Sequence record: NZ_CP014093.1
Origin: a plasmid
Strand: one strand, 5' to 3'
Length of the DNA: 64,000 bases
Below are positions 1 through 64,000 of the stretch, piece after piece. The position numbers and the translations under genes were made by a program. The notes under the pieces are model-generated. The model ran no database searches, was not told where the DNA came from, and saw nothing but the letters and a program-made list of their open reading frames with translations. How positions within the stretch are numbered: the first letter of the stretch is position 1; every line of letters starts with the position of its first letter.

Positions 1-15
1 CGTGCTCAGAACGCA

Positions 16-249
16 ATGGAAAAACAGATCGCCAAACAGAAACGGGAAAGCGAAACTATTAAGCGCCAAGCGCGCAAACTGCGTCAGGAGTCCAACGAGA
101 AGAAAGGTTATATCGATATGATTAAGGTCGGCTTCCAGAACTTCCATGACGGCTACAAGCTGCAAGGAAAGACTAAGAGTGAAGCTCTGACCAACTTCGC
201 AAAATTGATGAACGTAACACCAAGCAGATTAGAGAGAATCATCAAATGA
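16..249 (+). CDS. hypothetical protein (Lys/Arg/Glu-rich small protein)
   Basis: ORF track only; no recognisable motif. Confidence 0.3.
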   Translation: MEKQIAKQKRESETIKRQARKLRQESNEKKGYIDMIKVGFQNFHDGYKLQGKTKSEALTNFAKLMNVTPSRLERIIK

Positions 250-758
250 GTGACGCAGTTAAACCTGTAGTAAGAAAGGCTCGATACCAAGGCCATGTGC
301 CCTTTAACCGTGTTTTAAGGGATGATTGGATTAAGGCCATCAAACTATCACCTGATCACTTTGAAGCGTCCCTTTATCGCCCTGCGGATCCAGAACTGGA
401 ACCAACGGATGATAATTACCAAAGCGAGTCAGTGTTAGAGCTAGAAACCAACCAAGACACGCTTACTTATCGTGAGCCAGAGCTGGTGGCTTTATTAGCT
501 TGTCCAGATGAGCAAGAGAACTTTTTCATGATGGACGATGGCGACGAAAACCTTGGCGAGTCCTTAGAACCGCTAATGCTGCGTATTGCTTCGCACCATG
601 TTCCTATTGGTAGTGTACTGGAATGGGATGAAGAAAACGCCGAGGGATTACGAACCGTGTGGTGGTACGTACATAAAGCCGTTGGCTATGGCACAGCGAA
701 TGTGGGCGTGATTTATATCTGCATACCAATGCGTGATTTTAACAAATTACTTAAGTAG
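246..758 (+). CDS. hypothetical protein; acidic
   Basis: 170-aa ORF translationally coupled to the previous ORF (ATGA overlap at 246-249); no recognisable motif. Confidence 0.3.
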   Translation: MSDAVKPVVRKARYQGHVPFNRVLRDDWIKAIKLSPDHFEASLYRPADPELEPTDDNYQSESVLELETNQDTLTYREPELVALLACPDEQENFFMMDDGDENLGESLEPLMLRIASHHVPIGSVLEWDEENAEGLRTVWWYVHKAVGYGTANVGVIYICIPMRDFNKLLK

Positions 759-769
759 AAAATTCACCA

Positions 770-835
770 CATAATGCAGCACCACCTTTAATGGCTAGGG
801 TGCTCCCTGCAAAAGAGCAGAGAGGGGAATACAAC
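770..835. repeat. solo inverted copy of the ~50-bp hairpin repeat found at the right end of the IS200/IS605 element (8040-8095)
   Basis: ggtgctccctgcaaaagagcagagaggg at 780-830 is near reverse-complementary to ccctccctgttctttcgcagggagcacc at 8040-8095. Confidence 0.4.
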
Positions 836-838
836 ATC

Positions 839-2346
839 TTAATATATAACATTTGCGATGTTATTTAATTTTCTATCCAATAAAGCAATGGGGATTGGAC
901 GACTTAAATAGAACCCTTGAACTAGCTCACAATCTAACTCTTCTAGAACACACAACTGTTCAAGGGTCTCTACCCCTTCAGCAACGACTTGAATACCAAA
1001 TCCCTTTGCGATGTTGACGATGCCGGAAGTGATCGCTCTTGAGCGATAATCAATAGCGATGTTTTTAATGAAGCTTCGATCTATTTTTATTTCATCGACA
1101 TCCAACTTGTTGAATATTGCAAATGAGGTATAGCCAACACCGAAGTCATCAATAGAGAACTTTACACCAGATTTCTTGAGTTCTCTGACTAGACTTGCGC
1201 ATTGATCAACATCGTTTAACGTTGCTGTCTCTGTGATTTCCAAGCAGAGGTATTGTGCAAAATCAAGATCTTTTTTTAAGTAATTTTCGATACGATGCAT
1301 ATCTTCAATGCTATTTAGCTCAGTAGCAGAAAGGTTCACTGATACCTCTTGAATGGCTCGTCCTAGAAGCTGAGTTTCTCTAAGTTGCTTTGATGCTTGC
1401 TTGAGGACTAGTTCTGTTAGAGCGCTGCAGAGATTGTTCTCTTCTGCCAGTGTGATAAATACTGCAGGAGATATATCTCCATATTCGGGGTGTTTCCATC
1501 GAGAGAGCACTTCAACTCCAGCGACTCTCTTATCTTTAAGGCAATACTTTGGTTGAAAAACAATCTGTATTTGGTTTTCTCGTATTGCGTTACGTAAGTC
1601 TGAAGTCATCTGCTGTCTCTGGAGCTCATGTTTAGCGAGCTCTTTGTCGTGGTAGCAGACAGTATTTTTCGTGATTTTTGCTTGAGCAAGTGCATATTTA
1701 GCTGACGACATGAGCTGTTTTACACTTTCCCCATCAAATGGATAAAGCGCAACACCAATGGAGCATGTCAAATCAATACCATGACGTTTTGAGTTCTGCT
1801 TAAACTGCCTTTGAATAAGTGCTAAGTGCATATCAACTTGACTTTCGCTTTCCATACGAATCAAACAAGCAAATCCATCAGAATGCACCCTTGAAGAGAA
1901 AAGTGGAGAAACGGTAGAAGAGTTAATCGATTGTGCGATATCTTTTAGAAACAGATTACTCTTTACAAAACCGATTCGGTCGGAAACGGGCTTAAAATTG
2001 TCTATATCGAGAAGAAATAAAACATAATGTTCATCCTTTTTTGTATTACGAAACTTTTGTTCCAAATAGCGAAAAAAGACGTAGGGGCTATGTAAACCGG
2101 TTACATAGTCAATGTCATTGGCTCGTTCAATATACCTGTTGTTCTTTTTTATCAGCCCCATAGCAAGAAAGAGGTGATCACAACAAATAGCATTCCTTTT
2201 AGTGACTGAACCGAGGTGTATACTTGTTGATTGTTAGATAGGAGCTCTACCGCTTTGTCTGAGAACAATACCCACATTGACGCGAATGCAAAGTAGGACA
2301 AAACGATCTTAGCGGAGCTGAGAAAGTTTTTTTTCATATAAACCAC
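839..2346 (-). CDS. membrane-anchored GGDEF-like/EAL-domain c-di-GMP phosphodiesterase; apparent frameshift near 2152-2161 splits an N-terminal TM segment (ORF 2152..2346) from the GGDEF-EAL body (839..2161)
   Basis: EAL signature block EITETA...DDFGVGYTSF...IKIDRSF; degenerate GGDEF region upstream; two overlapping ORFs in different frames. Confidence 0.65.
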
Positions 2347-2720
2347 AAAATACTCGTGTACTGCCCAAGGTTAAGAGCATACTTAAATAAGTAAACTATC
2401 ACCACATTGCATATCAAGCTAGCAATATATCAATTAGATTTTCAAAACAACATATTAAACACATGCTTTTACGGATTAAGTTGACGTTTCGTCGTAACAA
2501 GAACCTCTAATTGCCCCCATCCTAATATTGTTCAGGTCTAGAGCTTAGTTGCTGTATGTTTACCATCTATGTTGCTTATATGAGTTTCAAGAAATATATA
2601 AGCTAATAAGGAAGTTGCATATCAAACATGGCTGAACTGTCAAATCTGTTCAAACTGGATTTAATCGATTTACAGTTACGAGTAGAATCACTTTTAATAG
2701 ACCAATGGATGACTTAATTT

Positions 2721-4310
2721 ATGGAATACCTGGGTGAATCAAAGCGGCTGAGAGATAAGTTAAATTTAAGACAACTGATACTATTTTTAAGCATCTTTAG
2801 TATGATGGTCACCCTTCTAAACGCTTTTTACTCCATATATCATGTTCAACGTGAACTAACTGTCACTAACACCATTGAATCCAATCGTGTTTATGCTGAA
2901 AAAATGGCCAGAATGACGGACACTTTCATTGAATCAGCACTATCACAATTGGAGTACAGCGCACTTATGCTTAGAAGCAAGGTGCGAGATACAGATGAGT
3001 TGCAACAAGAAGTGGATCGGTTGAGGCTCCAAACCAATGCCTTTAACTCTGTAGTCATCGTCAATGCGAAGGGAATTATTGTTGCCGTTTCACCTGAAGC
3101 AATACAAGTGAAAGGTGTCCAATTAACAAGTGAAAGTTCGCTACAATCATTGAAAGCTAAGTCTCCAATCGTGACTGATCCCTTCGTATCTCCTGCAGGT
3201 AATTATCTGATAAGTATTTCCCACCCTATTTTCTCCGAACAAAAAGAGTATTTAGGATATGTCAGTGGCTCTATTTATCTCGATAAGAAGAACATGTTAA
3301 TGAGCATACTTGGGCAACATAGCTATAGAGATGGGTCATACCTCTACGTTGTGGATAAGAATCAGACATTGATCTATCACCCTGATCGGCAAAGAGTGGG
3401 AGAAGTCATTGTTAATAATGACGCGATAAATGATGTTATTCAGGGAAATAAAGGTGGTAAAGCCATCATTAACTCCAAGGGTATTGATATGCTTACTGGG
3501 TACGCACCAGTTAATGCTTCAGGTTGGGGGATAGTTGCACAGAAATCAGAAGGCTTAACTTTTTCTGTACTTAACGACCAAATGTGGGATGTGCTTGTAG
3601 AAACTTTTCCAATTGGAGCCATCACGCTTTTAGTTATTTGGATATCTGCGGCTTTTATCTCAAAACCGTTGTGGCAGCTAGCTAATGTAGTCAAAAGCTT
3701 TGAAAACCGTACTTCTGCTATACGAGACTTAAATGAAGTTAAACCTTGGTATTTTGAAGCTTCACATCTAAAGTGTTCATTTCTCAGCGCATTCAACATT
3801 GTATCCAACACCATTGACCAACTGCATATCGATACTTTAACGGATTCAATGACTGGGCTGTTAAACCGTCGAGGTTTAGATAAAGCCATTGATAACTTGC
3901 GTATACAAAACACTCCATTTTCTGTGCTCGCTCTGGATGTTGACTATTTCAAAAAAGTCAATGATACCTTTGGCCATGATGCCGGTGATGCCTTACTTGT
4001 CAGTGTGGCAAATATTATCAAGGCTCAGGCGAGAGAGATGGATATTGTCTGCCGCTCTGGCGGAGAGGAGTTTATGGTCTTTTTAGTTAAAACTGACATA
4101 CGTCAAGCTGAATACGTTGCTGAGAGAATCCGAAAAGCCATTGATTCAAACGAGTTTGATGTTGTAGGTCACGTGACTATTTCTATCGGCATGTCTCAAT
4201 GGTTTGCAGAAAGAGAACCGATCAACGCTATTCTTAAAGGTGCTGATGATGCGCTTTACCAGGCAAAACATAACGGTAGAAATAGAACTGAGGTGCATAA
4301 GGTCAACTGA
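2721..4310 (+). CDS. sensor diguanylate cyclase (N-terminal TM plus periplasmic Cache-like sensor, second TM, C-terminal GGDEF domain with GGEEF motif)
   Basis: GLLNRRG...DVDYFKKVNDTFGHDAGDALL...RSGGEEF block; two hydrophobic segments flanking a ~280-aa sensor domain. Confidence 0.8.
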   Translation: MEYLGESKRLRDKLNLRQLILFLSIFSMMVTLLNAFYSIYHVQRELTVTNTIESNRVYAEKMARMTDTFIESALSQLEYSALMLRSKVRDTDELQQEVDRLRLQTNAFNSVVIVNAKGIIVAVSPEAIQVKGVQLTSESSLQSLKAKSPIVTDPFVSPAGNYLISISHPIFSEQKEYLGYVSGSIYLDKKNMLMSILGQHSYRDGSYLYVVDKNQTLIYHPDRQRVGEVIVNNDAINDVIQGNKGGKAIINSKGIDMLTGYAPVNASGWGIVAQKSEGLTFSVLNDQMWDVLVETFPIGAITLLVIWISAAFISKPLWQLANVVKSFENRTSAIRDLNEVKPWYFEASHLKCSFLSAFNIVSNTIDQLHIDTLTDSMTGLLNRRGLDKAIDNLRIQNTPFSVLALDVDYFKKVNDTFGHDAGDALLVSVANIIKAQAREMDIVCRSGGEEFMVFLVKTDIRQAEYVAERIRKAIDSNEFDVVGHVTISIGMSQWFAEREPINAILKGADDALYQAKHNGRNRTEVHKVN

Positions 4311-4652
4311 CTCGATCAATTTAATGTGTCATTTACTTTAGGTTCGTTGTAACTTAATTCAGACTTAGCGAACATATAAAGTTCACAACTTCAAGATACC
4401 TTTACTCTTAAAATTCAAGTGTATTAGGTTGAGCTGTTTCATAAGAATTTTTTTGTCAAGTCAAGCAAGCGAAACTTGTTACCAAGCTTCGTCTATCTCG
4501 TAATCCAACATGTAAGTAGTCTCGATGTAAAAAACATAATCTTTTACAGGTTAGCTCATTTCTCGTTCCTCAAGTTGCGAGTAGTAAGAAATGCTATCTG
4601 CTTCTAAAGCTTTATTTTACTGGATTGAGCTCGAACCCAATTTTAAGAGTAA

Positions 4653-4752
4653 GTAACGTAATATTGCAGCACCTTAATTATAAACATCAAACGCATATTG
4701 AAATTGCCGCGTGTGCCGAATCATTCTTGAGCGATTAATTTTACGAACAAAA
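4653..4752 (-). repeat. degenerate attC-like repeat directly downstream of the ykgJ-like ORF
   Basis: gtaacgtaatattgcagcacc ... gccgcgtgtgccgaatcattcttgagcgattaattttacgaac resembles both arms of the VCR-like attCs at 24.4-36 kb. Confidence 0.4.
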
Positions 4753-4771
4753 CAAACCTTAGCAATATGAT

Positions 4772-5068
4772 TTATATGAACTTATCTCGCTCATCCAAAC
4801 ATTCATCTGAAGCCATTTCAAACTCGCGACATATCCAAGGACGATTTTCATAAATTTTGCACATTAAGCTATCTCTATCTAAAGCAGCACACCAACCATC
4901 ACTTAGACGCAGCATTGCCTCACTACCATACTGATCACGTTTGATGAATTGTTCTGGTACTCCCGTATCAGAAATGATCATTACTTCAAGCCGACAACAG
5001 CATGCTTTACAGTTAGAACAAGATATATTTGAGGAATAAGCTGGTGTAGAAAAGGTGGGTATGTTCAT
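4772..5068 (-). CDS. YkgJ-family Cys-cluster (CxxCxxCC) protein
   Basis: CSNCKACCC motif and overall ~100-aa size typical of the YkgJ/UPF0153 zinc- or iron-chelating domain. Confidence 0.55.
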   Translation of the reverse strand: MNIPTFSTPAYSSNISCSNCKACCCRLEVMIISDTGVPEQFIKRDQYGSEAMLRLSDGWCAALDRDSLMCKIYENRPWICREFEMASDECLDERDKFI

Positions 5069-5152
5069 AAGTAGCTACATTTTGATTAATTACACATAAT
5101 ACCGTAATTTAGTACAAACTACCTTACTTCTGATGTTCGCTACCTTGTGGAT

Positions 5153-5275
5153 CATAATGCCCTGTAAAGGTATCAACCACGCTAATACCTTAGTTAAACA
5201 ATTGTGTCATAAACACTAAACTGGCTTGGAGTGAAAGCGCCAAGTGTTACGAAGCCATCTCGAACAGTTTGTTAT
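5153..5275 (-). repeat. attC-like site (VCR-like)
   Basis: taatgccctgtaaaggtatcaaccacgc ... gccaagtgttacgaagccatctcgaacagtttgttatatg: same two imperfectly inverted arms as the array attCs. Confidence 0.55.
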
Positions 5276-5331
5276 ATGCTTGTATTGCACCTATAATTTA
5301 TGCGCACACACAATACGCACAGGTTACTATC

Positions 5332-5577
5332 ATGAGAAACGCATATAGTACGCAAGCACCAAAGAAAGCTACAAACTTAAGCTTAAACAGTGAGTTACTT
5401 GCGGAGGCTAAACGCTTAAATATAAACCTTTCGGCAACAATGGAAAAGGCACTTGAAAAAGAAGTACGTCAACGCCTTAAAGCTGAATGGTTAAAGCAAA
5501 ATTCTGAGGCCATTAATGCTTGTAACGAGCTAACTGAAAATCACGGACTATTTTCTGATTCTTACCGAGTATTCTAA
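5332..5577 (+). CDS. ccdA: CcdA antitoxin
   Basis: ATNLSLNSELLAEAKRLNINLS...EVRQRLKAEWLKQNSEAINACNELTENHGLFSDSYRVF resembles CcdA; TAATG overlap with ccdB. Confidence 0.7.
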   Translation: MRNAYSTQAPKKATNLSLNSELLAEAKRLNINLSATMEKALEKEVRQRLKAEWLKQNSEAINACNELTENHGLFSDSYRVF

Positions 5578-5894
5578 TGTCACAATTCTCGCTATACAAA
5601 AACAACGATAAAAACACTGCAACCGCATATCCATACTTTGTTGACGTTCAAAGTGGATTGCTGGATACATTGAACACTCGGTTAGTTATTCCGTTGACGC
5701 CTATTGAGCTGTTAGAGAAAAAAGCACCCAGTCATCTATGCCCCATAATCCATATTGATGAAGGTGACTTCGTAATTCTGACGCATCAAATGGCAAGTGT
5801 ACCAACCAAAATTCTAAGAGAACCTGTAAGCAATCTAAGCACTTTTAGAGACGAGATCATCTCTGCTATCGACTTTCTTATTACGGGCATATAA
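5577..5894 (+). CDS. ccdB: CcdB toxin (gyrase poison family)
   Basis: YPYFVDVQS...RLVIPL...LCPIIHIDEGDFVILTHQMASVP...FLITGI aligns along its length with F-plasmid CcdB (~101 aa). Confidence 0.8.
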   Translation: MSQFSLYKNNDKNTATAYPYFVDVQSGLLDTLNTRLVIPLTPIELLEKKAPSHLCPIIHIDEGDFVILTHQMASVPTKILREPVSNLSTFRDEIISAIDFLITGI

Positions 5895-5998
5895 CGCCAG
5901 CCACGCAATCACGACACTTAACTTGGACGCCGTAAACACTAAACTTGACCCAAACTAAAAATGCCAAGCGTGGGGAATCACTCTTAAATGCTTTCATT
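5892..5998 (-). repeat. attC-like site, degenerate at the inverse-core end
   Basis: ataacgccagccacgcaatcacgac ... aaaaatgccaagcgtggggaatcactcttaaatgctttc. Confidence 0.5.
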
Positions 5999-6070
5999 TC
6001 TATCCCCTAAAATTGCCAGAATGGTAAGTTAAATATCCACCCCATAACAGTAAACGCTGTTAGCAGTAGA

Positions 6071-6256
6071 CTAAAAAGAAATCCCAGTAAGCCGCCATTG
6101 TATCACTTGTTTCAGCATGACAAATTCAGGGATACTCGCAGCGACAGTGCTCATACAAAACGCTAATGTCGTACTAATGGGAAGACCATTTCTCAGTAGA
6201 CTCTCCATGATAGGAATCACCCCCGTCGCATTAGAATACAGAGGGATACCAATCAA
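6071..6256 (-). pseudogene. C-terminal fragment of an ArsP-like (DUF318) permease, paralogous to the intact gene at 9123..10094; abuts the left end of the IS200/IS605 element
   Basis: IGIPLYSNATGVIPIMESLL...STVAASIPEF parallels IGIPLYLRIEMAIPLLNVLI...GGTGASLPEI of ORF 9123..10094. Confidence 0.45.
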
Positions 6257-6381
6257 TACTGAAACTGGAACCGACCACCACTGACCTGCGCCTAATTGAC
6301 ATCCTCCCCTAGCTGATTCGCTAGGGGATTCCCATTACATGGGCGCACGCTAAATTGCTTTAGGTGCAAGTTCCTGATTCA

Positions 6382-7560
6382 TCAAGCGGCTAACGCCGAC
6401 TCTCCACAGGCTAACAAGCGGTGTCCCCGCTCTAAAATATTTAATGCGCCAACAATATCTGCATTGTTGGTGTAACCACACTTAATACACTCAAAATGAG
6501 ATTGAGTTTTACGGTTATCTTTCGATACATGACTGCAACAAGGGCAGGTTTGGCTTGTGTATTGCGCTGGCACAGCGACAACTAAACCACCATTCCATAA
6601 TTGCTTGTACTCTAGTTGTCTTCTGAACTCATACCAACCCTGATCAAGTATTGATTTGTTCAGCCCTGACTTAGCTTTCACGTTTTTACCGTGCTTTTCT
6701 GCATTGCCTTTTGCTGACTTAGACATGTTTGATACACGTAAGTCCTCAATCACTATCATCGCGTGGTTCTTGCTGATTTGATGTGAGGCTTTATGTAAGT
6801 AGTCCTTGCGACAATTCGCAATGAGAGTGTGTAGCTTTTGAATTTTGGCTTTCTGTTTCTGCCAGTTAGCAGAAAACTTAACCTTTCTTGATAGCTTGCG
6901 CTGTTCGACAGCTAAGCGCTTTTCATGCTTACGGAATGCGTTAAGCGGTTTTAGATATGAGCCGTCTGACAATGTGACTAACTTGGCAACACCCATATCA
7001 ATACCAACGGCAGAGCTAGAGGTATGCTTAGGTTCATCAATTTCTTGCTCAACTTGGAACGAGATATACCAGTGACCAGACTTAAAACTAACAGTACAGT
7101 TCTTAATGTTGCCTTGTACTTCTTGTGATTTGCGAAACTTCAGCCAGCCAAGCTTGCTCGGTAGCTTTACACGCTTACCATCTAGTTCGCAGTATTTGTT
7201 GAAGTTAACAAAGCGCACTGAATCTTGGTTTTTGCCTTTATTTTTAAATCTAGGCTTATCAGCAGCTAATGACTTGTCGAAGCATCGCATCCAAGCCGTA
7301 TGAAGGTCTTTGAGCTTTTGCTGTAGATTGTCAGTGTATGCCTCTTTGAGCCAAGCAAGATCGTCTTCTTTCTTCCATTGCGTGAGTTGCTTACACAGTT
7401 CAGCGTAGTTCGGGATCTTCTCGCCAGAGTCCAACTTGTTTAAGCAGTGGCGCAAGCCTTGATTCCACACAAATCGAGCATGACCGCAAAGCACAGCAAG
7501 TCTAGCCGCTTGGGTAGCGGTAGGCTCTAACCGAAATTTGTATGCTTTGCGTATTAACAT
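6382..7560 (-). CDS. tnpB: TnpB (IS605 OrfB family, RuvC-like plus C-terminal Zn finger)
   Basis: 392 aa; C-terminal CPCCSHV...ECIKCGYTNNADIVGALNI block typical of TnpB. Confidence 0.85.
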   Translation of the reverse strand: MLIRKAYKFRLEPTATQAARLAVLCGHARFVWNQGLRHCLNKLDSGEKIPNYAELCKQLTQWKKEDDLAWLKEAYTDNLQQKLKDLHTAWMRCFDKSLAADKPRFKNKGKNQDSVRFVNFNKYCELDGKRVKLPSKLGWLKFRKSQEVQGNIKNCTVSFKSGHWYISFQVEQEIDEPKHTSSSAVGIDMGVAKLVTLSDGSYLKPLNAFRKHEKRLAVEQRKLSRKVKFSANWQKQKAKIQKLHTLIANCRKDYLHKASHQISKNHAMIVIEDLRVSNMSKSAKGNAEKHGKNVKAKSGLNKSILDQGWYEFRRQLEYKQLWNGGLVVAVPAQYTSQTCPCCSHVSKDNRKTQSHFECIKCGYTNNADIVGALNILERGHRLLACGESALAA

Positions 7561-7624
7561 GACAATCAGTGTGAATCTTGATAATGTATTTATATTATCA
7601 ACTTACATACAAAAGACAATATCA

Positions 7625-8035
7625 GTGTGCGATAATTTTAATAAGGGCAGGCATAGTTGTTATTCACTGCATTTACATATCGTTTTCGTGACAAAATACA
7701 GAAAGAAAGTGTTTGGAGATTTGCATCTACAAAGTCTTGAGGCGACTTTCAGGGAGCTTTGTTTGGGCTTTGATGCGGAGCTAAAGGAATTTAACGGAGA
7801 GCCTGACCATGTTCATTTGCTAATATCAACATCTCCGAATACACCTAGCGTTGCAAAATTGGTGAACTCGTTAAAAGCAACCAGTTCACGCAGGATTCGC
7901 AGGGAATTTAATGATGTAGCAGGAGCGTTTGGTAAGAATGTGCTTTGGAGTCGGTCTTACTTTGCTGGAACATGTGGAGGTGCGCCACTAACTGTTATTC
8001 GTCAGTACATCGAGCAACAGGATAGACCGCATTAA
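7625..8035 (+). CDS. tnpA: IS200-type Y1 transposase TnpA (probable GTG start)
   Basis: YSLHLHIVFVTKYRKKVF...HVHLLIS (HuH motif)...LWSRSYFAGTCGGA; ~136 aa from an in-frame GTG. Confidence 0.75.
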   Translation: MCDNFNKGRHSCYSLHLHIVFVTKYRKKVFGDLHLQSLEATFRELCLGFDAELKEFNGEPDHVHLLISTSPNTPSVAKLVNSLKATSSRRIRREFNDVAGAFGKNVLWSRSYFAGTCGGAPLTVIRQYIEQQDRPH

Positions 8036-8154
8036 GGCGCTATCGCACCTTTGGCTATTCCCCTCCCTGTTCTTTCGCAGGGAGCACCTAGCCATTAAAG
8101 GTGGTACTACTATGCGGAACACATCCATAGGTAACTCGATGATCAGAGTAACTT

Positions 8155-8598
8155 TTATGTGGTGAAGCACTGCTGGTTTGGGTTACGTAGTTCAATGATG
8201 GTATTACTTTGATCAACACGGTTAAATGCCTCATCACTTATATTTGCGTGATCAAAATCAGTACGAAATAGATCCGCACGATACAAATCGACCTTACTCA
8301 TTTGTGCATAACTCATGTCTGCGTTTCTCAAATCCGCATCGCGGAACGTTGCGTTGTTCAGGTTAGCGTGACTGAAATTGGCATAAGTAATGTCAGCCTC
8401 ATTCATATTCGTACCTGATAAATTGGCGCCACTGAAGTTGGTGCGGGTGAGATTGGCGCAACGCAAATCAGCATTTTTAATTGTACGATTGCTTAGGTCG
8501 GCATTACATAATTGTGCACGCTCACCGCCTTGCTTGTCTAACCACAGTTTGTGTTGCTCAAGAACTGAATCAAGCTCTTGTTGAGTGTATGTATTCAT
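8155..8598 (-). CDS. pentapeptide-repeat protein
   Basis: tandem A(D/N)L(S/R)xA(N/D)L pentapeptides across most of the 147 aa. Confidence 0.75.
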   Translation of the reverse strand: MNTYTQQELDSVLEQHKLWLDKQGGERAQLCNADLSNRTIKNADLRCANLTRTNFSGANLSGTNMNEADITYANFSHANLNNATFRDADLRNADMSYAQMSKVDLYRADLFRTDFDHANISDEAFNRVDQSNTIIELRNPNQQCFTT

Positions 8599-8654
8599 AC
8601 TTCACACCTCTATTCTCATAGGGGATACCAATATTAGGCCCCCTTTATCTTGAT

Positions 8655-9047
8655 TTAGCTAATCTTGCTGTGCCATATCTCGCTATCTGGGCCAATAACA
8701 CATTCGCCGTCTACTCTCATTGATAACCGAATAAGACAGCGTTTGGCCACTTCCTTGAAATCGTCTTCGGGTAAATGTCTTACCGAGTCGACCAAGGCTT
8801 GACAATGCGGGGCGGTTTGCTCTTTTAAAGTGTAGAAAACCCATTTCCCCTTTTTCTCGTGGTTCAGGAGGCCAGCTTTGTAAAGTATTTTAAGATTACG
8901 AGATACGTTGTATTGAGTTTCACCAATGATGTCCATTGCTTCAGCTACTGCCATGCATTCATCAACATGCAGGAACAACCAGAACAATCGCAATCGATTT
9001 GGTTCTGATAAGGCTTTTAACGAATCAATGTATTTTTCATCCATCAT
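8655..9047 (-). CDS. ArsR/SmtB-family transcriptional regulator
   Basis: LSEPNRLRLFWLL...AEAM...QYNVSRNLKILYKAGLL winged-HTH pattern. Confidence 0.7.
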   Translation of the reverse strand: MMDEKYIDSLKALSEPNRLRLFWLFLHVDECMAVAEAMDIIGETQYNVSRNLKILYKAGLLNHEKKGKWVFYTLKEQTAPHCQALVDSVRHLPEDDFKEVAKRCLIRLSMRVDGECVIGPDSEIWHSKIS

Positions 9048-9122
9048 GGTTTTACCCTTTCAACTGATTGGCGCCACTCTCGATGAGTGGCGCGAGTTTT
9101 ATATTGTTCAGAGTAACCGATT

Positions 9123-10094
9123 TTACACAACGTATTGGAAGATAGCGCCCCCAATGATCGCTGTCGTTAAGACTATCCCTACAAACGCGATTACTGCTTT
9201 TCTTTTTAGAACTGCAGATACTAACGCGATTTCAGGCAAACTGGCACCTGTACCGCCAATAATTAGTGCCAATGCGGCCCCTAAGCCCATTCCTTTAGCT
9301 ATTAACACGTTAAGTAGCGGGATCGCCATCTCGATACGTAGGTAAAGCGGGATACCAATAAATGAAGCCACCACGATAGATTGGAAGCTATCACCACCCA
9401 CATATTTATCTACTAAGTCCGCTGGTAGGTAAACCGCAGAGAATCCGCTGATCGCTGCACCTAACAATACGTATGGGATTATTCGTTTGAATAAAGACCA
9501 AGCTCCAGCCATTGCATTGCGCGGTCTTGAGGTAGAAGAAAGTGCTGCGCCACAAGTAGAAGTGTTGCTGCCGCATCCTTTACTTTTGTTGTCTTCTAAT
9601 TCATCGGCACGCTTGATTTCATTTTTCCAAGGCGACTTGGAGATCACGTAGCCACCCAATACCGCAGCGGTGAACGTCACCAAGAAGTACACCACAGTGA
9701 TCTTTAATCCGAAAGTGGCATACACCATCGCTAATACAATGAAGTTACACAATGGTGCAGAAATAATGAAGCTCATTACTGTACCCAAGGATGCGCCCAT
9801 TGATGCCATTGCCATGGTTACAGGAACAACCGCAGCACTACAAAATGGGGTTAACATGCCAAACAGTGCACCCAAAAGGGTTCCCCATTTATCGTGTTTG
9901 GTCAGCGCTGATTGGAGTTTTTTTTGGGGGATGTATTCGCGCATGATGCCGGTTAAAAGTGACACGATGGCGATGATAAGAACTAAGCCTTTCGCTACAT
10001 AAAAGAACTCGTTGAACGCAATAAGTAATTTAGTATCCAAAATTGTAATCTCTAGCAAGTAAAAAGAGATTTTGGATAATATCCATACATGCAC
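9123..10094 (-). CDS. ArsP-like (DUF318) membrane permease
   Basis: multi-TM protein with a TPFCSAAVVP motif resembling the TPFCSC(S) motif of ArsP-type permeases; arsR-like regulator immediately downstream. Confidence 0.6.
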   Translation of the reverse strand: MHVWILSKISFYLLEITILDTKLLIAFNEFFYVAKGLVLIIAIVSLLTGIMREYIPQKKLQSALTKHDKWGTLLGALFGMLTPFCSAAVVPVTMAMASMGASLGTVMSFIISAPLCNFIVLAMVYATFGLKITVVYFLVTFTAAVLGGYVISKSPWKNEIKRADELEDNKSKGCGSNTSTCGAALSSTSRPRNAMAGAWSLFKRIIPYVLLGAAISGFSAVYLPADLVDKYVGGDSFQSIVVASFIGIPLYLRIEMAIPLLNVLIAKGMGLGAALALIIGGTGASLPEIALVSAVLKRKAVIAFVGIVLTTAIIGGAIFQYVV

Positions 10095-10536
10095 GATTGT
10101 GCAAGTGTGTATATTATTTTATTAGTCGTTAGAGATCGATAGGCTTGCTTATGACCTATAGTTTATTGTCGAAAGATATTTATTAAGTATTGGAAAAAGT
10201 ATGGGCGTTTCAGATCACGGCATGCTCAATATTTGCCCATAGAAAGACCTTGTCTTCAATAGATAATCCCTAAACACAGTCTACACCAACGACATGTCTG
10301 GACAGGGCATCATATCTTGAAGAGAGCGGCATTGAGTTGTTAAAACAATGGTGGGCGATGACAAATGTCAGTCATAGTGCGCGTTGGTATGTGGATTTGG
10401 AGAGTACAGCGAGAGTCGATCAGCATCATAATATTGAAAGGCGGAGAAGTAGACTTTGCGTTCATATTTCTTGATAATCAGCTGCTTGGTTAGTCAGTTT
10501 GATCCCAGAAGGCGAAGTTAGTTAGAACGCTCAGGC

Positions 10537-10806
10537 ATGAAAAAGTGCTATATTGAATACATCACATCTTCACGCCCCCACAAAAGGAATTATACTATGC
10601 CGACCTACCAGGTCACTTACTTCAACGCGAAACACGCCGTAATGGATAGCGAATCTATATTCATGAAAAGTCTAACCAACGCAAAGCGTTCCGCAGAGCA
10701 TCATGCACCAGAGGGTACTGACCAAATTGAAATCAAAGATTTAATGGATAAAGTTCTGACTCGATTGATGCTTGAACAAGGCTGGGTTGATAACATCGAA
10801 GACTGA
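10537..10806 (+). CDS. hypothetical small protein (likely start at the internal Met, MPTYQVTYF...)
   Basis: ORF only. Confidence 0.3.
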   Translation: MKKCYIEYITSSRPHKRNYTMPTYQVTYFNAKHAVMDSESIFMKSLTNAKRSAEHHAPEGTDQIEIKDLMDKVLTRLMLEQGWVDNIED

Positions 10807-10819
10807 TATTGCCGAGCAA

Positions 10820-11044
10820 TCACGGTTCGTTTGGAGTGTCATCAATAAATACACAGGCTTGCTTAGTTTTTCGTACTAGCCTTTGACAAAATTTAATTTG
10901 TTTGTCTGTCAAAGCTTGTTCACGGTTGAGTTGGTCGAGTAAACCTGAAAGCATGTCTCTTTCCAAGTTACTCAGTTTTTCAGAATGCATGAGGAGTGTC
11001 GTATTGATAAGTTCAGAGAGGTTTCTTGAACTCACAATCCCCAT
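10820..11044 (-). CDS. hypothetical small protein
   Basis: ORF only. Confidence 0.25.
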   Translation of the reverse strand: MGIVSSRNLSELINTTLLMHSEKLSNLERDMLSGLLDQLNREQALTDKQIKFCQRLVRKTKQACVFIDDTPNEP

Positions 11045-11355
11045 TCCTTATTCCACTTCTTTTGTTCCTCAATATCTTCTGTTCGTTTGCGGACATCCTT
11101 TCTCTTAAGCTCTTCTGGTATCCATTTAATCCTTTTTCCTTTCGGATTAAGACCAAGTTGTTTCTGCTTTTGTGTCGGGTTAGGTAATTTGCTCACATAT
11201 AATCCTATTTTTTGATGGTTTACTGAATTTCGCACCGCATCCACGTTGGCTATGAAATAAACAATGATACTACACAAGTCAGCATAAAATAGACAAAAGT
11301 GAGTAGCACTAGTTAAATTAGCATTGTAAGTATCGCAAAAACTAGCTAGTTGCAA
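11032..11355 (-). CDS. hypothetical protein, basic C-terminus
   Basis: ORF only. Confidence 0.25.
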   Translation of the reverse strand: MQLASFCDTYNANLTSATHFCLFYADLCSIIVYFIANVDAVRNSVNHQKIGLYVSKLPNPTQKQKQLGLNPKGKRIKWIPEELKRKDVRKRTEDIEEQKKWNKEWGL

Positions 11356-11670
11356 CTTCGGCTATTTGCTCGCAGTCGGCATAAAGTCGTTTTTTGTTAG
11401 CGAATGCATTGGAAACTTACTAATGCTTTTTAAAATCATAACCTTACAGCCAAATTAAAATATGACCGAAGACTAAACTAACTATTTTCAATTTAAGACT
11501 TATACTTAAAGTAGCTCCGCGAATTTGAGTTATTTTTTCATTATAAAACAAGTTTCCTTTCACAGTTATTTTCGAAATTTTTCGTTTAACTTCTGCGACA
11601 GCCCTCTTGAGTGACTATGAAATAGCTCTAGTTACCAGAGCCTTAACCTATAGGATTAGTCGAGGTATAT

Positions 11671-11883
11671 ATGTCTGACAGAGAAACTGGATCAGTAAAA
11701 TGGTTTAACGAGAATAAAGGCTTTGGATTTATCACCAAAGATAGTGATGGCAAGGATATTTTTGTCCATTTCCGTTCGATTTCGTCTGATGGGTTTAAGA
11801 CCCTGTTGGAAGGGCAAAAAGTAAGTTTTGAAGTTGAACCAGGTGAGAAAGGACCGCACGCAACAAACGTGGCTCTCATCTAG
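11671..11883 (+). CDS. cspA: cold-shock protein (CspA family)
   Basis: [15 protein letters not shown]...DIFVHFRSI...[16 protein letters not shown]; long 5' UTR as in cspA genes. Confidence 0.9.
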
Positions 11884-11891
11884 ATACGGCT

Positions 11892-11930
11892 GAAGGCATA
11901 GCAATCAAAAGCTTTGCCTTCATTTTTTGT
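11892..11930 (+). terminator. Rho-independent terminator after cspA
   Basis: gaaggcatagcaatcaaaagctttgccttc stem followed by attttttgt. Confidence 0.6.
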
Positions 11931-12127
11931 CTAGTTATTGTTTGATGGTAAAAGTCCATTCCAACTTCTTCCTTCTTTTCGAAATTCAACTCTGGTCCTT
12001 TCAGGTTATAGATTTTCAGCTGATCAAAGCTATTTGGATATGGGAAATATAAAAGTGTCCCAGAAAACAGTCTATGACAAGGAGGTGCCTTTTATAAAGG
12101 TCAACCATCATTGAAAGGAAACAAATC

Positions 12128-14850
12128 ATGATACCCACCAACGAGAAAACATGGCGCCAAACATATCTAAGTTCACTGAATTTAAAAGGTACAGAATACA
12201 GATACTGGTCATTAAAAAAACTTGCCCAAGATTATCAAGTAAACCTGTCCAAAATTCCCGTAACTAAACGTCTGCTTATTGAAAATGTAATGCGACAAAC
12301 CTCTGATTTAAAAGAGTCATCTCAAATTATTGAAGCATTGCTCTTTAAAAATAAGGCTCTCGACTCAGAGAGCAACGGTAATTCATCAGAATTAAGTTTC
12401 TATCCTAGTAGAGTACTGATGCAGGACTATACTGGGATACCTGCTTTAGTCGATTTAGCCGCAATAAGAGATGCAGTAGCTCAAGAAGGCGGAGATCCGA
12501 GTTATGTAACGCCTAAATGTCCGGTTGATCTTGTCATAGACCATTCGTTAATTGTTTATCAATCAGGTTCAGAATCTTCGATACAAACAAATCGCGCACA
12601 TGAAATGGCACGAAATAGAGAGCGTTATACATTTCTAAAATGGGCACAAAAGAACTTCCGTAACTTGACAGTGATCCCTCCCGGTAAGGGGATATGCCAT
12701 CAAGTTAATCTGGAATATCTATCTCAAGTTGTGCGCGAAGACGAAAAAAGAGTGTTAACACCAGACACGGTAATAGGAACCGATAGCCACACCACTATGA
12801 TAAACGGGTTAGGCGTGTTGGGTTGGGGAGTGGGAGGCATAGAAGCCGAAGCTGCAATGCTTGGTCAGCCACTAAATATCGCCATCCCACGAGTTGTCGG
12901 AGTACGTCTTGATGGGCAATTGCGTCCCGGTGTGACTGCGACCGATTTGGTTTTGACGATCACAGAAAGGTTAAGGTCTCATGGCGTGGTTGGTAAGTTC
13001 GTTGAGTACTATGGTGACGGCTTAGCAACTCTATCGGTGGCAGACCGAGCAACGCTTGCCAATATGGCACCAGAGTATGGAGCCACTTGCGGATTTTTCC
13101 CAATTGATGAAAATACTATCGCCTATTTAACCCTGACAAACCGCCCTTCTTCACTGATTGATAGAGTGCGGGCGTACGCTCTAGAGCAAGATCTATGGTG
13201 GGATACAAACCGCCCTTCACCAGAGTATGACGAAAATGTTGTAGTCGATTTATCTGCTATCGGTACCTCAATAGCAGGGCCCAAACGACCTCAAGACAGA
13301 CTTAATATCAGCGCCATTAAGCAAGCGACTCTTGACCAATGTGCTATTGAAGGTGCCGCAAACTCAAGCCAGCCAGGCTCATCCAGACCCTTACATAATG
13401 GTGATGTCGTCATTGCAGCTATCACCTCGTGCACTAACACGTCAAACCCCGCTGTTATGCTGACTGCGGGTTTGGTGGCTAAGGCAGCAGTTAAAAAAGG
13501 GTTAACCATTCCTAGCTACGTCAAAACTTCTCTCGCCCCCGGTTCATTAGCTGTCGCTCGATATCTCAATGATACGGGTTTGCAAGACTACCTCGACCTA
13601 TTGGGATTTCATCGAGTTGGATACGGTTGCACAACATGCATTGGTAACTCTGGCCCATTAAAAAACAATCTTGAAACTGAGATCTTGGAAAACAGCCTGA
13701 ATGTATCGGCGGTATTATCAGGTAATCGCAACTTTGAAGGTAGAGTACACCCCTCTGTTAGCCTAAACTGGCTTGCCTCGCCACCTTTAGTCGTCGCATT
13801 TGCGTTAGCGGGTACGACCTGTATTGACTTAGAAATAGACCCAATTGCGCTCAATACTAACAACGAGCCCGTCTATCTAAAAGATCTGTGGCCAAGCCAA
13901 GCCATGCTAGATGAAATGCTAAATCAAGTCCATGAGAGCCACTTTAGATTGAGTTACAGCGACATTACTGAAGGTGATGAAGAGTGGGAGCAATTGTCAA
14001 TGAAAGATAGCCCCTGCTACCCTTGGGACGAAGGCTCCACTTACATACAACGCCCTCCTTTTTTGGAAGTACCACCGCCGACTTTTCCTGTTGAATCAGC
14101 GCGTGTATTAGCCATTTTGGGGGATTCAATTACGACCGACCATATTTCACCAGCAGGCCGCATTTCAGAGCATAGTCCGGCGGGTCAATATCTACTTTCA
14201 AAAAACATCACACCCGAAGAGTTTAATAGTTATGGTTCACGCCGAGGAAATCATCACATCATGGTTCGTGGACTTTTTCAAATGTACGTTTGGAAAACAA
14301 AATCGCCTTACCGACGATAGGCGGTGTCACGCGATGTTATGGCGATACCAAACTGGATGACTGTAACATGTCAACCACTGAGAAAGCTCCTCCCATCATT
14401 CCTATTTACGACGCCAGCAGGAGGTCAATCGAACTTAACGTTCCGTTGGTAATATTTGCTGGCAAAGACTATGGTTCAGGCTCTAGTCGTGACTGGGCGG
14501 CAAAAGGTTGTTTGTTATTGAATGTGAAAGCGGTCATCGCGGAATCGTTTGAGCGAATTCATCGTAGTAATTTAGTCGGTATGGGCATACTGCCTCTTCA
14601 ACTGATGCGACCAGATGAATTAAATTCACTGACTTTAGAGGGTAATGAGACTGTTTTTATTGCCCCCCACGAACCTATTAAGCCGTTATTGGAGCTCAAT
14701 ATTATCGTAGTAACAGCGCAAGGTGCTGAGCTCACCATACCTGTTACTGCTCGTATAGATAACCCTAAGGAACTGGAGTATTTTAACTCGGGGGGTATTC
14801 TTCAATATGTTCTGAAGCAGCTGACAGCTAATATTCCTAAAATGTCATAG
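12128..14850 (+). CDS. aconitate hydratase (AcnA/AcnD family), disrupted by a single frameshift near 14290-14320 (ORFs 12128..14320 and 14290..14850)
   Basis: aconitase blocks DSHTTMINGLGVLGWGVGGIEAEAAMLGQP and CTTCIGNSG; C-terminal swivel domain continues in the +1 frame; the shift sits at a T-homopolymer (ggactttttcaaatg). Confidence 0.75.
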
Positions 14851-14881
14851 TGAAGTCTCGCGTCTTAGATTACGGGGTAGC

Positions 14882-14922
14882 AGTCTGCGGTAGTTTTTCA
14901 CCGCAGACTGTCTATACATTTC
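14882..14922. terminator. bidirectional hairpin terminator between convergent acn and nhaA
   Basis: cagtctgcggtagtttttcaccgcagactg. Confidence 0.6.
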
Positions 14923-14926
14923 AGAT

Positions 14927-16279
14927 TCAGATGTTGTTCTGTTTTTCTCTTACAGAGAAATACCGTAAAAAAGTGAGACCGAGTAAAGCTGAACAGATGG
15001 AAGCTGAGAAAATTCCAAGTTTTGCTGCATTAATTTGATCAGGGCTATAGGCTAACTCTGAGATAAACAAGGCCATCGTAAAGCCAATGCCAGCCAACAT
15101 CCCACCCCCCAAAATCATTCCCCAATTCATATTTTCTGGAAGCATGGCTAACCGGAGTCTTACGGATATCCAACTGAACAGCACAATACCTATAGGCTTG
15201 CCAAAAACAAAACCCAAAAAGACAGCAAAAGTAATTGGAGAAGTCGCGTTCGTACTGGTTAGTGAAATCCCAGCATTAGCAAAGGCGAATAGTGGTAAAA
15301 TGATAAACCCGACCCAAGGATGAAGTAACATTTCTAAGCGCTCGACCGGTGAAAGCGTTTCACGGGCCGCCGCCGCAGCTGTCCTTAAAGTCTCTCCTTC
15401 AATCTTATCTCCGCTCCATTGCTTCATAGGAGATGATGCCACTATTGAGTCCACAATAGTGGAGAGGTGTTGCTTGCTGACCCACTTATTTGTGGGGGTT
15501 AATAAGCCTAGAATCACACCAGTAATTGTCGGATGTATACCAGACATGTCGACCGACAACCATATCATTCCTCCAACAAGAGAGAAGAGTACAATACTGC
15601 GAACTCCCAAGAAGCTCATACCTCGAACAATAATAAAACCTATCAATGCATAAACCACGGGCCGCCATTCAATGTCATTACCATAACCAATAGCCACAAC
15701 AAAGATTGCGCCAATATCATCGACTACGGCCATTGATAACATGAATATTCGTAAGCTACTCGGAATACTTCGTCCTAAGAGTGCTAGGCACCCGATTACA
15801 AATGCGGTATCCGTCGCCATCACAGTCCCCCAACCATGATGCCCTGGCTCACCAAATTGGATAAATAAATAGAAAAGAGGAGGTAACAACATCCCACCAA
15901 GAGCGGCAGCAATGGAAAGTACAGCTAATTTTGGATTACGAAGTTCACCCAGCACCAACTCACGCTTAAGTTCTAAGGCAATGAGAAAGAAAAACAAAGT
16001 CATTCCAGCATCGTTTATCCATTTGTGTAAAGAACGCTCAAAGACTAAATCACCGAAAGTAATCCCTACCGAAATCTGCCAAAAATGAGCAAACTCTTCA
16101 CTTAGATTTGAATTGGCAAGTAAAACAGCAAGTACTGCTGAAACAAATAGAACAATGCCTGCTGCGGATTCAATATGTATAAAACGGTTTACTGGTTGAG
16201 CAACCCAATCAATGTACTCTTTTGGTAATCGAGTCGGATTAGTTGGTACTATTGGGATTTTTTTACTCATTGTTTTCAA
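14927..16279 (-). CDS. nhaA: Na+/H+ antiporter NhaA with an N-terminal extension
   Basis: 450 aa, 11-12 TM; matches E. coli NhaA along the length (WINDAGMTLFFFLIALELKREL, ATDTAFVIGCLALLG, HPTITGVILGLLTP). Confidence 0.8.
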   Translation of the reverse strand: MKTMSKKIPIVPTNPTRLPKEYIDWVAQPVNRFIHIESAAGIVLFVSAVLAVLLANSNLSEEFAHFWQISVGITFGDLVFERSLHKWINDAGMTLFFFLIALELKRELVLGELRNPKLAVLSIAAALGGMLLPPLFYLFIQFGEPGHHGWGTVMATDTAFVIGCLALLGRSIPSSLRIFMLSMAVVDDIGAIFVVAIGYGNDIEWRPVVYALIGFIIVRGMSFLGVRSIVLFSLVGGMIWLSVDMSGIHPTITGVILGLLTPTNKWVSKQHLSTIVDSIVASSPMKQWSGDKIEGETLRTAAAAARETLSPVERLEMLLHPWVGFIILPLFAFANAGISLTSTNATSPITFAVFLGFVFGKPIGIVLFSWISVRLRLAMLPENMNWGMILGGGMLAGIGFTMALFISELAYSPDQINAAKLGIFSASICSALLGLTFLRYFSVREKQNNI

Positions 16280-17255
16280 CTGTAGGTATTAAGTTACCTT
16301 CAATGCTATTGAGAAACCTGAATATGTCACTGTTAGTAGATAAAACAAGCGTTGTATTTTCTGAAATGATAGTTGAGTAAGACTGCATTGTTCGCGTGAA
16401 CTCATAAAGGTCTCTCGCTTGAGGGCTTTTATTGTAAGCTAACGAATAAATTTCGGCGGCTTTGGCATCAGCTTGTCCGCGAATCTCTTCGACTTCACGA
16501 TAGGCTTCAGACTGGATTTTATTCAAATCTCTGATGCGGTCACCACGAATCCTCGCTGCTTCCCCATTCCCTTCGGATAAAAAACGTTCCGCGATTTGCC
16601 GACGTTCACTAATCATTCGTTCGTAAATTTTAGGGCGAACACTTTCATTGTAATTAATACGTTTGAAGCGAATATCGAGCAATTCAATACCAAATATCTT
16701 TATTTTTTCTGACGCAGCAGAGAATATTTCTTGTTCTACTAGTTGACGCCCTTTTTTAATAGGAACAAGGGTGCCAATTTTTAACTCTCCGTCACTGTCA
16801 CTTAATAAGGCATCTCGTAACGGTTTTCTGTTTTTGTTGGTACGAATTATTTCGATTAGTTCATGCTTTGCGACAGCATTTCGCGTCTCACTTCCTAAAA
16901 TATCGTCAAGACGAGATTGTGCACTACGCTCATCTTTGATTCTTAAAAAGTATTGAAGTGGGTCGGTTATTCGCCATCGAGCGAATAAATCAACTGAAAT
17001 ATACAGCTTATCTTTTGTGGGCATATCGGAAGGGTTGCCATCCCACTCCAACACTCTTTTGTCTATAGTGTTAATCTCATGAATGAATGGCATTTTTATC
17101 TTTAACCCGGCATCCACAACAGGTTCTCCTATTGGCTTCCCAAACTGAGTAATAATGACCTGTTGTACTTCACTCACGGTGTAAAGTGCGTTGTATATAC
17201 CAAGAGAGACACATAAAACTAATGCGGTTATGACTCCTATTTTTTTCGGTTTCAT
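16263..17255 (-). CDS. hflC: HflC (SPFH/band-7 modulator of FtsH)
   Basis: N-terminal TM, band-7 core, coiled-coil C-terminus; follows hflK. Confidence 0.8.
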   Translation of the reverse strand: MKPKKIGVITALVLCVSLGIYNALYTVSEVQQVIITQFGKPIGEPVVDAGLKIKMPFIHEINTIDKRVLEWDGNPSDMPTKDKLYISVDLFARWRITDPLQYFLRIKDERSAQSRLDDILGSETRNAVAKHELIEIIRTNKNRKPLRDALLSDSDGELKIGTLVPIKKGRQLVEQEIFSAASEKIKIFGIELLDIRFKRINYNESVRPKIYERMISERRQIAERFLSEGNGEAARIRGDRIRDLNKIQSEAYREVEEIRGQADAKAAEIYSLAYNKSPQARDLYEFTRTMQSYSTIISENTTLVLSTNSDIFRFLNSIEGNLIPTVENNE

Positions 17256-18315
17256 TGTGCATCTCCTTGTGTCTTATTGAGATTAAGTAAAGGTAAGATA
17301 TTGTTTGCTCGCTCATCAATGATAATTTTGGCCCGAATATTCGGTAATACAGCTTGCATGGTTTCTAAGTAGATTCTTCGTTTGGTCACTTCTGGAGCTT
17401 TAACGTACTCAAACAATAGTGCATTAAATCGCGCTGTATCCCCCTCGGCTTCATTCACTCTTTTTAAACGATAACCATCAGCCTCTCTGATCCTTTGATC
17501 TTTTTCTCCTAAAGCTAAAGGGATCACTTTGTTGTAATCTCGACGAGCTTCATTAATAAGCTTTTCTTTTTCCTGTTGGGCTTGGTTCACTTCGTTAAAT
17601 GATGCCTGAACAGGTTGAGGAGGGTTGATGTTTTTCAATTGCACTTGGTCAATACTGATTCCTAAGGCATATTTCGTTGAGAGCGCCTGCATTTTTGAAA
17701 GCGCTTCATATTCAATTTCTTGTCGGCCTATTGTGATCACTTCATCCACAGTTCTATCCCCGACAACTTCACGCATTACGGACTCAGAAACATATCGAAG
17801 CGTTTCACTAGGTTCCCGGACTTCGAACAAAAACTTAATAGGTTCAGAAATTCGATATTGAACCACCCACTCCACAAGGCAGCATTTAAATCACCAGTGA
17901 CCATTTGTGTCTCTTGGCGACGATCGTTCACTCTGGGACTTTGGTGAGGATCATTAGCTCCTGGCGTCGTAAAACCAAACTCTTGTTTCAGCTGACGTTT
18001 AACTGGAACTATTTTTACCGTGTCAATACCAAGTGGAACCTTGATATGGAGCCCCGCAGGAACATTATTTACATACTTACCAAAGCGTTGTATGACAGCG
18101 ACAGAATCACTTGGAACGGTATAAAATGTTGACCATAAAATGAGAACTAAAAATAAAATAATAAATGGAGAAAAAAAGCTCGACGGTCCGCCACCGATAA
18201 GAATTTTCTTGAAGTGCTGAAGAATAGTATGAAAAGCTTTTTTCAAATGTGGAGGATCTTGCTGACCTCCGCCCCAGGGGTTTCCTGAAGAATTGTTACT
18301 TGGGAGCATGAGCAT
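17252..18315 (-). CDS. hflK: HflK, apparently frameshifted (N-terminal part 17776..18315, C-terminal part 17252..17875 in another frame)
   Basis: two overlapping ORFs together give ~386 aa of HflK-like sequence (VIQRFGKYVNNVPAGLHIKVP ... SPFH core ... coiled coil). Confidence 0.75.
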
Positions 18316-19145
18316 GCCCTCCGGCTATAGGTAAGGAATTTGACCTATGCAAAATTGAATGAGGTAGGTAGCGCTTAATCAACTAGAGTAAATTGTGTGC
18401 AGTTTACGATTAGTTACTAAGTGTTGCCTTAGGATAGGGACGGTCTATTTAAACTTCTAATATAATCAGAAATTATTAGCTTGTATGATTTCTAACTATA
18501 TCTCAGCTCTACAGTAACCCCTAATTACTAGGCTCTTTTTATCACTAGCGTTATGCGACGTGTAGTTATGTGAGAGCATACATCTTTAACTATTAGTATA
18601 GGTTATTTATGTCCGCATAAGGACAGATTTGGTAGTTTTTCTACAACGGAACGAGCCTTGTAGAGAAGTATGAAACCAGAGGCGTAATAGAACATCTAGC
18701 CATTGTTGCTACCGGGGTCAGGTTTATGATGAATGGAAGGTCAACTGAAAGAAAACGTAAAATCTGGCGCAAGTTACATTTAGTCGTAGACACCAGCACA
18801 AACGAAAGGGCACATGGAGATCCTCGCATTGCTAGAAGCTCTACGGTTCAAATAGGAAGTGGAAAAAGCGCTATGGTTATGGCAAGTGCTCACTCTCCGA
18901 AACAGCCATGTATCAAGTGAAGTAGTTGCTGGGGGAGAAACTAAGCTCAAGAAACTTGCTCAAGTTGGTAAAACCTAGGCCATGATAAAAGTGCTCAACA
19001 ACCCCGCCTCTCTTACGTAACTTTATGTTCAACACCAGTGTAACACTTAAGACATCAATACTAAAAGAGGTAAGAGAGGTCGTAATTCTTAGTAGAAAAA
19101 GTTTGGGTAAATTTGATATAGAGTAGACGAAACTATTTCAAATGG

Positions 19146-19349
19146 TTAATTTTTATTAATATATCGTTCAGCATTTGAAAATAATTTATCGCATAACTTA
19201 TTTTGAACCATATATTCTTTTGAACCTACTTCCATAGATTCTAGAGTTTCTTTAGCTTCTTGATATTCTTTTACCATCATAGAAAATCGTTCTTCGAAGT
19301 TGTTTTTCTGCGTTTTTTTTATCGATTTCTTTCTTACTGGTTTTCTCAT
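19146..19349 (-). CDS. hypothetical small basic protein in an AT-rich islet
   Basis: ORF only. Confidence 0.25.
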   Translation of the reverse strand: MRKPVRKKSIKKTQKNNFEERFSMMVKEYQEAKETLESMEVGSKEYMVQNKLCDKLFSNAERYINKN

Positions 19350-19362
19350 ATAACTACTTACC

Positions 19363-19590
19363 TTATAAATCCCAAAGTTTTTTTTCTTCTCGTTCTAACA
19401 ATATATCTTCAATTTTTTTTCTAATTTTATGAATACTATTATAATTATCATTTGTACTAGAGCTTTTATTTTTTACCACTCTTGAGTTACTCTTAATCGA
19501 TGGTTTTTTCAAAGGATAGCCTCCTTCTTTGATATGAGTACAAAAATGCCTCCGAAACCTCACGTATGAATCTTTGATTTTCAAGTTCAC
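19363..19590 (-). CDS. hypothetical small protein in an AT-rich islet
   Basis: ORF only. Confidence 0.25.
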   Translation of the reverse strand: MNLKIKDSYVRFRRHFCTHIKEGGYPLKKPSIKSNSRVVKNKSSSTNDNYNSIHKIRKKIEDILLEREEKKLWDL

Positions 19591-19790
19591 AAAATGAAAA
19601 TAGAGGTCAAAGAAGCTGGTATTTTACCTAGTAAGAACATGGTTTTTTAGTACATCATTTTTTACCTATTTTCTGGTAACAGACCAAGAAATACCAATAT
19701 TATTTTAGATTATTTTTTAGAGTCATCGGGCTGATTATTAAAATTAAACAAAAAAGACCTCGACTAACGAAGAGATCTTTTAAATAATTC

Positions 19791-20003
19791 TTATACTAAA
19801 GTAACGTTGTCAGCTTGTGGGCCTTTGTTACCTTGTTCAACATTAAAAGAAACCTTTTGGCCTTCAGATAATGTTTTGAAACCTTCTTCAACAATTGATC
19901 TGAAATGAACGAATAGGTCAGTACCACCGTCATCTGGAGTGATGAATCCAAAACCTTTAGTTTCATTAAACCATTTTACTGATCCAGTTGTTTTATTTGA
20001 CAT
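19791..20003 (-). CDS. cold-shock protein paralog (CspA family)
   Basis: [14 protein letters not shown]...DLFVHFRSI...[18 protein letters not shown]; start likely at the internal (G/A)TG preceding SNKTTG. Confidence 0.85.
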
Positions 20004-20298
20004 AATATATCTCGACACATTGAATTAATAAAAAAGAAAGCTACTAAATAAGGAATGAAGAAAAAGGTATCGCAGGATAGATATGACGAACTTAATCGAA
20101 TAAAAACTGAGAAGATCTTGAACTAAATGTATTATCAATAGCTCACTGTTTGAGCTTCAGATACTATACACTATGTGTAAATAATAGATATGCATTTCTT
20201 GATTAAAATTTTATTATCTATTAAATCAATCACTTACAGGTAGGGGCATAGTAAAAAAATGGTACGTCAGATTAAAATCTACGGTATCATTAGAGTAA

Positions 20299-20499
20299 TT
20301 ATTGCAAACAGATATTCGATACAACAATGAAGCCTGTTTTTAACTTTGAAAGAGGCATAAACAAGTCAACACGATAAAGGAAAAGAGTTCGGATGAAAAT
20401 AAGGAAGTGACAAAGGCCATAATTGACAGAACTGTTTTCAAAAAAAACCATAATCAGGAATAATAGAAGGAAAGTAACAGCTAGCACCGTAGTGATCAA
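20299..20499 (-). CDS. hypothetical small hydrophobic protein (AT-rich islet)
   Basis: ORF only. Confidence 0.2.
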   Translation of the reverse strand: MITTVLAVTFLLLFLIMVFFENSSVNYGLCHFLIFIRTLFLYRVDLFMPLSKLKTGFIVVSNICLQ

Positions 20500-20563
20500 C
20501 TAAACTGTAATAGTTCAGACATGATCTGACAGTTACCCACTTTTCGACTCAGTGCCTGTCAAA

Positions 20564-20748
20564 TTACGTCTGGGCTAGATTCTTTTCAGTCCAGATTGAT
20601 TTCCCATCCTCTAATGTTTCTATTGGCATTCTGCCACAGCACATTTTTCCTTGATAAGTACGATGATTTTTGTAGTCCATCCATTCGTCCAGATCTTTTT
20701 GTAACTCCTCCATCGAACCATACAGTTTTTTCTGAACGTTATTTGTCG
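20564..20748 (-). pseudogene. C-terminal ~55-codon remnant of a DDE (rve-type) transposase, immediately 3' of the intron
   Basis: SMEELQKDLDEWMDYKNHRTYQGK...GRMPIETL resembles the C-terminal YNxxRPHxxLgxxTP region of IS3/IS481-type transposases; no N-terminal part anywhere nearby. Confidence 0.4.
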
Positions 20749-20784
20749 GATAGGCGACACCTGTTACCAGATGCCGCCCTCCTA

Positions 20785-20819
20785 AGAACCGTACGTGCAA
20801 CTTTCACTGCATACGGCTC
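20785..20819 (-). ncRNA. group II intron catalytic domain V
   Basis: 34-nt hairpin with AGC triad and GAAA tetraloop, matching the canonical DV consensus. Confidence 0.8.
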
Positions 20820-20854
20820 AAGCCTCCACTAAGGCGTTATTGTAACCCAGCAAC

Positions 20855-22231
20855 TCACAAAGCAGTGGCGACAGGGTCAAACCATGAGTTACGACCTGTG
20901 TTTTTCACCTTACGTTCATTGAGAAAACCTTCCCAAAAAGGATCGAACGGGTTCGCTTGACTCATGATTTTTACATGTCGCTTAATTGGCATCTGACCGA
21001 TTTGAAACAGTCGGATCACGCCATACAGTCCATCCTTTTTAAACCAGCCATGGAAAATCCATTGCCCTTGATAGTTTAGAAAGTACTTATGTGCGATCCA
21101 TTTGCGCCCCTTGTTTGGGTGACGCCTGACTGACCATCGCCATAACGCTAGAAACATCTGGTGGCCAACATAGCCGAAGGTTTGTTTAGCAACACAATGG
21201 CGATAGTAATTCGCCCATCCTCGTAGTTTCGGATTCATCATCTTGATGAGATCGGCTACTGGGATTGTTGCGTGTTTTCTAATGAGGTCACGCATGTTTC
21301 GTAAGAATGATAATACGTTGGACTTGCTCGGTTTAATGAGCAATTTCCCTTTGTACTTTCTGGCGTTAAAACCAAGAAAGTCAAAGCCATCATTGATATG
21401 AGTCACATGCGTTTTCTCTTCAGAAAGCGTTAAGCCTCTTTCTTGTAAGAAAGCCATCAGTTGCGGCTTAATGTCATTCATAAGGGCTTCCTTTGAAGAT
21501 CCTGTGATAACAAAGTCGTCAGCATAACCTATAAAGTTTACTCTGCTGCCTGTTTTGCGAGCGATAGACTTAGTTAACTTTTCTAGTCCGACAAGAGTAA
21601 GCAACATCAGGGTGGGTGAAATTATCCCGCCTTGTGGTGTTCCCTCTGCCGTTTTGTAGAACAGCCCCTTGTCTATATAGCCACATCCCAGCCATTGCTT
21701 GAGCATCCTTTTGTCTGTCGGGATATTATCCAAGTAGCCACTGGTGACCTATCTTGTCAAAACAAGCTTTGATATCCCCTCAAGAACCCATTGTGCTGCT
21801 CCCTTTTTGCATAGGCATTTGAAGCACTGCTGTATTGCATCGGCTGCGCTTCGATTGGGTCTAAAACCATAGCTGTTAGGGTCGGCAATTGTTTCAGATA
21901 TAGGTTCTAGTGCTAGAAGATGTAACGCTTGTTGCGCTCGGTCTATCATACACGGGATACCTAATGGTCTAAGCTTGCCGTTTTTCTTTGGGATATAGAT
22001 TCTTCTGAGCGGTTTGGCCCGATAGCCTTTTCTGCTCAGTAAACTGACTGCCGCCATTCGACGTGCATCGGTGTTCCAGGTGTCGCCGTCAATTCCTGGC
22101 GTTTTACTGCCTTTGTTTTGTGATACTCGACGAACAGCGAGAAGCTTTGCTGTTTTCGAGTGAGTCAGTATCCACTGTAGTGCTTTCGCCTTACCGTGTT
22201 TACCTTCTCGGATTGCTTTTGCAATGCGCAT
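20855..22231 (-). CDS. group II intron reverse transcriptase/maturase, interrupted by an in-frame TAG at ~21746-21748 (ORFs 21749..22231 and 20855..21733)
   Basis: RT blocks TPQGGIISP and YADDFVITG; C-terminal maturase/DNA-binding region; single in-frame stop, no frameshift. Confidence 0.8.
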
Positions 22232-23171
22232 CTGGATGCCTTAACACATGGCGCTCAACCGCTTTCCAGTCGATGGATTGCCATTGGGCGCTGCCAGAAG
22301 GGGCACTCACTTCATGAGAAGAGATCATCTGCGTTCCTTCTTAAATAAAGTTTTCCAAATCATCTTGCAATGGGAGACCAGTTGGAAGTGGGCACACTTT
22401 CGTGTCAGACATCCGTCTGTATCTGCAGCATTCGCTTTTTCCAACCTCCGTTACCAGCACCGCTATCGGCTCTCTTCACAGACAGCTTTCCCGAAGGAAC
22501 GATACTGGCTTACCGTGTTCCGCATGTCGCGCAATATCAGGGTAGATGTCCACTATAATGCGGGGAGCCTGTCGATCACGAAAGAGCACTGTCCAACCTC
22601 TTTCCTACTCCCTTAGCCGTTTGGCTACAGCGTATTAACCACTTCCGCTGCTTCACGCATAACGCACCTTACATGGATTCACTTTCATTCATCATACTGA
22701 TTCTCTAGCACTCACCCAATTCGTGGTTATCAGGAGGAGCATCCCCTCACGGTTTTGCTCCCGTTTGGCACAATTCCAAACTTCGTTACATTGTCAGGCT
22801 CGCTGCTTTATTCAGAGCCTTAGGGTCGTCTGGTGATACAAACGGTTCACTCTTATCGCGGTGAACAGAGCTTCATGCGACTTCACGTCGCACGGACAGA
22901 AACGTGTCATGCGTTTCGCTAAATTAGCAGCACATAAATTACTTGAAGTATTGCGTATCTTGCAAACCTGTTAGCCCAATTACCTCATGCTCGACACTAA
23001 CTCAATCATGAAACCACGCTAGATGCTTGGTCACGCGACCGTTTAATCAAAACAACATCTCTAGATGTTCGATTATTGATAGCTGATAATCTATTAAAAA
23101 CCTCTAGATGCGGATGGGTATGACTCAATAAACGAGGTGCGATCATCATACACAACTAACTCCGTCCCCCT

Positions 23172-23207
23172 AAATAGGTGTCCGCTGTTGGCAACACCTA
23201 TTTTTTT
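23172..23207 (+). terminator. hairpin terminator-like element in the non-coding cassette-sized gap
   Basis: aataggtgtccgctgttggcaacacctatt followed by ttttttt. Confidence 0.4.
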
Positions 23208-23471
23208 CAACGTCAGAGCACCCGCCGAAAATAACTAAAGTTGTACGCGAAGATTTATATTAAAAATAGTGTACCTAAGCCTAAAATTCGACGAAACCAA
23301 CCACATCCGTTACTGTAGTCAATATGACAGAAACTGATAATGCAGGGTCGATTTTTAGCGTATCTCAAATAACAGGGATAAAGATACCAGCGAGTGAAGC
23401 ACTTATTATGTTTGTCACAATGGCCATCCTATGACGCTCCCCAACGTCATACTGTCAAACCAAAGACCCGT

Positions 23472-23537
23472 GATAACGCCAGTGACAATAGCCCAGAGTA
23501 CATCATTCAGCACTCCCTTTAAACTCGTTTGTATATT
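23472..23537 (-). repeat. short attC-type site (~66 bp) at the 3' end of the GNAT cassette
   Basis: taacgccagtgacaatagcc ... cactccctttaaactcgtttgtat, overlapping the last codons of ORF 23519..24001. Confidence 0.45.
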
Positions 23538-24001
23538 GCTCTAACCATGAACTCTTTGTCTTCAAAGCTCTGCTCAACTACAAAGCCCAAACTTAAATAT
23601 AATTTTTTCGCTCTCGGGTTATTTCTTTCAACTTCAAGTCGTAAGCACTTGTTTTCACTTTTTGAATGATTAATAAGATGCCGAAGTATCAAACTTCCCA
23701 ATCCTATGCCTTGATACTCTGGCAGTAATTGTATACCACCTAGGAACAACTCGTTTTCTTCTTCGACCAAACGGAGTCGGCCGACGCTCTCACCAAGGTA
23801 TTCTATTATGTAAGTTTTGCTGTTAGGAATAAGTCCATTTATTTCATTTAACACTCTGTTTCTTAACCTATTCATTGCTTCAAGGCTATCATCACCTTTA
23901 CTTGAGGCAGACAAGGCATTGACTAGCGCTTGCACATCTTTTCGCTCTGCAATTCTTAAAGAAAACTCTTTCATTTTCGCATTCCTATCAGCAAGTAACA
24001 T
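23519..24001 (-). CDS. GNAT-family N-acetyltransferase (cassette gene)
   Basis: acetyl-CoA binding block RLVEEE...QGIGLGSLILRHLI...AKKLYLSLGF. Confidence 0.8.
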   Translation of the reverse strand: MLLADRNAKMKEFSLRIAERKDVQALVNALSASSKGDDSLEAMNRLRNRVLNEINGLIPNSKTYIIEYLGESVGRLRLVEEENELFLGGIQLLPEYQGIGLGSLILRHLINHSKSENKCLRLEVERNNPRAKKLYLSLGFVVEQSFEDKEFMVRAIYKRV

Positions 24002-24403
24002 TATCTCAGGGAGAATACCGACATTTGTAGGAAGTTCAACCAGCTAATCACAGATGAAGACAGTAGAGGAGTGATATAACGCTTATTAGCCGCCTAACTG
24101 TGGTTTCACCTCCTTAAAATGCAGTTTTTCTCATTTGGTTTAATTAATAGTCAATAGGTTAAGTCAGGTGAACGAACATTAGTTTGCAAGATAGGCTTAA
24201 TCAGGGGATGTTAATTTATCAGCTCGTTCGGATAATTTTTGGTAGGGGAAACGCACGTTAACAAGCATGTTATGAGCTTTTACTCTAAGAAGCTTTGGGG
24301 CAAAGGTGTGTTTGCGAAGCTCTGCACCCGTACGTCTTTGGACTGAACCTTGTCAGGTATATTACTAAAGTAGGATATAGCTGATTGGCTGAAACATGGA
24401 AAA

Positions 24404-24527
24404 GTAACGCCACATTAAGGTGTGAGCAACGCAATACCGATGCCGCCGCATACCACCTTAAAAACTAAAACCAACGCATAGTGAAAATGCCACGCGTTGC
24501 AAATCACTCTTGAACAGTTTATTAGTT
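24404..24527 (-). repeat. attC (VCR-like, ~124 bp)
   Basis: taacgccacattaaggtgtgagcaacgc...aaaatgccacgcgttgcaaatcactcttgaacagtttattag; abuts the stop of ORF 24522..24929. Confidence 0.8.
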
Positions 24528-24929
24528 GCAATTTTTACCCACTTCAGCTGAACAAGTGATATCGATCGTAGGGCTCAACATAAGACAAACATGACAATGC
24601 TTTTCCACCGCTTCTTGAGCTGCTCGCAAAATGTCAGACTCCTTAAAACCACTGCCATTTACTGTAAAGTGTAAGTTTGCCGATTTATATAAACGAGGTT
24701 CTGATTCCGTTAGGGCGAAAGTAACCGTATTTTCTAGGCCTTTAACTTCAAAACCTTGATCTTGCAGTAACAAGACGACATCCGTAGCACTGCATGAACC
24801 TAAAGCCGACAATAGAACTTCCGTTGGGCAAGGGGCTTTCTCAGTTGTAGCGTCAACATTAAACGTAAATCCGTCTTCAGTTGACACTTTAAAACGACAA
24901 TCACCATCCCACTTTACATTAATACTCAT
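24522..24929 (-). CDS. OsmC/Ohr-family protein (cassette gene)
   Basis: 135 aa; paired Cys (LGSCSATD ... HCHVC) and the overall OsmC-like pattern. Confidence 0.65.
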   Translation of the reverse strand: MSINVKWDGDCRFKVSTEDGFTFNVDATTEKAPCPTEVLLSALGSCSATDVVLLLQDQGFEVKGLENTVTFALTESEPRLYKSANLHFTVNGSGFKESDILRAAQEAVEKHCHVCLMLSPTIDITCSAEVGKNCN

Positions 24930-24967
24930 ACTTCCCTACTTTTTGATGTCACTATTGTTGATTGCAC

Positions 24968-25089
24968 TTAACGCCCAATTAAGGTGTAAAGTACGCGACC
25001 ACGGTACTTCATTTTACCACCGTAAACACTTAGCTAAACCCAAACCAAAAATGCCAAGCGTGCTGAATCACTCTTAAATTGTTTGTTAG
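24968..25089 (-). repeat. attC (VCR-like)
   Basis: ttaacgcccaattaaggtgtaaagtacgcgacc...aaaatgccaagcgtgctgaatcactcttaaattgtttgttag. Confidence 0.8.
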
Positions 25090-25180
25090 TTTGCGTGCCA
25101 AAGTGACACAGAGATTGCTTATTGCACGCTTTAAGACCATAATACACATGTGACATTTTGACACAATAGGAGATAACATT

Positions 25181-25452
25181 ATGGCTACTACTTTGCCTCG
25201 CATCACCGCTAGAGTTGATGTCGATACACAAGACTTACTGACTAAGGCTGCCGCGATAGCCGCATGTCTAGCATCAACTCGTTTGTTCTAAGCGCTGCAA
25301 TCGAAAAAGCTAAACAAGTCATCGAACGTGAGCAGGCTTTTAAACTGAGCCAAGCAGATGCGATGTTGCTCATGGAAGCTTTAGACCGTCCTGAAACACA
25401 GAACTCAAAACTAAAAGCTGCTGCTGATCGATACGAGAGCAAGATTCAATGA
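25181..25452 (+). CDS. DUF1778 (TacA-like) antitoxin, apparently frameshifted after ~27 codons (ATG 25181 with RBS AGGAG; remainder is ORF 25264..25452)
   Basis: MATTLPRITARVDVDTQDLLTKAAAIA in one frame, then (G)MSSINSFVLSAAIEKAKQVIE in the next; together they match the ribbon-helix-helix DUF1778 antitoxin pattern. Confidence 0.55.
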
Positions 25453-25946
25453 TGAATACGGTACTTCTAGATAAAGCTAAACACGATAGAAACCGATTCA
25501 ACTGTGGCATCGAAGCTCTCAATAATTACTTAAAAGTAATGGCGAGTCAGCAAGCAAAGAAGGACAACACCAGAACGTTTGTTTTGGAAGATGATAACGA
25601 CAACTCACATGTCATAGGCTTTTACACGCTTACAATGACGCCAATTGAATTAAAGGCATTGCCCGATAAGTTACAAAAAAAGCACCAATCATCCACCTCT
25701 GGTGGTCTGATTGCCCGTCTTGCTGTCGATGACCGATACAAAGGGAAAGGCTTTGGGGAGTGGCTGCTTATCGACGCACTCAGAAAGCTATTAGCCGCTA
25801 GTGATAGCGTTGCATTTCCAGTTGTTATCGTTGATGCCAAAGATGGAGCAAAACATTTCTATGAACGCTATGGTTTTCAAGCATTTCAAGATGCTGAAAA
25901 CAAACTCTTCATCACCATTGCAGATGTGAGAGCAAGCTTAGGCTAG
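25449..25946 (+). CDS. GNAT-fold toxin of a DUF1778/GNAT TA pair (TacT/AtaT-like tRNA acetyltransferase family)
   Basis: 165 aa; RLAVDDRYKGKGFGEWLLIDALRK...HFYERYGF; ATGA overlap with the antitoxin. Confidence 0.7.
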   Translation: MMNTVLLDKAKHDRNRFNCGIEALNNYLKVMASQQAKKDNTRTFVLEDDNDNSHVIGFYTLTMTPIELKALPDKLQKKHQSSTSGGLIARLAVDDRYKGKGFGEWLLIDALRKLLAASDSVAFPVVIVDAKDGAKHFYERYGFQAFQDAENKLFITIADVRASLG

Positions 25947-25968
25947 TTAACCGCTAGCCTTTAGCAAA

Positions 25969-26092
25969 CTAACGCCGCATTAAGTGGTGAACAACGCCAC
26001 CACCAGACCTAAAGCATTGTGCCATAAATACTAAACTCACTTGAAGTGAAGGCGCCGAGCGTTGTGAATCACTCTTAAGTTTATTGTTATAT
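25969..26092 (-). repeat. attC (VCR-like)
   Basis: taacgccgcattaagtggtgaacaacgcc...ggcgccgagcgttgtgaatcactcttaagtttattgttat. Confidence 0.75.
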
Positions 26093-26098
26093 GCAATT

Positions 26099-26604
26099 TC
26101 ACACGCCTAGCTTTTCAGTTAGTTCGGCGAAAGCTATTTCAATACTTTTACCTGTCGTGTCTATTTTGATTACATCGGCTTTCCAAGCTTCATAATGACG
26201 GTTCTGCACTTGTTTCCAGTCAGGTAATTTTAGGTTTGTTACTTCACTTCTACGAGTGATGACTCTTTGTTCGTGTTCACTGCTATCTGAGCAACTAATT
26301 TCAATATTGATGAATTTAGCCCCACACTTTCTGCGACTTCCTGCCATTCGCGTCGCGTAAGCTCGATAGGATTACAAGAGTCTGAGATACAGCTAATCCC
26401 AAGCTCTAAATTGTCTCTGATTATACGATAGCTTAAACGATACCCTTCACCTTCAACTTTGAAGTTACAAAGATCTCGAAGCCCTTGCTCTACTGTATCA
26501 ATGCGAACATACGTAGCACCCACTTTAGCCGCCAACAGCTTAGCAAGAGTCGATTTACCTGAAGCTGGGAGACCCGAAAATATGTATAAAATAGGATAAT
26601 TCAA
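26099..26604 (-). CDS. P-loop NTPase/kinase-like cassette protein (AAA_33-like), apparent frameshift in the 26239-26347 overlap; probable TTG start preceded by GGAGG
   Basis: Walker A GLPASGKST; ORFs 26239..26655 and 26099..26347 overlap in different frames; the Met of ORF 26239..26655 lies inside the attC and is spurious. Confidence 0.5.
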
Positions 26605-26624
26605 TTGACCTCCGTTCCTTGCAT

Positions 26625-26745
26625 ATAACGCTCTGTTAAGGTGTGAGCAACGCAATACCGATGCCGCCGCATACCACCCTAAACACTAAAACCAACGCAT
26701 AGTAAAAATGCCACGCGTTACGAATCACTCTTAAACGCTTTGTAT
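26625..26745 (-). repeat. attC truncated at its inverse-core end by the IS110-family insertion
   Basis: ataacgctctgttaaggtgtgagcaacgc...aaaaatgccacgcgttacgaatcactcttaaacgctttgt, then IS sequence instead of the usual gtttgttat. Confidence 0.75.
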
Positions 26746-27645
26746 GGATAATAAGTACTCCAATCGGGTAAGGTGAGACCCAGACTTTAGCTGCAACTAA
26801 AGTTCTTCTATCTGGTAGTTCGATTAAATGTTGGCTCCTCTATCGAGAGACCGGTAACAAGTACGAACGCCAGATAGAACTCCAAGCACCACACTCGAAT
26901 AGTCTTCTGGGTCTCGAGCCCGCATTTGCAAGCAAGAGTTAGCTTATTATGAATACAAACACACTTCAAAACATTAATGTCGGCGTTGATACTGGTAAGT
27001 CACAACTAGACATCTACATCCGCCCACTCGATATTCACTTCACTGTCCCGAACACAGAAAAAGGCATCAGCGATGCCATAAAAACCATTAAGAAACACAA
27101 ACCTCAACGTGTCGTCATCGAAGCTACAGGTCGATTAGAAATGCCTTTTATACTCGCCTGTGACAAAGCCAAATTACCTTATGTTATTGCCAACCCACTA
27201 CGTATTAAAAGGTTTGCTGGTGCCATTGGTCAACGAGCTAAGAACGACCGTTTAGATGCCGCTCTCATCGCACATTATGCCGAACGTGTTCAGCCAGAAC
27301 TGACCAAACTAAAAAGCGAAAACATACGTCTTATGAGTGACTTAGTCACAAGGCGTAACCAACTACTCACCATGCAAACCATGGAAAGAAACCGACTACA
27401 AATATTACCTAAGAATATCTCGTCTACGATTACCCTATCCTTACCGCCTTGAAAAATCAGATGGAAAAAGTAGAAGCAAAGATAGCGAAGCTGATTGAGA
27501 GCTGTCCTGAGTATCAAGCCAAAAATACTATTCTCCAAAGCATGCCTGGTGTTGGCAAAGTCCTTGCTGCCTCCCTAATTAGTAATGTACCCGAGCTGGG
27601 CTTTATCACTAACAAACAAGCTTCTTCTCTCATTGGTGTCGCACC
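26746..27645 (+). mobile_element. left part of an IS110-family (IS1111-attC-like) element inserted in an attC; interrupted at 27646 by an IS30-family element
   Basis: ~200-bp leader then an IS110-type DEDD transposase N-terminus; the element's other end lies inverted at 30403-30679. Confidence 0.65.
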
Positions 27646-27691
27646 CTTAGTATCAAGTTTGAAGTGCGACACTTTTTACAGATGCGCATGA
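26949..27691 (+). pseudogene. IS110-family transposase, N-terminal two thirds (one internal frameshift near 27445; truncated by IS30 at ~27646)
   Basis: VGVDTGKSQLDIYI...VVIEATGRLE...VIANPLRIKRFAG...AKNDRLDAALIA (DEDD domain), then SMPGVGKVLAASLISNVPELG (HhH region) in the next frame. Confidence 0.75.
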
Positions 27692-28745
27692 ATATACTCC
27701 GTTGGTGTCCTATACCCAAGTCTTTTGCGTGGGCGCGTATTTAATTTGTGTGCAATTTCATTGCAGAGCTTCTGTGTCACGTGTGACATAGAAGTTCGTT
27801 TTGGTAAGTATTGTCGTATCAAGCCATTGGTGTTTTCATTAGTCCCTCGCTCCCATGAGTGGTATGGATTTGCAAAGTAAAACAGACAGTTATGGTGTTT
27901 CTCTAGTTGTGCGTAACCATGAAATTCAGTGCTATTATCCGCAGTTATCGTCTTAAAAGGTAAGTCAGAGCGGGTCATGATTTTGCTCATTCTTACGTTG
28001 AGCGACTCGCTTGTTCTATCGTCCATTTGCCCAATAAAAGTGTAGCCAGTCATTCTGTCGACTAAAGTCACGATACAGTGCTTGGTTCCGCGGCCAACGA
28101 CGGTATCAATTTCCCAGTGACCAGGCTCTTTTCGATGCTCAGCTTTTGCAGGTCTTTCGGTAATATGGCGCTTTGTTGCTAGCCGCCCTCGGCTGTCTTT
28201 TGAGTTATACCTTTTACGTCTTTTCTTGGTGGATTGTCGTAGGTGTTTCCATAGTGTTCCACCGAGAGTTTTGTCGTTCCAAACATGCTGATAAATGAGC
28301 TCGTGACTCATTGTTGGGTAGCCTCTTACGTTTAGGTATCCGACGATTTGGTCAGGGCTCCAATCCAGTCTTAACAAGGCTTCAGGTAACCTAAAGTCGA
28401 TTTCGCTATAGCGCTTATTTCTGCGCGATCGGCTCAATCGGTTGCGAGCCATTTGTTGGGCTCTCCATGCCTGATAGGAGTACCTTTTAAAGTGTCTGTT
28501 ATATCGGGAGTTGCGTTCAATTTCTCGATAGATAGTGGCTTTGTGACGACCCAGTTGTTTAGCTATTTTAGCGGTACTAATTCCTTGCTTTCTGAGTGCA
28601 GAAATCATATACCTTTCGTTCTCAGTGAGGTGTGTGTATTTCATGTTTTTTACTTCTTGGCGGGAGCAAACTTCATGATTATCGCATCTCACTGTTTTTA
28701 TGTTCAGAGGTGTCGCACTTCGTACTTGAATCCAAGACACATAAC
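27646..28745 (-). mobile_element. IS30-family insertion sequence, copy 1 (~1.1 kb) with terminal inverted repeats
   Basis: identical to copy 2 at 30680-31776 in inverse orientation; ends ...caagtacgaagtgcgacac / gtgtcgcacttcaaacttga. Confidence 0.85.
27676..28644 (-). CDS. IS30-family DDE transposase (start taken at [12 protein letters not shown]; an upstream in-frame Met also exists)
   Basis: N-terminal HTH ([37 protein letters not shown]), DDE core (HWEIDTVVG...TADNSTEF...WERGTNENTNGLIRQYLPK). Confidence 0.85.
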   Translation of the reverse strand: MKYTHLTENERYMISALRKQGISTAKIAKQLGRHKATIYREIERNSRYNRHFKRYSYQAWRAQQMARNRLSRSRRNKRYSEIDFRLPEALLRLDWSPDQIVGYLNVRGYPTMSHELIYQHVWNDKTLGGTLWKHLRQSTKKRRKRYNSKDSRGRLATKRHITERPAKAEHRKEPGHWEIDTVVGRGTKHCIVTLVDRMTGYTFIGQMDDRTSESLNVRMSKIMTRSDLPFKTITADNSTEFHGYAQLEKHHNCLFYFANPYHSWERGTNENTNGLIRQYLPKRTSMSHVTQKLCNEIAHKLNTRPRKRLGYRTPTEYIHAHL

Positions 28746-28864
28746 AAACTGTTTAACAGTGATTCGCAACGCGTGGCATTTTTACTGTGCGTTGCTTTTA
28801 GTGTTTAAGGTGGTATGCGGAAGCATCGGTATTGCGTTGCTCACACCTTAACAGGGCGTTGTAC
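28741..28864 (+). repeat. attC in inverted orientation relative to the rest of the array (part of the IS30-bounded inverted segment)
   Basis: plus strand reads ataacaaactgtttaacagtgattcgcaacgcgtggcatttt...ctcacaccttaacagggcgttg, i.e. the reverse complement of the usual plus-strand form. Confidence 0.75.
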
Positions 28865-28885
28865 ACAATTATTGGAGTATGGAAT

Positions 28886-29530
28886 ATGTATGAAGAATTA
28901 GTCCAAGCATTTGAAACTAAGGGTGAACGTTCCGCTATGGCGGGTATTAAGGATTTCCCTGAAACTTTATTTTGGACAACGGTTTCTTCTGGTGGGCATA
29001 GCAAATTTGTACTCTATGAATTTCCGCTTGGTTCACAATACCGAGCTGATTTTGTCGTTGTCTGGTCGTGTTCTGGTAAATGGGAAATTACCTTCATTGA
29101 GTGCGAAAATACAGATGACAAACTAATCAATAAAAATGGGACGCCAACTCAACGATTAAACCAAGCGATATCCCAACTAGGTGATTGGCGTCATTATATT
29201 GCAAACAATAAGCTTCAAGTTCAGCAAGACCTCGCTAAATGGTGTGCCACTAAAGATATACTGGGCTTCACTTCTGGAAAGTTTGTAGTAAATGATAGTG
29301 GTCAGTATCTTTCTGATATGGACACTGTTGTTGATTTTAAATTCAAAGTTATTATGGGGCGCAGGAATACTTATTCTCCGGAGGCTCGTAGGAAAATTGC
29401 TCAACTTGAGAGTACAAGCGGGTTTAGCTTCTCAACTTATGATCGGCTATTGTCATCTGCGCTGGAGCACGATAAACATGAAAATGATCGTATGGCTAGG
29501 GTCAACTTAGGTGCACCAAATTGTGTATAA
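28886..29530 (+). CDS. hypothetical cassette protein (214 aa); weak PD-(D/E)xK-like D...E.E pattern
   Basis: start MYEELVQ with RBS ggag; upstream Met of ORF 28832 lies inside the attC; ADFVVVWSCSGKWEITFIECENTDDK region. Confidence 0.45.
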   Translation: MYEELVQAFETKGERSAMAGIKDFPETLFWTTVSSGGHSKFVLYEFPLGSQYRADFVVVWSCSGKWEITFIECENTDDKLINKNGTPTQRLNQAISQLGDWRHYIANNKLQVQQDLAKWCATKDILGFTSGKFVVNDSGQYLSDMDTVVDFKFKVIMGRRNTYSPEARRKIAQLESTSGFSFSTYDRLLSSALEHDKHENDRMARVNLGAPNCV

Positions 29531-29652
29531 CAAAGCGTTTAAGACAGATTCCCAACGCTTGGCATTTTCAGTTTGAGTCCGCTTTAGTGTTTAAGGTGGC
29601 AAGGTTTTAGGTTAGGTGGCAGACGTTGCTCACTACTTAACGCGGCGTTAGG
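29526..29652 (+). repeat. attC in inverted orientation (within the inverted segment)
   Basis: ataacaaagcgtttaagacagattcccaacgcttggcattttc...ctcactacttaacgcggcgttagg. Confidence 0.75.
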
Positions 29653-29673
29653 TTTTTCAATGGAGATCGAGAC

Positions 29674-30402
29674 ATGATAAAGAAAGCTTTCTTGGATAAG
29701 CAGGCTGTTAAAGCTCAAAATGAGCAAAGAACTCCTGATTTTCTACGTAGGTTATGTTTTACCGTAGTTGAGAGCGCGTTGATACAGCATTATTCTGACT
29801 CATATCCTATGCGATGCCTGCAAGCTTCAATTGCAATATCTTCAATTTTGAAAAGGGTGGGTATCAAGTCGAAAACCTGTGTAGGAGAAGTATGTGTGTC
29901 GCAAGTATTTTGCGACAGCAAGCTTGCCCCAAACTGGAACGGCTTTTGGGGAGACGACCACCATGTTTGGTTAATGACTGAGTTTGGCGAACTTGTTGAC
30001 CTCACTATTAAGTATTTACACCTTCACCCTGTGACCAAAGGTAATAGCCAACTCGAAATGCCGGCCATTTGGTGGAGTGATGCCTCTAGATGGCCTCATG
30101 TAATAAAGTACCTTCCTCAAGGACCAATTTCGGTAAAATTACCTAATGAAGAAATGATTGATCTAGACGCTTTTCAGGCAAAGGTAGACCAAGAATTAAG
30201 CCAGTTCTTGAAATCTAATTCGGTACAGCAAGTGGTGTTCCCCCCAGTATTGCATGGACCTGAATCAATGAATGACCTTTATTCCCAAGGAAACCAATGG
30301 CTAGTTAAGAGCGCAGAGCTTCAAGATGGCAAACTTCCTTATCCTCAAAGGGTTGTAGAACGTGAACGAGAACTTTTAGCATCGTGTAAAAAAGAAACCT
30401 AA
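29674..30402 (+). CDS. hypothetical cassette protein (242 aa)
   Basis: ORF only; its 3' end abuts the IS110-family right end. Confidence 0.45.
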   Translation: MIKKAFLDKQAVKAQNEQRTPDFLRRLCFTVVESALIQHYSDSYPMRCLQASIAISSILKRVGIKSKTCVGEVCVSQVFCDSKLAPNWNGFWGDDHHVWLMTEFGELVDLTIKYLHLHPVTKGNSQLEMPAIWWSDASRWPHVIKYLPQGPISVKLPNEEMIDLDAFQAKVDQELSQFLKSNSVQQVVFPPVLHGPESMNDLYSQGNQWLVKSAELQDGKLPYPQRVVERERELLASCKKET

Positions 30403-31776
<1,374 letters not shown>

Positions 31777-31820
31777 GCGTATTTATCATCCAAAGTTCAT
31801 AGATTTGGAAAGGTTTTCAT

Positions 31821-32333
31821 ATGTTTACACCAGATGAACTATCAGCTTACGCAACGAGTATAGCCGCCTTAGCCGCATTGCTATCTGCATTTGCGGCATT
31901 TAAAGCAAACAGTACCGCAAAAAGTGCAATCAAACTACAGCAACAACTAGAAAACAGTAAACTCAGTTTTATCAAACACCGAGAGAGCCTAAAATTACTT
32001 CAATCCATAATTTCATCTTTCGCTGAAATAGAAGCTCTCGCAAAATCAGAACGTTGTGACAAGAACAGACAAAGAATCGATGACGTCATTTCTCGGTTCC
32101 AAAGTAATATTGAAATACTAAAGGCGATCAACTCTGAAATTGGAGCCCTGATCTACAGCTGGGAAATTGAGCGTGAAGTGGGAAGCGACTCCATACCAAG
32201 AGTGGTTTACTACATAATAGGAAACCAACGTGCGATCATTGGCGATAACTACGATGAATTTTTCAAAGCAAAGAAACTTGAGCTAAGTAATATCCAAGAA
32301 CAACTGTTTAAATCCATCGCCAAGTTTGACTAA
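31821..32333 (+). CDS. hypothetical cassette protein (170 aa, N-terminal hydrophobic segment), encoded antisense to the array
   Basis: ORF only; stop 1-5 bp before the next attC. Confidence 0.4.
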   Translation: MFTPDELSAYATSIAALAALLSAFAAFKANSTAKSAIKLQQQLENSKLSFIKHRESLKLLQSIISSFAEIEALAKSERCDKNRQRIDDVISRFQSNIEILKAINSEIGALIYSWEIEREVGSDSIPRVVYYIIGNQRAIIGDNYDEFFKAKKLELSNIQEQLFKSIAKFD

Positions 32334-32338
32334 TACGT

Positions 32339-32461
32339 TTAACGCCCAGTTAAGGGGTGAAGCACGCCATGACCAAGCGACTGCATGGCACTTCAACACC
32401 GAAACCACCGCATACCAAAAATGCCACGCGTGCTGAATCCCTCTTAAACTGTTTGTTATGT
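32339..32461 (-). repeat. attC (VCR-like, 123 bp)
   Basis: ttaacgcccagttaaggggtgaagcacgcc...caaaaatgccacgcgtgctgaatccctcttaaactgtttgttatg; the minus strand starts ATAACAAACAGTTTAAGAGGG and ends CCCCTTAACTGGGCGTTAAAC, with 2 extra bases in the 5' arm. Confidence 0.85.
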
Positions 32462-32465
32462 GAAT

Positions 32466-32753
32466 TTATTTCGTCTGATAGAAAGACCTTGAGCCTACCT
32501 TTTTAAAACTCACACGATTTTGATCTTGTAGATGTCGAGCTAATGTTGCAAAAAACCAACCTGTACGATTATCAGTTTTATTCCCCTGAGGATATGCGTT
32601 TTTTACAAGATCGAGTTGTTCCTTTATGAATGCAGCTGGAACCCACTTTTCTGGAAATGCATCTTCAGACTTAAGGATAAAATCAAATAGCTCATCCGCC
32701 ATTTGATGGAACAAGACGTCGATTCTTTCTTTATGACTCATTAAAATCTCCAT
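32466..32753 (-). CDS. hypothetical cassette protein (95 aa)
   Basis: ORF bounded by attCs on both sides. Confidence 0.45.
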   Translation of the reverse strand: MEILMSHKERIDVLFHQMADELFDFILKSEDAFPEKWVPAAFIKEQLDLVKNAYPQGNKTDNRTGWFFATLARHLQDQNRVSFKKVGSRSFYQTK

Positions 32754-32757
32754 TCAC

Positions 32758-32874
32758 ATAACGCCCGCTTAAGTGGTGAGCAATGCGATGCTTCAGCACA
32801 CCACCTAAATCACAAAAATCAACGCATGGTGAAAATGCCACGCGTTGCGAATCCGTCTTGAAGCGTTTGTTAGG
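32758..32874 (-). repeat. attC (VCR-like)
   Basis: ataacgcccgcttaagtggtgagcaatgcg...gaaaatgccacgcgttgcgaatccgtcttgaagcgtttgttagg. Confidence 0.85.
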
Positions 32875-32898
32875 TGAAGCCTTGCCTCGAAATTCATA

Positions 32899-33528
32899 CT
32901 ACGCAAAAATCTCACGACGTTCTTCTGCAGTTAGCAACTTGACTTGATCATATTTGAAATTTTTCTTTAAAATCAATTCACTTTCTCGAGATTGACCATA
33001 ACACAACACTTCTGAATCATTAATTTTGATAGCAAATATAGGGCGTTCATCCACTTCGATAGATGACGCTTGAGCATAATTTCTTAGACCAGCATAATCT
33101 GTAGCCCATGAGTTTCCGATGCTTTCAACACTTTCACCCACTCGACCGATTCGATATAGATCCAACTTTTTACCATTTGGGCTATATGTCTGCTCAAACT
33201 TAGAAAGATCAAAATGAAAGCAATCATAATTGCCAGAGATTACATCTGATGTATATAACTTAAGCAGAATTTCTTTTTTATTAGGATCTTGCCAAATCAC
33301 CTGGACATCCTCTTTATGACAGGACAAGAAGTGAAGTAAAACTTCTAGGTTTTCGCCATGTTCATCAGAGTAAAATTCACCCTGGAAGTCTTCGATAGAT
33401 TTCAACGCTGTACTGAGATATTGCATTTCATCTGACGTCAAGTAACCAGTCAAATACTCAGTATCAATACCAATGACATTAAAAAGCTCTTTCAAAAATG
33501 GGGTCATATCATTCACTACATCGTTCAA
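32899..33528 (-). CDS. hypothetical cassette protein (209 aa)
   Basis: ORF bounded by attCs. Confidence 0.45.
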   Translation of the reverse strand: MNDVVNDMTPFLKELFNVIGIDTEYLTGYLTSDEMQYLSTALKSIEDFQGEFYSDEHGENLEVLLHFLSCHKEDVQVIWQDPNKKEILLKLYTSDVISGNYDCFHFDLSKFEQTYSPNGKKLDLYRIGRVGESVESIGNSWATDYAGLRNYAQASSIEVDERPIFAIKINDSEVLCYGQSRESELILKKNFKYDQVKLLTAEERREIFA

Positions 33529-33566
33529 TAATTACTAATTGATTATCTCGATTTTAATTGGCTCAC

Positions 33567-33688
33567 CTAACGCCCTGTTAAGGTGTGAGCAACGCAATAC
33601 CGATGCCGCTGCATACCACCTTAATCACTAAATTCAACGCATAGTAAAAATGCCACGCGTTGCGAATCACTCTTAAACAGTTTGTTAG
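33567..33688 (-). repeat. attC (VCR-like)
   Basis: ctaacgccctgttaaggtgtgagcaacgc...aaaaatgccacgcgttgcgaatcactcttaaacagtttgttagg. Confidence 0.85.
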
Positions 33689-33695
33689 GGCGGTG

Positions 33696-34206
33696 CTAAA
33701 TGGTGCACTTTTTCCATGCTTCTAGCACGCGATTGTATTCTTTATTTAATCCAGCTACACCTTGTACACTCTTAGCTGGGGCAGTTGGAGGTGTACCTAA
33801 TATTGATTCATTCCAATCAACCCACTTTACTCCAGATGAAATAGTTTGCGCGTAGTTAAATGCATTTGGTGACTGTAATTGGTAACTTTCATTTGCATCA
33901 AGATTAACTTGGCAAATTCCGCGAACGATCGTTCCTTCGATACCAACGACAAGATCACCCTTTTTCATTGAGAAAAGAGACCACATTACCTTAGATGCAT
34001 GACCTTCTTCACCATAAGCCAACTTGTTTAAGGCATTAACCGTTTCTAGGAACTCATTTTTATAATTGTTAGTAACTAACGGTAGCAACAAAGACAAATC
34101 GCCAAGTTTCGGCCAACCTTGAGCCACAACTTTTCGATATTTAAGCTCTTCATAAGACGTGTAATCTCGATCAATTGCTAACCACCAAATATTCATATTA
34201 TTAACC
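33696..34206 (-). CDS. cassette protein with a possible PUA-like (EVE/ASCH-type) fold; start at MNIWWLAIDRDY
   Basis: weak resemblance to the EVE pattern (WL..d...Y...l....vaqGW......dls...mKKGDLVVGIEGTIVRGICQV); the Met of the longer ORF lies inside the attC. Confidence 0.3.
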
Positions 34207-34232
34207 TTTATCTTTGTAAGCCCTAACGCCCT

Positions 34233-34357
34233 GTTAAGGGGTGAGCAACGCAATACAGAAGCCACCGCAAACCACCTTAAACACTAAAACCAACGCATAG
34301 TGAAAATGCCACGCGTTGCGAATCACTCTTAAACAGTTTGTTATAACACAGTTTTAC
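34233..34357 (-). repeat. attC (VCR-like)
   Basis: ctaacgccctgttaaggggtgagcaacgc...gaaaatgccacgcgttgcgaatcactcttaaacagtttgttata. Confidence 0.85.
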
Positions 34358-34640
34358 ACGTCATCTTCCGATAAAATTTGACGACAATTACGAACTGTTA
34401 GTACGCGAATTTCGTGACTTAAACTGTAGATAATACGATAGTGACCAAAGATGATTTCACGATAATTCGTATGGGGCATTTCAGGAACAAACCGCCCATT
34501 TCAGGCATACTTCCAAGGAGTTCAGTTTTATCAAAAACTTCATTTACCCACCTCTCTGCCGCAGGTGGATTATCCAAAGAAATAAACTCCGCGGCATCAC
34601 CTAGTTTCTGAAGTGCTAATGGAGACCAGACTACTTTCAT
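34356..34640 (-). CDS. ParE/RelE-family toxin with an apparent +1 frameshift near 34460-34470
   Basis: N-terminus MKVVWSPLALQKLGDAAEFISLDNPPAAERWVNEVFDKTELLGSMPEMG is ParE-like; the next frame continues RFVPEMPHTNYREIIFGHYRIIYSLSHEIRVLTVRNCRQ, a typical ParE C-terminus. Confidence 0.6.
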
Positions 34641-34918
34641 TTCTTAATGCGCCCAAGTACTTGAGCACGCGCATCATCATTGGAAACACCGAGACCAGAA
34701 GCTAACTGAGCTTCTGCTGTGCGCATTTCTTCCAGTAATTCGATTTTCTCTTGCATTGCTTCATACTCAGCAACATCGAGAACAACAGCAACACCTTTGC
34801 CACGTTGCGTAATAACCAATGGACGACGAGTCTCATTGATTTGTTTGATGTATGAAGCTACACCGGCACGAAACTCAGACAAAGGCTGAATATCTTGATC
34901 GAAATGAATACGACTCAT
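34637..34918 (-). CDS. Phd/YefM-family antitoxin (start at MSRIHFDQ, RBS gggag)
   Basis: IQPLSEFRAGVASYIKQINETRRPLVITQRGKGVAVVLDVAEYEAMQEKIE; ATGA overlap with the toxin. Confidence 0.7.
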   Translation of the reverse strand: MSRIHFDQDIQPLSEFRAGVASYIKQINETRRPLVITQRGKGVAVVLDVAEYEAMQEKIELLEEMRTAEAQLASGLGVSNDDARAQVLGRIKK

Positions 34919-34959
34919 ATTGAACTCCCATTGGTACAAAATAACGTACAAATAATAGT

Positions 34960-35778
34960 TCAACTGACTCTTTTGAGCAATAAGTTGAAGTTATTATTCT
35001 GATTGAACATCACCACATTAGGGCTCGTCGTGAAGACAGGTCTTATTTCTGTGCTATCGAATTCATAGCCAGTATGATAAATACCGGTGATATGGATTTT
35101 TGAGAACATTCCATTTCTAAGCCTAGCTAAATAGCCTATTGGCGCAGGTAGGTTTTTAGCTTCAGCTACCAATGAAAGAAAGAGTAGAGCTTTACACTTT
35201 TCGTACACTTCCGAATTAGACTTAATCACTCTTAGCATTTTCTTAAAAATATTTTGAGAATAGAATGGTTGAATCTCGGTCGGTGGATTAGTTATAAGTT
35301 CTTTAATGCTTTCATAGTTTTTTACCATATCAGGTAAAATATGCTCTAGAACACCCTCTTTACCATCCATCTTATTTTGAGGATTTAAAAAGCCAAGCAA
35401 CATTTGGATAACCATAAAGTTAACCATTTTCTCCAGTGCATTGCCCTTTCTACTAACATCAAGCAGTTTGTGGAATTTGTGCTTATGCACTAATTCATTA
35501 AATAAAACAGATGTATCTCTCTCATATTCAGATAATTCATCCTCTATATCAAACTTCTTTTGAGAGTCACAATCAACTAACATAAAACAATCTTTGTTAA
35601 TTGCTATTGATGATATTGGCAACGGAATTTCTTTAATATCATTTTCACCCTCATCTGATATGTTGACGCTATGACACCATACCCTTTGCTTGTCTTTTGG
35701 CGCATTTGCAGTGTCATCACTGCGAAAATTTCTTAAAAACCACTGAGACAACATATGTTGATTTTTCGTATATTTCAT
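34960..35778 (-). CDS. hypothetical cassette protein (272 aa) with an N-terminal HxLSQWFLRNF signature recalled from memory as resembling DUF4238
   Basis: start MKYTKNQHMLSQWFLRNF just outside the attC; RBS agga; family assignment is from memory and unverified. Confidence 0.35.
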   Translation of the reverse strand: MKYTKNQHMLSQWFLRNFRSDDTANAPKDKQRVWCHSVNISDEGENDIKEIPLPISSIAINKDCFMLVDCDSQKKFDIEDELSEYERDTSVLFNELVHKHKFHKLLDVSRKGNALEKMVNFMVIQMLLGFLNPQNKMDGKEGVLEHILPDMVKNYESIKELITNPPTEIQPFYSQNIFKKMLRVIKSNSEVYEKCKALLFLSLVAEAKNLPAPIGYLARLRNGMFSKIHITGIYHTGYEFDSTEIRPVFTTSPNVVMFNQNNNFNLLLKRVS

Positions 35779-35797
35779 AATCCTAACTTCTTGTAAG

Positions 35798-35922
35798 CAT
35801 AACGCCGCGTTAAGGGGTGAACAACGCCAACCACCAAGCCTAAACCATTGTACCTTAAACACTAAATTCAACTTGAACTGAAATCGCCAAGCGTTGTGAA
35901 TCCGCCTTAAACGCCTTGTATG
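35798..35922 (-). repeat. attC (VCR-like)
   Basis: cataacgccgcgttaaggggtgaacaacgcc...atcgccaagcgttgtgaatccgccttaaacgccttgtatg. Confidence 0.8.
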
Positions 35923-36320
35923 CGTATTTTGCCTACTGATTGAACAAGCTTCTTTGTATGTTCACGTTGCATAAGATACATGACTTCAACTAGATACAAC
36001 GGACTAGTTTTAATAGCAAAAATCAATGAATTTGTACTCGACTGAGGGGCTTGAGTATAGATGTAGAAGTAAGCAATACATAGCATTGAAAACAAAAGCA
36101 TCAATGCATGAGACTTCATAATTTCGTATGTAACTGCACTGTAATTAAATCGCTTTCGCTTCAACTTTTCCAGCTCTCGAATTGCGAGCCACTTGAATAT
36201 TGGTCTGAAAATTAGTGGAGCTTTCTTCAAAACTGCTGCTATGACTAGGGCCACAATTGCAGACGGAACAAGCTGTAGCCACCACCAAATATCAGTCACA
36301 TTGTTAATGAATAGATCCAT
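35907..36320 (-). CDS. hypothetical membrane protein (137 aa, 2-3 TM)
   Basis: ORF only; hydrophobic segments. Confidence 0.4.
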   Translation of the reverse strand: MDLFINNVTDIWWWLQLVPSAIVALVIAAVLKKAPLIFRPIFKWLAIRELEKLKRKRFNYSAVTYEIMKSHALMLLFSMLCIAYFYIYTQAPQSSTNSLIFAIKTSPLYLVEVMYLMQREHTKKLVQSVGKIRIQGV

Positions 36321-36407
36321 CTAAGCTCATCCAAATCAGGCAATCACCCGAATATAGCAAATTACCCATTGAGATGCATATACTTAGAATACAAGTGTGA
36401 CGCATAC

Positions 36408-36500
36408 GCATGACACCCTGTTAAGGTGTGAGCAACGCATTACCGAAGTCGCCGTATACCACCCTAAACACCAAACACAACGCAATAGGCTTGTTTATAG
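36408..36500 (-). repeat. terminal degenerate attC with a mutated core (GTCA instead of GTTA) and a divergent other arm
   Basis: gcatgacaccctgttaaggtgtgagcaacgcattaccgaagtcgccgtataccaccctaaacaccaaacacaacgcaataggcttgtttatag. Confidence 0.5.
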
Positions 36501-36601
36501 AGTTTCTAAAAAAAGCCGCCTCTCCGGCGACTCTTTTCAGTCATATAATGATTACCTATTAGTCATTATTGTATTGTTACACCAACTCTTCATCATAAGC
36601 T

Positions 36602-36886
36602 TTAAGGAGTTGTAACACTCAACACTAGAGGGTAGAGCCAATATATGACTGTGGTTGTGATAAGAAAATACTTAGGATCTGCTTTAACCCACTTAGAAAG
36701 AACATAGATAATAAACGCAGACAAAACATCAAAAAAATGAGGCTCTCGGAAGTCAAATATGATGTTCACTACAATCAAACTGATTATTATGCAGCCATAT
36801 AATAATCGTTCTTTCTTCCCATTTAACAGAGTAAAGCAAAGCACCAAGTATGATGCGACTGCCAACGTCCAGATTAAATATGACAA
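36602..36886 (-). CDS. small membrane protein (94 aa, 3 TM)
   Basis: hydrophobic profile; overlaps the upstream gene by 13 nt. Confidence 0.3.
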   Translation of the reverse strand: MSYLIWTLAVASYLVLCFTLLNGKKERLLYGCIIISLIVVNIIFDFREPHFFDVLSAFIIYVLSKWVKADPKYFLITTTVIYWLYPLVLSVTTP

Positions 36887-37470
36887 CTGCTACACGCTCC
36901 ACCAGCAGAGACACCTAAAGCACCACCTGCAACTACTCCAAACTGACCAGCTCCCATCAATGGACCCAATGCTCCACCAAGCGCTCCTGAGAATGCTCCA
37001 ATAACAATAGGTCTAAGGCCAGCGCTAGGGTTCGAAGCTACAACTCCCATTCCGCCCAAGATTGCTCCACCAATAGCACTAGGAATCCAAACGGCTAAAG
37101 GTGCAATCCTTTGATTCACATTCGCTTTTTTACCACCATAATCACGAGCTACAACGATGCCTCGTTCTTCTTTACTAACTACAGCGCCTTTAGAGTTTGC
37201 GACTACAAGCCTGCCTGTAGTAATTACATACTCATTTGGATAAACAATATGGGTAGAGTCTTTTAAGCTAACCACTTCAACGGGGTTTGACGATAGATTA
37301 ACAAACGTGACCTGAGCATCTTCTGTTTCAATGCAGTATGGACGTTCATCAGGGATTTGATGGTGCTCTTTTACCTTTACAACATTACAAAGAGGCGGAT
37401 ATGAAGCCATTGCGAGAGTTGGTGTAATAGTGGAAAACAGGAAGAAAAATATCAAAGTATAAATACGCAT
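36874..37470 (-). CDS. secreted protein with a Gly-zipper-rich C-terminus ending in a Cys pair
   Basis: Sec-type signal MRIYTLIFFFLFSTITPTLAMA; C-terminal GAFSGALGGALGPLMGAGQFGVVAGGALGVSAGGACSSCHI. Confidence 0.45.
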   Translation of the reverse strand: MRIYTLIFFFLFSTITPTLAMASYPPLCNVVKVKEHHQIPDERPYCIETEDAQVTFVNLSSNPVEVVSLKDSTHIVYPNEYVITTGRLVVANSKGAVVSKEERGIVVARDYGGKKANVNQRIAPLAVWIPSAIGGAILGGMGVVASNPSAGLRPIVIGAFSGALGGALGPLMGAGQFGVVAGGALGVSAGGACSSCHI

Positions 37471-37556
37471 AATACAGCCCTTACAACTTAACTGACTTTA
37501 ATGTAAATGATAATGATTTTTAATCGCGCGCAATTTACTTAAGAGCTCATGAGATG

Positions 37557-37574
37557 TATGTGACAAGCGTCACA
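37557..37574. promoter_or_regulatory. 7-4-7 palindrome (ATGTGACaagcGTCACAT) with a TATAAT -10-like hexamer ~50 bp downstream, in the leader of the phage-like operon
   Basis: seen directly in sequence. Confidence 0.3.
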
Positions 37575-37683
37575 TTTATATGCATCCCTTTGGTTATTTA
37601 GGGTTAATAGCGTCGAGGTGTATAATTTGCGCTCAAATCAGCCTTAGTCCACCCCATCCTTAAAACGCCACTCCAATTTTGGA

Positions 37684-38229
37684 GTGTGCATGACATTACA
37701 GACTAGCCGAAAGCAAGTGCCAGCCAGTGCAAAGCGCCTTAGCAGACTTGCGCCTAACTGGTCATACGCGAACAACATTCTTAACTTTGGTTGCGGTAAA
37801 TTTCCCGACCTAACAGAAGAATACCTTACTAACTACCACAACCAGATCATGACGGTCACTCACTTTGACCCGAGTTCAAAAGCCAAAGGCGTAGTGAGCA
37901 ATATTGCCGAAATTGACAGTTCAAAACGCCGTTTTTGCGTCATGTTGTGCGCGAACGTGCTTAACATGCACAAAGATCTCGATGCAGCGATCGCAGACAT
38001 GGCCAAGATTGATTTTGATTGCGCGGTCATTCAAATCTATGAGGGCAACCGATCCGGTAAAGGCCGCAAAACGCGAGACGGCTACCAGCGCAATGAGCCA
38101 GTATCGGCTTACCTCCCTATCCTAACGAGCAACTTCCACAAGTTCGATGTGACCTTACACCGAAGCGATAAGTGCATCACTATCGTAAAAGGCCGTAAGT
38201 ATTACGAGCTGGACGATTTGGAGGACTAA
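37684..38229 (+). CDS. small protein with a SAM-methyltransferase motif I-like NILNFGCGKF
   Basis: GxGxG-type motif only. Confidence 0.3.
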   Translation: MCMTLQTSRKQVPASAKRLSRLAPNWSYANNILNFGCGKFPDLTEEYLTNYHNQIMTVTHFDPSSKAKGVVSNIAEIDSSKRRFCVMLCANVLNMHKDLDAAIADMAKIDFDCAVIQIYEGNRSGKGRKTRDGYQRNEPVSAYLPILTSNFHKFDVTLHRSDKCITIVKGRKYYELDDLED

Positions 38230-38231
38230 TC

Positions 38232-38993
38232 ATGCAACTGAATGAGACGTTCTTTGAAATCCCATGCGATGTAGTGACATTCGATGGCAAGGTGGAACAC
38301 ACAGAGCTAACCGACATCGATCGTGCGGTGGCTGCCTTTTTCCAGAGCGTGCTTGATTCCTTAGTTGTGACTGACACTAAACGGCGAGAGAACAGTGAGT
38401 TTTCTCGCTTTGTTGGCCGTGATAAATCGAGAAAGATTTATTACGGCAACTTTACCGATCCAGTGTCATTCCTATCTAAGTTAACGGCCAAATTAGGCGG
38501 CAAGGTGAAAGCAAACCGTAATGAGCTTTTGCCTGTTTGCTATATCACGCGCGATCCGGTGATTGGGTTTGTTGATGGCGCGGAGTACGTCGATATTGCT
38601 GATTGTGGCGAACTAACCAATGAGCAAGCTCAACCTTATGCCGTGGTTAATAAGTCCTTTGTCGCGCTTACATACCGCATTAATGCCCTAGCTTGGAACC
38701 AGTCTACCCTTAGCCGCCTCGCGCTAGGTTTAATGGTTTGGTTGCGTCATACCAAGGGCAAGCGTAAGCAAGTATTCAGAGCGAAAACTATGCTCGCTGA
38801 TACTGAAATGGAAATCAGCATCGAGATCCGTGGCCGTAAAGATGCGATGACCGAACCCGCCGAAGTAGACCATGAAAATACTCGCCTGTTTGCTTCCTCA
38901 ATCTCTTTTGAAGTGATTGCAGAGGTTTATGAGGCCGAGTCGATCACCGTCCGTCAGTGCGCGATTGGTGTGGGAGGCCGAGTCATTGAGTAA
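38232..38993 (+). CDS. hypothetical phage-region protein
   Basis: ORF only; coupled to flanking genes. Confidence 0.3.
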   Translation: MQLNETFFEIPCDVVTFDGKVEHTELTDIDRAVAAFFQSVLDSLVVTDTKRRENSEFSRFVGRDKSRKIYYGNFTDPVSFLSKLTAKLGGKVKANRNELLPVCYITRDPVIGFVDGAEYVDIADCGELTNEQAQPYAVVNKSFVALTYRINALAWNQSTLSRLALGLMVWLRHTKGKRKQVFRAKTMLADTEMEISIEIRGRKDAMTEPAEVDHENTRLFASSISFEVIAEVYEAESITVRQCAIGVGGRVIE

Positions 38994-39963
38994 CAAAGAG
39001 TACTTTCTCGCCCAAAAAGTTGTCACCAACGAAAATGACATACCCATCGAGCACATTCATTCGTTTACCTACATTGAGTGCGCATCAATGGATGGCAACA
39101 AGTTGGTTATGGAAATTATGGATCAGGCTGCCGTTTATCGGGATGACTACGGGATTAAGCGCGGTTCAGAAATCGAGGTCACTATGGCCGATGTGAACGA
39201 ACGAGGCGATCAGGTTTGGATTGAAAAATTCATTGTGGCCAAGTCCACCAGCGCTGACGGTATGCTTACCGTTCAAGCATTCCAAAAGGACGCGCACCTA
39301 CTTAAAGAGCCAGTCACAACGCCTCGATTCTTTGTCGAAATGCAGCCTAAAGACATTCTGGCCGAGCTGTTACCCGAGATAAAAATCGAATGTGACAGCT
39401 TTGAGCCTGGGGCTACGTACCATTTAAATGCTGGTGGCACTAAGTCTCGCTTAATTCGAACAATGGCCAGAGATTACGGCTCGGCGGCGTTTATCTGCCG
39501 TGGTGTTATGCACTTTAAGTCGCTCAAGAACATGGATATGAGCGAGCAATTCAAGCTGGAACAGTCCAATCCAGAGGAAGCAGAGCACAGCATTGCGAAC
39601 TACTCCATTTTCGGAGAGGAAGCCCTGTTTGAGCGCGTTCTTAACCGCAACTATGCCTCGTGGGATACCGTCGAGGGCTTCCAAGGTGGCCAACGTTCGG
39701 GCGCTATGGTCATGGTCAGTGTGCCACAAGCCAAGGCGCTGAATAATCAACACATGGCCATCATCCCTATTTTGGATGTGGAGCTCACCGGAAATACCGC
39801 CTTTACGCCTCTTTCAGTGTGCTCAGTGCTATTCCATAAACGGCTACCCGCTACCGAGCTGGATGAATCCATGCCAGAGAAACAAATCATGAACCGTGTC
39901 GCCCATTGCCAACGTGGGAACCGGTATCAGTGTCGTATCGAGTTAGGAGTTCGTAATCTATGA
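38917..39963 (+). CDS. possible baseplate hub protein (gpD/gp27 position), by synteny only
   Basis: ~330-350 aa ORF immediately upstream of, and overlapping by 4 nt, a gpV/gp5-like spike gene and a PAAR-like gene. Confidence 0.3.
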   Translation: MQRFMRPSRSPSVSARLVWEAESLSNKEYFLAQKVVTNENDIPIEHIHSFTYIECASMDGNKLVMEIMDQAAVYRDDYGIKRGSEIEVTMADVNERGDQVWIEKFIVAKSTSADGMLTVQAFQKDAHLLKEPVTTPRFFVEMQPKDILAELLPEIKIECDSFEPGATYHLNAGGTKSRLIRTMARDYGSAAFICRGVMHFKSLKNMDMSEQFKLEQSNPEEAEHSIANYSIFGEEALFERVLNRNYASWDTVEGFQGGQRSGAMVMVSVPQAKALNNQHMAIIPILDVELTGNTAFTPLSVCSVLFHKRLPATELDESMPEKQIMNRVAHCQRGNRYQCRIELGVRNL

Positions 39964-40730
39964 GCGATTCGTCGGAGAACAGAACACGCACCAACGTCAC
40001 TAACCGCTTGTTTGGTAGCTATCAGGCCGAAGTAGTAAATACCGTCCATCCGAAAGGCTTGTACATGGTATCCGTTCGCTTGCTTGGCTATTGGGATGCA
40101 ATCCCCGATCAGGATTTACCTTTTGCCGAGTTTCTACTGCCATTGGGCGCAAAACAGAGTGGTGGCCATGCAGTGCCAGTGGAAAAAGGAGATCTGGTTT
40201 GGGTGGATTTTCCTCGTAATGGCGATACCCGCTATCCTCGAATTACCGGATCGCTTTACTACGCGCCTAACTATGAGTCGTACCTACCAAGCGAGGTGAA
40301 CGGCGAAGCCTATCAGCCTAAACGAGCCGATGGAGAACCCGAGCCACCAGCCTATGACCGCAAAGATGCGCTCTTTGTGCGATTTGGTTTGCGCGAGCTC
40401 ATCACGCATCAAGGCGGCTACTCAGTAACGCATACCCAAAGCGGTACGGCCATTGAAATTACGCCCAATGGCCAATGTGTTATTCACGTCGAGGGCAATG
40501 CGTTTCGCAGCTCAACAGGGAACACATTGGAGCAAGTCGGAGGCGCACTAACTATCAAAGTGAAAGGCGATGCGAACATCGAAGCGGGTGGTAATGCAAC
40601 CGTAAAAGCCTCCGGTAAAGCCAACCTAGAGGGTAATGAAGTAACCATTAAAGCGAGTGGTAACGTCAATATCGATGCTGGTGGCCAGTTCGCTGTTAAG
40701 GCTGCCGCAGCACCATTTACATTAGGGTAA
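39960..40730 (+). CDS. baseplate spike protein (phage gpV / gp5-like)
   Basis: N-terminal OB-like region, then a C-terminal run of VKA(S/A)G beta-helix-like repeats (TIKVKGDANIEAGGNATVKASGKANLEGNEVTIKASGNVNIDAGG) as in P2 gpV. Confidence 0.55.
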   Translation: MSDSSENRTRTNVTNRLFGSYQAEVVNTVHPKGLYMVSVRLLGYWDAIPDQDLPFAEFLLPLGAKQSGGHAVPVEKGDLVWVDFPRNGDTRYPRITGSLYYAPNYESYLPSEVNGEAYQPKRADGEPEPPAYDRKDALFVRFGLRELITHQGGYSVTHTQSGTAIEITPNGQCVIHVEGNAFRSSTGNTLEQVGGALTIKVKGDANIEAGGNATVKASGKANLEGNEVTIKASGNVNIDAGGQFAVKAAAAPFTLG

Positions 40731-40736
40731 TGCACT

Positions 40737-41021
40737 ATGCCAGCCGTAGGAATTGTAGGGAGTGTGGATAGTGGTCATGGTGGCTTTAGTCCAGGTGTTT
40801 TTGTTTCTGGCCAACCACTACTGACCGTGAATGGAATCAATGTATTAGGTACGGGTGATATATCCGTCATGCACGTAAAACCAGATAACCCGCCGCACGT
40901 AGGCGTTATTACTGGTAGTTCAAAACTTACTGTTAATGGCGTTCCGGTCGCCGTGGTAGGCGATGCCCTTGGGTGTGGCGCTACGCTGGTAAACGGTAAC
41001 GACTTGATGACGATTGATTGA
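40737..41021 (+). CDS. PAAR-like spike-tip protein
   Basis: 94 aa with three degenerate PAAR-type repeats (MPAVGIVGSVDSGHGG; LLTVNGINVLGTGD; LTVNGVPVAVVGDALGCGATLVNG). Confidence 0.65.
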   Translation: MPAVGIVGSVDSGHGGFSPGVFVSGQPLLTVNGINVLGTGDISVMHVKPDNPPHVGVITGSSKLTVNGVPVAVVGDALGCGATLVNGNDLMTID

Positions 41022-41027
41022 GGCAAT

Positions 41028-41786
41028 TTGATGTTAGACACACAAGAGCAAATCGAACAGTTTCGCCAGTTTTTAGACGTAGGCGGCCTTAAGGAAGCGG
41101 AGAACCTTACCCGAGGTAAATACCTTAAGGTGAAGTGTGAAAGTTTGTCAGAGAAGCTATCAGGCTGCGTGAGCGAGGATATTGAGGACTACCAAGGCGC
41201 ATCAAAGCTAGTCGCAACGCTTAAGGGCTTAAATGGCTCAGTGAGCGCAACGGTGGCCACGTTAACGCAATGGAATGAGCACCTAGTGTTGATCACCGAT
41301 CCAACCGACCTCGAACAAGTGTCTATTGGTGTGAACATCAAACACAAGGTTGATGGTACAGAGGACAACGTACCCGCTCCGAGTATCTTGCCAATTACCG
41401 GCAAGGAAGAACTGAAAGCGCTTGAGGCAGTGATCAATGGTCTTTCCGGCCATGTGGATGCAGCCGTATCTCTTATGGCGCAAATCAATACTGCATTAAC
41501 GCCACCAACAAGCGGCAGTGAGTCAGATAACGGTGCAACCTTACCGCCACCAGACTTGCCGCCGGAACTAGAAAGCCAAGCGAATGCGCTAAACGAGATC
41601 ATGGCTCCCCTTGCTGGTGGCGTGACCAGCTCAAGCACGGTGATTGACGCAATGATCATTGCGTCGAAAGAGGAACGCACCTTAGCGTTAGGCTACTTCA
41701 CTAAGGCGATTTCATTTACCATTTGTAGCAACCAGACGAAAAAAACGAGCATCAAATATGCGACAGCAGAGGTATTTACCCTGTAA
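41028..41786 (+). CDS. hypothetical protein downstream of PAAR (possible cargo or adaptor)
   Basis: ORF only. Confidence 0.3.
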   Translation: MMLDTQEQIEQFRQFLDVGGLKEAENLTRGKYLKVKCESLSEKLSGCVSEDIEDYQGASKLVATLKGLNGSVSATVATLTQWNEHLVLITDPTDLEQVSIGVNIKHKVDGTEDNVPAPSILPITGKEELKALEAVINGLSGHVDAAVSLMAQINTALTPPTSGSESDNGATLPPPDLPPELESQANALNEIMAPLAGGVTSSSTVIDAMIIASKEERTLALGYFTKAISFTICSNQTKKTSIKYATAEVFTL

Positions 41787-41836
41787 AATGTTTTGGTATT
41801 TTGTAAATTTCCTATTCGTACTAAATATTTAACAAT

Positions 41837-42178
41837 ATGAGCTATTCAATTAACCTTAACGCATACGAGTTATGCGGATTATTGTCGCCTCTTATCGTAC
41901 TGACGATTAACTTAGTTAAAGTCCGTAACGAGCTTAAAGCGACCAAGGCACGCCTATCCTTTGTGGTACGCAAAAGCCTTAGCGTCGATGGCGAGTACAT
42001 GTACGATGGATGCCGAATGAACGTGATATTTGATGCGGTACGATACAGCGGAAATCAGTTTTACTTGATGCGTAAAGATCAGGTGATGGCCAGCTTCCAC
42101 GTAGAACCCTATCGAGTTAATCCTGTTCTTGATTACTTCAAATCAAACAAGATAGACCCCGTTCAAAACCGACCATAA
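41837..42178 (+). CDS. hypothetical protein
   Basis: ORF only. Confidence 0.3.
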   Translation: MSYSINLNAYELCGLLSPLIVLTINLVKVRNELKATKARLSFVVRKSLSVDGEYMYDGCRMNVIFDAVRYSGNQFYLMRKDQVMASFHVEPYRVNPVLDYFKSNKIDPVQNRP

Positions 42179-42188
42179 TCCAAGCAAA

Positions 42189-42215
42189 GCCAGCGTTCGC
42201 GCTGGTTGTTTTCTG
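42189..42215 (+). terminator. Rho-independent terminator closing the hub/spike operon
   Basis: ccagcgttcgcgctgg followed by ttgtttt. Confidence 0.5.
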
Positions 42216-42397
42216 AATTGCAGGCAAAAAAAAAGCCGCGAGGTAAGTGTTCGCGGCGCAAGAAGCTATTACAAAGGTTAAAAATGAAGTTTCAACGTTA
42301 GTTGACACCAGTCGATTGGGATGCCGATCTGGTAAAGCAAATATATTTCCCATTCCGAATATAGTCATTACATAAGTACATATTAGTTAAGCTAAGT

Positions 42398-42964
42398 TTG
42401 GAAATTTATAAAATGAAAAAAGTCTGTATTGTTGTTGGCCATAGTTGTAAAGATGGCGGCGCTTACAATGAAACATTCGGAATGAATGAGTATGGCTATA
42501 ATCATCCCCTAGCCAGCTTATTGGCCGCCGAGCTACATAAGCGAGACATTCTTCCAGTGATCATGTATCGAGACACCTACTCACGGATGATCGGTGATGT
42601 GAACGAATCGGGTGCTGACTATGCTATCGAGTTACATTGTAACAGCGTGGCCAATAAGTCAGTTCAAGGTTCAGAGACATTGCATTGGCATAAGTCGGAC
42701 AAGAGTCAAGCACTTGCTCAGCGCCTACAAAAAGCGGTGGCTGGACTTATCGGACAGCATGATCGTGGCCTTAAGCCTATCTCGAACACTGGTACTGATA
42801 CTCGCGGTTGGCGTTTCTTGATGAAAACCAAAATGCCAGCCGTGATTTTGGAGCCGTTCTTTTTGTCTAACGACGAGTCGTTACAAAAGGGATTGGAACT
42901 GCGCGAAAAGCTAGCCGTAGCACTGGCAGAAGCGTTCGCAGAACACATTAAAGAGAGCAACTAA
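42398..42964 (+). CDS. N-acetylmuramoyl-L-alanine amidase (amidase_3-like endolysin)
   Basis: [14 protein letters not shown] and ELHCNS blocks resemble the VIDAGHGG / xxHaDa zinc-ligand blocks of AmiC-type amidases; a holin-like gene overlaps its stop. Confidence 0.6.
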
Positions 42965-43314
42965 TGATGGGACTAGCAAAAGTGTTTACAAGTAGTCTAT
43001 TTAAAAGCGCCACCAGCGAGAAAGTAGGTGGCATTATCCACGAACTGACCGAGTTTGGTGATCGTGTGTTTACCAGTGACGAAGAACGCAAAGAGTTTGC
43101 CTACAAACTGGCAGAGCTTGAAGCGGCCAGCTCTAACACATTGGTACGTACAGGACGCGCCGCTATGATGTGGAGCATCGCGCTGGTGGTCGTTTATCAA
43201 CTCATTGTTCGTGACTTTTTGGCCGTTTTCTATGGGGTTGAGCTTCCAAGCTTAGAGACTGACACACAAGAGCTACTAAGCAACGTGTTCGGCTTTTTGG
43301 CAGGAACCCTATAA
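42964..43314 (+). CDS. putative holin (small membrane protein)
   Basis: 116 aa with a C-terminal hydrophobic segment ([17 protein letters not shown]); ATGA overlap with the amidase gene. Confidence 0.4.
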
Positions 43315-43596
43315 CAACTGAAAATTTTTTAAATTTTTTTTAGATGCCCTTTCCTATCCCCTTTTCTCTCAACAAAAACACACGATCAACGACATAGAAA
43401 TCCCCTGTCGTTACCATTCCCACAAAAGCGCACAAAAAGAAATAAATTCATTATATAACAATAATTTAAACGAAATTTTACCCCTGTTTTTTTCGCAATA
43501 AATCTTAATTACTATCCGAAATTGAGCGAATTTTTACCGCTTTTCTGCGGCTTAACTATTCCGAACACTCTCAACTAATAGCTAAGGTTTATTTAC

Positions 43597-45246
43597 ATGG
43601 CAGATAAACGTTCTAACTTCAACAAACGCATTGAGGCGATTCATTTAGGCGCTCAAGCAATGCACAATCTGTGTGTCGAATCCCAATTCGATTCACAAAC
43701 AGGCATATTTCTAACTGACGACAATTCTCGTGGCGCGGCTATTTTGTCAGCCATTGCGAATGAGCCTATGTTCGAGTCAGTGTCTCAAGAAACAGCGGTT
43801 AGCATCGTATCAGGCATGCAGTCTGCGGTGCGTGAATACGAAAATACTTACGGCCACCTACCTAGCGATGAGCTAATGGCATCAGCTCACGCAACTATGC
43901 GTAACATGATGATGCTAGAGGGTGCTAAGCGTGATGGCTCAACAGGCGCAATGATGCTTGAGTCTATCGGTCAATCTCTATCAACATCTGAGGGTGTTGA
44001 AATTCGTGCGAAGATGGTTGGCCTAGTGCTTCCTGTTCTTCTTGAGACAGCAACACTTGACGCTGTAACCATGATCCCAGCGGGTGCGAACGAAGTTGAG
44101 ATCTTCAAAGTTTACCGCCGCACTGGCTCAAACTTTGGTGACTTCGCAGCGGGTACTGAAATCGACCAAGCAACGGTTGGCCAATACTCGTCTATGCGTC
44201 AGCGCTACAAGTTTGTCTCTGAACAGCAACCAGACGGCACTAAGACAACTCACGTCTTTGACTCTAAGACTGACCTACAACACACCAAGTTTGAAATCCC
44301 ATTCACGAAGACATCTGTTTCCCTATTTATTAACCATAAACGTGTGGCTCGCGACCTAGACAGCAACGGTAGTCAAATAATGACAGGTACTCACAATGGT
44401 ATGGTTATTAACTGTCAGATAGACCATGCAAAAGGCAAAGTTACCGTCACTCCAACATCAGCCCTACCAGCAGGAACGGTTCTGCACATCGAGTTCGAAG
44501 TAGACATTGAAAGACGCCCTGACCTTATCCCAACGATCGACCATGATATGGACTCTCGTATACTGCGCCCACGTCAAAACGCAATCGCAGCAGACGCGAC
44601 TATTCAAGCGATGTTCACAATGCAACGCGAGTTTGGCCAAGATCTGAAATCTCTACAGATGAGCCACATGCGCAACACATTGGCATCGGAAAAAGCGACT
44701 CGCCACCTAGTAGATATGGACTTTGCTTGTACGCGCGAAGAAACATTCAATATCTACGTAGCGGCTGGTGAAGATTGGCGTCTACATCGTGAACGTCTAA
44801 ACGAAGTTCTTCTAAACGTTTCTACGAAGATCCTACAAGCGACTCGCACAACTGGCATGACAGGTATCTTTGCTGGTACTGGCGCGTCAACAATCCTTAA
44901 GTCACTAGGTGCTCCATATTTCGTAGCTCCGGCTAACTACCAACAGAAAAACGCTATCCACTACGCAGGTAAGTTGTTCGGCATGTGGAAAGTGTTCGAG
45001 TGTCCGGTAGTGATCGGTACGAACGACATGCTTTGTTACGGTCGCGGTTCTTCTCACTCAGAAGCGGGCTACGTAGCAGGTGATGCAATCGCAGCAACCA
45101 TGTACACGCATCCAATCGGTAAAGGTCTAGTAGCGTCTAACACGCTATACGAACTGGCCTACGGCGAAATCCATCCATTCGACGGAGAAGACTACTTCTA
45201 CCGCGTGAAACTTATCGATGAAGCTCCTGTAGCAGCAGCGGCATAA
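43597..45246 (+). CDS. phage structural protein, candidate T4 gp23-like major capsid protein
   Basis: C-terminal region (EAGYVAGDAIAATMYTHPIGKG...AYGEIHPFDGEDYFYRVKLI) parallels the gp23 C-terminus (DAGIYYAPYVALTPLRG...RYGIGINPFAE...AYFRRVYVKGI) as I recall it. Confidence 0.35.
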   Translation: MADKRSNFNKRIEAIHLGAQAMHNLCVESQFDSQTGIFLTDDNSRGAAILSAIANEPMFESVSQETAVSIVSGMQSAVREYENTYGHLPSDELMASAHATMRNMMMLEGAKRDGSTGAMMLESIGQSLSTSEGVEIRAKMVGLVLPVLLETATLDAVTMIPAGANEVEIFKVYRRTGSNFGDFAAGTEIDQATVGQYSSMRQRYKFVSEQQPDGTKTTHVFDSKTDLQHTKFEIPFTKTSVSLFINHKRVARDLDSNGSQIMTGTHNGMVINCQIDHAKGKVTVTPTSALPAGTVLHIEFEVDIERRPDLIPTIDHDMDSRILRPRQNAIAADATIQAMFTMQREFGQDLKSLQMSHMRNTLASEKATRHLVDMDFACTREETFNIYVAAGEDWRLHRERLNEVLLNVSTKILQATRTTGMTGIFAGTGASTILKSLGAPYFVAPANYQQKNAIHYAGKLFGMWKVFECPVVIGTNDMLCYGRGSSHSEAGYVAGDAIAATMYTHPIGKGLVASNTLYELAYGEIHPFDGEDYFYRVKLIDEAPVAAAA

Positions 45247-45280
45247 GGCAAGTAAGCGGCAGTCTTACGGGCTGCCGCTC

Positions 45281-45724
45281 TTGGGGGATTCGATGAAAGA
45301 AACGATCGTTTTAATCACCAACCACACACCAAAGGAAATCACGGTTCAGGGTCGCGTTATGCCGCCACTGGCCAAAGATTTCCCTCTCTCAGTTTTCAAC
45401 GTGAACCGCTTCAAACACGAAGTGGAAGCGGCCTATCCAAACGGCCTCGTTTCGGTTCGCCTTGAGCCAACGGTTCTACCAGAAGTTCAAACGAAACCAG
45501 ACACAGCCACCAGCGACAAAGGCACAGCGCTATCCGCGCTTGAGCTTAGCGCGAGCGTTGAAAAAGCACTGATTAACCACGGTGTGACAACGGTTGAGCA
45601 ACTAACCGAAATGACGAAAGACAACGTGATTGCGGTGAAAGGTATTGCTCAAGCGGGTTTGCAAGAAATTGTCAGCCAGCTTGCAGCACAGAATCTAACG
45701 CTGAAAGAGACAGAGAATGAGTAA
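45281..45724 (+). CDS. phage protein with a C-terminal RNA polymerase alpha-CTD-like helix-hairpin-helix domain
   Basis: LSALELSASVEKALINHGVTTVEQLTEMTKDNVIAVKGIAQAGLQEI resembles the RpoA CTD pattern LELSVRSANCLK...I..VGDLV..TE.ELL...NLG.KSL.EI. Confidence 0.35.
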   Translation: MGDSMKETIVLITNHTPKEITVQGRVMPPLAKDFPLSVFNVNRFKHEVEAAYPNGLVSVRLEPTVLPEVQTKPDTATSDKGTALSALELSASVEKALINHGVTTVEQLTEMTKDNVIAVKGIAQAGLQEIVSQLAAQNLTLKETENE

Positions 45725-47291
45725 GATTGAATTTTCAATGGATAACGTCTCACAAGTTGCGGTTGCGCCAATTAACGCTGACTCGACAACTAAGCAAGGC
45801 ACTGGCTCTAACCAGCTAGTGTTTGGCGGTGTGATTGTGTCTCAAAAGGGTAAGCCGTTCGAAGTTATTCCGGTAACGGCGGCTAACTTCCTAGACAAAC
45901 TAGGCAAGCCTTACCACTCAAGCCTTGGCAAACTGGCTGACGGCATGCGCGTTCTTGATGAAGCCTTGCGCGGCGGTAATGGCCTTGTGGTTCGTGTCGT
46001 ACCAAAAACGGCAACCTATCCAGCTATCAAGCTAACCAAACCAGCAGACGAAGTGACGATCACTAACGAAGCGATCAACTACTCGGCTGACCTGTCACTT
46101 GAAGATGGCGAATTTTTAGCGATCGCTATCAAAGACGGTGCGCAATCCGATAACCGCTCTATCACGCTTGCGAAAGCAGACGAAGCGACTTACGGCGCTG
46201 GCATGTTCACTCTTACCCTAGAGGAAGAACAGGCGGCTGGTGGCTCTGTAGTGCTAGAAGAATGGGTTGTATCCCTAGAGCCTACAGCAGTAGACCAAAT
46301 GGGTAGCGCTGCGTTTATCGAGACTGTTCTTGAAGAACGTTCGCAGTACCTAACTTGTCGCATCGATGCAGAAGTAGCGAAACGCGAAGTTACTACAATT
46401 GCGAAAACCAAATTCACAGGCGCGACCAACGGCAATATTAGCGACATTACGGCTGACGATTACCAGAAAGCAGTGAAAGCACTACGCACTACCGTTTACA
46501 GCTATAACTACGTTTGTGGTTTGGGCTGCTACGAAACAGCGGTAATCACTGACCTAGCGCAAATCTGTAAAGACAAACGCATTTCTGGCTACTTCGATAT
46601 TGATCCTCGCCTAACGCACGAAGCGGCATTGGAGTTCAAAAAAGGTCTGAACTTCAACAACCATCGCGCTTCATTCGTGCATATGCCTTACCTCGCTAAG
46701 TGTCGTTTCTACGGCAACATGGCGGTATGGGGCGGCTCGGGTATCGGCTTTGCAGCTAAAGCGCTTGGTGTTGCTAAAACCTCTCCAGTCGGCGGTTGGC
46801 ACTACACACCAGCAGGTGTTGAGCGTGCTGTTATTCAGCGTACTAGCCTAAAACCAATCCAAGGTGCTGGCGAGCCTAACTACCAAGAAATGTACAAGGC
46901 ACGTCTAAACAAACTAGGCACAGACGAAAACGGCAACCTATTCATTGATGACTCTCTAACGTCATCTGCGGCTGAAAACTACCTACGTTTTGAGCAAATC
47001 GTGTCTATTGCTGACGCTATCTCACGCGACTTCTACGCACTAGGTAATCGCCTAAAACACCAACCTGACGGTGCAACGCTTGAGGGGCTAACTGACGGTA
47101 TGGCCAGCATCCTAGAGGGCTATGAAGCCGTTGGTGCGCTAGTGACACCTCGTAATCCAGATCAAGACGGCGAAAGCGCTTGGACACTGGAAATCAAGCA
47201 AGTCGAAATCGACTACTGGAAAGTCACTTGGTCGTTCTGTCCAACTGGCTCCGCACGTCGAATCCTTGGTGAACCTGTACTAATCCGTTAA
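45717..47291 (+). CDS. candidate contractile tail sheath protein
   Basis: 524 aa; sheath-like N-terminal pattern and C-terminal-domain size; position just before tube-like genes; not verified. Confidence 0.35.
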   Translation: MSKIEFSMDNVSQVAVAPINADSTTKQGTGSNQLVFGGVIVSQKGKPFEVIPVTAANFLDKLGKPYHSSLGKLADGMRVLDEALRGGNGLVVRVVPKTATYPAIKLTKPADEVTITNEAINYSADLSLEDGEFLAIAIKDGAQSDNRSITLAKADEATYGAGMFTLTLEEEQAAGGSVVLEEWVVSLEPTAVDQMGSAAFIETVLEERSQYLTCRIDAEVAKREVTTIAKTKFTGATNGNISDITADDYQKAVKALRTTVYSYNYVCGLGCYETAVITDLAQICKDKRISGYFDIDPRLTHEAALEFKKGLNFNNHRASFVHMPYLAKCRFYGNMAVWGGSGIGFAAKALGVAKTSPVGGWHYTPAGVERAVIQRTSLKPIQGAGEPNYQEMYKARLNKLGTDENGNLFIDDSLTSSAAENYLRFEQIVSIADAISRDFYALGNRLKHQPDGATLEGLTDGMASILEGYEAVGALVTPRNPDQDGESAWTLEIKQVEIDYWKVTWSFCPTGSARRILGEPVLIR

Positions 47292-47312
47292 TGAACAAAG
47301 AGCAAGAATAGA

Positions 47313-47981
47313 ATGAAATCAATGTTTTCTGAGGGTTCTGTTCTTGCTCGCCCATTTGTGATGCCACAAGTGGCCGAGCAGGAACAAACTGAAACTGCAT
47401 TTTTTGAGTCTGTAACAGAAGACCAACTTCTTGAGTCAATCAACCGTGCATCAACCATCATTGCTCGCCAAGACGCAGCAGCGGCTTGTGTTCAGTGGGT
47501 TAATGGTGGTGACAGCTCAATCGACAACCTAGACGCAATGCTATTTGGCATGGCTGGTGGCGATGACGATACCGAGCTAACCGATGGCCAAGCAGCGCTC
47601 TACGAATCGCTACAGGAAGCGGCTAGTGAGTTTATTGCTCAAGTTGGCCAGCCTAAAGATGGCGACATGCGAGAAGCACTGGAAGATCCAGAAGCGGCAG
47701 ATCGCATCTTTGAATCCCTAGAGCGTGGCCTAGACAACGTGGACTCAGACGAAGCGATCGCAGAGTTCGCCGTTCGTGAATCAATGATGCTCGAAGCGCT
47801 TAAGAAAGTGATCCGTGACGGCAAGGTAACTTACATCAAAACCAATCGCCGTAAGCGCCGTATGAGTGCAGCACAAAAAGCAGCACTTAAGAAAGCGCGC
47901 GCGAAAGCTCACAGCTCAGCAGCTAAAGCAGCTCGCAAAAAGTCTAACCGCATGCGCGATTCTCGCGGTATGGACAAGTAA
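47313..47981 (+). CDS. phage protein with an acidic body and a strongly basic C-terminal tail
   Basis: D/E-rich for ~170 aa, then KTNRRKRRMSAAQKAALKKARAKAHSSAAKAARKKSNRMRDSRGMDK. Confidence 0.3.
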   Translation: MKSMFSEGSVLARPFVMPQVAEQEQTETAFFESVTEDQLLESINRASTIIARQDAAAACVQWVNGGDSSIDNLDAMLFGMAGGDDDTELTDGQAALYESLQEAASEFIAQVGQPKDGDMREALEDPEAADRIFESLERGLDNVDSDEAIAEFAVRESMMLEALKKVIRDGKVTYIKTNRRKRRMSAAQKAALKKARAKAHSSAAKAARKKSNRMRDSRGMDK

Positions 47982-47990
47982 GGGTAAGCA

Positions 47991-48599
47991 ATGGCTGTAA
48001 TTGTCGGCGTACCTAATGATGATGGCGTGTCTATCCACAATAAATGCGCCATTACACAAGTCATAGGCGGTCAAGAGGTTACGGTCATTGGTTACATGAC
48101 TGATGAGTGTCAGCTTGCCTTTAGAGCGATATGGGAAGCCCCGTTTGAGGGCGATTCCGTGGGTAACATCAATGCCCTAGATAAAACGTCCTCAGTCGCG
48201 CAAACCGTGTCGGATAAGACGAGTAAAACACTATGGAACAGTCAGCAAGTTTGGCAAGGAAACGAACCGCCAGAAATCACAGCAACGCTGAAATTTGTCG
48301 CGTTCACCAATGCCAAATCAGAGGTTAATGATCCCATTAAATACCTGGCTCAGATGATAAGTCCCGAGCTGCAAAATACTGTTCCAGTCAGTTCCGATGG
48401 CCTTGGTGGCCGTGTTCCAAGTGATGCGAGATTCAAGATTGGCAAAGCGCTCAATCTACCTATGCGTATTAGCGAGGTGAGTTATGACATTAACGCACCT
48501 AAGACGCGAGACGGGAATTTCGCTTACAACACGGTAACTATTACTGCCGCTCCTAAGCAAATGATTAATCAGTCACAGATTCCGAACCACTTCCAATAG
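47991..48599 (+). CDS. phage structural protein (unknown)
   Basis: ORF only; tight spacing with neighbours. Confidence 0.3.
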   Translation: MAVIVGVPNDDGVSIHNKCAITQVIGGQEVTVIGYMTDECQLAFRAIWEAPFEGDSVGNINALDKTSSVAQTVSDKTSKTLWNSQQVWQGNEPPEITATLKFVAFTNAKSEVNDPIKYLAQMISPELQNTVPVSSDGLGGRVPSDARFKIGKALNLPMRISEVSYDINAPKTRDGNFAYNTVTITAAPKQMINQSQIPNHFQ

Positions 48600-48612
48600 A
48601 ATAGGTGTAATT

Positions 48613-49110
48613 ATGGCCGGAGCATTTAACGCAAAAGGCGATATGAATTTCTTAAAACAGAAATTCACTAAGAACGTCCAAGCTGGCGAAAAGATGATGG
48701 GTACAGAGTTCGAGATGAAAATCGAAGAATACCCTAATCTTAGCGTTTTGGTGCGTTCTACTCAGTTTCCAGCAATGGGTCGTGCAGACGTAGAAGATTT
48801 TGGCCAAATGGGCTTGGGCTACATCCAAAATGGTGCGCTTGAGAACAAAGGCGAAATCGCGGTGACGTGCGTAGAAACGATCACAGGTACAGTGCTAGAA
48901 ATGCTACGTGAGATCGTTCGTGAAAAGAAAATGGTCACTGTCGTTATCGAGTCTACGCCTGAATCAACTAAGGGTAAGGGTGCAACCTCGCATCGATTCC
49001 GCTTGGAGCACGTAAAAGTACGTTCAGACGTGATCGACCTATCGACAGAAGATTCAGCAGCACTTGTTAAGCCAGCTATCACACTGCAATACAACTGGGT
49101 AGATTTCTAA
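48613..49110 (+). CDS. candidate tail tube-like protein (165 aa)
   Basis: size and position after the sheath-like gene; weak similarity only. Confidence 0.3.
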   Translation: MAGAFNAKGDMNFLKQKFTKNVQAGEKMMGTEFEMKIEEYPNLSVLVRSTQFPAMGRADVEDFGQMGLGYIQNGALENKGEIAVTCVETITGTVLEMLREIVREKKMVTVVIESTPESTKGKGATSHRFRLEHVKVRSDVIDLSTEDSAALVKPAITLQYNWVDF

Positions 49111-49139
49111 TCGCCAACCAGTCCTATTCTATTCCCTAC

Positions 49140-49168
49140 AAAAAGGCCGCCAGTTTGGCGGCTTTTTT
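49140..49168. terminator. bidirectional terminator between convergent structural gene and fic
   Basis: aaaaaggccgccagtttggcggcttttttg. Confidence 0.6.
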
Positions 49169-49175
49169 GATGCTC

Positions 49176-50507
49176 TTAAGCTTTGGTTAGCCTATCTTTC
49201 AAGTCGGCTGGTGCAATGTAGGTGTTCTCGTTGCCATCCTTTGATTTGAACAGCAATTTCAGCTCCACCAGCTTCTCAAGATACTTGCGCGCAGAGGTAT
49301 GAGACACGTCAAAATCAGACTGAATTTCCTTAACTGAAAAGACACGTCCGGCTGTTTCTAATCCCTTGGCCAGAATCACAATGTGCGGCAGTTTCAACGC
49401 GCCCTTAAGCTTGGAGTCGTCTAGCAGTTCGCGCACCTCTCTCGTATCTTCAATCTTAGACTTGATGTACTCGTTAAAGCGCTCAATCGCATTGATGATG
49501 ACCGTTAGCTGGTAGTCCACAAAGTGCGTTAAGTCATTGTCGTCCGTTTCGGTGTAAACGTAGCTTCTAACGTACTTGGTTGGCGCGCTCTTAAGAGGTG
49601 CAGAGATCGAGACGTACTTAAAGTTTTCATAACCATGCTTAAGGATGAACCAGTAGAAAAGCGCCCTAGCCGTTCTTCCGTTTCCGTCCATGAATGGGTG
49701 AATGTAGCCAATCATAAAGTGCAGAATACAAGCCTTAACGATTGGATTAATAAAATTGGTGCTGGTGGTATGGTCGGTGTTGGCGAAGTCACATAGTTGC
49801 TCAATGAGCTTCAAAACGTGCTCATGTTCTGGCGCTTCGTGAATAATATCGCCAGTGGCCACGTCTCTAACCATGACCGCATCCGTTCTGTATTGGCCAG
49901 CAACGTGCTCATTCTCTAACACGCCATTGGTGGCTATTTCATTAAATCCGCTAATCAATTCCGGTGTGAGCTCTACATCCTTGAAATCGTCAGCCATCAT
50001 GATCAAATGCCAGTTATTGATAATCATCCGTTCGGAGTCATCTTGCGGCTCACGTTCTGTTTCAAGCATTTCCTTGGCCACCTTGCGCGTTGTGGCAGCT
50101 CCCTCCAATTGGGCGCTGTTAATGGCTTCTTCCATAATCACGCTTTTCACTAGGTGTGCCTTTTTGTCTTGAGCAGATAGCGGCAAATCTTCTAGTTTGA
50201 GCTGTTTATCGATGCGGAATAGCTTAGCGTCGAGACTGGCGGCACTAAGCTTGAATGGATTGCCGTTTTCATCAACAAGCGAAATGTCGTTAAGGCCACG
50301 TCTAATTTTTAGGGCATGCCAAGCGTAGCTCTTTTGGTCGCCTTTAAACTCTTTTGAACGGTACTGAAAGTCATTCCAATGCAAGTAGTTACCGCTACTA
50401 TCAAACCCGTATTTAATTGGGTCTAGCTTGTCGATTAACTCTACTACTTTTATAAAATCAGTAGGTTTTGCTGGTGGGATGCTAACTCCCGCAATCTTTT
50501 GGCTCAT
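49176..50507 (-). CDS. Fic-family protein (AMPylator/Doc fold) with a C-terminal winged-helix region
   Basis: canonical Fic motif HPFMDGNGRTARAL (HPFx[DE]GNGRxxR). Confidence 0.85.
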   Translation of the reverse strand: MSQKIAGVSIPPAKPTDFIKVVELIDKLDPIKYGFDSSGNYLHWNDFQYRSKEFKGDQKSYAWHALKIRRGLNDISLVDENGNPFKLSAASLDAKLFRIDKQLKLEDLPLSAQDKKAHLVKSVIMEEAINSAQLEGAATTRKVAKEMLETEREPQDDSERMIINNWHLIMMADDFKDVELTPELISGFNEIATNGVLENEHVAGQYRTDAVMVRDVATGDIIHEAPEHEHVLKLIEQLCDFANTDHTTSTNFINPIVKACILHFMIGYIHPFMDGNGRTARALFYWFILKHGYENFKYVSISAPLKSAPTKYVRSYVYTETDDNDLTHFVDYQLTVIINAIERFNEYIKSKIEDTREVRELLDDSKLKGALKLPHIVILAKGLETAGRVFSVKEIQSDFDVSHTSARKYLEKLVELKLLFKSKDGNENTYIAPADLKDRLTKA

Positions 50508-50765
50508 GCCGTGAAACTTTTTTAAAATGTTTAATACATCCAGTATTGCACACAGGCAGTGGGAGTCAATCGCTTATCTATCTACGAGTTGCAAGGGGTG
50601 TAATGCTTTGCTGAATACTTTCAATAGTACAGTTGCTCCCTTAACTGCCATCCCGATCGATCAATATTTTATGCCAGTGACCAACAACTGTCGGTAGACA
50701 TTAAAGTTCAAAACCTTTCGAATAGTTGGCTTTTCAGTAAGTCACTCTCAAATTCACTTCGTAAC

Positions 50766-50788
50766 ACTCATAAGTGCCCCATTATTGG
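50766..50788 (+). repeat. 23-bp direct repeat, copy 1 (actcataagtgccccattattgg)
   Basis: 21/23 identical to copy 2 at 54033-54055. Confidence 0.5.
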
Positions 50789-50957
50789 TAGACCTTTTAC
50801 TCATTCACATCCTTTTCATGGGTTTTCCCCTACAAAAATTTATCCATTCTTCTAGTGGTGTTCGTTTGTAAATCCCCGTGTATTACGGGGGTAAATTCCA
50901 CAATAGATTAAGGTGTAGCGAGTATGAACTAATTATACGGGTTTTAGATATGCAACA

Positions 50958-51479
50958 TTGTTATTGAGCGGAGAAAGTGGCAATCTATCAACAAGCGATA
51001 CATCCATCTCGCGCATAAATTTTAAGAAGTCTAAGGAGACAGTTTTGCAATCACGGATATCCATCCCAACAGATAATATATATAAGTTCTATGCCACGTT
51101 TGGACTTGTGCTTCTAATTTCAACCATGGCACTTTTTGTATTTGTTTACTCGACATTCCAGGCTAACTCTCATGCTCGTTACGTCGAACTTAAGGTACTT
51201 GCTTCTATGTCAGAGTTAACACCCGAGCAGTCGGCACGAAAGGACATTTTAGAGGCAAAAGAAGTAATCGACACTTCAGATAAAAAAACTTATATGGACG
51301 TGATTGCTTTCTTGTTGGCATCGTCACTCTTTTTACTAGCTTTCGGGTTTAATCGTTGGCATAAAAAAATTCAACCTTTACAGGATGAAATATTATTGAA
51401 ACAAAAAGAAAAAACTGAGCTAGAGATTAAATTTCTCAATAAACAGATGAATTCTTCCCGCATCAAGCGAGAAAAATAA
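50958..51479 (+). CDS. membrane protein (2 TM) in an AT-rich insertion
   Basis: hydrophobic segments; low GC. Confidence 0.35.
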   Translation: MLLSGESGNLSTSDTSISRINFKKSKETVLQSRISIPTDNIYKFYATFGLVLLISTMALFVFVYSTFQANSHARYVELKVLASMSELTPEQSARKDILEAKEVIDTSDKKTYMDVIAFLLASSLFLLAFGFNRWHKKIQPLQDEILLKQKEKTELEIKFLNKQMNSSRIKREK

Positions 51480-51550
51480 AATACTAGCAGTTGCTATTTT
51501 TAATGTTTTTAACGCATTTAATTCTCATGGAATATAGATATAAAGTTAAA

Positions 51551-52342
51551 ATGAGCAAAATATTTCATATAAATCATAAGGTGTCCGCATTCAAAAATGT
51601 GACTTTTTGGTTATTTCTATTAACACCTATGGTATCTGGACTTATACTTGGTTCTTTTGTCTGGTCTCCTTATAGCTTAGGTTTTGATAATCTAAGTTAT
51701 AAGTTTTTTTTGGACGTTAGCAAACTACCCTTAGGAATTATGGGATTATCGTTTCCCATAGTCGGTATTTACATGTTTCAGTTTAGAACGAAACAAGCAT
51801 CTGAGCTTTATCTAGTAAGTAGAAAGCGAGATATAGAAACTAATAAAGATAAATATTTAGATTCACTGATAGCTATGAGTTTAATTGTGTCTAGACTCAA
51901 TAATCACTTGCATGGTTTAGAGCAAGTTTTAAAAGTCAACTCATTAAGTTATGAGGAACTAACGGATAGGTTTAATAAAATTTATTCATTATGGGAAAGT
52001 GTTTTTTGCGACTCATTGTATACTTTTGCTTTGTCTCGTTTGAATCAGGAAATTAAGAAAGCAGATGCTTTATTTTTGGGAGCAAGCTTAGACCTTACAC
52101 TTAACAGAGCAGAAAGGTTTAGGCCTGGCTACTATTCTAACATTATAAATGAGTTGCATTTAATACATTTAAAGATATGTAAAGATGCATCTCACTGCAA
52201 ATGTGCATCGTTACAAGAAATATATACTGAGCAATCGCTATGTGGCTTGCCCTCAAATGATACTTTACGTGACCTAAACAATGAATTTGAAATAATAAAT
52301 GAATATGATGAGAAAATAAAAAATATTGAAAATAATAAGTAA
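51551..52342 (+). CDS. membrane-anchored protein (2 N-terminal TM plus ~200-aa cytoplasmic domain) in an AT-rich insertion
   Basis: start taken at MSKIFHIN; hydrophobic N-terminus; low GC. Confidence 0.35.
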   Translation: MSKIFHINHKVSAFKNVTFWLFLLTPMVSGLILGSFVWSPYSLGFDNLSYKFFLDVSKLPLGIMGLSFPIVGIYMFQFRTKQASELYLVSRKRDIETNKDKYLDSLIAMSLIVSRLNNHLHGLEQVLKVNSLSYEELTDRFNKIYSLWESVFCDSLYTFALSRLNQEIKKADALFLGASLDLTLNRAERFRPGYYSNIINELHLIHLKICKDASHCKCASLQEIYTEQSLCGLPSNDTLRDLNNEFEIINEYDEKIKNIENNK

Positions 52343-52411
52343 CGCATCTGCGTTAATATTTATTAGTAGGGCTCTTATGGTGATCCCTATTTAGATTAAA
52401 TAAAACTTCGT

Positions 52412-52792
52412 TTACACCATATTTTTTAACACTCGAGCATATTTGAGGATTTGATGAGCAACCTTTATATCATTCGATGCACCTAACTCAAGTAAAGCAA
52501 CCCCAATCAAGACTTGCTGCGCAGTAACCAACTGTCCTGTTGGCAGCTCTAATCGATCATGCCTCATTACGAAGTTTTTCCAATCTTCACAAGAGCTCAA
52601 TTCCCTCCCTTTATTCATCCTCATCAAGCGTTTACACTCTGGAGGAATTGATTTCCCCTTGTCCCATTCTTTGACCGTTCTCACAGTTTTTAAACAAGGT
52701 TTGGCAGCTTCTTCGACGGTTAAACCACATTCAAATTCACGAAAAATATAGTTTTTAGTCATTTCGTGATACTTCATTGAATTGTCCCTCAA
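52412..52792 (-). CDS. small HTH DNA-binding protein (phage regulatory type)
   Basis: GLTVEEAAKPCLKTVRTVKEWDKGKSIP helix-turn-helix pattern. Confidence 0.4.
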   Translation of the reverse strand: MRDNSMKYHEMTKNYIFREFECGLTVEEAAKPCLKTVRTVKEWDKGKSIPPECKRLMRMNKGRELSSCEDWKNFVMRHDRLELPTGQLVTAQQVLIGVALLELGASNDIKVAHQILKYARVLKNMV

Positions 52793-53271
52793 AAGAGAGA
52801 CATTTTATAGGATACGCATATGCAATCGCATTCAACATAAGCGCCCAAAGTGCGTACTATACGAAAGCTTATTAACTGGCAATATTTGACTTACAAAGAG
52901 TTATTAATGAATTGCTAATCTTCGATTTTTCGTAACGCATTTTTATCCAGAAGTGTGCTGACGGATCGTGTAACACAAAAATGCCCCAAACCTTGCTAGC
53001 AATGATGATTCGTTCAATCTCATCATGGAAGTTTGAACTAGATTTTGTTATCCAAGTGATGCCTCAAGGTATGGGTTTTGTTAGTTTGACTAATGAGTTA
53101 GTATGAGATAAATTGTTAAATTAAGGCTGGATGGAAGCCTGCTCACTCCAATAAGGCAAACTCTTTCGAGAACCATAATCCTAAATTATATATTTTTTTC
53201 TTATTTATTTCGGCGGGAAGAAGAAAATTAGGAGTGGATTTACTTAGCTTTTCGTCTAGGTATATAAGATC

Positions 53272-53985
53272 ATGAATATTACTCAATCTTTCATTTCAAA
53301 TGTCAAGAAATTAGCTAAAAAGATTCAAGTTGAACTAGGTGTTAAGCACACCCAAGCACTTGAATTAGCAGCACGAGAAGTTGGCTTCCCTAACTACCAT
53401 TCACTATTACAGCATTCGAAAAAAGCTAACAATCATAGAGCTAATATAGTTAATGCAAATAAAGGTATGGATGGGGTTAACCAAGAGTTCGCTATGGCTC
53501 AGGGGAATAGAGGTAAACAGCTTAATCCAAATCAAAACAGCTCTCTATTGGTTATATTTGATGATGATTTGATGGTAAATGAGCTAGAGTATGAAGGCAC
53601 CACTCCCAAACTTATTAGACGTAACTTTAAGGCCGAGTATCTCGATAAAGGCTTTGCAACCGATATAGGTGCAAGGATACTAAGTTTCGCTGAAGTTAAA
53701 CACCGTGACTTGGATATAGGCTATGGTTCGCAATTACACCAGTGGGGATACATCTGTGTTGAGTTCTTACGAAACAGAAACAATCCTTGGACTATTGAAG
53801 ACGCTAATGAAATTGCGAAAGAGCGCATAGGTTCGAAATTTGGCTCTTGCTACCGTGAATTCTTTTTCATCGATGGAGAATATGTAAATAACCATGTCTA
53901 TGATGAAAGAACTACAGCATTAGACCTCGAAAACGATAGACAGTACCATCCAGCAATCGATGGCTATCATGACAACTATAGCTAA
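53272..53985 (+). CDS. hypothetical protein (237 aa)
   Basis: ORF only. Confidence 0.35.
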   Translation: MNITQSFISNVKKLAKKIQVELGVKHTQALELAAREVGFPNYHSLLQHSKKANNHRANIVNANKGMDGVNQEFAMAQGNRGKQLNPNQNSSLLVIFDDDLMVNELEYEGTTPKLIRRNFKAEYLDKGFATDIGARILSFAEVKHRDLDIGYGSQLHQWGYICVEFLRNRNNPWTIEDANEIAKERIGSKFGSCYREFFFIDGEYVNNHVYDERTTALDLENDRQYHPAIDGYHDNYS

Positions 53986-54032
53986 GTGTTAACTTAACTA
54001 GTCCACTTTGAGTCAGTTGTTCTTCCTAGCTG

Positions 54033-54055
54033 ACTCATCATTGCCCCATTATTGG
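54033..54055 (+). repeat. 23-bp direct repeat, copy 2 (actcatcattgccccattattgg)
   Basis: see copy 1. Confidence 0.5.
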
Positions 54056-54363
54056 TTTCGCCAAAAAGCTCACGCACTCGGTCGGGCAAATTTCGACCAA
54101 ACATAACTAATCTGACACCCAAAACTCACAAAGAGCAAAAATGGGTGTCATTGTACTGCTCTTGGCTCAAATGAATGTACGAATTTTTAGCCTGTAAATC
54201 GCTCTGAAAGCGTCACAAACTTATGATTGCCTTGAACAAGAGTTCAAAGTCCTCGCATAGAGCGCTTGAGGTGCTTCTAAGTGGTGTTTTTGATAGCGAA
54301 CTCGCCCGTTTAACATTATGGGAATAATGAACACCGATTTTAGGTATAGCTAAGGCCCCCCCC

Positions 54364-54924
54364 CTAGTTCCAAGCGTTTAGTAAATCTGTGTATGAAGAT
54401 TGGTCTACGTGGCCTGATGCTAGTGAAGCATCAAGCGAAAGATGATATGCCTCATGAAAGCCTGATGTTGGAAAACTGTTGCCATCAACCTTGAGGTAGC
54501 CAGCCTGAATTATAGCCTTTACTTGATCGGCACTTAGACTAAGCATTTTAAGTTTGCCTATAGAGTTACCATTACTGTGGCATTTTTCTGCTGCCTTTAG
54601 CCATTTACCATTTAACCTTAACGCAGTGTCATGTAATTCCTTATCATCACATAAAAAACCAAATGAATAAGCACTAGTCGCTATAGTGAAAAATGCTTTA
54701 GAACCTTTATGAAAGCTTATCTTAGCTGTGATAACGGTTGTATTGCTTACGGTGCCATAATTATCTGTTTTATCCGTAGAGGTTAACATATTGTACTCAG
54801 AATCAAGAACCCAACGCCAAGATTGATTTGACATATCGTAGACACTGTCCTGAGTGTTCGGAACAGAGCAGCCAGTAAGTAGAATGCCTAGTGTGGTGAC
54901 TGTTATTATTGATTTTAATTTCAT
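54364..54924 (-). CDS. lipoprotein
   Basis: signal peptide with lipobox LLTGCS. Confidence 0.5.
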   Translation of the reverse strand: MKLKSIITVTTLGILLTGCSVPNTQDSVYDMSNQSWRWVLDSEYNMLTSTDKTDNYGTVSNTTVITAKISFHKGSKAFFTIATSAYSFGFLCDDKELHDTALRLNGKWLKAAEKCHSNGNSIGKLKMLSLSADQVKAIIQAGYLKVDGNSFPTSGFHEAYHLSLDASLASGHVDQSSYTDLLNAWN

Positions 54925-55004
54925 GTGTATCCCAAGCGATATTATGTACCGTGTACTTTGATGAGTAGTTCGTTATTAACCTGTTGTTATGTTAGTGGTT
55001 AAAG

Positions 55005-55358
55005 TTATACCTCTAACTTCTCTATCAATGCATGCGCAACTCGATATACATCTGATAGGTAGTGAGCTACGCAGATTTTTACATACTCTCGATCATCGTA
55101 GTCTCGACAAATTTGGGGGGCGAGTTCAACTTCAAAATCGTGAGTTAAGCTCATTGCCGTATCAATTAAATGTTGGGGTTTTTCGAAAGCTTTAACCGCA
55201 CCAAAGTCTTCACCAACTGTCGCCGTCATAATTTCATATGACGACTCTTCCCCTAAGATACGCAACAATACTTGGTCTTGGTATACCACAATAAACTTTT
55301 CTGCTGCTTCTAAACAACGTTTATCTGATTTTCTGATATCAAAAATTGCTTCTTTCAT
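55005..55358 (-). CDS. hypothetical protein (117 aa)
   Basis: ORF only. Confidence 0.3.
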   Translation of the reverse strand: MKEAIFDIRKSDKRCLEAAEKFIVVYQDQVLLRILGEESSYEIMTATVGEDFGAVKAFEKPQHLIDTAMSLTHDFEVELAPQICRDYDDREYVKICVAHYLSDVYRVAHALIEKLEV

Positions 55359-55789
55359 CTATAACATCTCTGAAAAGATAACTAGCCTGTAGGATTTCTC
55401 AGTCGCCATTTTCTAACCGTCTTCTACATTAAAGTGTCAAACAGAATGGGCCTCAAACCTATCTAGATTTCACGCAGAAACGCGTTTTTTCATTTAAAAT
55501 CGCTTTCATTTAGTCCCGTAAGACTTGTAATCCGCACATAAACCAATCTTTCTGTTAGTGCGATTTTACTCATCGCACTGGCTCGTAACAACTAGCTTTG
55601 TCATACCTGTAGTTATCCATGAATTGCTAATTTAGGGGAAGCGCTAGCACGTTTATGTCCAAAAGTGAGTTTCGGTCTTTGTTGTCCATCGACAATAACA
55701 AAGTTTAAATCGCGTGCCTGATTGGTTTGAGTTAAGATTCACCAAGCCTATCCCCTATCTCAAAATGCGCCGCCACTACCGGAGCGGCC

Positions 55790-56350
55790 ATGACACCGAT
55801 TGAACTACTCGAAGACGTGAAAGCGAGATTCCCTATCTTGCTACACGACGACAAAAAGGCGCTGTTAAGCCTACTGCGTAAAGCGCTGGCCAAGTACCAA
55901 GAGATTGCCGGATTTACCACTAAAACCCGCATCCAACAAAGCGACTTAGCCGATAACAATCAGTTTGAATTACCGTCCGACTTTGCTGCAAGGTTGGTGG
56001 TCAAAGATGACCGTGGCCGTTATGTGCGTAGCGAGGTTTGGGGCAACGTTCTTGAACTGAAATTAACGGGCGCAGAAACATTCCCACTGACATTGATGTA
56101 CATGCAAAACGTACTCAATGAGCCGTTTGATTCATTCCAGCTTCCAACGCCGTGCATTAGCTTGCTTGGCGATTATCTGGAATTGCTGATCACTATCCCG
56201 AACGCAGAGCGTCAACGCCGGATTGCCATCGCTGGCAAGTTAGATGTGACCGATATCGCTACCGAACCTGACCTAGCCGCACGTAAAGCCGAGATTGAAA
56301 ACTCAATGCGCACGAACCGTGCCATTGTTCCACCAGTATCGTTGCTCTAA
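55790..56350 (+). CDS. candidate head-tail connector/adaptor protein (gp6-like)
   Basis: N-terminus MTPIELLEDVKARFPILLHDDKKALLSLLRKALAKYQEIAGF resembles the MLTLEEAKAHLRVDHDDEDALIESLIAAAREYAE... opening of HK97 gp6-type adaptors. Confidence 0.35.
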   Translation: MTPIELLEDVKARFPILLHDDKKALLSLLRKALAKYQEIAGFTTKTRIQQSDLADNNQFELPSDFAARLVVKDDRGRYVRSEVWGNVLELKLTGAETFPLTLMYMQNVLNEPFDSFQLPTPCISLLGDYLELLITIPNAERQRRIAIAGKLDVTDIATEPDLAARKAEIENSMRTNRAIVPPVSLL

Positions 56351-56361
56351 GCGAGGCCGCC

Positions 56362-56877
56362 ATGAATCCATACATGCAGCTCGCCAAACGCGCGACCAAT
56401 AACTTTATGAATAAGCCGTGGCTGCAAGGCTGGCAATGGGCGGTAGAAATCGACTCGCCGGACGCGCCAACGGACTTTGATATTTACGTAAAGGATATTG
56501 ATTTTGGTGCTGGCTCTATCGATGCGGATTCATTCCAAGTCGGTTCTGGCTCGATTGCGCTGCCTACATACAGCAGCGTTGGCGAAATCACGCTAACGGT
56601 TCGTGATGACCAAAACCTGACTATCTCCAAGTGGTTTGAAAACCGAATCAAGAAAGTCAGAAACCAAGACGGCACACTCAACATCCCTAAAGAGTACGTG
56701 TTTAAGGTCAACATTTTTACGCTCAACGAGGACGGCAAAAAGTCACTCTATAAGAGCTATCAAGTCTTTCCTACCAAGATTGGAAACGTGATGTTTTCAC
56801 GCGAAAACGGCAACCAGATCCAGTCATTCCCGCTCATTCTCCAAAAATTTATGTCTGTAGGTAACAAGGTACTGTAA
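56362..56877 (+). CDS. tail tube-family protein (T4 gp19 / eCIS tube-like)
   Basis: WQWAVEIDSP...FQVGSGSIALPTYSSVGEITLTVRDDQNLTISKWF parallels the F.VEIDG...F.EVSGL...G.ITLKRG...W pattern of gp19-family tubes. Confidence 0.5.
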   Translation: MNPYMQLAKRATNNFMNKPWLQGWQWAVEIDSPDAPTDFDIYVKDIDFGAGSIDADSFQVGSGSIALPTYSSVGEITLTVRDDQNLTISKWFENRIKKVRNQDGTLNIPKEYVFKVNIFTLNEDGKKSLYKSYQVFPTKIGNVMFSRENGNQIQSFPLILQKFMSVGNKVL

Positions 56878-57689
56878 TGCACATTCCATCATTTCCACTA
56901 CCAAGTAACATTTCAGAAGTGATTGAGTTTCGAGTCCCAACCGTGGAAGACGCTCTATTGTTCTGCGACCTCAACGAGTACCAAGAGGAAGCCAACACAA
57001 CTCGCTATCTGAACCACATGCAAGACACCAGTAAGCGCCCTATGAGTGATAGCGGCCTATGGACTGGTGAAGATCGCCGCGCAGCATTGTGGTGGATTTT
57101 TATGTCCACCAGCGAGCTAGGCACTATTCCCTTTAGCTATGAGTGCGAGCACTGCAAAAAAACTCACTATCTCGATCTCAATATGGGCGAGCTAATGGAA
57201 TCGGCCAAAGCGCTCAATGGATTGCCAAAACAAGAGATCACCTTAAGCGTGAAAGGCAAGTCATACCTAGCGAACGTGAAACCACTAACCGGTTACGAAG
57301 CGGAGCAACTTGAGAACATTCGCAATGAGCGCGACCAGTACGAACCGGACAGCGCTGAATGGAAGCAGCAAGCGAATCACATGGCGCTCACTGAGCTGGC
57401 CTACTGCCTAACGTTCGAAGATCAACCCAAAGACCAAGACGATGCCCTAGTGTGGAAAATCGACCTATTGAAATCGATGTACCTCAACACGGAATTTCGT
57501 GTGGCCTTTGCCAAGGTTGAAAAGTGCCTACGCAATGCGCGTCACGGATTGCTCACCAAGTACGACGAGGGGCGTTACTACCTAGTCGCCACCATTCCGC
57601 AGTGCCAGAAAGTTATCGAGCAAGGAGGTGAAGCAACTCGAACGTTGCTCTTACCCTTTCGGCATAACGACTTCATTACAACGTTTTGA
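56877..57689 (+). CDS. tail assembly chaperone candidate, immediately upstream of the tape measure gene
   Basis: position; the overlapping +1-frame ORF 57628..57843 bridges into the tape measure region. Confidence 0.35.
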   Translation: MHIPSFPLPSNISEVIEFRVPTVEDALLFCDLNEYQEEANTTRYLNHMQDTSKRPMSDSGLWTGEDRRAALWWIFMSTSELGTIPFSYECEHCKKTHYLDLNMGELMESAKALNGLPKQEITLSVKGKSYLANVKPLTGYEAEQLENIRNERDQYEPDSAEWKQQANHMALTELAYCLTFEDQPKDQDDALVWKIDLLKSMYLNTEFRVAFAKVEKCLRNARHGLLTKYDEGRYYLVATIPQCQKVIEQGGEATRTLLLPFRHNDFITTF

Positions 57690-57843
57690 TTACGTTGGTT
57701 GGAACGTACTGATTGAGAACTTAACGATCTACGGTGGCCAGCCTATCGATGCGGTATTCAAAACACCTCAAACGATGGCCATAAGCCTAGATAAAGCGCT
57801 CCAAGACAAGGTGAAAAATGGACAGAAACCAACAAGAGGTTGA
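57628..57843 (+). CDS. +1-frame ORF overlapping the chaperone 3' end: candidate programmed-frameshift extension (G/GT or E/E' analogue)
   Basis: frame arrangement 0 / +1 / +2 across 57628-57843. Confidence 0.3.
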   Translation: MKQLERCSYPFGITTSLQRFDYVGWNVLIENLTIYGGQPIDAVFKTPQTMAISLDKALQDKVKNGQKPTRG

Positions 57844-60532
57844 TCTTTCACTGGTTGTTGATGCAGTGAAGCGAGCCAGTGACAAAGAGCTGACCGTGCT
57901 ATCTGAGATTAGTCGCAAACTCGATGGCAAGACTCTACCAACGAGCCAACAAAAGGCCGTCCTTGCAGTGGATACTAAGGGCATCGAAAAGGCGGTAACT
58001 AAGGGCGTTTCCAATGCCTCTCTTAACGCCTATACCATTCCGAGCATTAATCCACAAAAAGGATCAAAACAAAAATCAAGTGGCACACCTAAACCAAGTG
58101 CAACCAAGACCAAGCGTACAGGTGAAATTGAGTTGTCATTTGCGCCTAGTCAGCCAGCAGAAACACAAGCCAAGCCGGACGCCAAAGCGATCGAGCAAAG
58201 CAGCTCTGTAAGTGGCGTAAAGTCGATTGCTGACACGCTGAAAAGCGAGGACGCGCGCGAGCCAGTAAAACAAGCGCCCGTTGTCGTGAATGTAGAAGCG
58301 CCAGAATCCAATTCTGAACGTTTGGATACCTCAATCCTTGATGATGTGCCAGAGAAGTTAGAAAAGGCTGTCTCTGACGCACTGGCAGAGTTTGAGGGCT
58401 ATTGGGAAGACGCTAACGGCAAGCTTCGACGCTCCGATGGTCGCTATGCGAGTAAGCAAGAGCAATCGGCTTACAAGAACGCACAGCAAACCGTATTAGA
58501 GCGCCAAATTGAAAAGCAAACCGACACGGAAAAGGAAAGCCAGAACGTTTTTGCCAAGGTGGCCACCAGCCTTAAGCAACTGGCCATCAATAACGTGAAA
58601 GAGTTCCTACAGGAAGAAAACGACGCGACCGATGCGGTTGGCGCTGCGGCTGGTGGTTCGTTCTTCTACTCCGCTAAAGAGCTTTATCACTTGGGGCAAG
58701 ACGCTAAAGAAGCATTGGATGATGTGACTGAAAAAGCCACCTCAACCAAGGACAAGCTAAAAGAATCGAAACTAGGCCGACTCTTTACCCGAGGCAAGCA
58801 AGCGCCAGAGGCAGACAGTCAGGCCATCACAGCCATAGAGACAGTTAGCCATGAACAACTATCAGCGACAAAAGATTCGTTCGAGACGAACCACTCAACT
58901 CAAGTTACGCCTAGTGATCGACCTAGCCGTGATGATGCTAGGGGTAACGTGCCTGTCAATCTTGTTGGGAGTGATTCTAGCCGGATAAGCACAGCTAGTG
59001 AGATCAAAAGCACCAAAGAACAGAGCTACCGAGCAAACATGCTTGAAGTGCTCCATGAATCGAGTGCTGATCGTGAACGCCAATTCGATGATGTACTAGA
59101 TAAGCTCGATGATCTGATTTCGGCAACCAAAGCAGTGGCGAACGATGGCCAAGGTGGCCTATTAGACCTAGCTGGCGATATGTTTGAACGCCGCCGTGCT
59201 GGTGGACGTGCTGGCCGTAAAGCGGGTGGCAAACGTGGCCGAATCAAATCGGTAATGTCAGGCATTGGCAGCAAAGCCTCAAACGTGGCCAACAAGGGCG
59301 TATCGATGGCGGGTGCCGCCTTTAAAGGTATGTCTAAAATCGGCTCTGTTGCTGGCAAGGCGATCCCTTTCCTTGCTCCGGCCTTAATGGCCTACGATGC
59401 GTTTAGCGGATTCACTGACAAAGACAAACAGAAAGAGACGTTCAACCTCAAAGATGGCCAAGAGGCGACAACTGGCCAGAAAAGCTCAATGGCATTGGCA
59501 AACGCGCTCGATTTGGGTGGCCTAGTCAGTGGCGGTGCTGGTTTGCTTGGTTCGGCGCTTGGGGCGTTCGGTTTTGATGGTGCTAAGGAAGCATTGACCT
59601 TTGATTCTGGTGATATGGCCAAGGGCATTTACAAGCTGTTTGGCGGCGAGATCGAGGGAGAAACAACGGCTAAGAGTTCTAAATTCGAAAGCGAGACCAA
59701 TCACTCTAAGAGTGAAAGAGCTCAATCAGAGAAAGAAGAACACCTTAAAAGCGCCGAAGCCTACCACACTGCTAAAGCGTCCAATGACAGCCAAACCATG
59801 CGCGAACTTGATGCGAAAAACTCAATTCAAGTGACCTCTCAAGAGGTATCGCAAAAGGCCAGCGAGCAAGGGATTAGCTACAAAGAAGCTTACTTAGCTG
59901 TAGAAAGAGAAAAACGTATTAGCCAGGACAAACGTGTGCAAGTGGCTAATGAAACAGGCATGGATATGTCCGGCATGGTCGAGCATCCCGAGCTTGGCCA
60001 AGTTTACTCGCCAGATAAGAAAGCTGAACAAGTGGCCGCCGTCGATGCGGAGATCAAACGCCGTAAAGAGGCTGAGGCCGTAGCCGCACTAACCAAGGCT
60101 GCAAACAACACGCAAACCAACAGCGTAACCACAGCCAGCCATGAATCATCCATCAATACCGAGCTAAGTAACCAGAAAACGGACACTCAATCCGTGGTGA
60201 AAGTGGACACCGAAAACACCTCGAATAAGACGGTTGCGACTCAATCATCCATTCAACGCAATGAGCGAGTTAGCGAGCTGCAAGCACAGGCAGCAATGAA
60301 AGACCTCAAAGAGAGCGGCAAGCCTCAAACCGTGGAACTTAGCAAACATTCACTGGATGCCATTGGGCGCGCGGTTAGCGGTAGTGATAACAACAAACCG
60401 ACCACTATCTTTGCAGCGCCTAGCGGCAGCTCAAGCAAAGACAAGCCAGCGTCAGCCACTAAGGCTAGCGGCTCTATTCCTCTCAACTTTGATGACCGTT
60501 CGTTACAGCGTCAAAGCGCTGATATGGAGTAA
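57818..60532 (+). CDS. tail tape measure protein
   Basis: 904 aa, Ala/Lys/Glu-rich and largely helical, with a central Gly-rich hydrophobic block (GKRGRIKSVMSGIGSKASNVANKGVSMAGAAFKGMSKIGSVAGKAIPFLAPALMAYDAFSGF). Confidence 0.8.
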   Translation: MDRNQQEVDLSLVVDAVKRASDKELTVLSEISRKLDGKTLPTSQQKAVLAVDTKGIEKAVTKGVSNASLNAYTIPSINPQKGSKQKSSGTPKPSATKTKRTGEIELSFAPSQPAETQAKPDAKAIEQSSSVSGVKSIADTLKSEDAREPVKQAPVVVNVEAPESNSERLDTSILDDVPEKLEKAVSDALAEFEGYWEDANGKLRRSDGRYASKQEQSAYKNAQQTVLERQIEKQTDTEKESQNVFAKVATSLKQLAINNVKEFLQEENDATDAVGAAAGGSFFYSAKELYHLGQDAKEALDDVTEKATSTKDKLKESKLGRLFTRGKQAPEADSQAITAIETVSHEQLSATKDSFETNHSTQVTPSDRPSRDDARGNVPVNLVGSDSSRISTASEIKSTKEQSYRANMLEVLHESSADRERQFDDVLDKLDDLISATKAVANDGQGGLLDLAGDMFERRRAGGRAGRKAGGKRGRIKSVMSGIGSKASNVANKGVSMAGAAFKGMSKIGSVAGKAIPFLAPALMAYDAFSGFTDKDKQKETFNLKDGQEATTGQKSSMALANALDLGGLVSGGAGLLGSALGAFGFDGAKEALTFDSGDMAKGIYKLFGGEIEGETTAKSSKFESETNHSKSERAQSEKEEHLKSAEAYHTAKASNDSQTMRELDAKNSIQVTSQEVSQKASEQGISYKEAYLAVEREKRISQDKRVQVANETGMDMSGMVEHPELGQVYSPDKKAEQVAAVDAEIKRRKEAEAVAALTKAANNTQTNSVTTASHESSINTELSNQKTDTQSVVKVDTENTSNKTVATQSSIQRNERVSELQAQAAMKDLKESGKPQTVELSKHSLDAIGRAVSGSDNNKPTTIFAAPSGSSSKDKPASATKASGSIPLNFDDRSLQRQSADME

Positions 60533-60535
60533 TAG

Positions 60536-60883
60536 ATGAGCCAAGAAATTGATTACTTACTACGGGTCGATATTGACGGTGTAAAGGTGGCCGATGAGAA
60601 ACACGCGATCGTTGCGCGCGTCTCTGAATGGCTCGATACACCTCAAGGCCAAGTTTGGGGCGCTCCCAAATGGGGCAACAGATTAGGGGCATACAAGCAT
60701 GAACCAATAAACGAAACCACAGCAGCAGCTATCGAAAACTCAATCCTATTAACCCTCCCAATTGACGTGAAAGACGCGGTGGTTCAAGGCATTGCCGTAG
60801 AGCCAAGCGTGAACGGTATCGATGCCTACAAATTGACGATCGTTGTGAACGGTCAAACGTTGGAGAGAGGTATTACGTTTTGA
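60536..60883 (+). CDS. baseplate wedge protein, gp25 / GPW-like
   Basis: 115 aa; AIVARVSEWLDTPQGQVWGAPKWGNRLGAYKHEP matches the gp25-family core (...L.T..GER...P.FG..L.......). Confidence 0.55.
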   Translation: MSQEIDYLLRVDIDGVKVADEKHAIVARVSEWLDTPQGQVWGAPKWGNRLGAYKHEPINETTAAAIENSILLTLPIDVKDAVVQGIAVEPSVNGIDAYKLTIVVNGQTLERGITF

Positions 60884-62277
60884 GCAAGTTAGAAGAAGTC
60901 AAAAAGACCTTTAACGAGGCGATTGCTGGTTCAAGCTGGTGGTCGCGTCATATTGGTTCGCAGTTCGTTGACTACCTTTGCTTATTTGTGGCCAAGATTG
61001 TTGAACGCATGGCAGCAATCAGTAGCCGTGCATTGCAAGAATCCTACCTAACGCTAGCCACTAAACGCACCTCCATTTTGGCGGGTGCTGAAACTGAGGG
61101 CTATGTAGGGCGAAAAGCAGCGCCATCGAAAGGCCGTGCGCTAGTGACCAATACCGGAACAAAGCGCGTTACCTTGCCGAAATACAGCCAATGCGTGGCT
61201 GACAATCAATTGCGCTATACGCTAATGGAAGCCATTGATCTTATGCCGCAAGAAAGCGCCGCAGTAGAGGTGCAACAGTTCGAAGTATCCAAGATGACCT
61301 ACACGGTCGATGAAGGAAAAAACTGGTTGGCCGTGGCGTTCCCTCAAGAGCTGACTAAGCGTATTCATAACATCATCGTGCGCGTGAACGGAGAAGAATG
61401 GACGCACGTCTTTAAGTTTCGTAATACGGACGGCAAATCCAAAGCCTACATGGAGTATTACAAGCCAACCGACCAGCTAGGCGTTCGTTTTGGTAACAAC
61501 AATAACGGTCGTGCGCCAGCGACAGGTGATGTAATTGAGTTTGAGCTATGGCTGACTAATGGTGTGACTACCCTACTCGATGCGCAGTATTTAGAGCTTA
61601 TCGATATGGGGATTCAAAGCGCCTATAAAGACCAGCTCTCAATCAAAACGTCCACCAGTATTATCGGCGGTGCAGAGCCGGAAGACATTGAGTCAATCCG
61701 AAACAACGCCCTTTACTCGCCAATCTATGACGAGCAGATAGCGTGGGACTCGGATTACATGACCTTTGTTAAGCGCAATATTTCTGGTGTTACTTGGTTG
61801 TCGATTTGGGGCGAAGCGGAGCAGGAAAAACTCACAGGAACGCCGGACGTTCGCAACATCAATACGATCTTTATTTGTGCTTACTCTGCCGATAAAACCG
61901 ACGAGATTTTGAATCAGGAAATCCAAGTTCTATTCGCTGGCCGAGAGGGCTATAACGAGCGCTATAAGCTGGTGGAGCGTAAGGACGTGCCATTTACCGT
62001 GACGGTCAAAGGTAAGCTTTACCCAAGTTCAAATCCAGAATGGGCGACAAAGGTACTGGCCGATGCGTTAGATGAGAAATTTGGCAAACAGACAAGTCGC
62101 AATGAGCGCATTACCAAAAACCAAATTTGGGATGCGATCCAAGAGCTCAACGTGACTTTGGGCATTAAAGAGTTTGAGGTTGAAGTCGTTGGGATTCTTG
62201 ACCGCATCCCGATTGATACTTACCACTATTTAGATGTGAATGCGTCAACCATTCAACTGAACTTCGATTACTCATAG
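60880..62277 (+). CDS. baseplate J-like protein (gpJ/gp6 family candidate)
   Basis: 465 aa directly following, and overlapping, the gp25-like gene. Confidence 0.4.
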   Translation: MSKLEEVKKTFNEAIAGSSWWSRHIGSQFVDYLCLFVAKIVERMAAISSRALQESYLTLATKRTSILAGAETEGYVGRKAAPSKGRALVTNTGTKRVTLPKYSQCVADNQLRYTLMEAIDLMPQESAAVEVQQFEVSKMTYTVDEGKNWLAVAFPQELTKRIHNIIVRVNGEEWTHVFKFRNTDGKSKAYMEYYKPTDQLGVRFGNNNNGRAPATGDVIEFELWLTNGVTTLLDAQYLELIDMGIQSAYKDQLSIKTSTSIIGGAEPEDIESIRNNALYSPIYDEQIAWDSDYMTFVKRNISGVTWLSIWGEAEQEKLTGTPDVRNINTIFICAYSADKTDEILNQEIQVLFAGREGYNERYKLVERKDVPFTVTVKGKLYPSSNPEWATKVLADALDEKFGKQTSRNERITKNQIWDAIQELNVTLGIKEFEVEVVGILDRIPIDTYHYLDVNASTIQLNFDYS

Positions 62278-62278
62278 A

Positions 62279-62410
62279 AGTTTTCGCACGGAGCAAGAAA
62301 GACACGGATGTTTTCGCATGCGAGAACTTTAAAACACAACACACTATATAGTTTTCGCATGCGAGAACTTTAAGAAACATCATCCCGTATAGTTTTCGCA
62401 TGCGAAAACT
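62279..62410 (+). repeat. three tandem ~41-bp repeats (plus a partial fourth), each centred on the 18-bp palindrome GTTTTCGCATGCGA(A/G)AAC
   Basis: palindrome at 62310-62327, 62351-62368 and 62392-62409 (the last one perfect); partial copy at 62279-62294. Confidence 0.7.
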
Positions 62411-62433
62411 TTTACACCAATAAGGCGAAAAAC

Positions 62434-63273
62434 ATGGCATTTGGAGACTTCAGAAAATGGCTATCTGGCCAGCTAACCAAGGCGCGTCAAAAGGAAACCG
62501 CTTGGGTAGATTTAGGAAGCGCGATCGCAGAGTCAATTGAAACTCACGTAGAGTCATACATTGAAAAGCTTAAAGCGCGTTCTTCACTGTACGAAATGGA
62601 CAAAGAATCGCTGCTAGAAGACATTAAAGAGCTGCGAAAAATCTTCCCACTAGGCGAAGTGGCCGATGAGGACTTGCCACACGTTGTGATGCAGCGTAAG
62701 GACGAAATTCACTTTAAAAAGACCATTTATCCACTTATCTCAACGCTCGCGCGTGAATTTAAAGGGTTACGTGTTAAGTGGGAACGAATCTACGCGCCAG
62801 TAGACCAAGAGCAATTTCCATACGGCACGTTCTTAGTTCCCGAGTCAGAGTTAGAGCTGCAAAACGGACTAAACCCGAGCGACTTTTTTCTGACTAGTCG
62901 CGGTGCTATTCGCATCCCTTTGAACGACATTGCAGGTGAGGACGGCATTACCGAGGAAGCCATTCGAGCATTCGAAGCGAAGATTAAGCGAGTGGTGCAT
63001 CCTCTTATCCCATTACGAATTGTTTTAGATGGCCAATTGTATTCTATTGAATTTGAAGTCATGGATATGGTGGAAATACCTAGCTATTCTGACCATGTTA
63101 CGGTTGGAAAACAGACCACGACCGATATAGAATCAACACCGATCTATAAACAGGATTTCGTTCAAACTGGAACGACGACACAGGAAGAACGCCCTGCTAG
63201 CCCTATGTATGGTACACCTAGAATGGATGCGATCCCCTTAGATGCGATCTCCATTGATAGACGGTACTATTAA
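62434..63273 (+). CDS. tail/baseplate protein (gpI position)
   Basis: synteny only. Confidence 0.3.
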   Translation: MAFGDFRKWLSGQLTKARQKETAWVDLGSAIAESIETHVESYIEKLKARSSLYEMDKESLLEDIKELRKIFPLGEVADEDLPHVVMQRKDEIHFKKTIYPLISTLAREFKGLRVKWERIYAPVDQEQFPYGTFLVPESELELQNGLNPSDFFLTSRGAIRIPLNDIAGEDGITEEAIRAFEAKIKRVVHPLIPLRIVLDGQLYSIEFEVMDMVEIPSYSDHVTVGKQTTTDIESTPIYKQDFVQTGTTTQEERPASPMYGTPRMDAIPLDAISIDRRYY

Positions 63274-63329
63274 CCCTATTCCTATTCCCCGTCCCATTAA
63301 AGCGCCACGACTTATACGAGGTCGTAAAG

Positions 63330-63791
63330 GTGCTTACACAAAAAGTAGTCCTATCGCAGTGTGAACTGCTTAATCGTTATTACGACGAACGCGCCTTGTC
63401 GTCGTTGCCTACCAATGGTACTGAGCCTTATTTCCAATTTGGCGATCTTGAATGGGGTTTTGACCTTATCCAAGAAATTGAGGGCAAGCCTAGCTGCATG
63501 CCTATCCCACTGGATAAGACAACCGTTGAAAACGTGTTTTACCGTTCTAAGGCGAACTACGCCTATGTGAACGGCAATATCGTAATCACGGCAAACTTGC
63601 CAGCGGGTACGCTAGCAGAAGATGAACAATACCAGTTCTCTTGCGTCGGCGTGAAAGATGCGAGCGGCGGTCTGATTCTAGTGGCTGTCACTCAACCAGT
63701 TTGGATCTACTCTGACCGTGGTCTATCGATAGAAATCGTGATTAACACGGCTCGCACGGATAGCGCTCAATTGGCGCAGGTAGGTGCCTAA
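63330..63791 (+). CDS. tail fibre or baseplate-associated protein (unknown)
   Basis: synteny only. Confidence 0.25.
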   Translation: MLTQKVVLSQCELLNRYYDERALSSLPTNGTEPYFQFGDLEWGFDLIQEIEGKPSCMPIPLDKTTVENVFYRSKANYAYVNGNIVITANLPAGTLAEDEQYQFSCVGVKDASGGLILVAVTQPVWIYSDRGLSIEIVINTARTDSAQLAQVGA

Positions 63792-64000
63792 TGAGTCGCC
63801 CAAACTTCGAAGAAACGATCATCATCCCGCCACTGCTAACGGACTGGCAAGCGCTACCGCTTATCACCGATACGCAGTACCTAGAACCACTGGCCAGTAA
63901 CAGCCTAAACCGTAAGTTTTACGGCATCGTTCGCGCTGGTATTTTCCGTGGTTTTGAATGTGCTCCGGCTGGTGGAATGAAACTGCGTGTGAGCAGTGGT
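63790..64000 (+). CDS. 5' part of a further tail gene running off the window
   Basis: open reading frame from ATG 63790 to the window end. Confidence 0.2.

What the first reader, a model, noticed from the sequence alone, without database searches (positions are those of the whole stretch)
49111..55789. A ~6.5-kb accessory island sits inside the phage structural operon; it carries a Fic protein and an AT-rich insertion of ~3.2 kb bounded by 23-bp direct repeats.
Island position and content:
- The tube-like gene at 48613..49110 and the connector, tube and tape-measure genes from 55790 onward are separated by unrelated, low-GC DNA.
- That DNA holds a Fic gene (HPFMDGNGRTAR motif), a lipoprotein and two small hypotheticals.

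Repeat-bounded segment:
- Nearly identical 23-bp direct repeats (actcat[a/c]a[g/t]tgccccattattgg) lie at 50766-50788 and 54033-54055.
- They bracket a strongly AT-rich segment encoding two membrane-anchored proteins, a divergently oriented small HTH regulator and a 237-aa protein of unknown function.

Interpretation:
- The layout of cargo islands in prophage late regions with flanking direct repeats is typical of recombination-mediated moron or defence hotspots.
- None of the four repeat-bounded proteins shows a motif I can place.
- This makes the set a candidate novel superinfection-exclusion or abortive-infection module.
Basis: partly seen in the sequence, partly recalled or inferred. Interest (0 to 1): 0.7.

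Follow-up and report, generated by a model that had tools for sequence, protein, structure and literature searches.

The report
Filamentous-phage relic inside a phage-plasmid hotspot
The AT-rich "insertion" in the tail-gene cluster of this Vibrio P1-like phage-plasmid is not one new defence module but a patchwork: the leftover end of a filamentous phage that entered through the host's Xer recombinases, plus an independently mobile one-gene cassette, all sitting in a cargo hotspot that holds different defence or toxin-antitoxin genes in related plasmids.

Summary
The ORFs, the GC dip, the Fic gene and the 24-bp direct repeat (22/24; 0 of 200 shuffles) are all there.

- **Hotspot:** related Vibrio plasmids keep the Fic gene but carry different cargo between Fic and the PmgC-like gene.
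- **Not one element:** the repeat-bounded 3.27 kb is a mosaic of two parts.
- **Part 1, 50879-52776:** 98.8% identical to filamentous phage VALGΦ6. It holds two accessory membrane-protein genes and the "HTH regulator". That protein belongs to the f237 ORF9 family, a sub-threshold match to the XafT Xer-activation factor.
- **Attachment site, 52830-52858:** 58/58 identical to the VfO3K6 attP through the XerD arm and central region. It switches at the XerC arm to plasmid-type sequence, as expected of a hybrid integration junction. Phage core genes are absent.
- **Part 2, 52989-54048:** the 237-aa gene lies in a 1,060-bp cassette found with identical TGCCCCA-bounded ends in other plasmids and chromosomes.
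- **The repeats:** they are copies of a conserved junction motif, not a target duplication.
- **Function:** a defence role for the cargo is plausible but untested.

The parts
48613..49110 (+). Tail tube gene (P1 gene 21-like). Last backbone gene left of the accessory region.
   Evidence: phrog_1120 tail tube protein, 1.4e-57. Conserved in all related plasmids.
49176..50507 (-). Fic-domain protein (SoFic-like), opposite strand. Conserved accessory gene of the plasmid family, not variable cargo.
   Evidence: Pfam Fic 6.8e-18. PADLOC SoFic 1.2e-42. phrog_5978 2.9e-102. Present at this place in all six relatives fetched: five at 94-96% nt, and L005 at only 72%.
50766..50789 (+). Left copy of the 24-bp direct repeat (ACTCATAAGTGCCCCATTATTGGT). 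Contains the TGCCCCA junction core at 50775-50781.
   Evidence: Homology to plasmid 2439-01 ends at 50781 and to pMBL128 at 50769. The same motif occurs in pAM7, V. lentus p1 and the 2439-01 plasmid.
50782..50900 (+). Non-coding 'leader' with a hairpin (CCCCG 50874-50878 / CGGGG 50886-50890). It overlaps the start of VALG_phi6 homology.
   Evidence: 90.6% identical to V. rotiferianus pAM7 next to a Xer core plus Y element. 78% identical to V. rhodolitus upstream of an OLD/GajA-like ATPase.
50879..52776 (+). Segment 98.8% identical to filamentous Vibrio phage VALG_phi6 (record positions 1898 to 1): the zot-xafT hypervariable region plus most of xafT.
   Evidence: Megablast. VALG_phi6 annotation.
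51045..51479 (+). Inovirus accessory gene 1: small membrane protein. 144 aa as annotated in VALG_phi6; the ORF can extend back to 50958 (173 aa).
   Evidence: phrog_19745 3e-15. 97.9% aa identity to VALGphi6_00030, and 28% identity to ORF20 at the accessory end of Pseudomonas Pf-like inoviruses.
51551..52342 (+). Inovirus accessory gene 2: 263-aa protein (283 aa from 51491) with N-terminal transmembrane helices. Function unknown.
   Evidence: Only 3 homologue clusters in 5.8 billion proteins. Homologues sit beside GmrSD/WYL genes (L022) and in a cassette-like array with toxin-antitoxin and acetyltransferase genes (L025). Structure model unusable, pLDDT 46.
52412..52792 (-). XafT-like gene (f237 ORF9 / Vpf121 family).
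   Evidence: phrog_1668 2.5e-61. NCBIfam NF040522 'VC1465 family Xer recombination activation factor' 9.9e-12, 44.9 bits, below the cutoff of 70. All 20 family members tested hit only this model. 88-96% nt identity to Vibrio inoviruses.
52830..52858 (+). S1: hybrid Xer attachment site ATTCAACATAA-GCGCCCA-AAGTGCGTACT (XerD arm, 7-bp centre, XerC arm).
   Evidence: Best dif-like score in the whole window. Window 52790-52847 is 58/58 identical to the VfO3K6 attP region, and identity is lost from the XerC arm onward. The XerC arm resembles plasmid Y-type cores.
52859..52988 (+). D element: Y-type plasmid accessory sequence next to the XerC arm. It ends in TGCCCCA (52982-52988).
   Evidence: Aligns to pAM7, V. 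lentus p1 and the window's own Y element. The same xafT-S1-D block is present in IMG/VR contig L033 (93%) and, more decayed, in V. campbellii plasmids.
52989..54048 (+). 1,060-bp cassette carrying the 237-aa gene (53272-53985). It is inserted between D and X and ends in TGCCCCA (54042-54048).
   Evidence: 99% identical, with the same ends, in V. parahaemolyticus CHN25 plasmid P2 and in chromosomal islands L014-L021 with different flanks. V. lentus p1 has D-like and X contiguous, which looks like the empty site.
54033..54056 (+). Right copy of the 24-bp direct repeat (ACTCATCATTGCCCCATTATTGGT). It spans the cassette end and the start of element X.
54049..54307 (+). X element: conserved non-coding sequence of Vibrio plasmids.
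   Evidence: 68-76% identical, always unannotated, in 33 plasmid records.
54308..54335 (+). S2: Xer-type core GTTTAACATTA-TGGGAA-TAATGAACACC.
   Evidence: Second-best dif-like score in the window. Conserved at 84-91% in small true plasmids: NC_021292 (rep, qnrVC5, ParD) and pZF001.
54364..55358 (-). Two small cargo genes between S2 and S3: lipoprotein (54364-54924, 186 aa) and a 117-aa protein (55005-55358).
   Evidence: lipobox LTGC. No family hits. No tblastn match in plasmids. The same X...core+Y frame holds other cargo in V. lentus, V. crassostreae, V. cyclitrophicus and V. campbellii plasmids.
55514..55665 (+). S3: degenerate Xer core (55514-55541; XerC arm 9/11, XerD arm 5/11) followed by the Y accessory element (55542-55665).
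   Evidence: Alignment to the pAM7 and V. lentus cores ATTTAACGTAA-CGTCACT-TAGTGCGCACC plus Y.
55790..56350 (+). PmgC-like gene. First backbone gene right of the hotspot.
   Evidence: phrog_1851 3.8e-70. Homology to relatives resumes at 55603-55710.

Best explanation
**Setting.** The window comes from a Vibrio (V. alginolyticus-type) phage-plasmid with P1-like tail genes. Between the tube gene plus a conserved Fic gene on one side and the PmgC-like gene on the other lies a cargo hotspot. In this plasmid the hotspot contains Xer recombination cores with conserved plasmid-type flanking elements (X, Y).

**Proposed history.**
1. A CTX-I type filamentous phage close to VALGΦ6/VfO3K6 integrated by XerCD recombination into a plasmid Y-type Xer site.
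2. The surviving right junction (S1) joins the phage XerD arm and central region to a plasmid XerC arm and its accessory element. This is shown by sequence.
3. The phage core, from rstR to zot, was later lost. What remains is the hypervariable-region cargo (two membrane proteins), an intact xafT-like gene and the junction. The loss is inferred.
4. Independently, a 1,060-bp one-gene cassette (237 aa) was inserted at a TGCCCCA core between the D and X elements. The insertion is shown by an empty-site comparison and by the same cassette in other contexts. Its recombinase is unknown.

The 24-bp repeat is the conserved motif ACTCAnnnnTGCCCCATTATTGG that marks such junctions.

**Cargo function.** Anti-phage or exclusion activity of the two inovirus membrane proteins, and SoFic-like defence by Fic, is inferred from context only.
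For: **Hotspot**
- Six related plasmids share the flanks at 94-98% identity but carry different cargo.
- Some of that cargo matches PADLOC defence models.

**Inovirus origin**
- Window 50879-52776 is 98.8% identical to VALG_phi6.
- Gene order and strands match the published zot-pHVR-xafT-attP layout of CTX-I inoviruses (PMC12715192).

**XafT-like gene**
- NF040522 E 1e-11, and 20/20 family members hit only this model.
- The gene lies 38 bp from the XerD arm, as in TLCΦ (PMC6744903).

**Hybrid junction**
- S1 and S2 are the two best dif-like sites in 64 kb.
- Identity to the VfO3K6 attP is 58/58 up to the end of the central region, then switches to a plasmid-type XerC arm plus a Y-like element.
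- The same block recurs in another phage-plasmid (L033) and in V. campbellii plasmids.

**Cassette**
-.
- TGCCCCA is enriched in the island: 3 observed against 0.12 expected, P = 0.0004.

**Repeat motif elsewhere**
-.

**Precedent**
- Degraded CTX-I relics that retain the hypervariable region are described in PMC12715192.
Against: - No left junction (attL) or any phage core gene is present, so integration followed by deletion is inferred from one junction only.
- The first base of the S1 XerC arm (A) matches neither the phage site nor the plasmid cores examined (T).
- The XafT assignment is below NCBIfam's curated cutoff, and Pfam DUF3653 gives no hit.
- S3 has a poor XerD arm.
- The conserved flank of S2 lies on the XerD side, unlike ColE1 cer (my recollection of cer geometry).
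- Related plasmids L002-L005 show no Xer core in their version of the hotspot at the thresholds used. The Xer locus may therefore itself be cargo rather than the cause of the hotspot.
- Homologous recombination among the conserved X/Y elements could produce parts of the mosaic without Xer.
- No functional evidence exists for any cargo gene.
Confidence: 0.72

Rival explanations
1. First reader's model. A single ~3.2-kb AT-rich element was inserted by recombination, bounded by its 23/24-bp direct repeats. It carries a four-gene novel superinfection-exclusion or abortive-infection module with its own HTH regulator.
For: - The repeat is real and non-random.
- GC is low across the segment.
- The position is a hotspot rich in defence and toxin-antitoxin cargo in relatives.
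- No known defence family matches the four proteins.
Against: - The segment splits into parts with separate distributions:
  - 50879-52776 occurs in VALG_phi6.
  - 52989-54048 occurs alone in other plasmids and chromosomes.
  - xafT-S1-D occurs without the rest in L033 and L034.
- No record holds the unit as a whole.
- The repeat motif is present once at comparable junctions in other plasmids.
- The 'regulator' is XafT-like and sits next to an att site.
Confidence: 0.05
2. The segment is a still-mobile mini-IMEX or satellite, like TLCΦ or RS1: cargo plus xafT plus att site, able to excise and reintegrate with host XerCD and to be packaged by a helper inovirus.
For: - The xafT-like ORF is full length, and S1 has intact arms and a 7-bp centre.
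- The same block is seen in at least three plasmid backgrounds.
- XafT can drive both integration and excision (PMC6744903).
Against: - No second Xer site bounds the block on its left, even at relaxed thresholds.
- There is no replication initiator (rstA/Cri-like) and no identified packaging signal.
- The V. campbellii copies are decayed.
Confidence: 0.1
3. The mosaic arose mainly by homologous or microhomology-mediated recombination between conserved non-coding plasmid elements (X, Y, the hairpin leader, the TGCCCCA-containing ends). No Xer-mediated phage integration into the plasmid took place; the phage-like block was copied from a chromosomal dif region.
For: - X and Y elements are shared at 70-90% identity among many Vibrio plasmids.
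- Breakpoints to relatives scatter over 50552-50781 and 55603-55710.
- A 21-bp hairpin sequence is shared at the left end of the phage block.
Against: - The switch point at S1 falls exactly at the border between the central region and the XerC arm. That is where Xer strand exchange occurs.
- The downstream partner is a plasmid-type arm rather than chromosomal dif (ATTTAACATAATATACATAATGCGCACT, as seen in vB_Vipa36).
Confidence: 0.1
4. The region is an integron-like cassette array using attC-type sites.
For: - One-gene units in the same orientation, separated by 130-170-bp repeated elements, occur in L007, L022 and L025.
- The 237-aa cassette has fixed ends in several contexts.
Against: - Cassette borders are TGCCCCA, not G|TTRRRY.
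- The repeated elements carry Xer-type cores rather than attC inverted cores.
- No integrase was detected next to the region. A tyrosine recombinase from a plasmid with the same elements has no homologue in the window.
Confidence: 0.03

Closest known systems
Degraded CTX-I inovirus relics that retain the hypervariable region (pHVR) and xafT (Commun Biol 2025, PMC12715192)
   Same: - Same gene layout: accessory cargo, then a divergently transcribed xafT-like gene, then a dif-like site.
- Phage core genes are lost.
- The cargo region is of typical size (about 1.5-1.9 kb).
   Different: - Those relics were described at chromosomal dif sites. The word 'plasmid' does not occur in that paper.
- Here the junction partner is a plasmid-type Xer core with a Y accessory element, inside the tail-gene cluster of a P1-like phage-plasmid.
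Vibrio filamentous phages VALGΦ6 / VfO3K6 / f237 (genus Versovirus)
   Same: - 98.8% nt identity to VALGΦ6 over 1.9 kb.
- attP XerD arm and centre identical to VfO3K6.
- The xafT-like gene equals f237 ORF9 / Vpf121.
   Different: There is no replication, coat, pIII, Ace or Zot gene and no rstR-side regulator. It cannot be a functional phage.
TLCΦ satellite and its factor XafT (VC1465) of V. cholerae (PMC6744903, PMC9226527)
   Same: A small HTH-type protein is encoded next to the XerD side of a dif-like site, and it matches the VC1465 family model.
   Different: - The match is sub-threshold (44.9 bits against a cutoff of 70).
- There is no Pfam DUF3653 hit.
- There is no TLC replication gene.
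- XerD activation is untested.
Plasmid multimer-resolution sites (ColE1 cer, pSC101 psi) and Acinetobacter pdif modules
   Same: - 11-bp arms with 6-7-bp centres, flanked by conserved non-coding sequence shared by unrelated plasmids.
- Small cargo is framed by Xer-type sites.
   Different: - The sites here are in direct, not inverted, orientation.
- S2 and S3 have different central regions.
- No accessory-protein binding is known.
- Function is untested in Vibrio plasmids.
Defence hotspots of temperate phages and satellites (P2/P4 hotspots; the sim/rlf accessory region near pmgC in P1, cited from memory)
   Same: A fixed position between conserved late genes is filled with different defence or toxin-antitoxin cargo in relatives.
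   Different: Part of the cargo here is another phage's remnant, and the locus carries Xer cores that offer a capture mechanism.

Membership tests
CTX-I type inovirus / IMEX (integrative element exploiting Xer) | dif-like attachment site (11-bp XerD arm, 6-8-bp centre, 11-bp XerC arm) at the element's end | tested here: met
   S1 at 52830-52858. It is the top dif-like score in the window, and its XerD arm and centre are identical to the VfO3K6 attP.
CTX-I type inovirus / IMEX (integrative element exploiting Xer) | xafT-like gene as terminal gene, next to the XerD side of the site and transcribed opposite to zot and the cargo | tested here: met
   ORF 52412-52792(-) lies 38 bp from S1, and the cargo genes are on the + strand. 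Layout as in PMC12715192.
CTX-I type inovirus / IMEX (integrative element exploiting Xer) | Phage core genes (rstR, replication initiator, ssDNA-binding, coat, pIII, Ace, Zot) | tested here: not met
   Homology to VALG_phi6 stops at record position 1898, before the zot operon. No such ORFs or PHROG hits occur in 49-56 kb. It is therefore a relic, not a phage.
CTX-I type inovirus / IMEX (integrative element exploiting Xer) | Second junction (attL) bounding the element | tested here: not met
   No further Xer-type site lies left of 52830 in the island, even at relaxed thresholds.
XafT / VC1465 family (Xer recombination activation factor) | Match to the family profile above the curated threshold | tested here: inconclusive
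   NF040522 gives E 9.9e-12 but 44.9 bits against a cutoff of 70. All 20 homologues hit only this model, best E 7.9e-14. Pfam DUF3653 gives no hit. Sources name the family 'phage protein' or 'regulator'.
XafT / VC1465 family (Xer recombination activation factor) | Binds XerD and activates its catalysis independently of FtsK | not testable with these tools
   This needs pull-down and in vitro recombination assays, as in PMC6744903.
Plasmid Xer multimer-resolution site (cer/psi-like) | XerC/XerD core conserved in unrelated plasmids, with conserved flanking accessory DNA | tested here: met
   The S2 core and its flank are 84-91% conserved in small rep/ParDE plasmids. Y-type cores plus the Y element occur in pAM7 and in V. 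lentus, V. cyclitrophicus, V. crassostreae and V. campbellii plasmids.
Plasmid Xer multimer-resolution site (cer/psi-like) | Resolves plasmid dimers with accessory proteins | not testable with these tools
   This needs a dimer-resolution assay in xerC/xerD mutants.
   Its parts have separate distributions. No record holds the whole unit. The repeat motif occurs as a single copy at junctions elsewhere.
Integron gene cassette | Cassette borders at the G|TTRRRY cores of attC sites, with an IntI integrase | tested here: not met
   The borders are TGCCCCA. No integrase homologue was detected (that was a limited test).
SoFic-type Fic defence protein | Fic motif HxFx(D/E)GNGRxxR and a match to SoFic profiles | tested here: inconclusive
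   The motif HPFMDGNGRTAR is present. PADLOC SoFic gives 1.2e-42. The NCBIfam SoFic equivalog model scores only 59 bits against a cutoff of 550. Anti-phage activity is untested.
Phage / phage-plasmid cargo hotspot | Same position between conserved flanks holds unrelated cargo in relatives | tested here: met
   Six relatives carry six different cargo sets, plus L033.

The most novel reading that the evidence does not exclude
The conserved TGCCCCA-ended Y elements, the X elements and the Xer-type cores may together form an undescribed cassette-exchange system of Vibrionaceae. It would be integron-like in outcome but would use Xer or an unknown recombinase. Such a system would shuttle one- to few-gene cargo, including defence genes, between plasmid resolution loci, the hypervariable regions of filamentous phages and chromosomal islands. 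The 237-aa cassette and the HNH/PD-(D/E)XK cassette would be its mobile units.
Probability: 0.2. Interest if true: 0.8.

Novelty: new variant of a known kind. Interest (0 to 1): 0.5.

Why it matters
- **Phage within phage.** A filamentous phage that exploits the host XerCD recombinases appears to have landed in a plasmid-type Xer site carried by another phage, a P1-like phage-plasmid. It then decayed to its accessory cargo plus its recombination factor.
- **A capture mechanism.** If Xer cores on plasmids and phage-plasmids capture such elements, that gives a concrete mechanism for how hotspots in late operons are filled. It also gives a route by which inovirus cargo, including defence or virulence genes, reaches replicons that spread as virions.
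- **A caution for annotation.** An AT-rich, repeat-flanked block of "hypothetical" genes need not be one module.
- **An open lead.** The unexplained TGCCCCA junctions are a testable lead to a cassette-exchange process.

Tried and rejected
- **263-aa protein, structure.** The model built from a 4-sequence alignment had mean pLDDT 45.9 and was not searched.
- **237-aa protein, structure.** The model was usable (pLDDT 76.5).
  - BFVD matched only the first ~46 residues, a small helical domain shared with 'glyoxalase-related' phage proteins.
  - The afdb50 library was unavailable.
- **Family scans.** Pfam, NCBIfam and PADLOC gave nothing significant for the 173-, 263-, 237-, 186- and 117-aa proteins. 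PHROGs gave only matches to families of unknown function for the 173- and 263-aa proteins (3e-15 and 2.1e-10) and nothing significant for the other three.
- **Lipoprotein.** tblastn found no match in plasmids.
- **Rfam.** No RNA family lies in the island.
- **Promoter and terminator scans.** Counts were no higher than in shuffles.
- **The 24-bp repeat as a Xer site.** It shows only a CATAA-N8-TTAT resemblance, with about 8 mismatches to the published Vibrio dif motif. Rejected.
- **The repeat as a dispersed repeat.** The exact motif occurs in only 2 of 185,579 species genomes.
- **Integron attC idea.** Rejected because the borders are wrong.
- **Linked recombinase.** The tyrosine recombinase next to the X-Y locus of V. 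campbellii BoB-90 has no homologue in the window.
- **PHROG label 'tail assembly protein' for phrog_1668.** I rejected it as a mislabel because the family is inovirus f237 ORF9/Vpf121.
- **V. rhodolitus locus with the leader element.** I tested whether it is an inovirus. It has no inovirus hits.

Full report
**1. Observation**

- GC drops from about 0.49 to 0.30-0.39 between about 50.5 and 55.5 kb.
- The repeat is 24 nt, 22/24 identical, at 50766-50789 and 54033-54056.
- No pair that good appeared in 200 dinucleotide shuffles of the 8-kb region.
- The flanks are P1-like tail genes: sheath, phrog_1053, PmgG-like and tube on the left; PmgC-like, a second tube protein, PmgB-like and a Sit-like tape-measure/transglycosylase on the right.
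- The Fic gene has the canonical motif and matches Pfam Fic and PADLOC SoFic at 1.2e-42.

**2. Context: a hotspot, but Fic is backbone**

- The 15.6 kb around the finding matches circular, non-mobilizable Vibrio plasmids of 93-142 kb (replicon cluster 803; one further record, Isc15A, is 217 kb and linear) at 94-98% identity, in two blocks separated by unrelated DNA.
- In pMBL128, Isc15A, strain 2-1, SCSIO 43009 and 2439-01 the Fic gene always follows the tube gene.
- Homology to the window ends between 50552 and 50781 and resumes between 55603 and 55710.
- The DNA in between differs in every relative:

| Relative | Cargo at this position |
|---|---|
| pMBL128 | three proteins matching PADLOC Hp1/Hp2/Hp3 |
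| Isc15A | HigA plus VapBC |
| strain 2-1 | CsgG/Hpt-type genes |
| SCSIO 43009 | HigBA |
| 2439-01 | HNH plus PD-(D/E)XK nucleases, followed by further genes including a fimbrial chaperone-usher cluster |

The position is therefore a true cargo hotspot of about 5 kb here. It does not include Fic.

**3. The repeat-bounded segment is a mosaic**

*Filamentous-phage remnant*
- Window 50879-52776 is 98.8% identical to positions 1898-1 of filamentous Vibrio phage VALG_phi6. VALG_phi6 is an active inovirus of V. alginolyticus (PMC7761403).
- That stretch holds the 144/173-aa and 263/283-aa membrane-protein genes and the 126-aa 'HTH regulator'.
- The 126-aa protein:
  - matches phrog_1668 at 2.5e-61;
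  - is 88-96% nt identical to the f237 ORF9/Vpf121 gene of many Vibrio inoviruses;
  - matches only NCBIfam NF040522, 'VC1465 family Xer recombination activation factor' (E 1e-11, 44.9 bits, below the cutoff of 70);
  - shares this result with all 20 homologues tested;
  - gives no hit to Pfam DUF3653.
- A 2025 survey calls this terminal gene xafT. It describes CTX-I inoviruses as rstR...zot, then a hypervariable region of about 1.9 kb, then xafT, then attP. The hypervariable regions are enriched in defence genes, and decayed relics that keep the hypervariable region are known (PMC12715192).

*Attachment site*
- A scan for dif-like sites gave two clear best hits in the whole 64 kb. Both lie inside the finding and point the same way: S1 at 52830-52858 and S2 at 54308-54335.
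- S1 reads ATTCAACATAA-GCGCCCA-AAGTGCGTACT. The attP of VfO3K6 reads ATTCAACATAA-GCGCCCA-TAATGCGCACT.
- The window is 58/58 identical to VfO3K6 from upstream of xafT through the XerD arm and the 7-bp centre. Identity is lost from the XerC arm onward.
- The downstream DNA (D, 52859-52988) is not phage.
  - It aligns to 130-170-bp 'Y' elements. These lie beside Xer cores of the type ATTTAACGTAA-CGTCACT-TAGTGCGCACC in plasmids of V. rotiferianus, V. lentus, V. cyclitrophicus, V. crassostreae and V. campbellii.
  - It also aligns to the window's own Y element at 55542-55665, which follows a degenerate core S3.
- A switch exactly at the border of the overlap region is what Xer strand exchange produces. 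I read S1 as the right junction of an inovirus integrated into a plasmid-type Xer site.
- The same xafT-S1-D block is present at 93% identity in another phage-plasmid (IMG/VR contig, L033) with different neighbours. A more decayed version is in V. campbellii plasmids.
- Everything from rstR to zot is missing, and no left junction was found.

*One-gene cassette*
- Window 52989-54048, carrying the 237-aa gene, is 99% identical to a stretch of V. parahaemolyticus CHN25 plasmid P2 and to chromosomal islands of several Vibrio genomes.
- In each case the ends are the same (TGCCCCA|AACCTTGC ... CTGACTCATCAT|TGCCCCA) while at least one flank differs: the left flank is different in all three contexts, and CHN25 P2 and the chromosomal islands share their right flank.
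- In V. lentus p1 the D-like and X elements are contiguous across a single ATGCCCCATTATTGG, which looks like the empty site.
- TGCCCCA occurs three times on the + strand of the island, against 0.12 expected (P = 0.0004).
- TGCCCCA also marks other junctions: backbone to cargo in the 2439-01 plasmid, D to cargo in L033, and the ends of Y-like pieces flanking a GmrSD/WYL island in L022.

*The repeats*
- The left copy lies at the backbone-to-cargo border. The right copy lies at the cassette-to-X border.
- The same motif occurs once at comparable junctions in pAM7, V. lentus p1 and the 2439-01 plasmid.
- It is rare overall: 2 of 185,579 species genomes for the exact pattern.
- It is therefore not a target duplication of a 3.2-kb insertion.

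**4. The rest of the island**

- X (54049-54307) and S2 (GTTTAACATTA-TGGGAA-TAATGAACACC) are conserved, unannotated DNA in 33 plasmid records, 31 of them Vibrio. These include small true plasmids with rep and ParDE genes.
- The frame X ... small cargo ... Xer core plus Y recurs with other cargo in several plasmids, for example an α/β hydrolase.
- Here that frame holds a lipoprotein gene and a 117-aa gene. Neither has a detectable family.
- I take this as the plasmid's Xer (resolution-type) locus, but function is untested.
- Relatives L002-L005 show no core in their hotspot.

**5. Cargo function**

- Nothing could be assigned to the two inovirus membrane proteins or to the 237-aa protein.
- Context hints at defence or exclusion:
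  - The genes sit in an inovirus hypervariable region (PMC12715192).
  - Homologues of the 263-aa gene lie beside GmrSD/WYL genes and in toxin-antitoxin-rich arrays.
  - A 28%-identical homologue of the 144-aa gene lies at the accessory end of Pseudomonas Pf phages.
- This is inference only.

**6. Verdict**

The single-module interpretation is not supported.
- The best explanation is a decayed Xer-exploiting filamentous phage plus an independent cassette, lodged in the Xer-site-bearing cargo hotspot of a P1-like phage-plasmid.
- Each ingredient is known: inovirus relics, XafT-like factors, plasmid Xer sites and phage hotspots.
- The combination, and the plasmid-type junction partner, are a new variant.
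- The TGCCCCA junctions remain unexplained and are the most novel lead.

Noticed in passing
window 20745-20821 and 22708-22845 (- strand): Rfam group II intron domains (RF00029 at 64.7 bits; RF02012 at 76.9 bits). This suggests a group II intron elsewhere in the phage-plasmid.
   Followed up: no
window 50775, 52982, 54042; L006 17776 and 20160; L007 6002 and 7062; L022 about 160 and about 9200; L033: A TGCCCCA core recurs at the borders of unrelated cargo and at the outer end of Y-type elements. One 1,060-bp cassette has identical ends in three contexts. No recombinase was identified.
   Followed up: partly
L005 (Vibrio sp. SCSIO 43009 plasmid) against window 49000-50552: The Fic allele is only about 72% nt identical, while the neighbouring tail genes are about 97% identical. 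This suggests allele exchange or fast evolution of Fic.
   Followed up: no
L002 (pMBL128) 6957-9796: The cargo at the same hotspot matches the PADLOC three-gene candidate system Hp1/Hp2/Hp3 (2e-68, 1.8e-43, 4e-5).
   Followed up: partly
L033 (IMGVR_UViG_2579778703_000007) 1793-4195: A related phage-plasmid keeps the xafT-S1-D block but has two cold-shock-domain genes next to it. Parts of that cargo resemble window 10455-10775 and 19735-20358.
   Followed up: partly
L009, L029, L030, L031, L032 (plasmids of V. lentus, V. cyclitrophicus, V. crassostreae, V. mediterranei, V. campbellii): A recurrent non-coding frame, X element ... small variable cargo ... Y element, appears in unrelated Vibrio plasmids. 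A Xer-type core (centre CGNCACT) next to Y was detected in four of the five, not in V. mediterranei (L031). It is reminiscent of Acinetobacter pdif modules, but the sites are in direct orientation.
   Followed up: partly
L028 (Pseudomonas phage PfAC01b) 11058-11495: A distant homologue (28% identity) of the 144-aa inovirus membrane protein lies after the integrase gene of Pf-like phages. The same phage carries a retron at its other end.
   Followed up: no
L027 (V. rhodolitus) about 3700-4270: The non-coding 'leader' that follows the left repeat in the window precedes an OLD/GajA-like ATPase gene in a chromosomal context with no inovirus genes.
   Followed up: partly

Follow-up and report, generated by a model that had tools for sequence, protein, structure and literature searches.

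Tandem palindromes in the baseplate operon of a P1-like Vibrio phage-plasmid are probable parS-type sites for its ParB protein

Phage P1 has a type Ia ParAB pair and a single composite parS next to parB; chromosomal parS has the sequence TGTTTCACGTGAAACA. In ParB proteins, GERRxRA is the CTP-binding, clamp-forming motif. For the phage-plasmid N15, Grigoriev and Lobocka reportedly described in 2001 sites within regions that lytic development requires; SopB is said to be able to repress a nearby promoter. N15 has four natural inverted-repeat sites (IR1-IR4), and the sopC centromere of F has 10 functional 43-bp repeats (PMC7205306). KorB of RK2, a member of the ParB family, is a CTP-dependent clamp whose partner is the short ParA protein IncC, and the palindromic OB sites to which it binds are distributed over the plasmid (PMC11790492); according to a study cited in that paper, KorB has 12 binding sites on RK2. 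Here we describe three tandem dyads and a decayed half-site in the tail region of a Vibrio plasmid and, judging from the sequences compared below, we consider it highly probable that they are parS-type ParB-binding sites, forming an accessory tandem cluster within a baseplate operon.

The DNA analyzed, referred to throughout as the window, is a 64,000-nucleotide stretch that we assign to a P1-like Vibrio alginolyticus phage-plasmid because it has the P1 gene order and its DNA matches are to Vibrio plasmids only. Nine of these plasmids match the region at 90-99% identity; they are mostly from V. alginolyticus and all are typed as non-mobilizable. A search of a phage collection gave no match to the region at the DNA level. 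PHROG matches identify, in order, PmgC, the tail tube, PmgB, a Sit-like transglycosylase, a protein in the PmgA position, a baseplate protein, a phrog_2015 protein and a fibre-assembly-like protein, which is the P1 order pmgC-tub-pmgB-sit-pmgA-bplA-16-R. The dyads lie between the two genes of the bplA-16 pair: upstream is a homologue of the P1 baseplate protein BplA (60880-62277, plus strand; phrog_1369, 1.4e-158; 35% identity to P1 BplA), and downstream is a homologue of P1 gene 16, a baseplate or tail tube gene, in the same position as gene 16 of P1 (62434-63273, plus strand; phrog_2015, 6e-100). An earlier interpretation made from the DNA letters alone, which we call the sequence-only reading, had described these genes as gpJ-like and as occupying the gpI position, but they are BplA and gp16 homologues and the gene order is that of P1, not of P2. 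In P1 the two genes overlap with no gap, and on plasmid HNV2 their homologues are 3 bp apart. The 156 bp that separate them here form the largest gap in the operon, although not the only sizeable one as had been thought, since 128 bp also separate the pmgB and sit homologues (57690-57817). This second gap holds no copy of the dyad.

Other parts of the window vary among related plasmids. About 37 kb (744-37636) are missing from the 93-kb relative NZ_CP082321.1 and look like cargo inserted in the tail/baseplate region. This segment encodes GGDEF-EAL and Cache-GGDEF proteins, an IS605 OrfB/TnpB-like protein, an aconitase, an NhaA antiporter, SPFH/Band-7 proteins, a fragment of a group II intron reverse transcriptase/maturase and an IS30-like (rve) transposase. 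The aconitase is split over two overlapping ORFs (12128-14320 and 14290-14850), as is an SPFH/Band-7 protein (16263-17255 and 17252-17875), and either split may reflect a frameshift or a pseudogene. Another variable cargo spot, of about 5 kb (50613-55709), has no match to NZ_CP082321.1, and the position matching 49176-50507 (minus strand) is annotated in relatives as a Fic-family protein. A further ORF (45281-45724, plus strand) lies within the block of structural genes; the corresponding position in relatives carries the annotation RNA polymerase alpha C-terminal domain-containing protein, and the ORF might be relevant to how the phage drives late transcription.

The gap begins after the stop codon of the bplA homologue (62275-62277) and ends at the gp16 ATG at 62434; between them lie, in order, a half-site (62280-62289), a 20-bp spacer and three 41-bp units. 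The three tandem repeats of about 41 bp noted in the sequence-only reading are real and non-random. A repeat search of the window found three 41-nt units in register, starting at 62310, 62351 and 62392, each opened by an 18-bp dyad and together spanning 62310-62432. Tandem Repeats Finder reported one array (62310-62412; period 41, 2.5 copies, 87% matches, score 150), by a wide margin the strongest tandem repeat of the window. When up to three mismatches were allowed, the 18-mer occurred three times where shuffled sequences gave an expectation of 0.07, and beyond the three array copies it was found nowhere else in the 64 kb. The array thus has the layout of an F sopC-type centromere, with three units at a 41-bp period and one inverted repeat in each, and its dyads fall within the 14-18 bp of the short palindromes bound by HTH-type ParB proteins.

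All three dyads had been read as perfect palindromes. That is correct for the third only: predicted parS site 3 (62392-62409) is the perfect 18-bp palindrome GTTTTCGCATGCGAAAAC, while predicted sites 1 (62310-62327) and 2 (62351-62368) both read GTTTTCGCATGCGAGAAC and depart from it by a single mismatch in the right arm. Site 3 ends 24 bp 5' of the gp16 start codon, and the unit that contains site 2 is missing in relatives with two copies. The dyads are separated by two 23-bp spacers (62328-62350, which is variable among relatives, and 62369-62391); these elements are listed without strand. A partial copy had been placed at 62279, and a remnant left half-site, GTTTTCGCAc, does exist, its true position being 62280-62289. 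It is what is left of a fourth predicted ParB site, complete in strain 2439-01, which has GTTTTCGCATGCGAGAACTTTTTCGCACGGAGC where the window has GTTTTCGCACGGAGC; the half-site of the window looks like the product of an 18-bp deletion between two TTTTCGCA repeats. The spacer that follows it (GGAGCAAGAAAGACACGGAT, 62290-62309) is common to a paralogous three-site cassette on related plasmids, as seen in an alignment with XWV9 5536-5681.

Because the window encodes neither ParA nor ParB, the sequence-only reading saw a single cluster, and because parAB lies outside the window, the link between the array and parAB comes from related plasmids. We searched relatives for the palindrome, in line with a check that reading had itself suggested: complete relatives carry 12-14 copies each, almost all intergenic, and only within an arc of about 19 kb around the parA-parB operon. 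In the complete 93-kb plasmid NZ_CP082321.1 there are 14 copies (up to three mismatches), all intergenic and confined to a stretch running from 85.0 kb across the record origin to 10.7 kb, the arc that holds parA and parB. One of these sites begins 2 bp past the parB stop codon and five lie upstream of the parA operon. Further sites are grouped into cassettes of two or three, spaced at 41 or 48 bp. NZ_CP135970.1, at 98.9% identity the closest relative, carries 12 copies, 11 of them fully intergenic; the arc over which they lie measures 19 kb and is 93.6% coding. The bplA-gp16 array, about 16 kb from parAB in these relatives, is one of roughly eight site clusters. Sites thus follow parB and precede parA, as parS sites would, in NZ_CP082321.1 and NZ_CP135970.1, and they do so also in the more distant plasmid pVS127 and in a Verrucomicrobiota contig, both described below. 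Three sites end 24-25 bp before a start codon, that of gp16 and those of two genes in XWV9; this spacing and the intergenic placement could reflect an added or different transcriptional role.

A separate observation concerns orientation. Sites that are asymmetric by virtue of a GAGAAC variant arm (eight in NZ_CP082321.1 and seven in NZ_CP135970.1) all face one way along the plasmid, whatever the direction of the neighbouring genes, and this shared orientation is unexplained by the parS model.

The proteins encoded by parA and parB in the arc have the make-up of a ParABS system, namely a ParB with both the CTP motif GERRxRA and an HTH domain, together with a Walker ParA. The 305-aa ParB matches the Pfam families ParB_N (6e-16), KorB (PF08535; 5e-12) and HTH_ParB (8e-8); among proteins of solved structure its best matches are Spo0J, ParB, Noc and KorB (PDB KorB, 3e-15), Spo0J and ParB being the closest, and its motif GERRWRA aligns to GERRFRA of Spo0J. 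ParA, at 257 aa, is a short Walker ATPase matching Pfam AAA_31 and CbiA, and only ATPase families were matched across its length.

The dyad travels with this pair of genes. On pVS127, a conjugative (MOBH) plasmid of V. scophthalmi whose ParB is 53% identical, the exact 18-mer is present on both sides of parAB, 25 bp ahead of parA and 1 bp past the end of parB, and the 17 kb read around parAB contain no phage genes. On the Verrucomicrobiota MAG contig JBDKFG010000004.1 (985-1527 and 2263-4334), four dyad copies lie just upstream of a distant parA-parB whose ParB is 25-29% identical, with a recognition helix that ends in WVSKYL; this is an apparent case of the same parS specificity being reused across phyla, as far as the sequences tell. 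In BLASTP comparisons of the regions, ParA and ParB alone were common to the arc of the phage-plasmid and three non-phage plasmids. Conversely, pTHAF64_c, a syntenic P1-like plasmid, has no copy of the dyad; its par system is of another kind, with a 417-aa ATPase, bplA is followed by a gap of only 60 bp, and the plasmid lacks both the Rep and the ParB of the phage-plasmid. The comparisons with pVS127 and pTHAF64_c alone do not separate ParB from Rep as the binder, because pVS127 shares a Rep homologue and pTHAF64_c is without both proteins.

More divergent ParB proteins are accompanied by other dyads. Beside parAB stands ATTTTGCATGCAAAAT on pFE10 and pSNUTY2 (ParB identity about 44%), TTTTTGCATGCAAAAA on pLMG19650 (about 40%), TTTTAGCATGCTAAAA on pJM1 (about 35%) and AGTTTAACATGTTAAACT on pKB1A97-67 (about 35%). 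In all, five site variants stand beside eight ParB homologues, and they co-vary with the protein as expected of parS. The three ParB proteins with CGCATGCG-type sites, the Verrucomicrobiota protein included, have recognition helices that end in (Y/W)(I/V)SKYL, whereas those with other dyads differ at the recognition helix, the ending ...SKYL being seen only with CGCATGCG-type sites. The sequence of the dyads, their distribution, their linkage to parAB and this co-variation are all direct observations.

Conservation is concentrated on the dyad itself. Across 88 distinct family sites, high information content is limited to the dyad with its AA and TTT flanks, about 23 bp in the form AA-18mer-TTT, and the spacers that make up the remainder of each 41-bp unit are unconserved. 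All six related contigs read at the bplA-gp16 junction keep 2-4 sites; ParB was found on four of the six, the fetched loci of the other two not including it. Relatives and IMG/VR contigs have two, three or four sites in this gap, and two distinct two-copy forms hold different spacers; units have therefore been lost or gained independently. The cassette of the window has a paralogue in NZ_CP082321.1, a three-site cassette at 5.5 kb, and the likeness extends to the GGAGC..GAAAGACACGGAT spacer. The array probably arose when a parS cassette was duplicated and inserted at a bplA/gene-16 junction that had previously been tight, and its copy number (two, three or four) would drift through recombination between units.

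We also scanned 596 Gb of sequence, one genome per species, for the dyad. There were 37 matching stretches, near our rough estimate of the chance rate, and the only loci with at least three clustered sites were the Verrucomicrobiota contig and a V. diabolicus P1-like plasmid contig, the latter being the sole multi-copy match in Vibrio. An Acidaminococcaceae MAG chromosome (OY782827.1) has at least five perfect copies of the 18-mer over three loci, with conserved flanks (...tgcacatgtttt... and ...atcaacaacttagcc...) and no ParA or ParB homologue near them, and these appear to be an unrelated repeat family that shares the palindrome by chance. A generic REP element, which the sequence-only reading had named as the finding that would speak against a regulatory site, was rejected: outside par-linked clusters the frequency in the scan is about that of chance, and on the plasmids the palindrome recurs 12-14 times, only around parAB and confined to the par arc. 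A full-text literature search for the core sequence returned no paper, and a search for phage-plasmid parS in Vibrio returned no title or abstract describing the present system.

Four other explanations of the dyads were weighed. The sequence-only reading had proposed that phased dyads are bound cooperatively by a dimeric regulator, and this general idea fits a dimeric helix-turn-helix protein; its further proposal, a late activator or repressor of the fibre genes, is not supported by the comparison with other loci, the dyad being missing from the other late operons of the window and from pTHAF64_c and standing beside parAB on non-phage plasmids. We regard it as very unlikely that the dyads are operators or activator sites of a phage late-gene regulator that form three tandem regulated promoters for gp16 and the tail-fibre genes. 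The position directly upstream of the gp16-R-fibre genes would suit such a role, as would the intergenic location of the copies, the P1 late promoter LPs lying one gene further downstream (between 16 and R), and a TATAGT hexamer before the second and third dyads, which, if it were a -10 element, would put the centre of the upstream dyad near -41. However, there is no copy upstream of other late operons in the window or outside the par arc of the 93-kb relative, pTHAF64_c has the same structural genes without the dyad, and the plasmids on which the same dyad flanks parAB have no phage genes in the regions read. A scan of the gap for sigma-70-like promoters found none, and none of the one-mismatch matches to the P1 late box (AAGTTACTT-N4-TACAAT), the only matches obtained, is in the gap. 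A P1-type late promoter was in fact tried as a candidate in its own right, on the basis of LPs as we read it (a 9-bp AAGTTACTT-like box at -22, then 4 bp, then the -10 hexamer TACAAT), and was rejected; the window and its relatives gave one-mismatch matches only, none of them in an evident late-promoter position. The ORF at 52412-52792 (minus strand), suggested earlier as an HTH protein that might bind the dyads, has its match in PHROG 1668, 'tail assembly protein' (2.5e-61), and shows no Pfam regulator domain. A role at the RNA level, in which the palindromes would act as hairpins in the late mRNA, as a REP-like stabilizer, or as a processing site or attenuator that sets the BplA:gp16 ratio, is likewise very improbable. 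The predicted fold of the gap is strong (-50.2 kcal/mol, z = -7.2 against shuffles), although repeated palindromes fold stably as a matter of course; A and T runs do flank the dyads, and the copies are all intergenic (fully so for the 11 of 12 in NZ_CP135970.1). Against such a role, the gap contains no intrinsic terminator or terminator-like match and no Rfam family above chance (chance-level miRNA-like hairpins only), around parAB copies are also found in gaps between converging genes and 5' of promoters, the frequency in the 596 Gb is about chance outside par-linked clusters, and a function in RNA does not predict co-variation with the recognition helix of ParB.

The sequence-only reading had also mentioned an iteron-like or a recombination site, which comes closer in that it is a plasmid-maintenance site, but a partition centromere was not named. 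Binding by the replication initiator, in the manner of iterons, or by a small HTH-like protein encoded 5' of parA is in our view highly unlikely. Rep of the phage-plasmid has a homologue on pVS127 (41% identity), where one dyad lies between rep and parA, yet in the 93-kb relative NZ_CP082321.1 about 12 kb separate rep from the nearest dyad, the region beside rep has direct repeats of its own, and the fetched parAB neighbourhoods of pFE10 and pSNUTY2 keep variant dyads with no Rep homologue. Replication iterons were accordingly set aside as a class, the sites being palindromic as well as distant from rep. The small protein is suggested by a 79-aa ORF with HTH-like sequence, though no Pfam match, that precedes parA in the phage-plasmid; no homologue of it occurs near the other parAB loci, and it has a distinct double dyad of its own, GTTGC-N5-GCAAC, at the par promoter only. 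Two copies of this element, 15 bp apart, lie just upstream of the ORF (NZ_CP082321.1, 9668-9714; NZ_CP135970.1, 9479-9523) and none was found elsewhere on the plasmid or in the window, and the pair is probably a local operator of the par operon. That the dyads are targets of site-specific recombination, or a miniature mobile repeat that spreads in intergenic DNA and has no function for the host, is extremely unlikely. Such elements could account for paralogous multi-site cassettes with common spacer sequence at two loci, for a copy number that differs between strains and for the single orientation of all asymmetric sites. They would not account for a conserved dyad amid unconserved spacers or for a linkage to parAB that recurs on unrelated replicons and in another phylum; moreover, no recombinase is adjacent, and the copy number changes by complete 41-bp units, the outcome that recombination between repeats would give.

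Returning to the parS interpretation, we infer that the array binds ParB, permits its spreading and contributes to partition, and what is known of HTH-type ParB/parS systems suggests how this would work. One ParB dimer would be held on each 18-bp dyad (about 23 bp with the AA/TTT flanks) through its helix-turn-helix domain, and the 41-bp spacing, about 3.9 helical turns, would place adjacent dimers on roughly one face of the helix, an arrangement like that of the 43-bp units in F sopC. Because ParB has the GERRxRA CTP-binding motif, it would be expected to load as a clamp at these sites and to spread onto flanking DNA. The 12-14 sites over the arc of about 19 kb around parAB could then jointly nucleate a partition complex, which the short Walker-type ParA would position so that the low-copy plasmid prophage is inherited.

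Why parS cassettes should lie between late genes invites a more speculative answer, which we hold to be possible but improbable: ParB may double as a KorB-like silencer that couples partition to the lysis-lysogeny decision, with partition incompatibility or regulatory cross-talk with conjugative plasmids such as pVS127, through the parS that they have in common, as a further consequence. Clamps loaded at the cassettes (at bplA/gp16 and upstream of fibre and DdrB/DarB-like genes) would silence the genes for baseplate, fibre and anti-restriction proteins in the plasmid prophage, and the state of the partition complex would thereby be coupled to lysis or lysogeny. If ParB loading in the tail operon does alter late transcription, regulation of the KorB or N15 type would extend to P1-like phages. 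The parS interpretation has implications of its own. An identical parS on a phage-plasmid and a conjugative plasmid predicts partition incompatibility between the two. The interpretation also supplies a testable predicted centromere, AA-GTTTTCGCATGCGARAAC-TTT, for the P1-like phage-plasmids of Vibrio, a widespread family in which the genes of this region are almost all annotated as hypothetical, and the parS variants tied to changes in the ParB recognition helix offer a natural series for studies of ParB-parS specificity.

Set against the described systems, the array shares features with several. The organization resembles F sopC in having tandem units of about four helical turns, each with one inverted-repeat site for a dimer of the ParB family (here 2-4 units of 41 bp, and predicted). 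It differs in that sopC directly follows sopB, while this array lies far from parAB as one of several clusters, in that sopC works with SopA, a type Ia protein that is long and HTH-bearing, rather than with a 257-aa ParA and a Spo0J/KorB-like ParB, and in that the dyad sequence is unrelated. With N15 it shares a phage-plasmid setting in which a ParB-type protein has (here, is predicted to have) several separate palindromic sites and not one array; N15, however, has an F-like type Ia Sop system and four single sites, in contrast to 12-14 sites, several of them in phased pairs or triplets, within one 19-kb arc. The likeness to RK2 KorB lies in the protein, which matches the Pfam KorB domain and KorB crystal-structure sequences, and in the 12-14 dispersed, almost all intergenic palindromes. 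The half-site TTTTAGC of the pJM1 variant resembles the OB sequence TTTTAGCGGCTAAAA (PMC11790492), but the dyad described here differs from TTTTAGCGGCTAAAA in sequence and length and does not fit the OB consensus, and neither a homologue of KorA nor an OA-like site was detected next to the dyads. Chromosomal parS/Spo0J systems likewise have a palindrome with a GTTT-rich arm, several copies around parAB and a ParB with the CTP motif; the present sites are instead 18 bp long with a CGCATGCG core, plasmid-borne, intergenic and arranged in phased tandem cassettes. P1 itself provides the phage backbone and the local gene order from pmgC to R, but its bplA and gene 16 overlap where the array stands here, and its late box is unrelated to the dyad. 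On the sequence-level tests, every one of which it passes, the array is to be classed as a predicted parS of an HTH-type ParB, outside the Sop and KorB/OB families as narrowly defined, and it is most likely a new example of a well-known kind of element, an expected kind in an unusual place.
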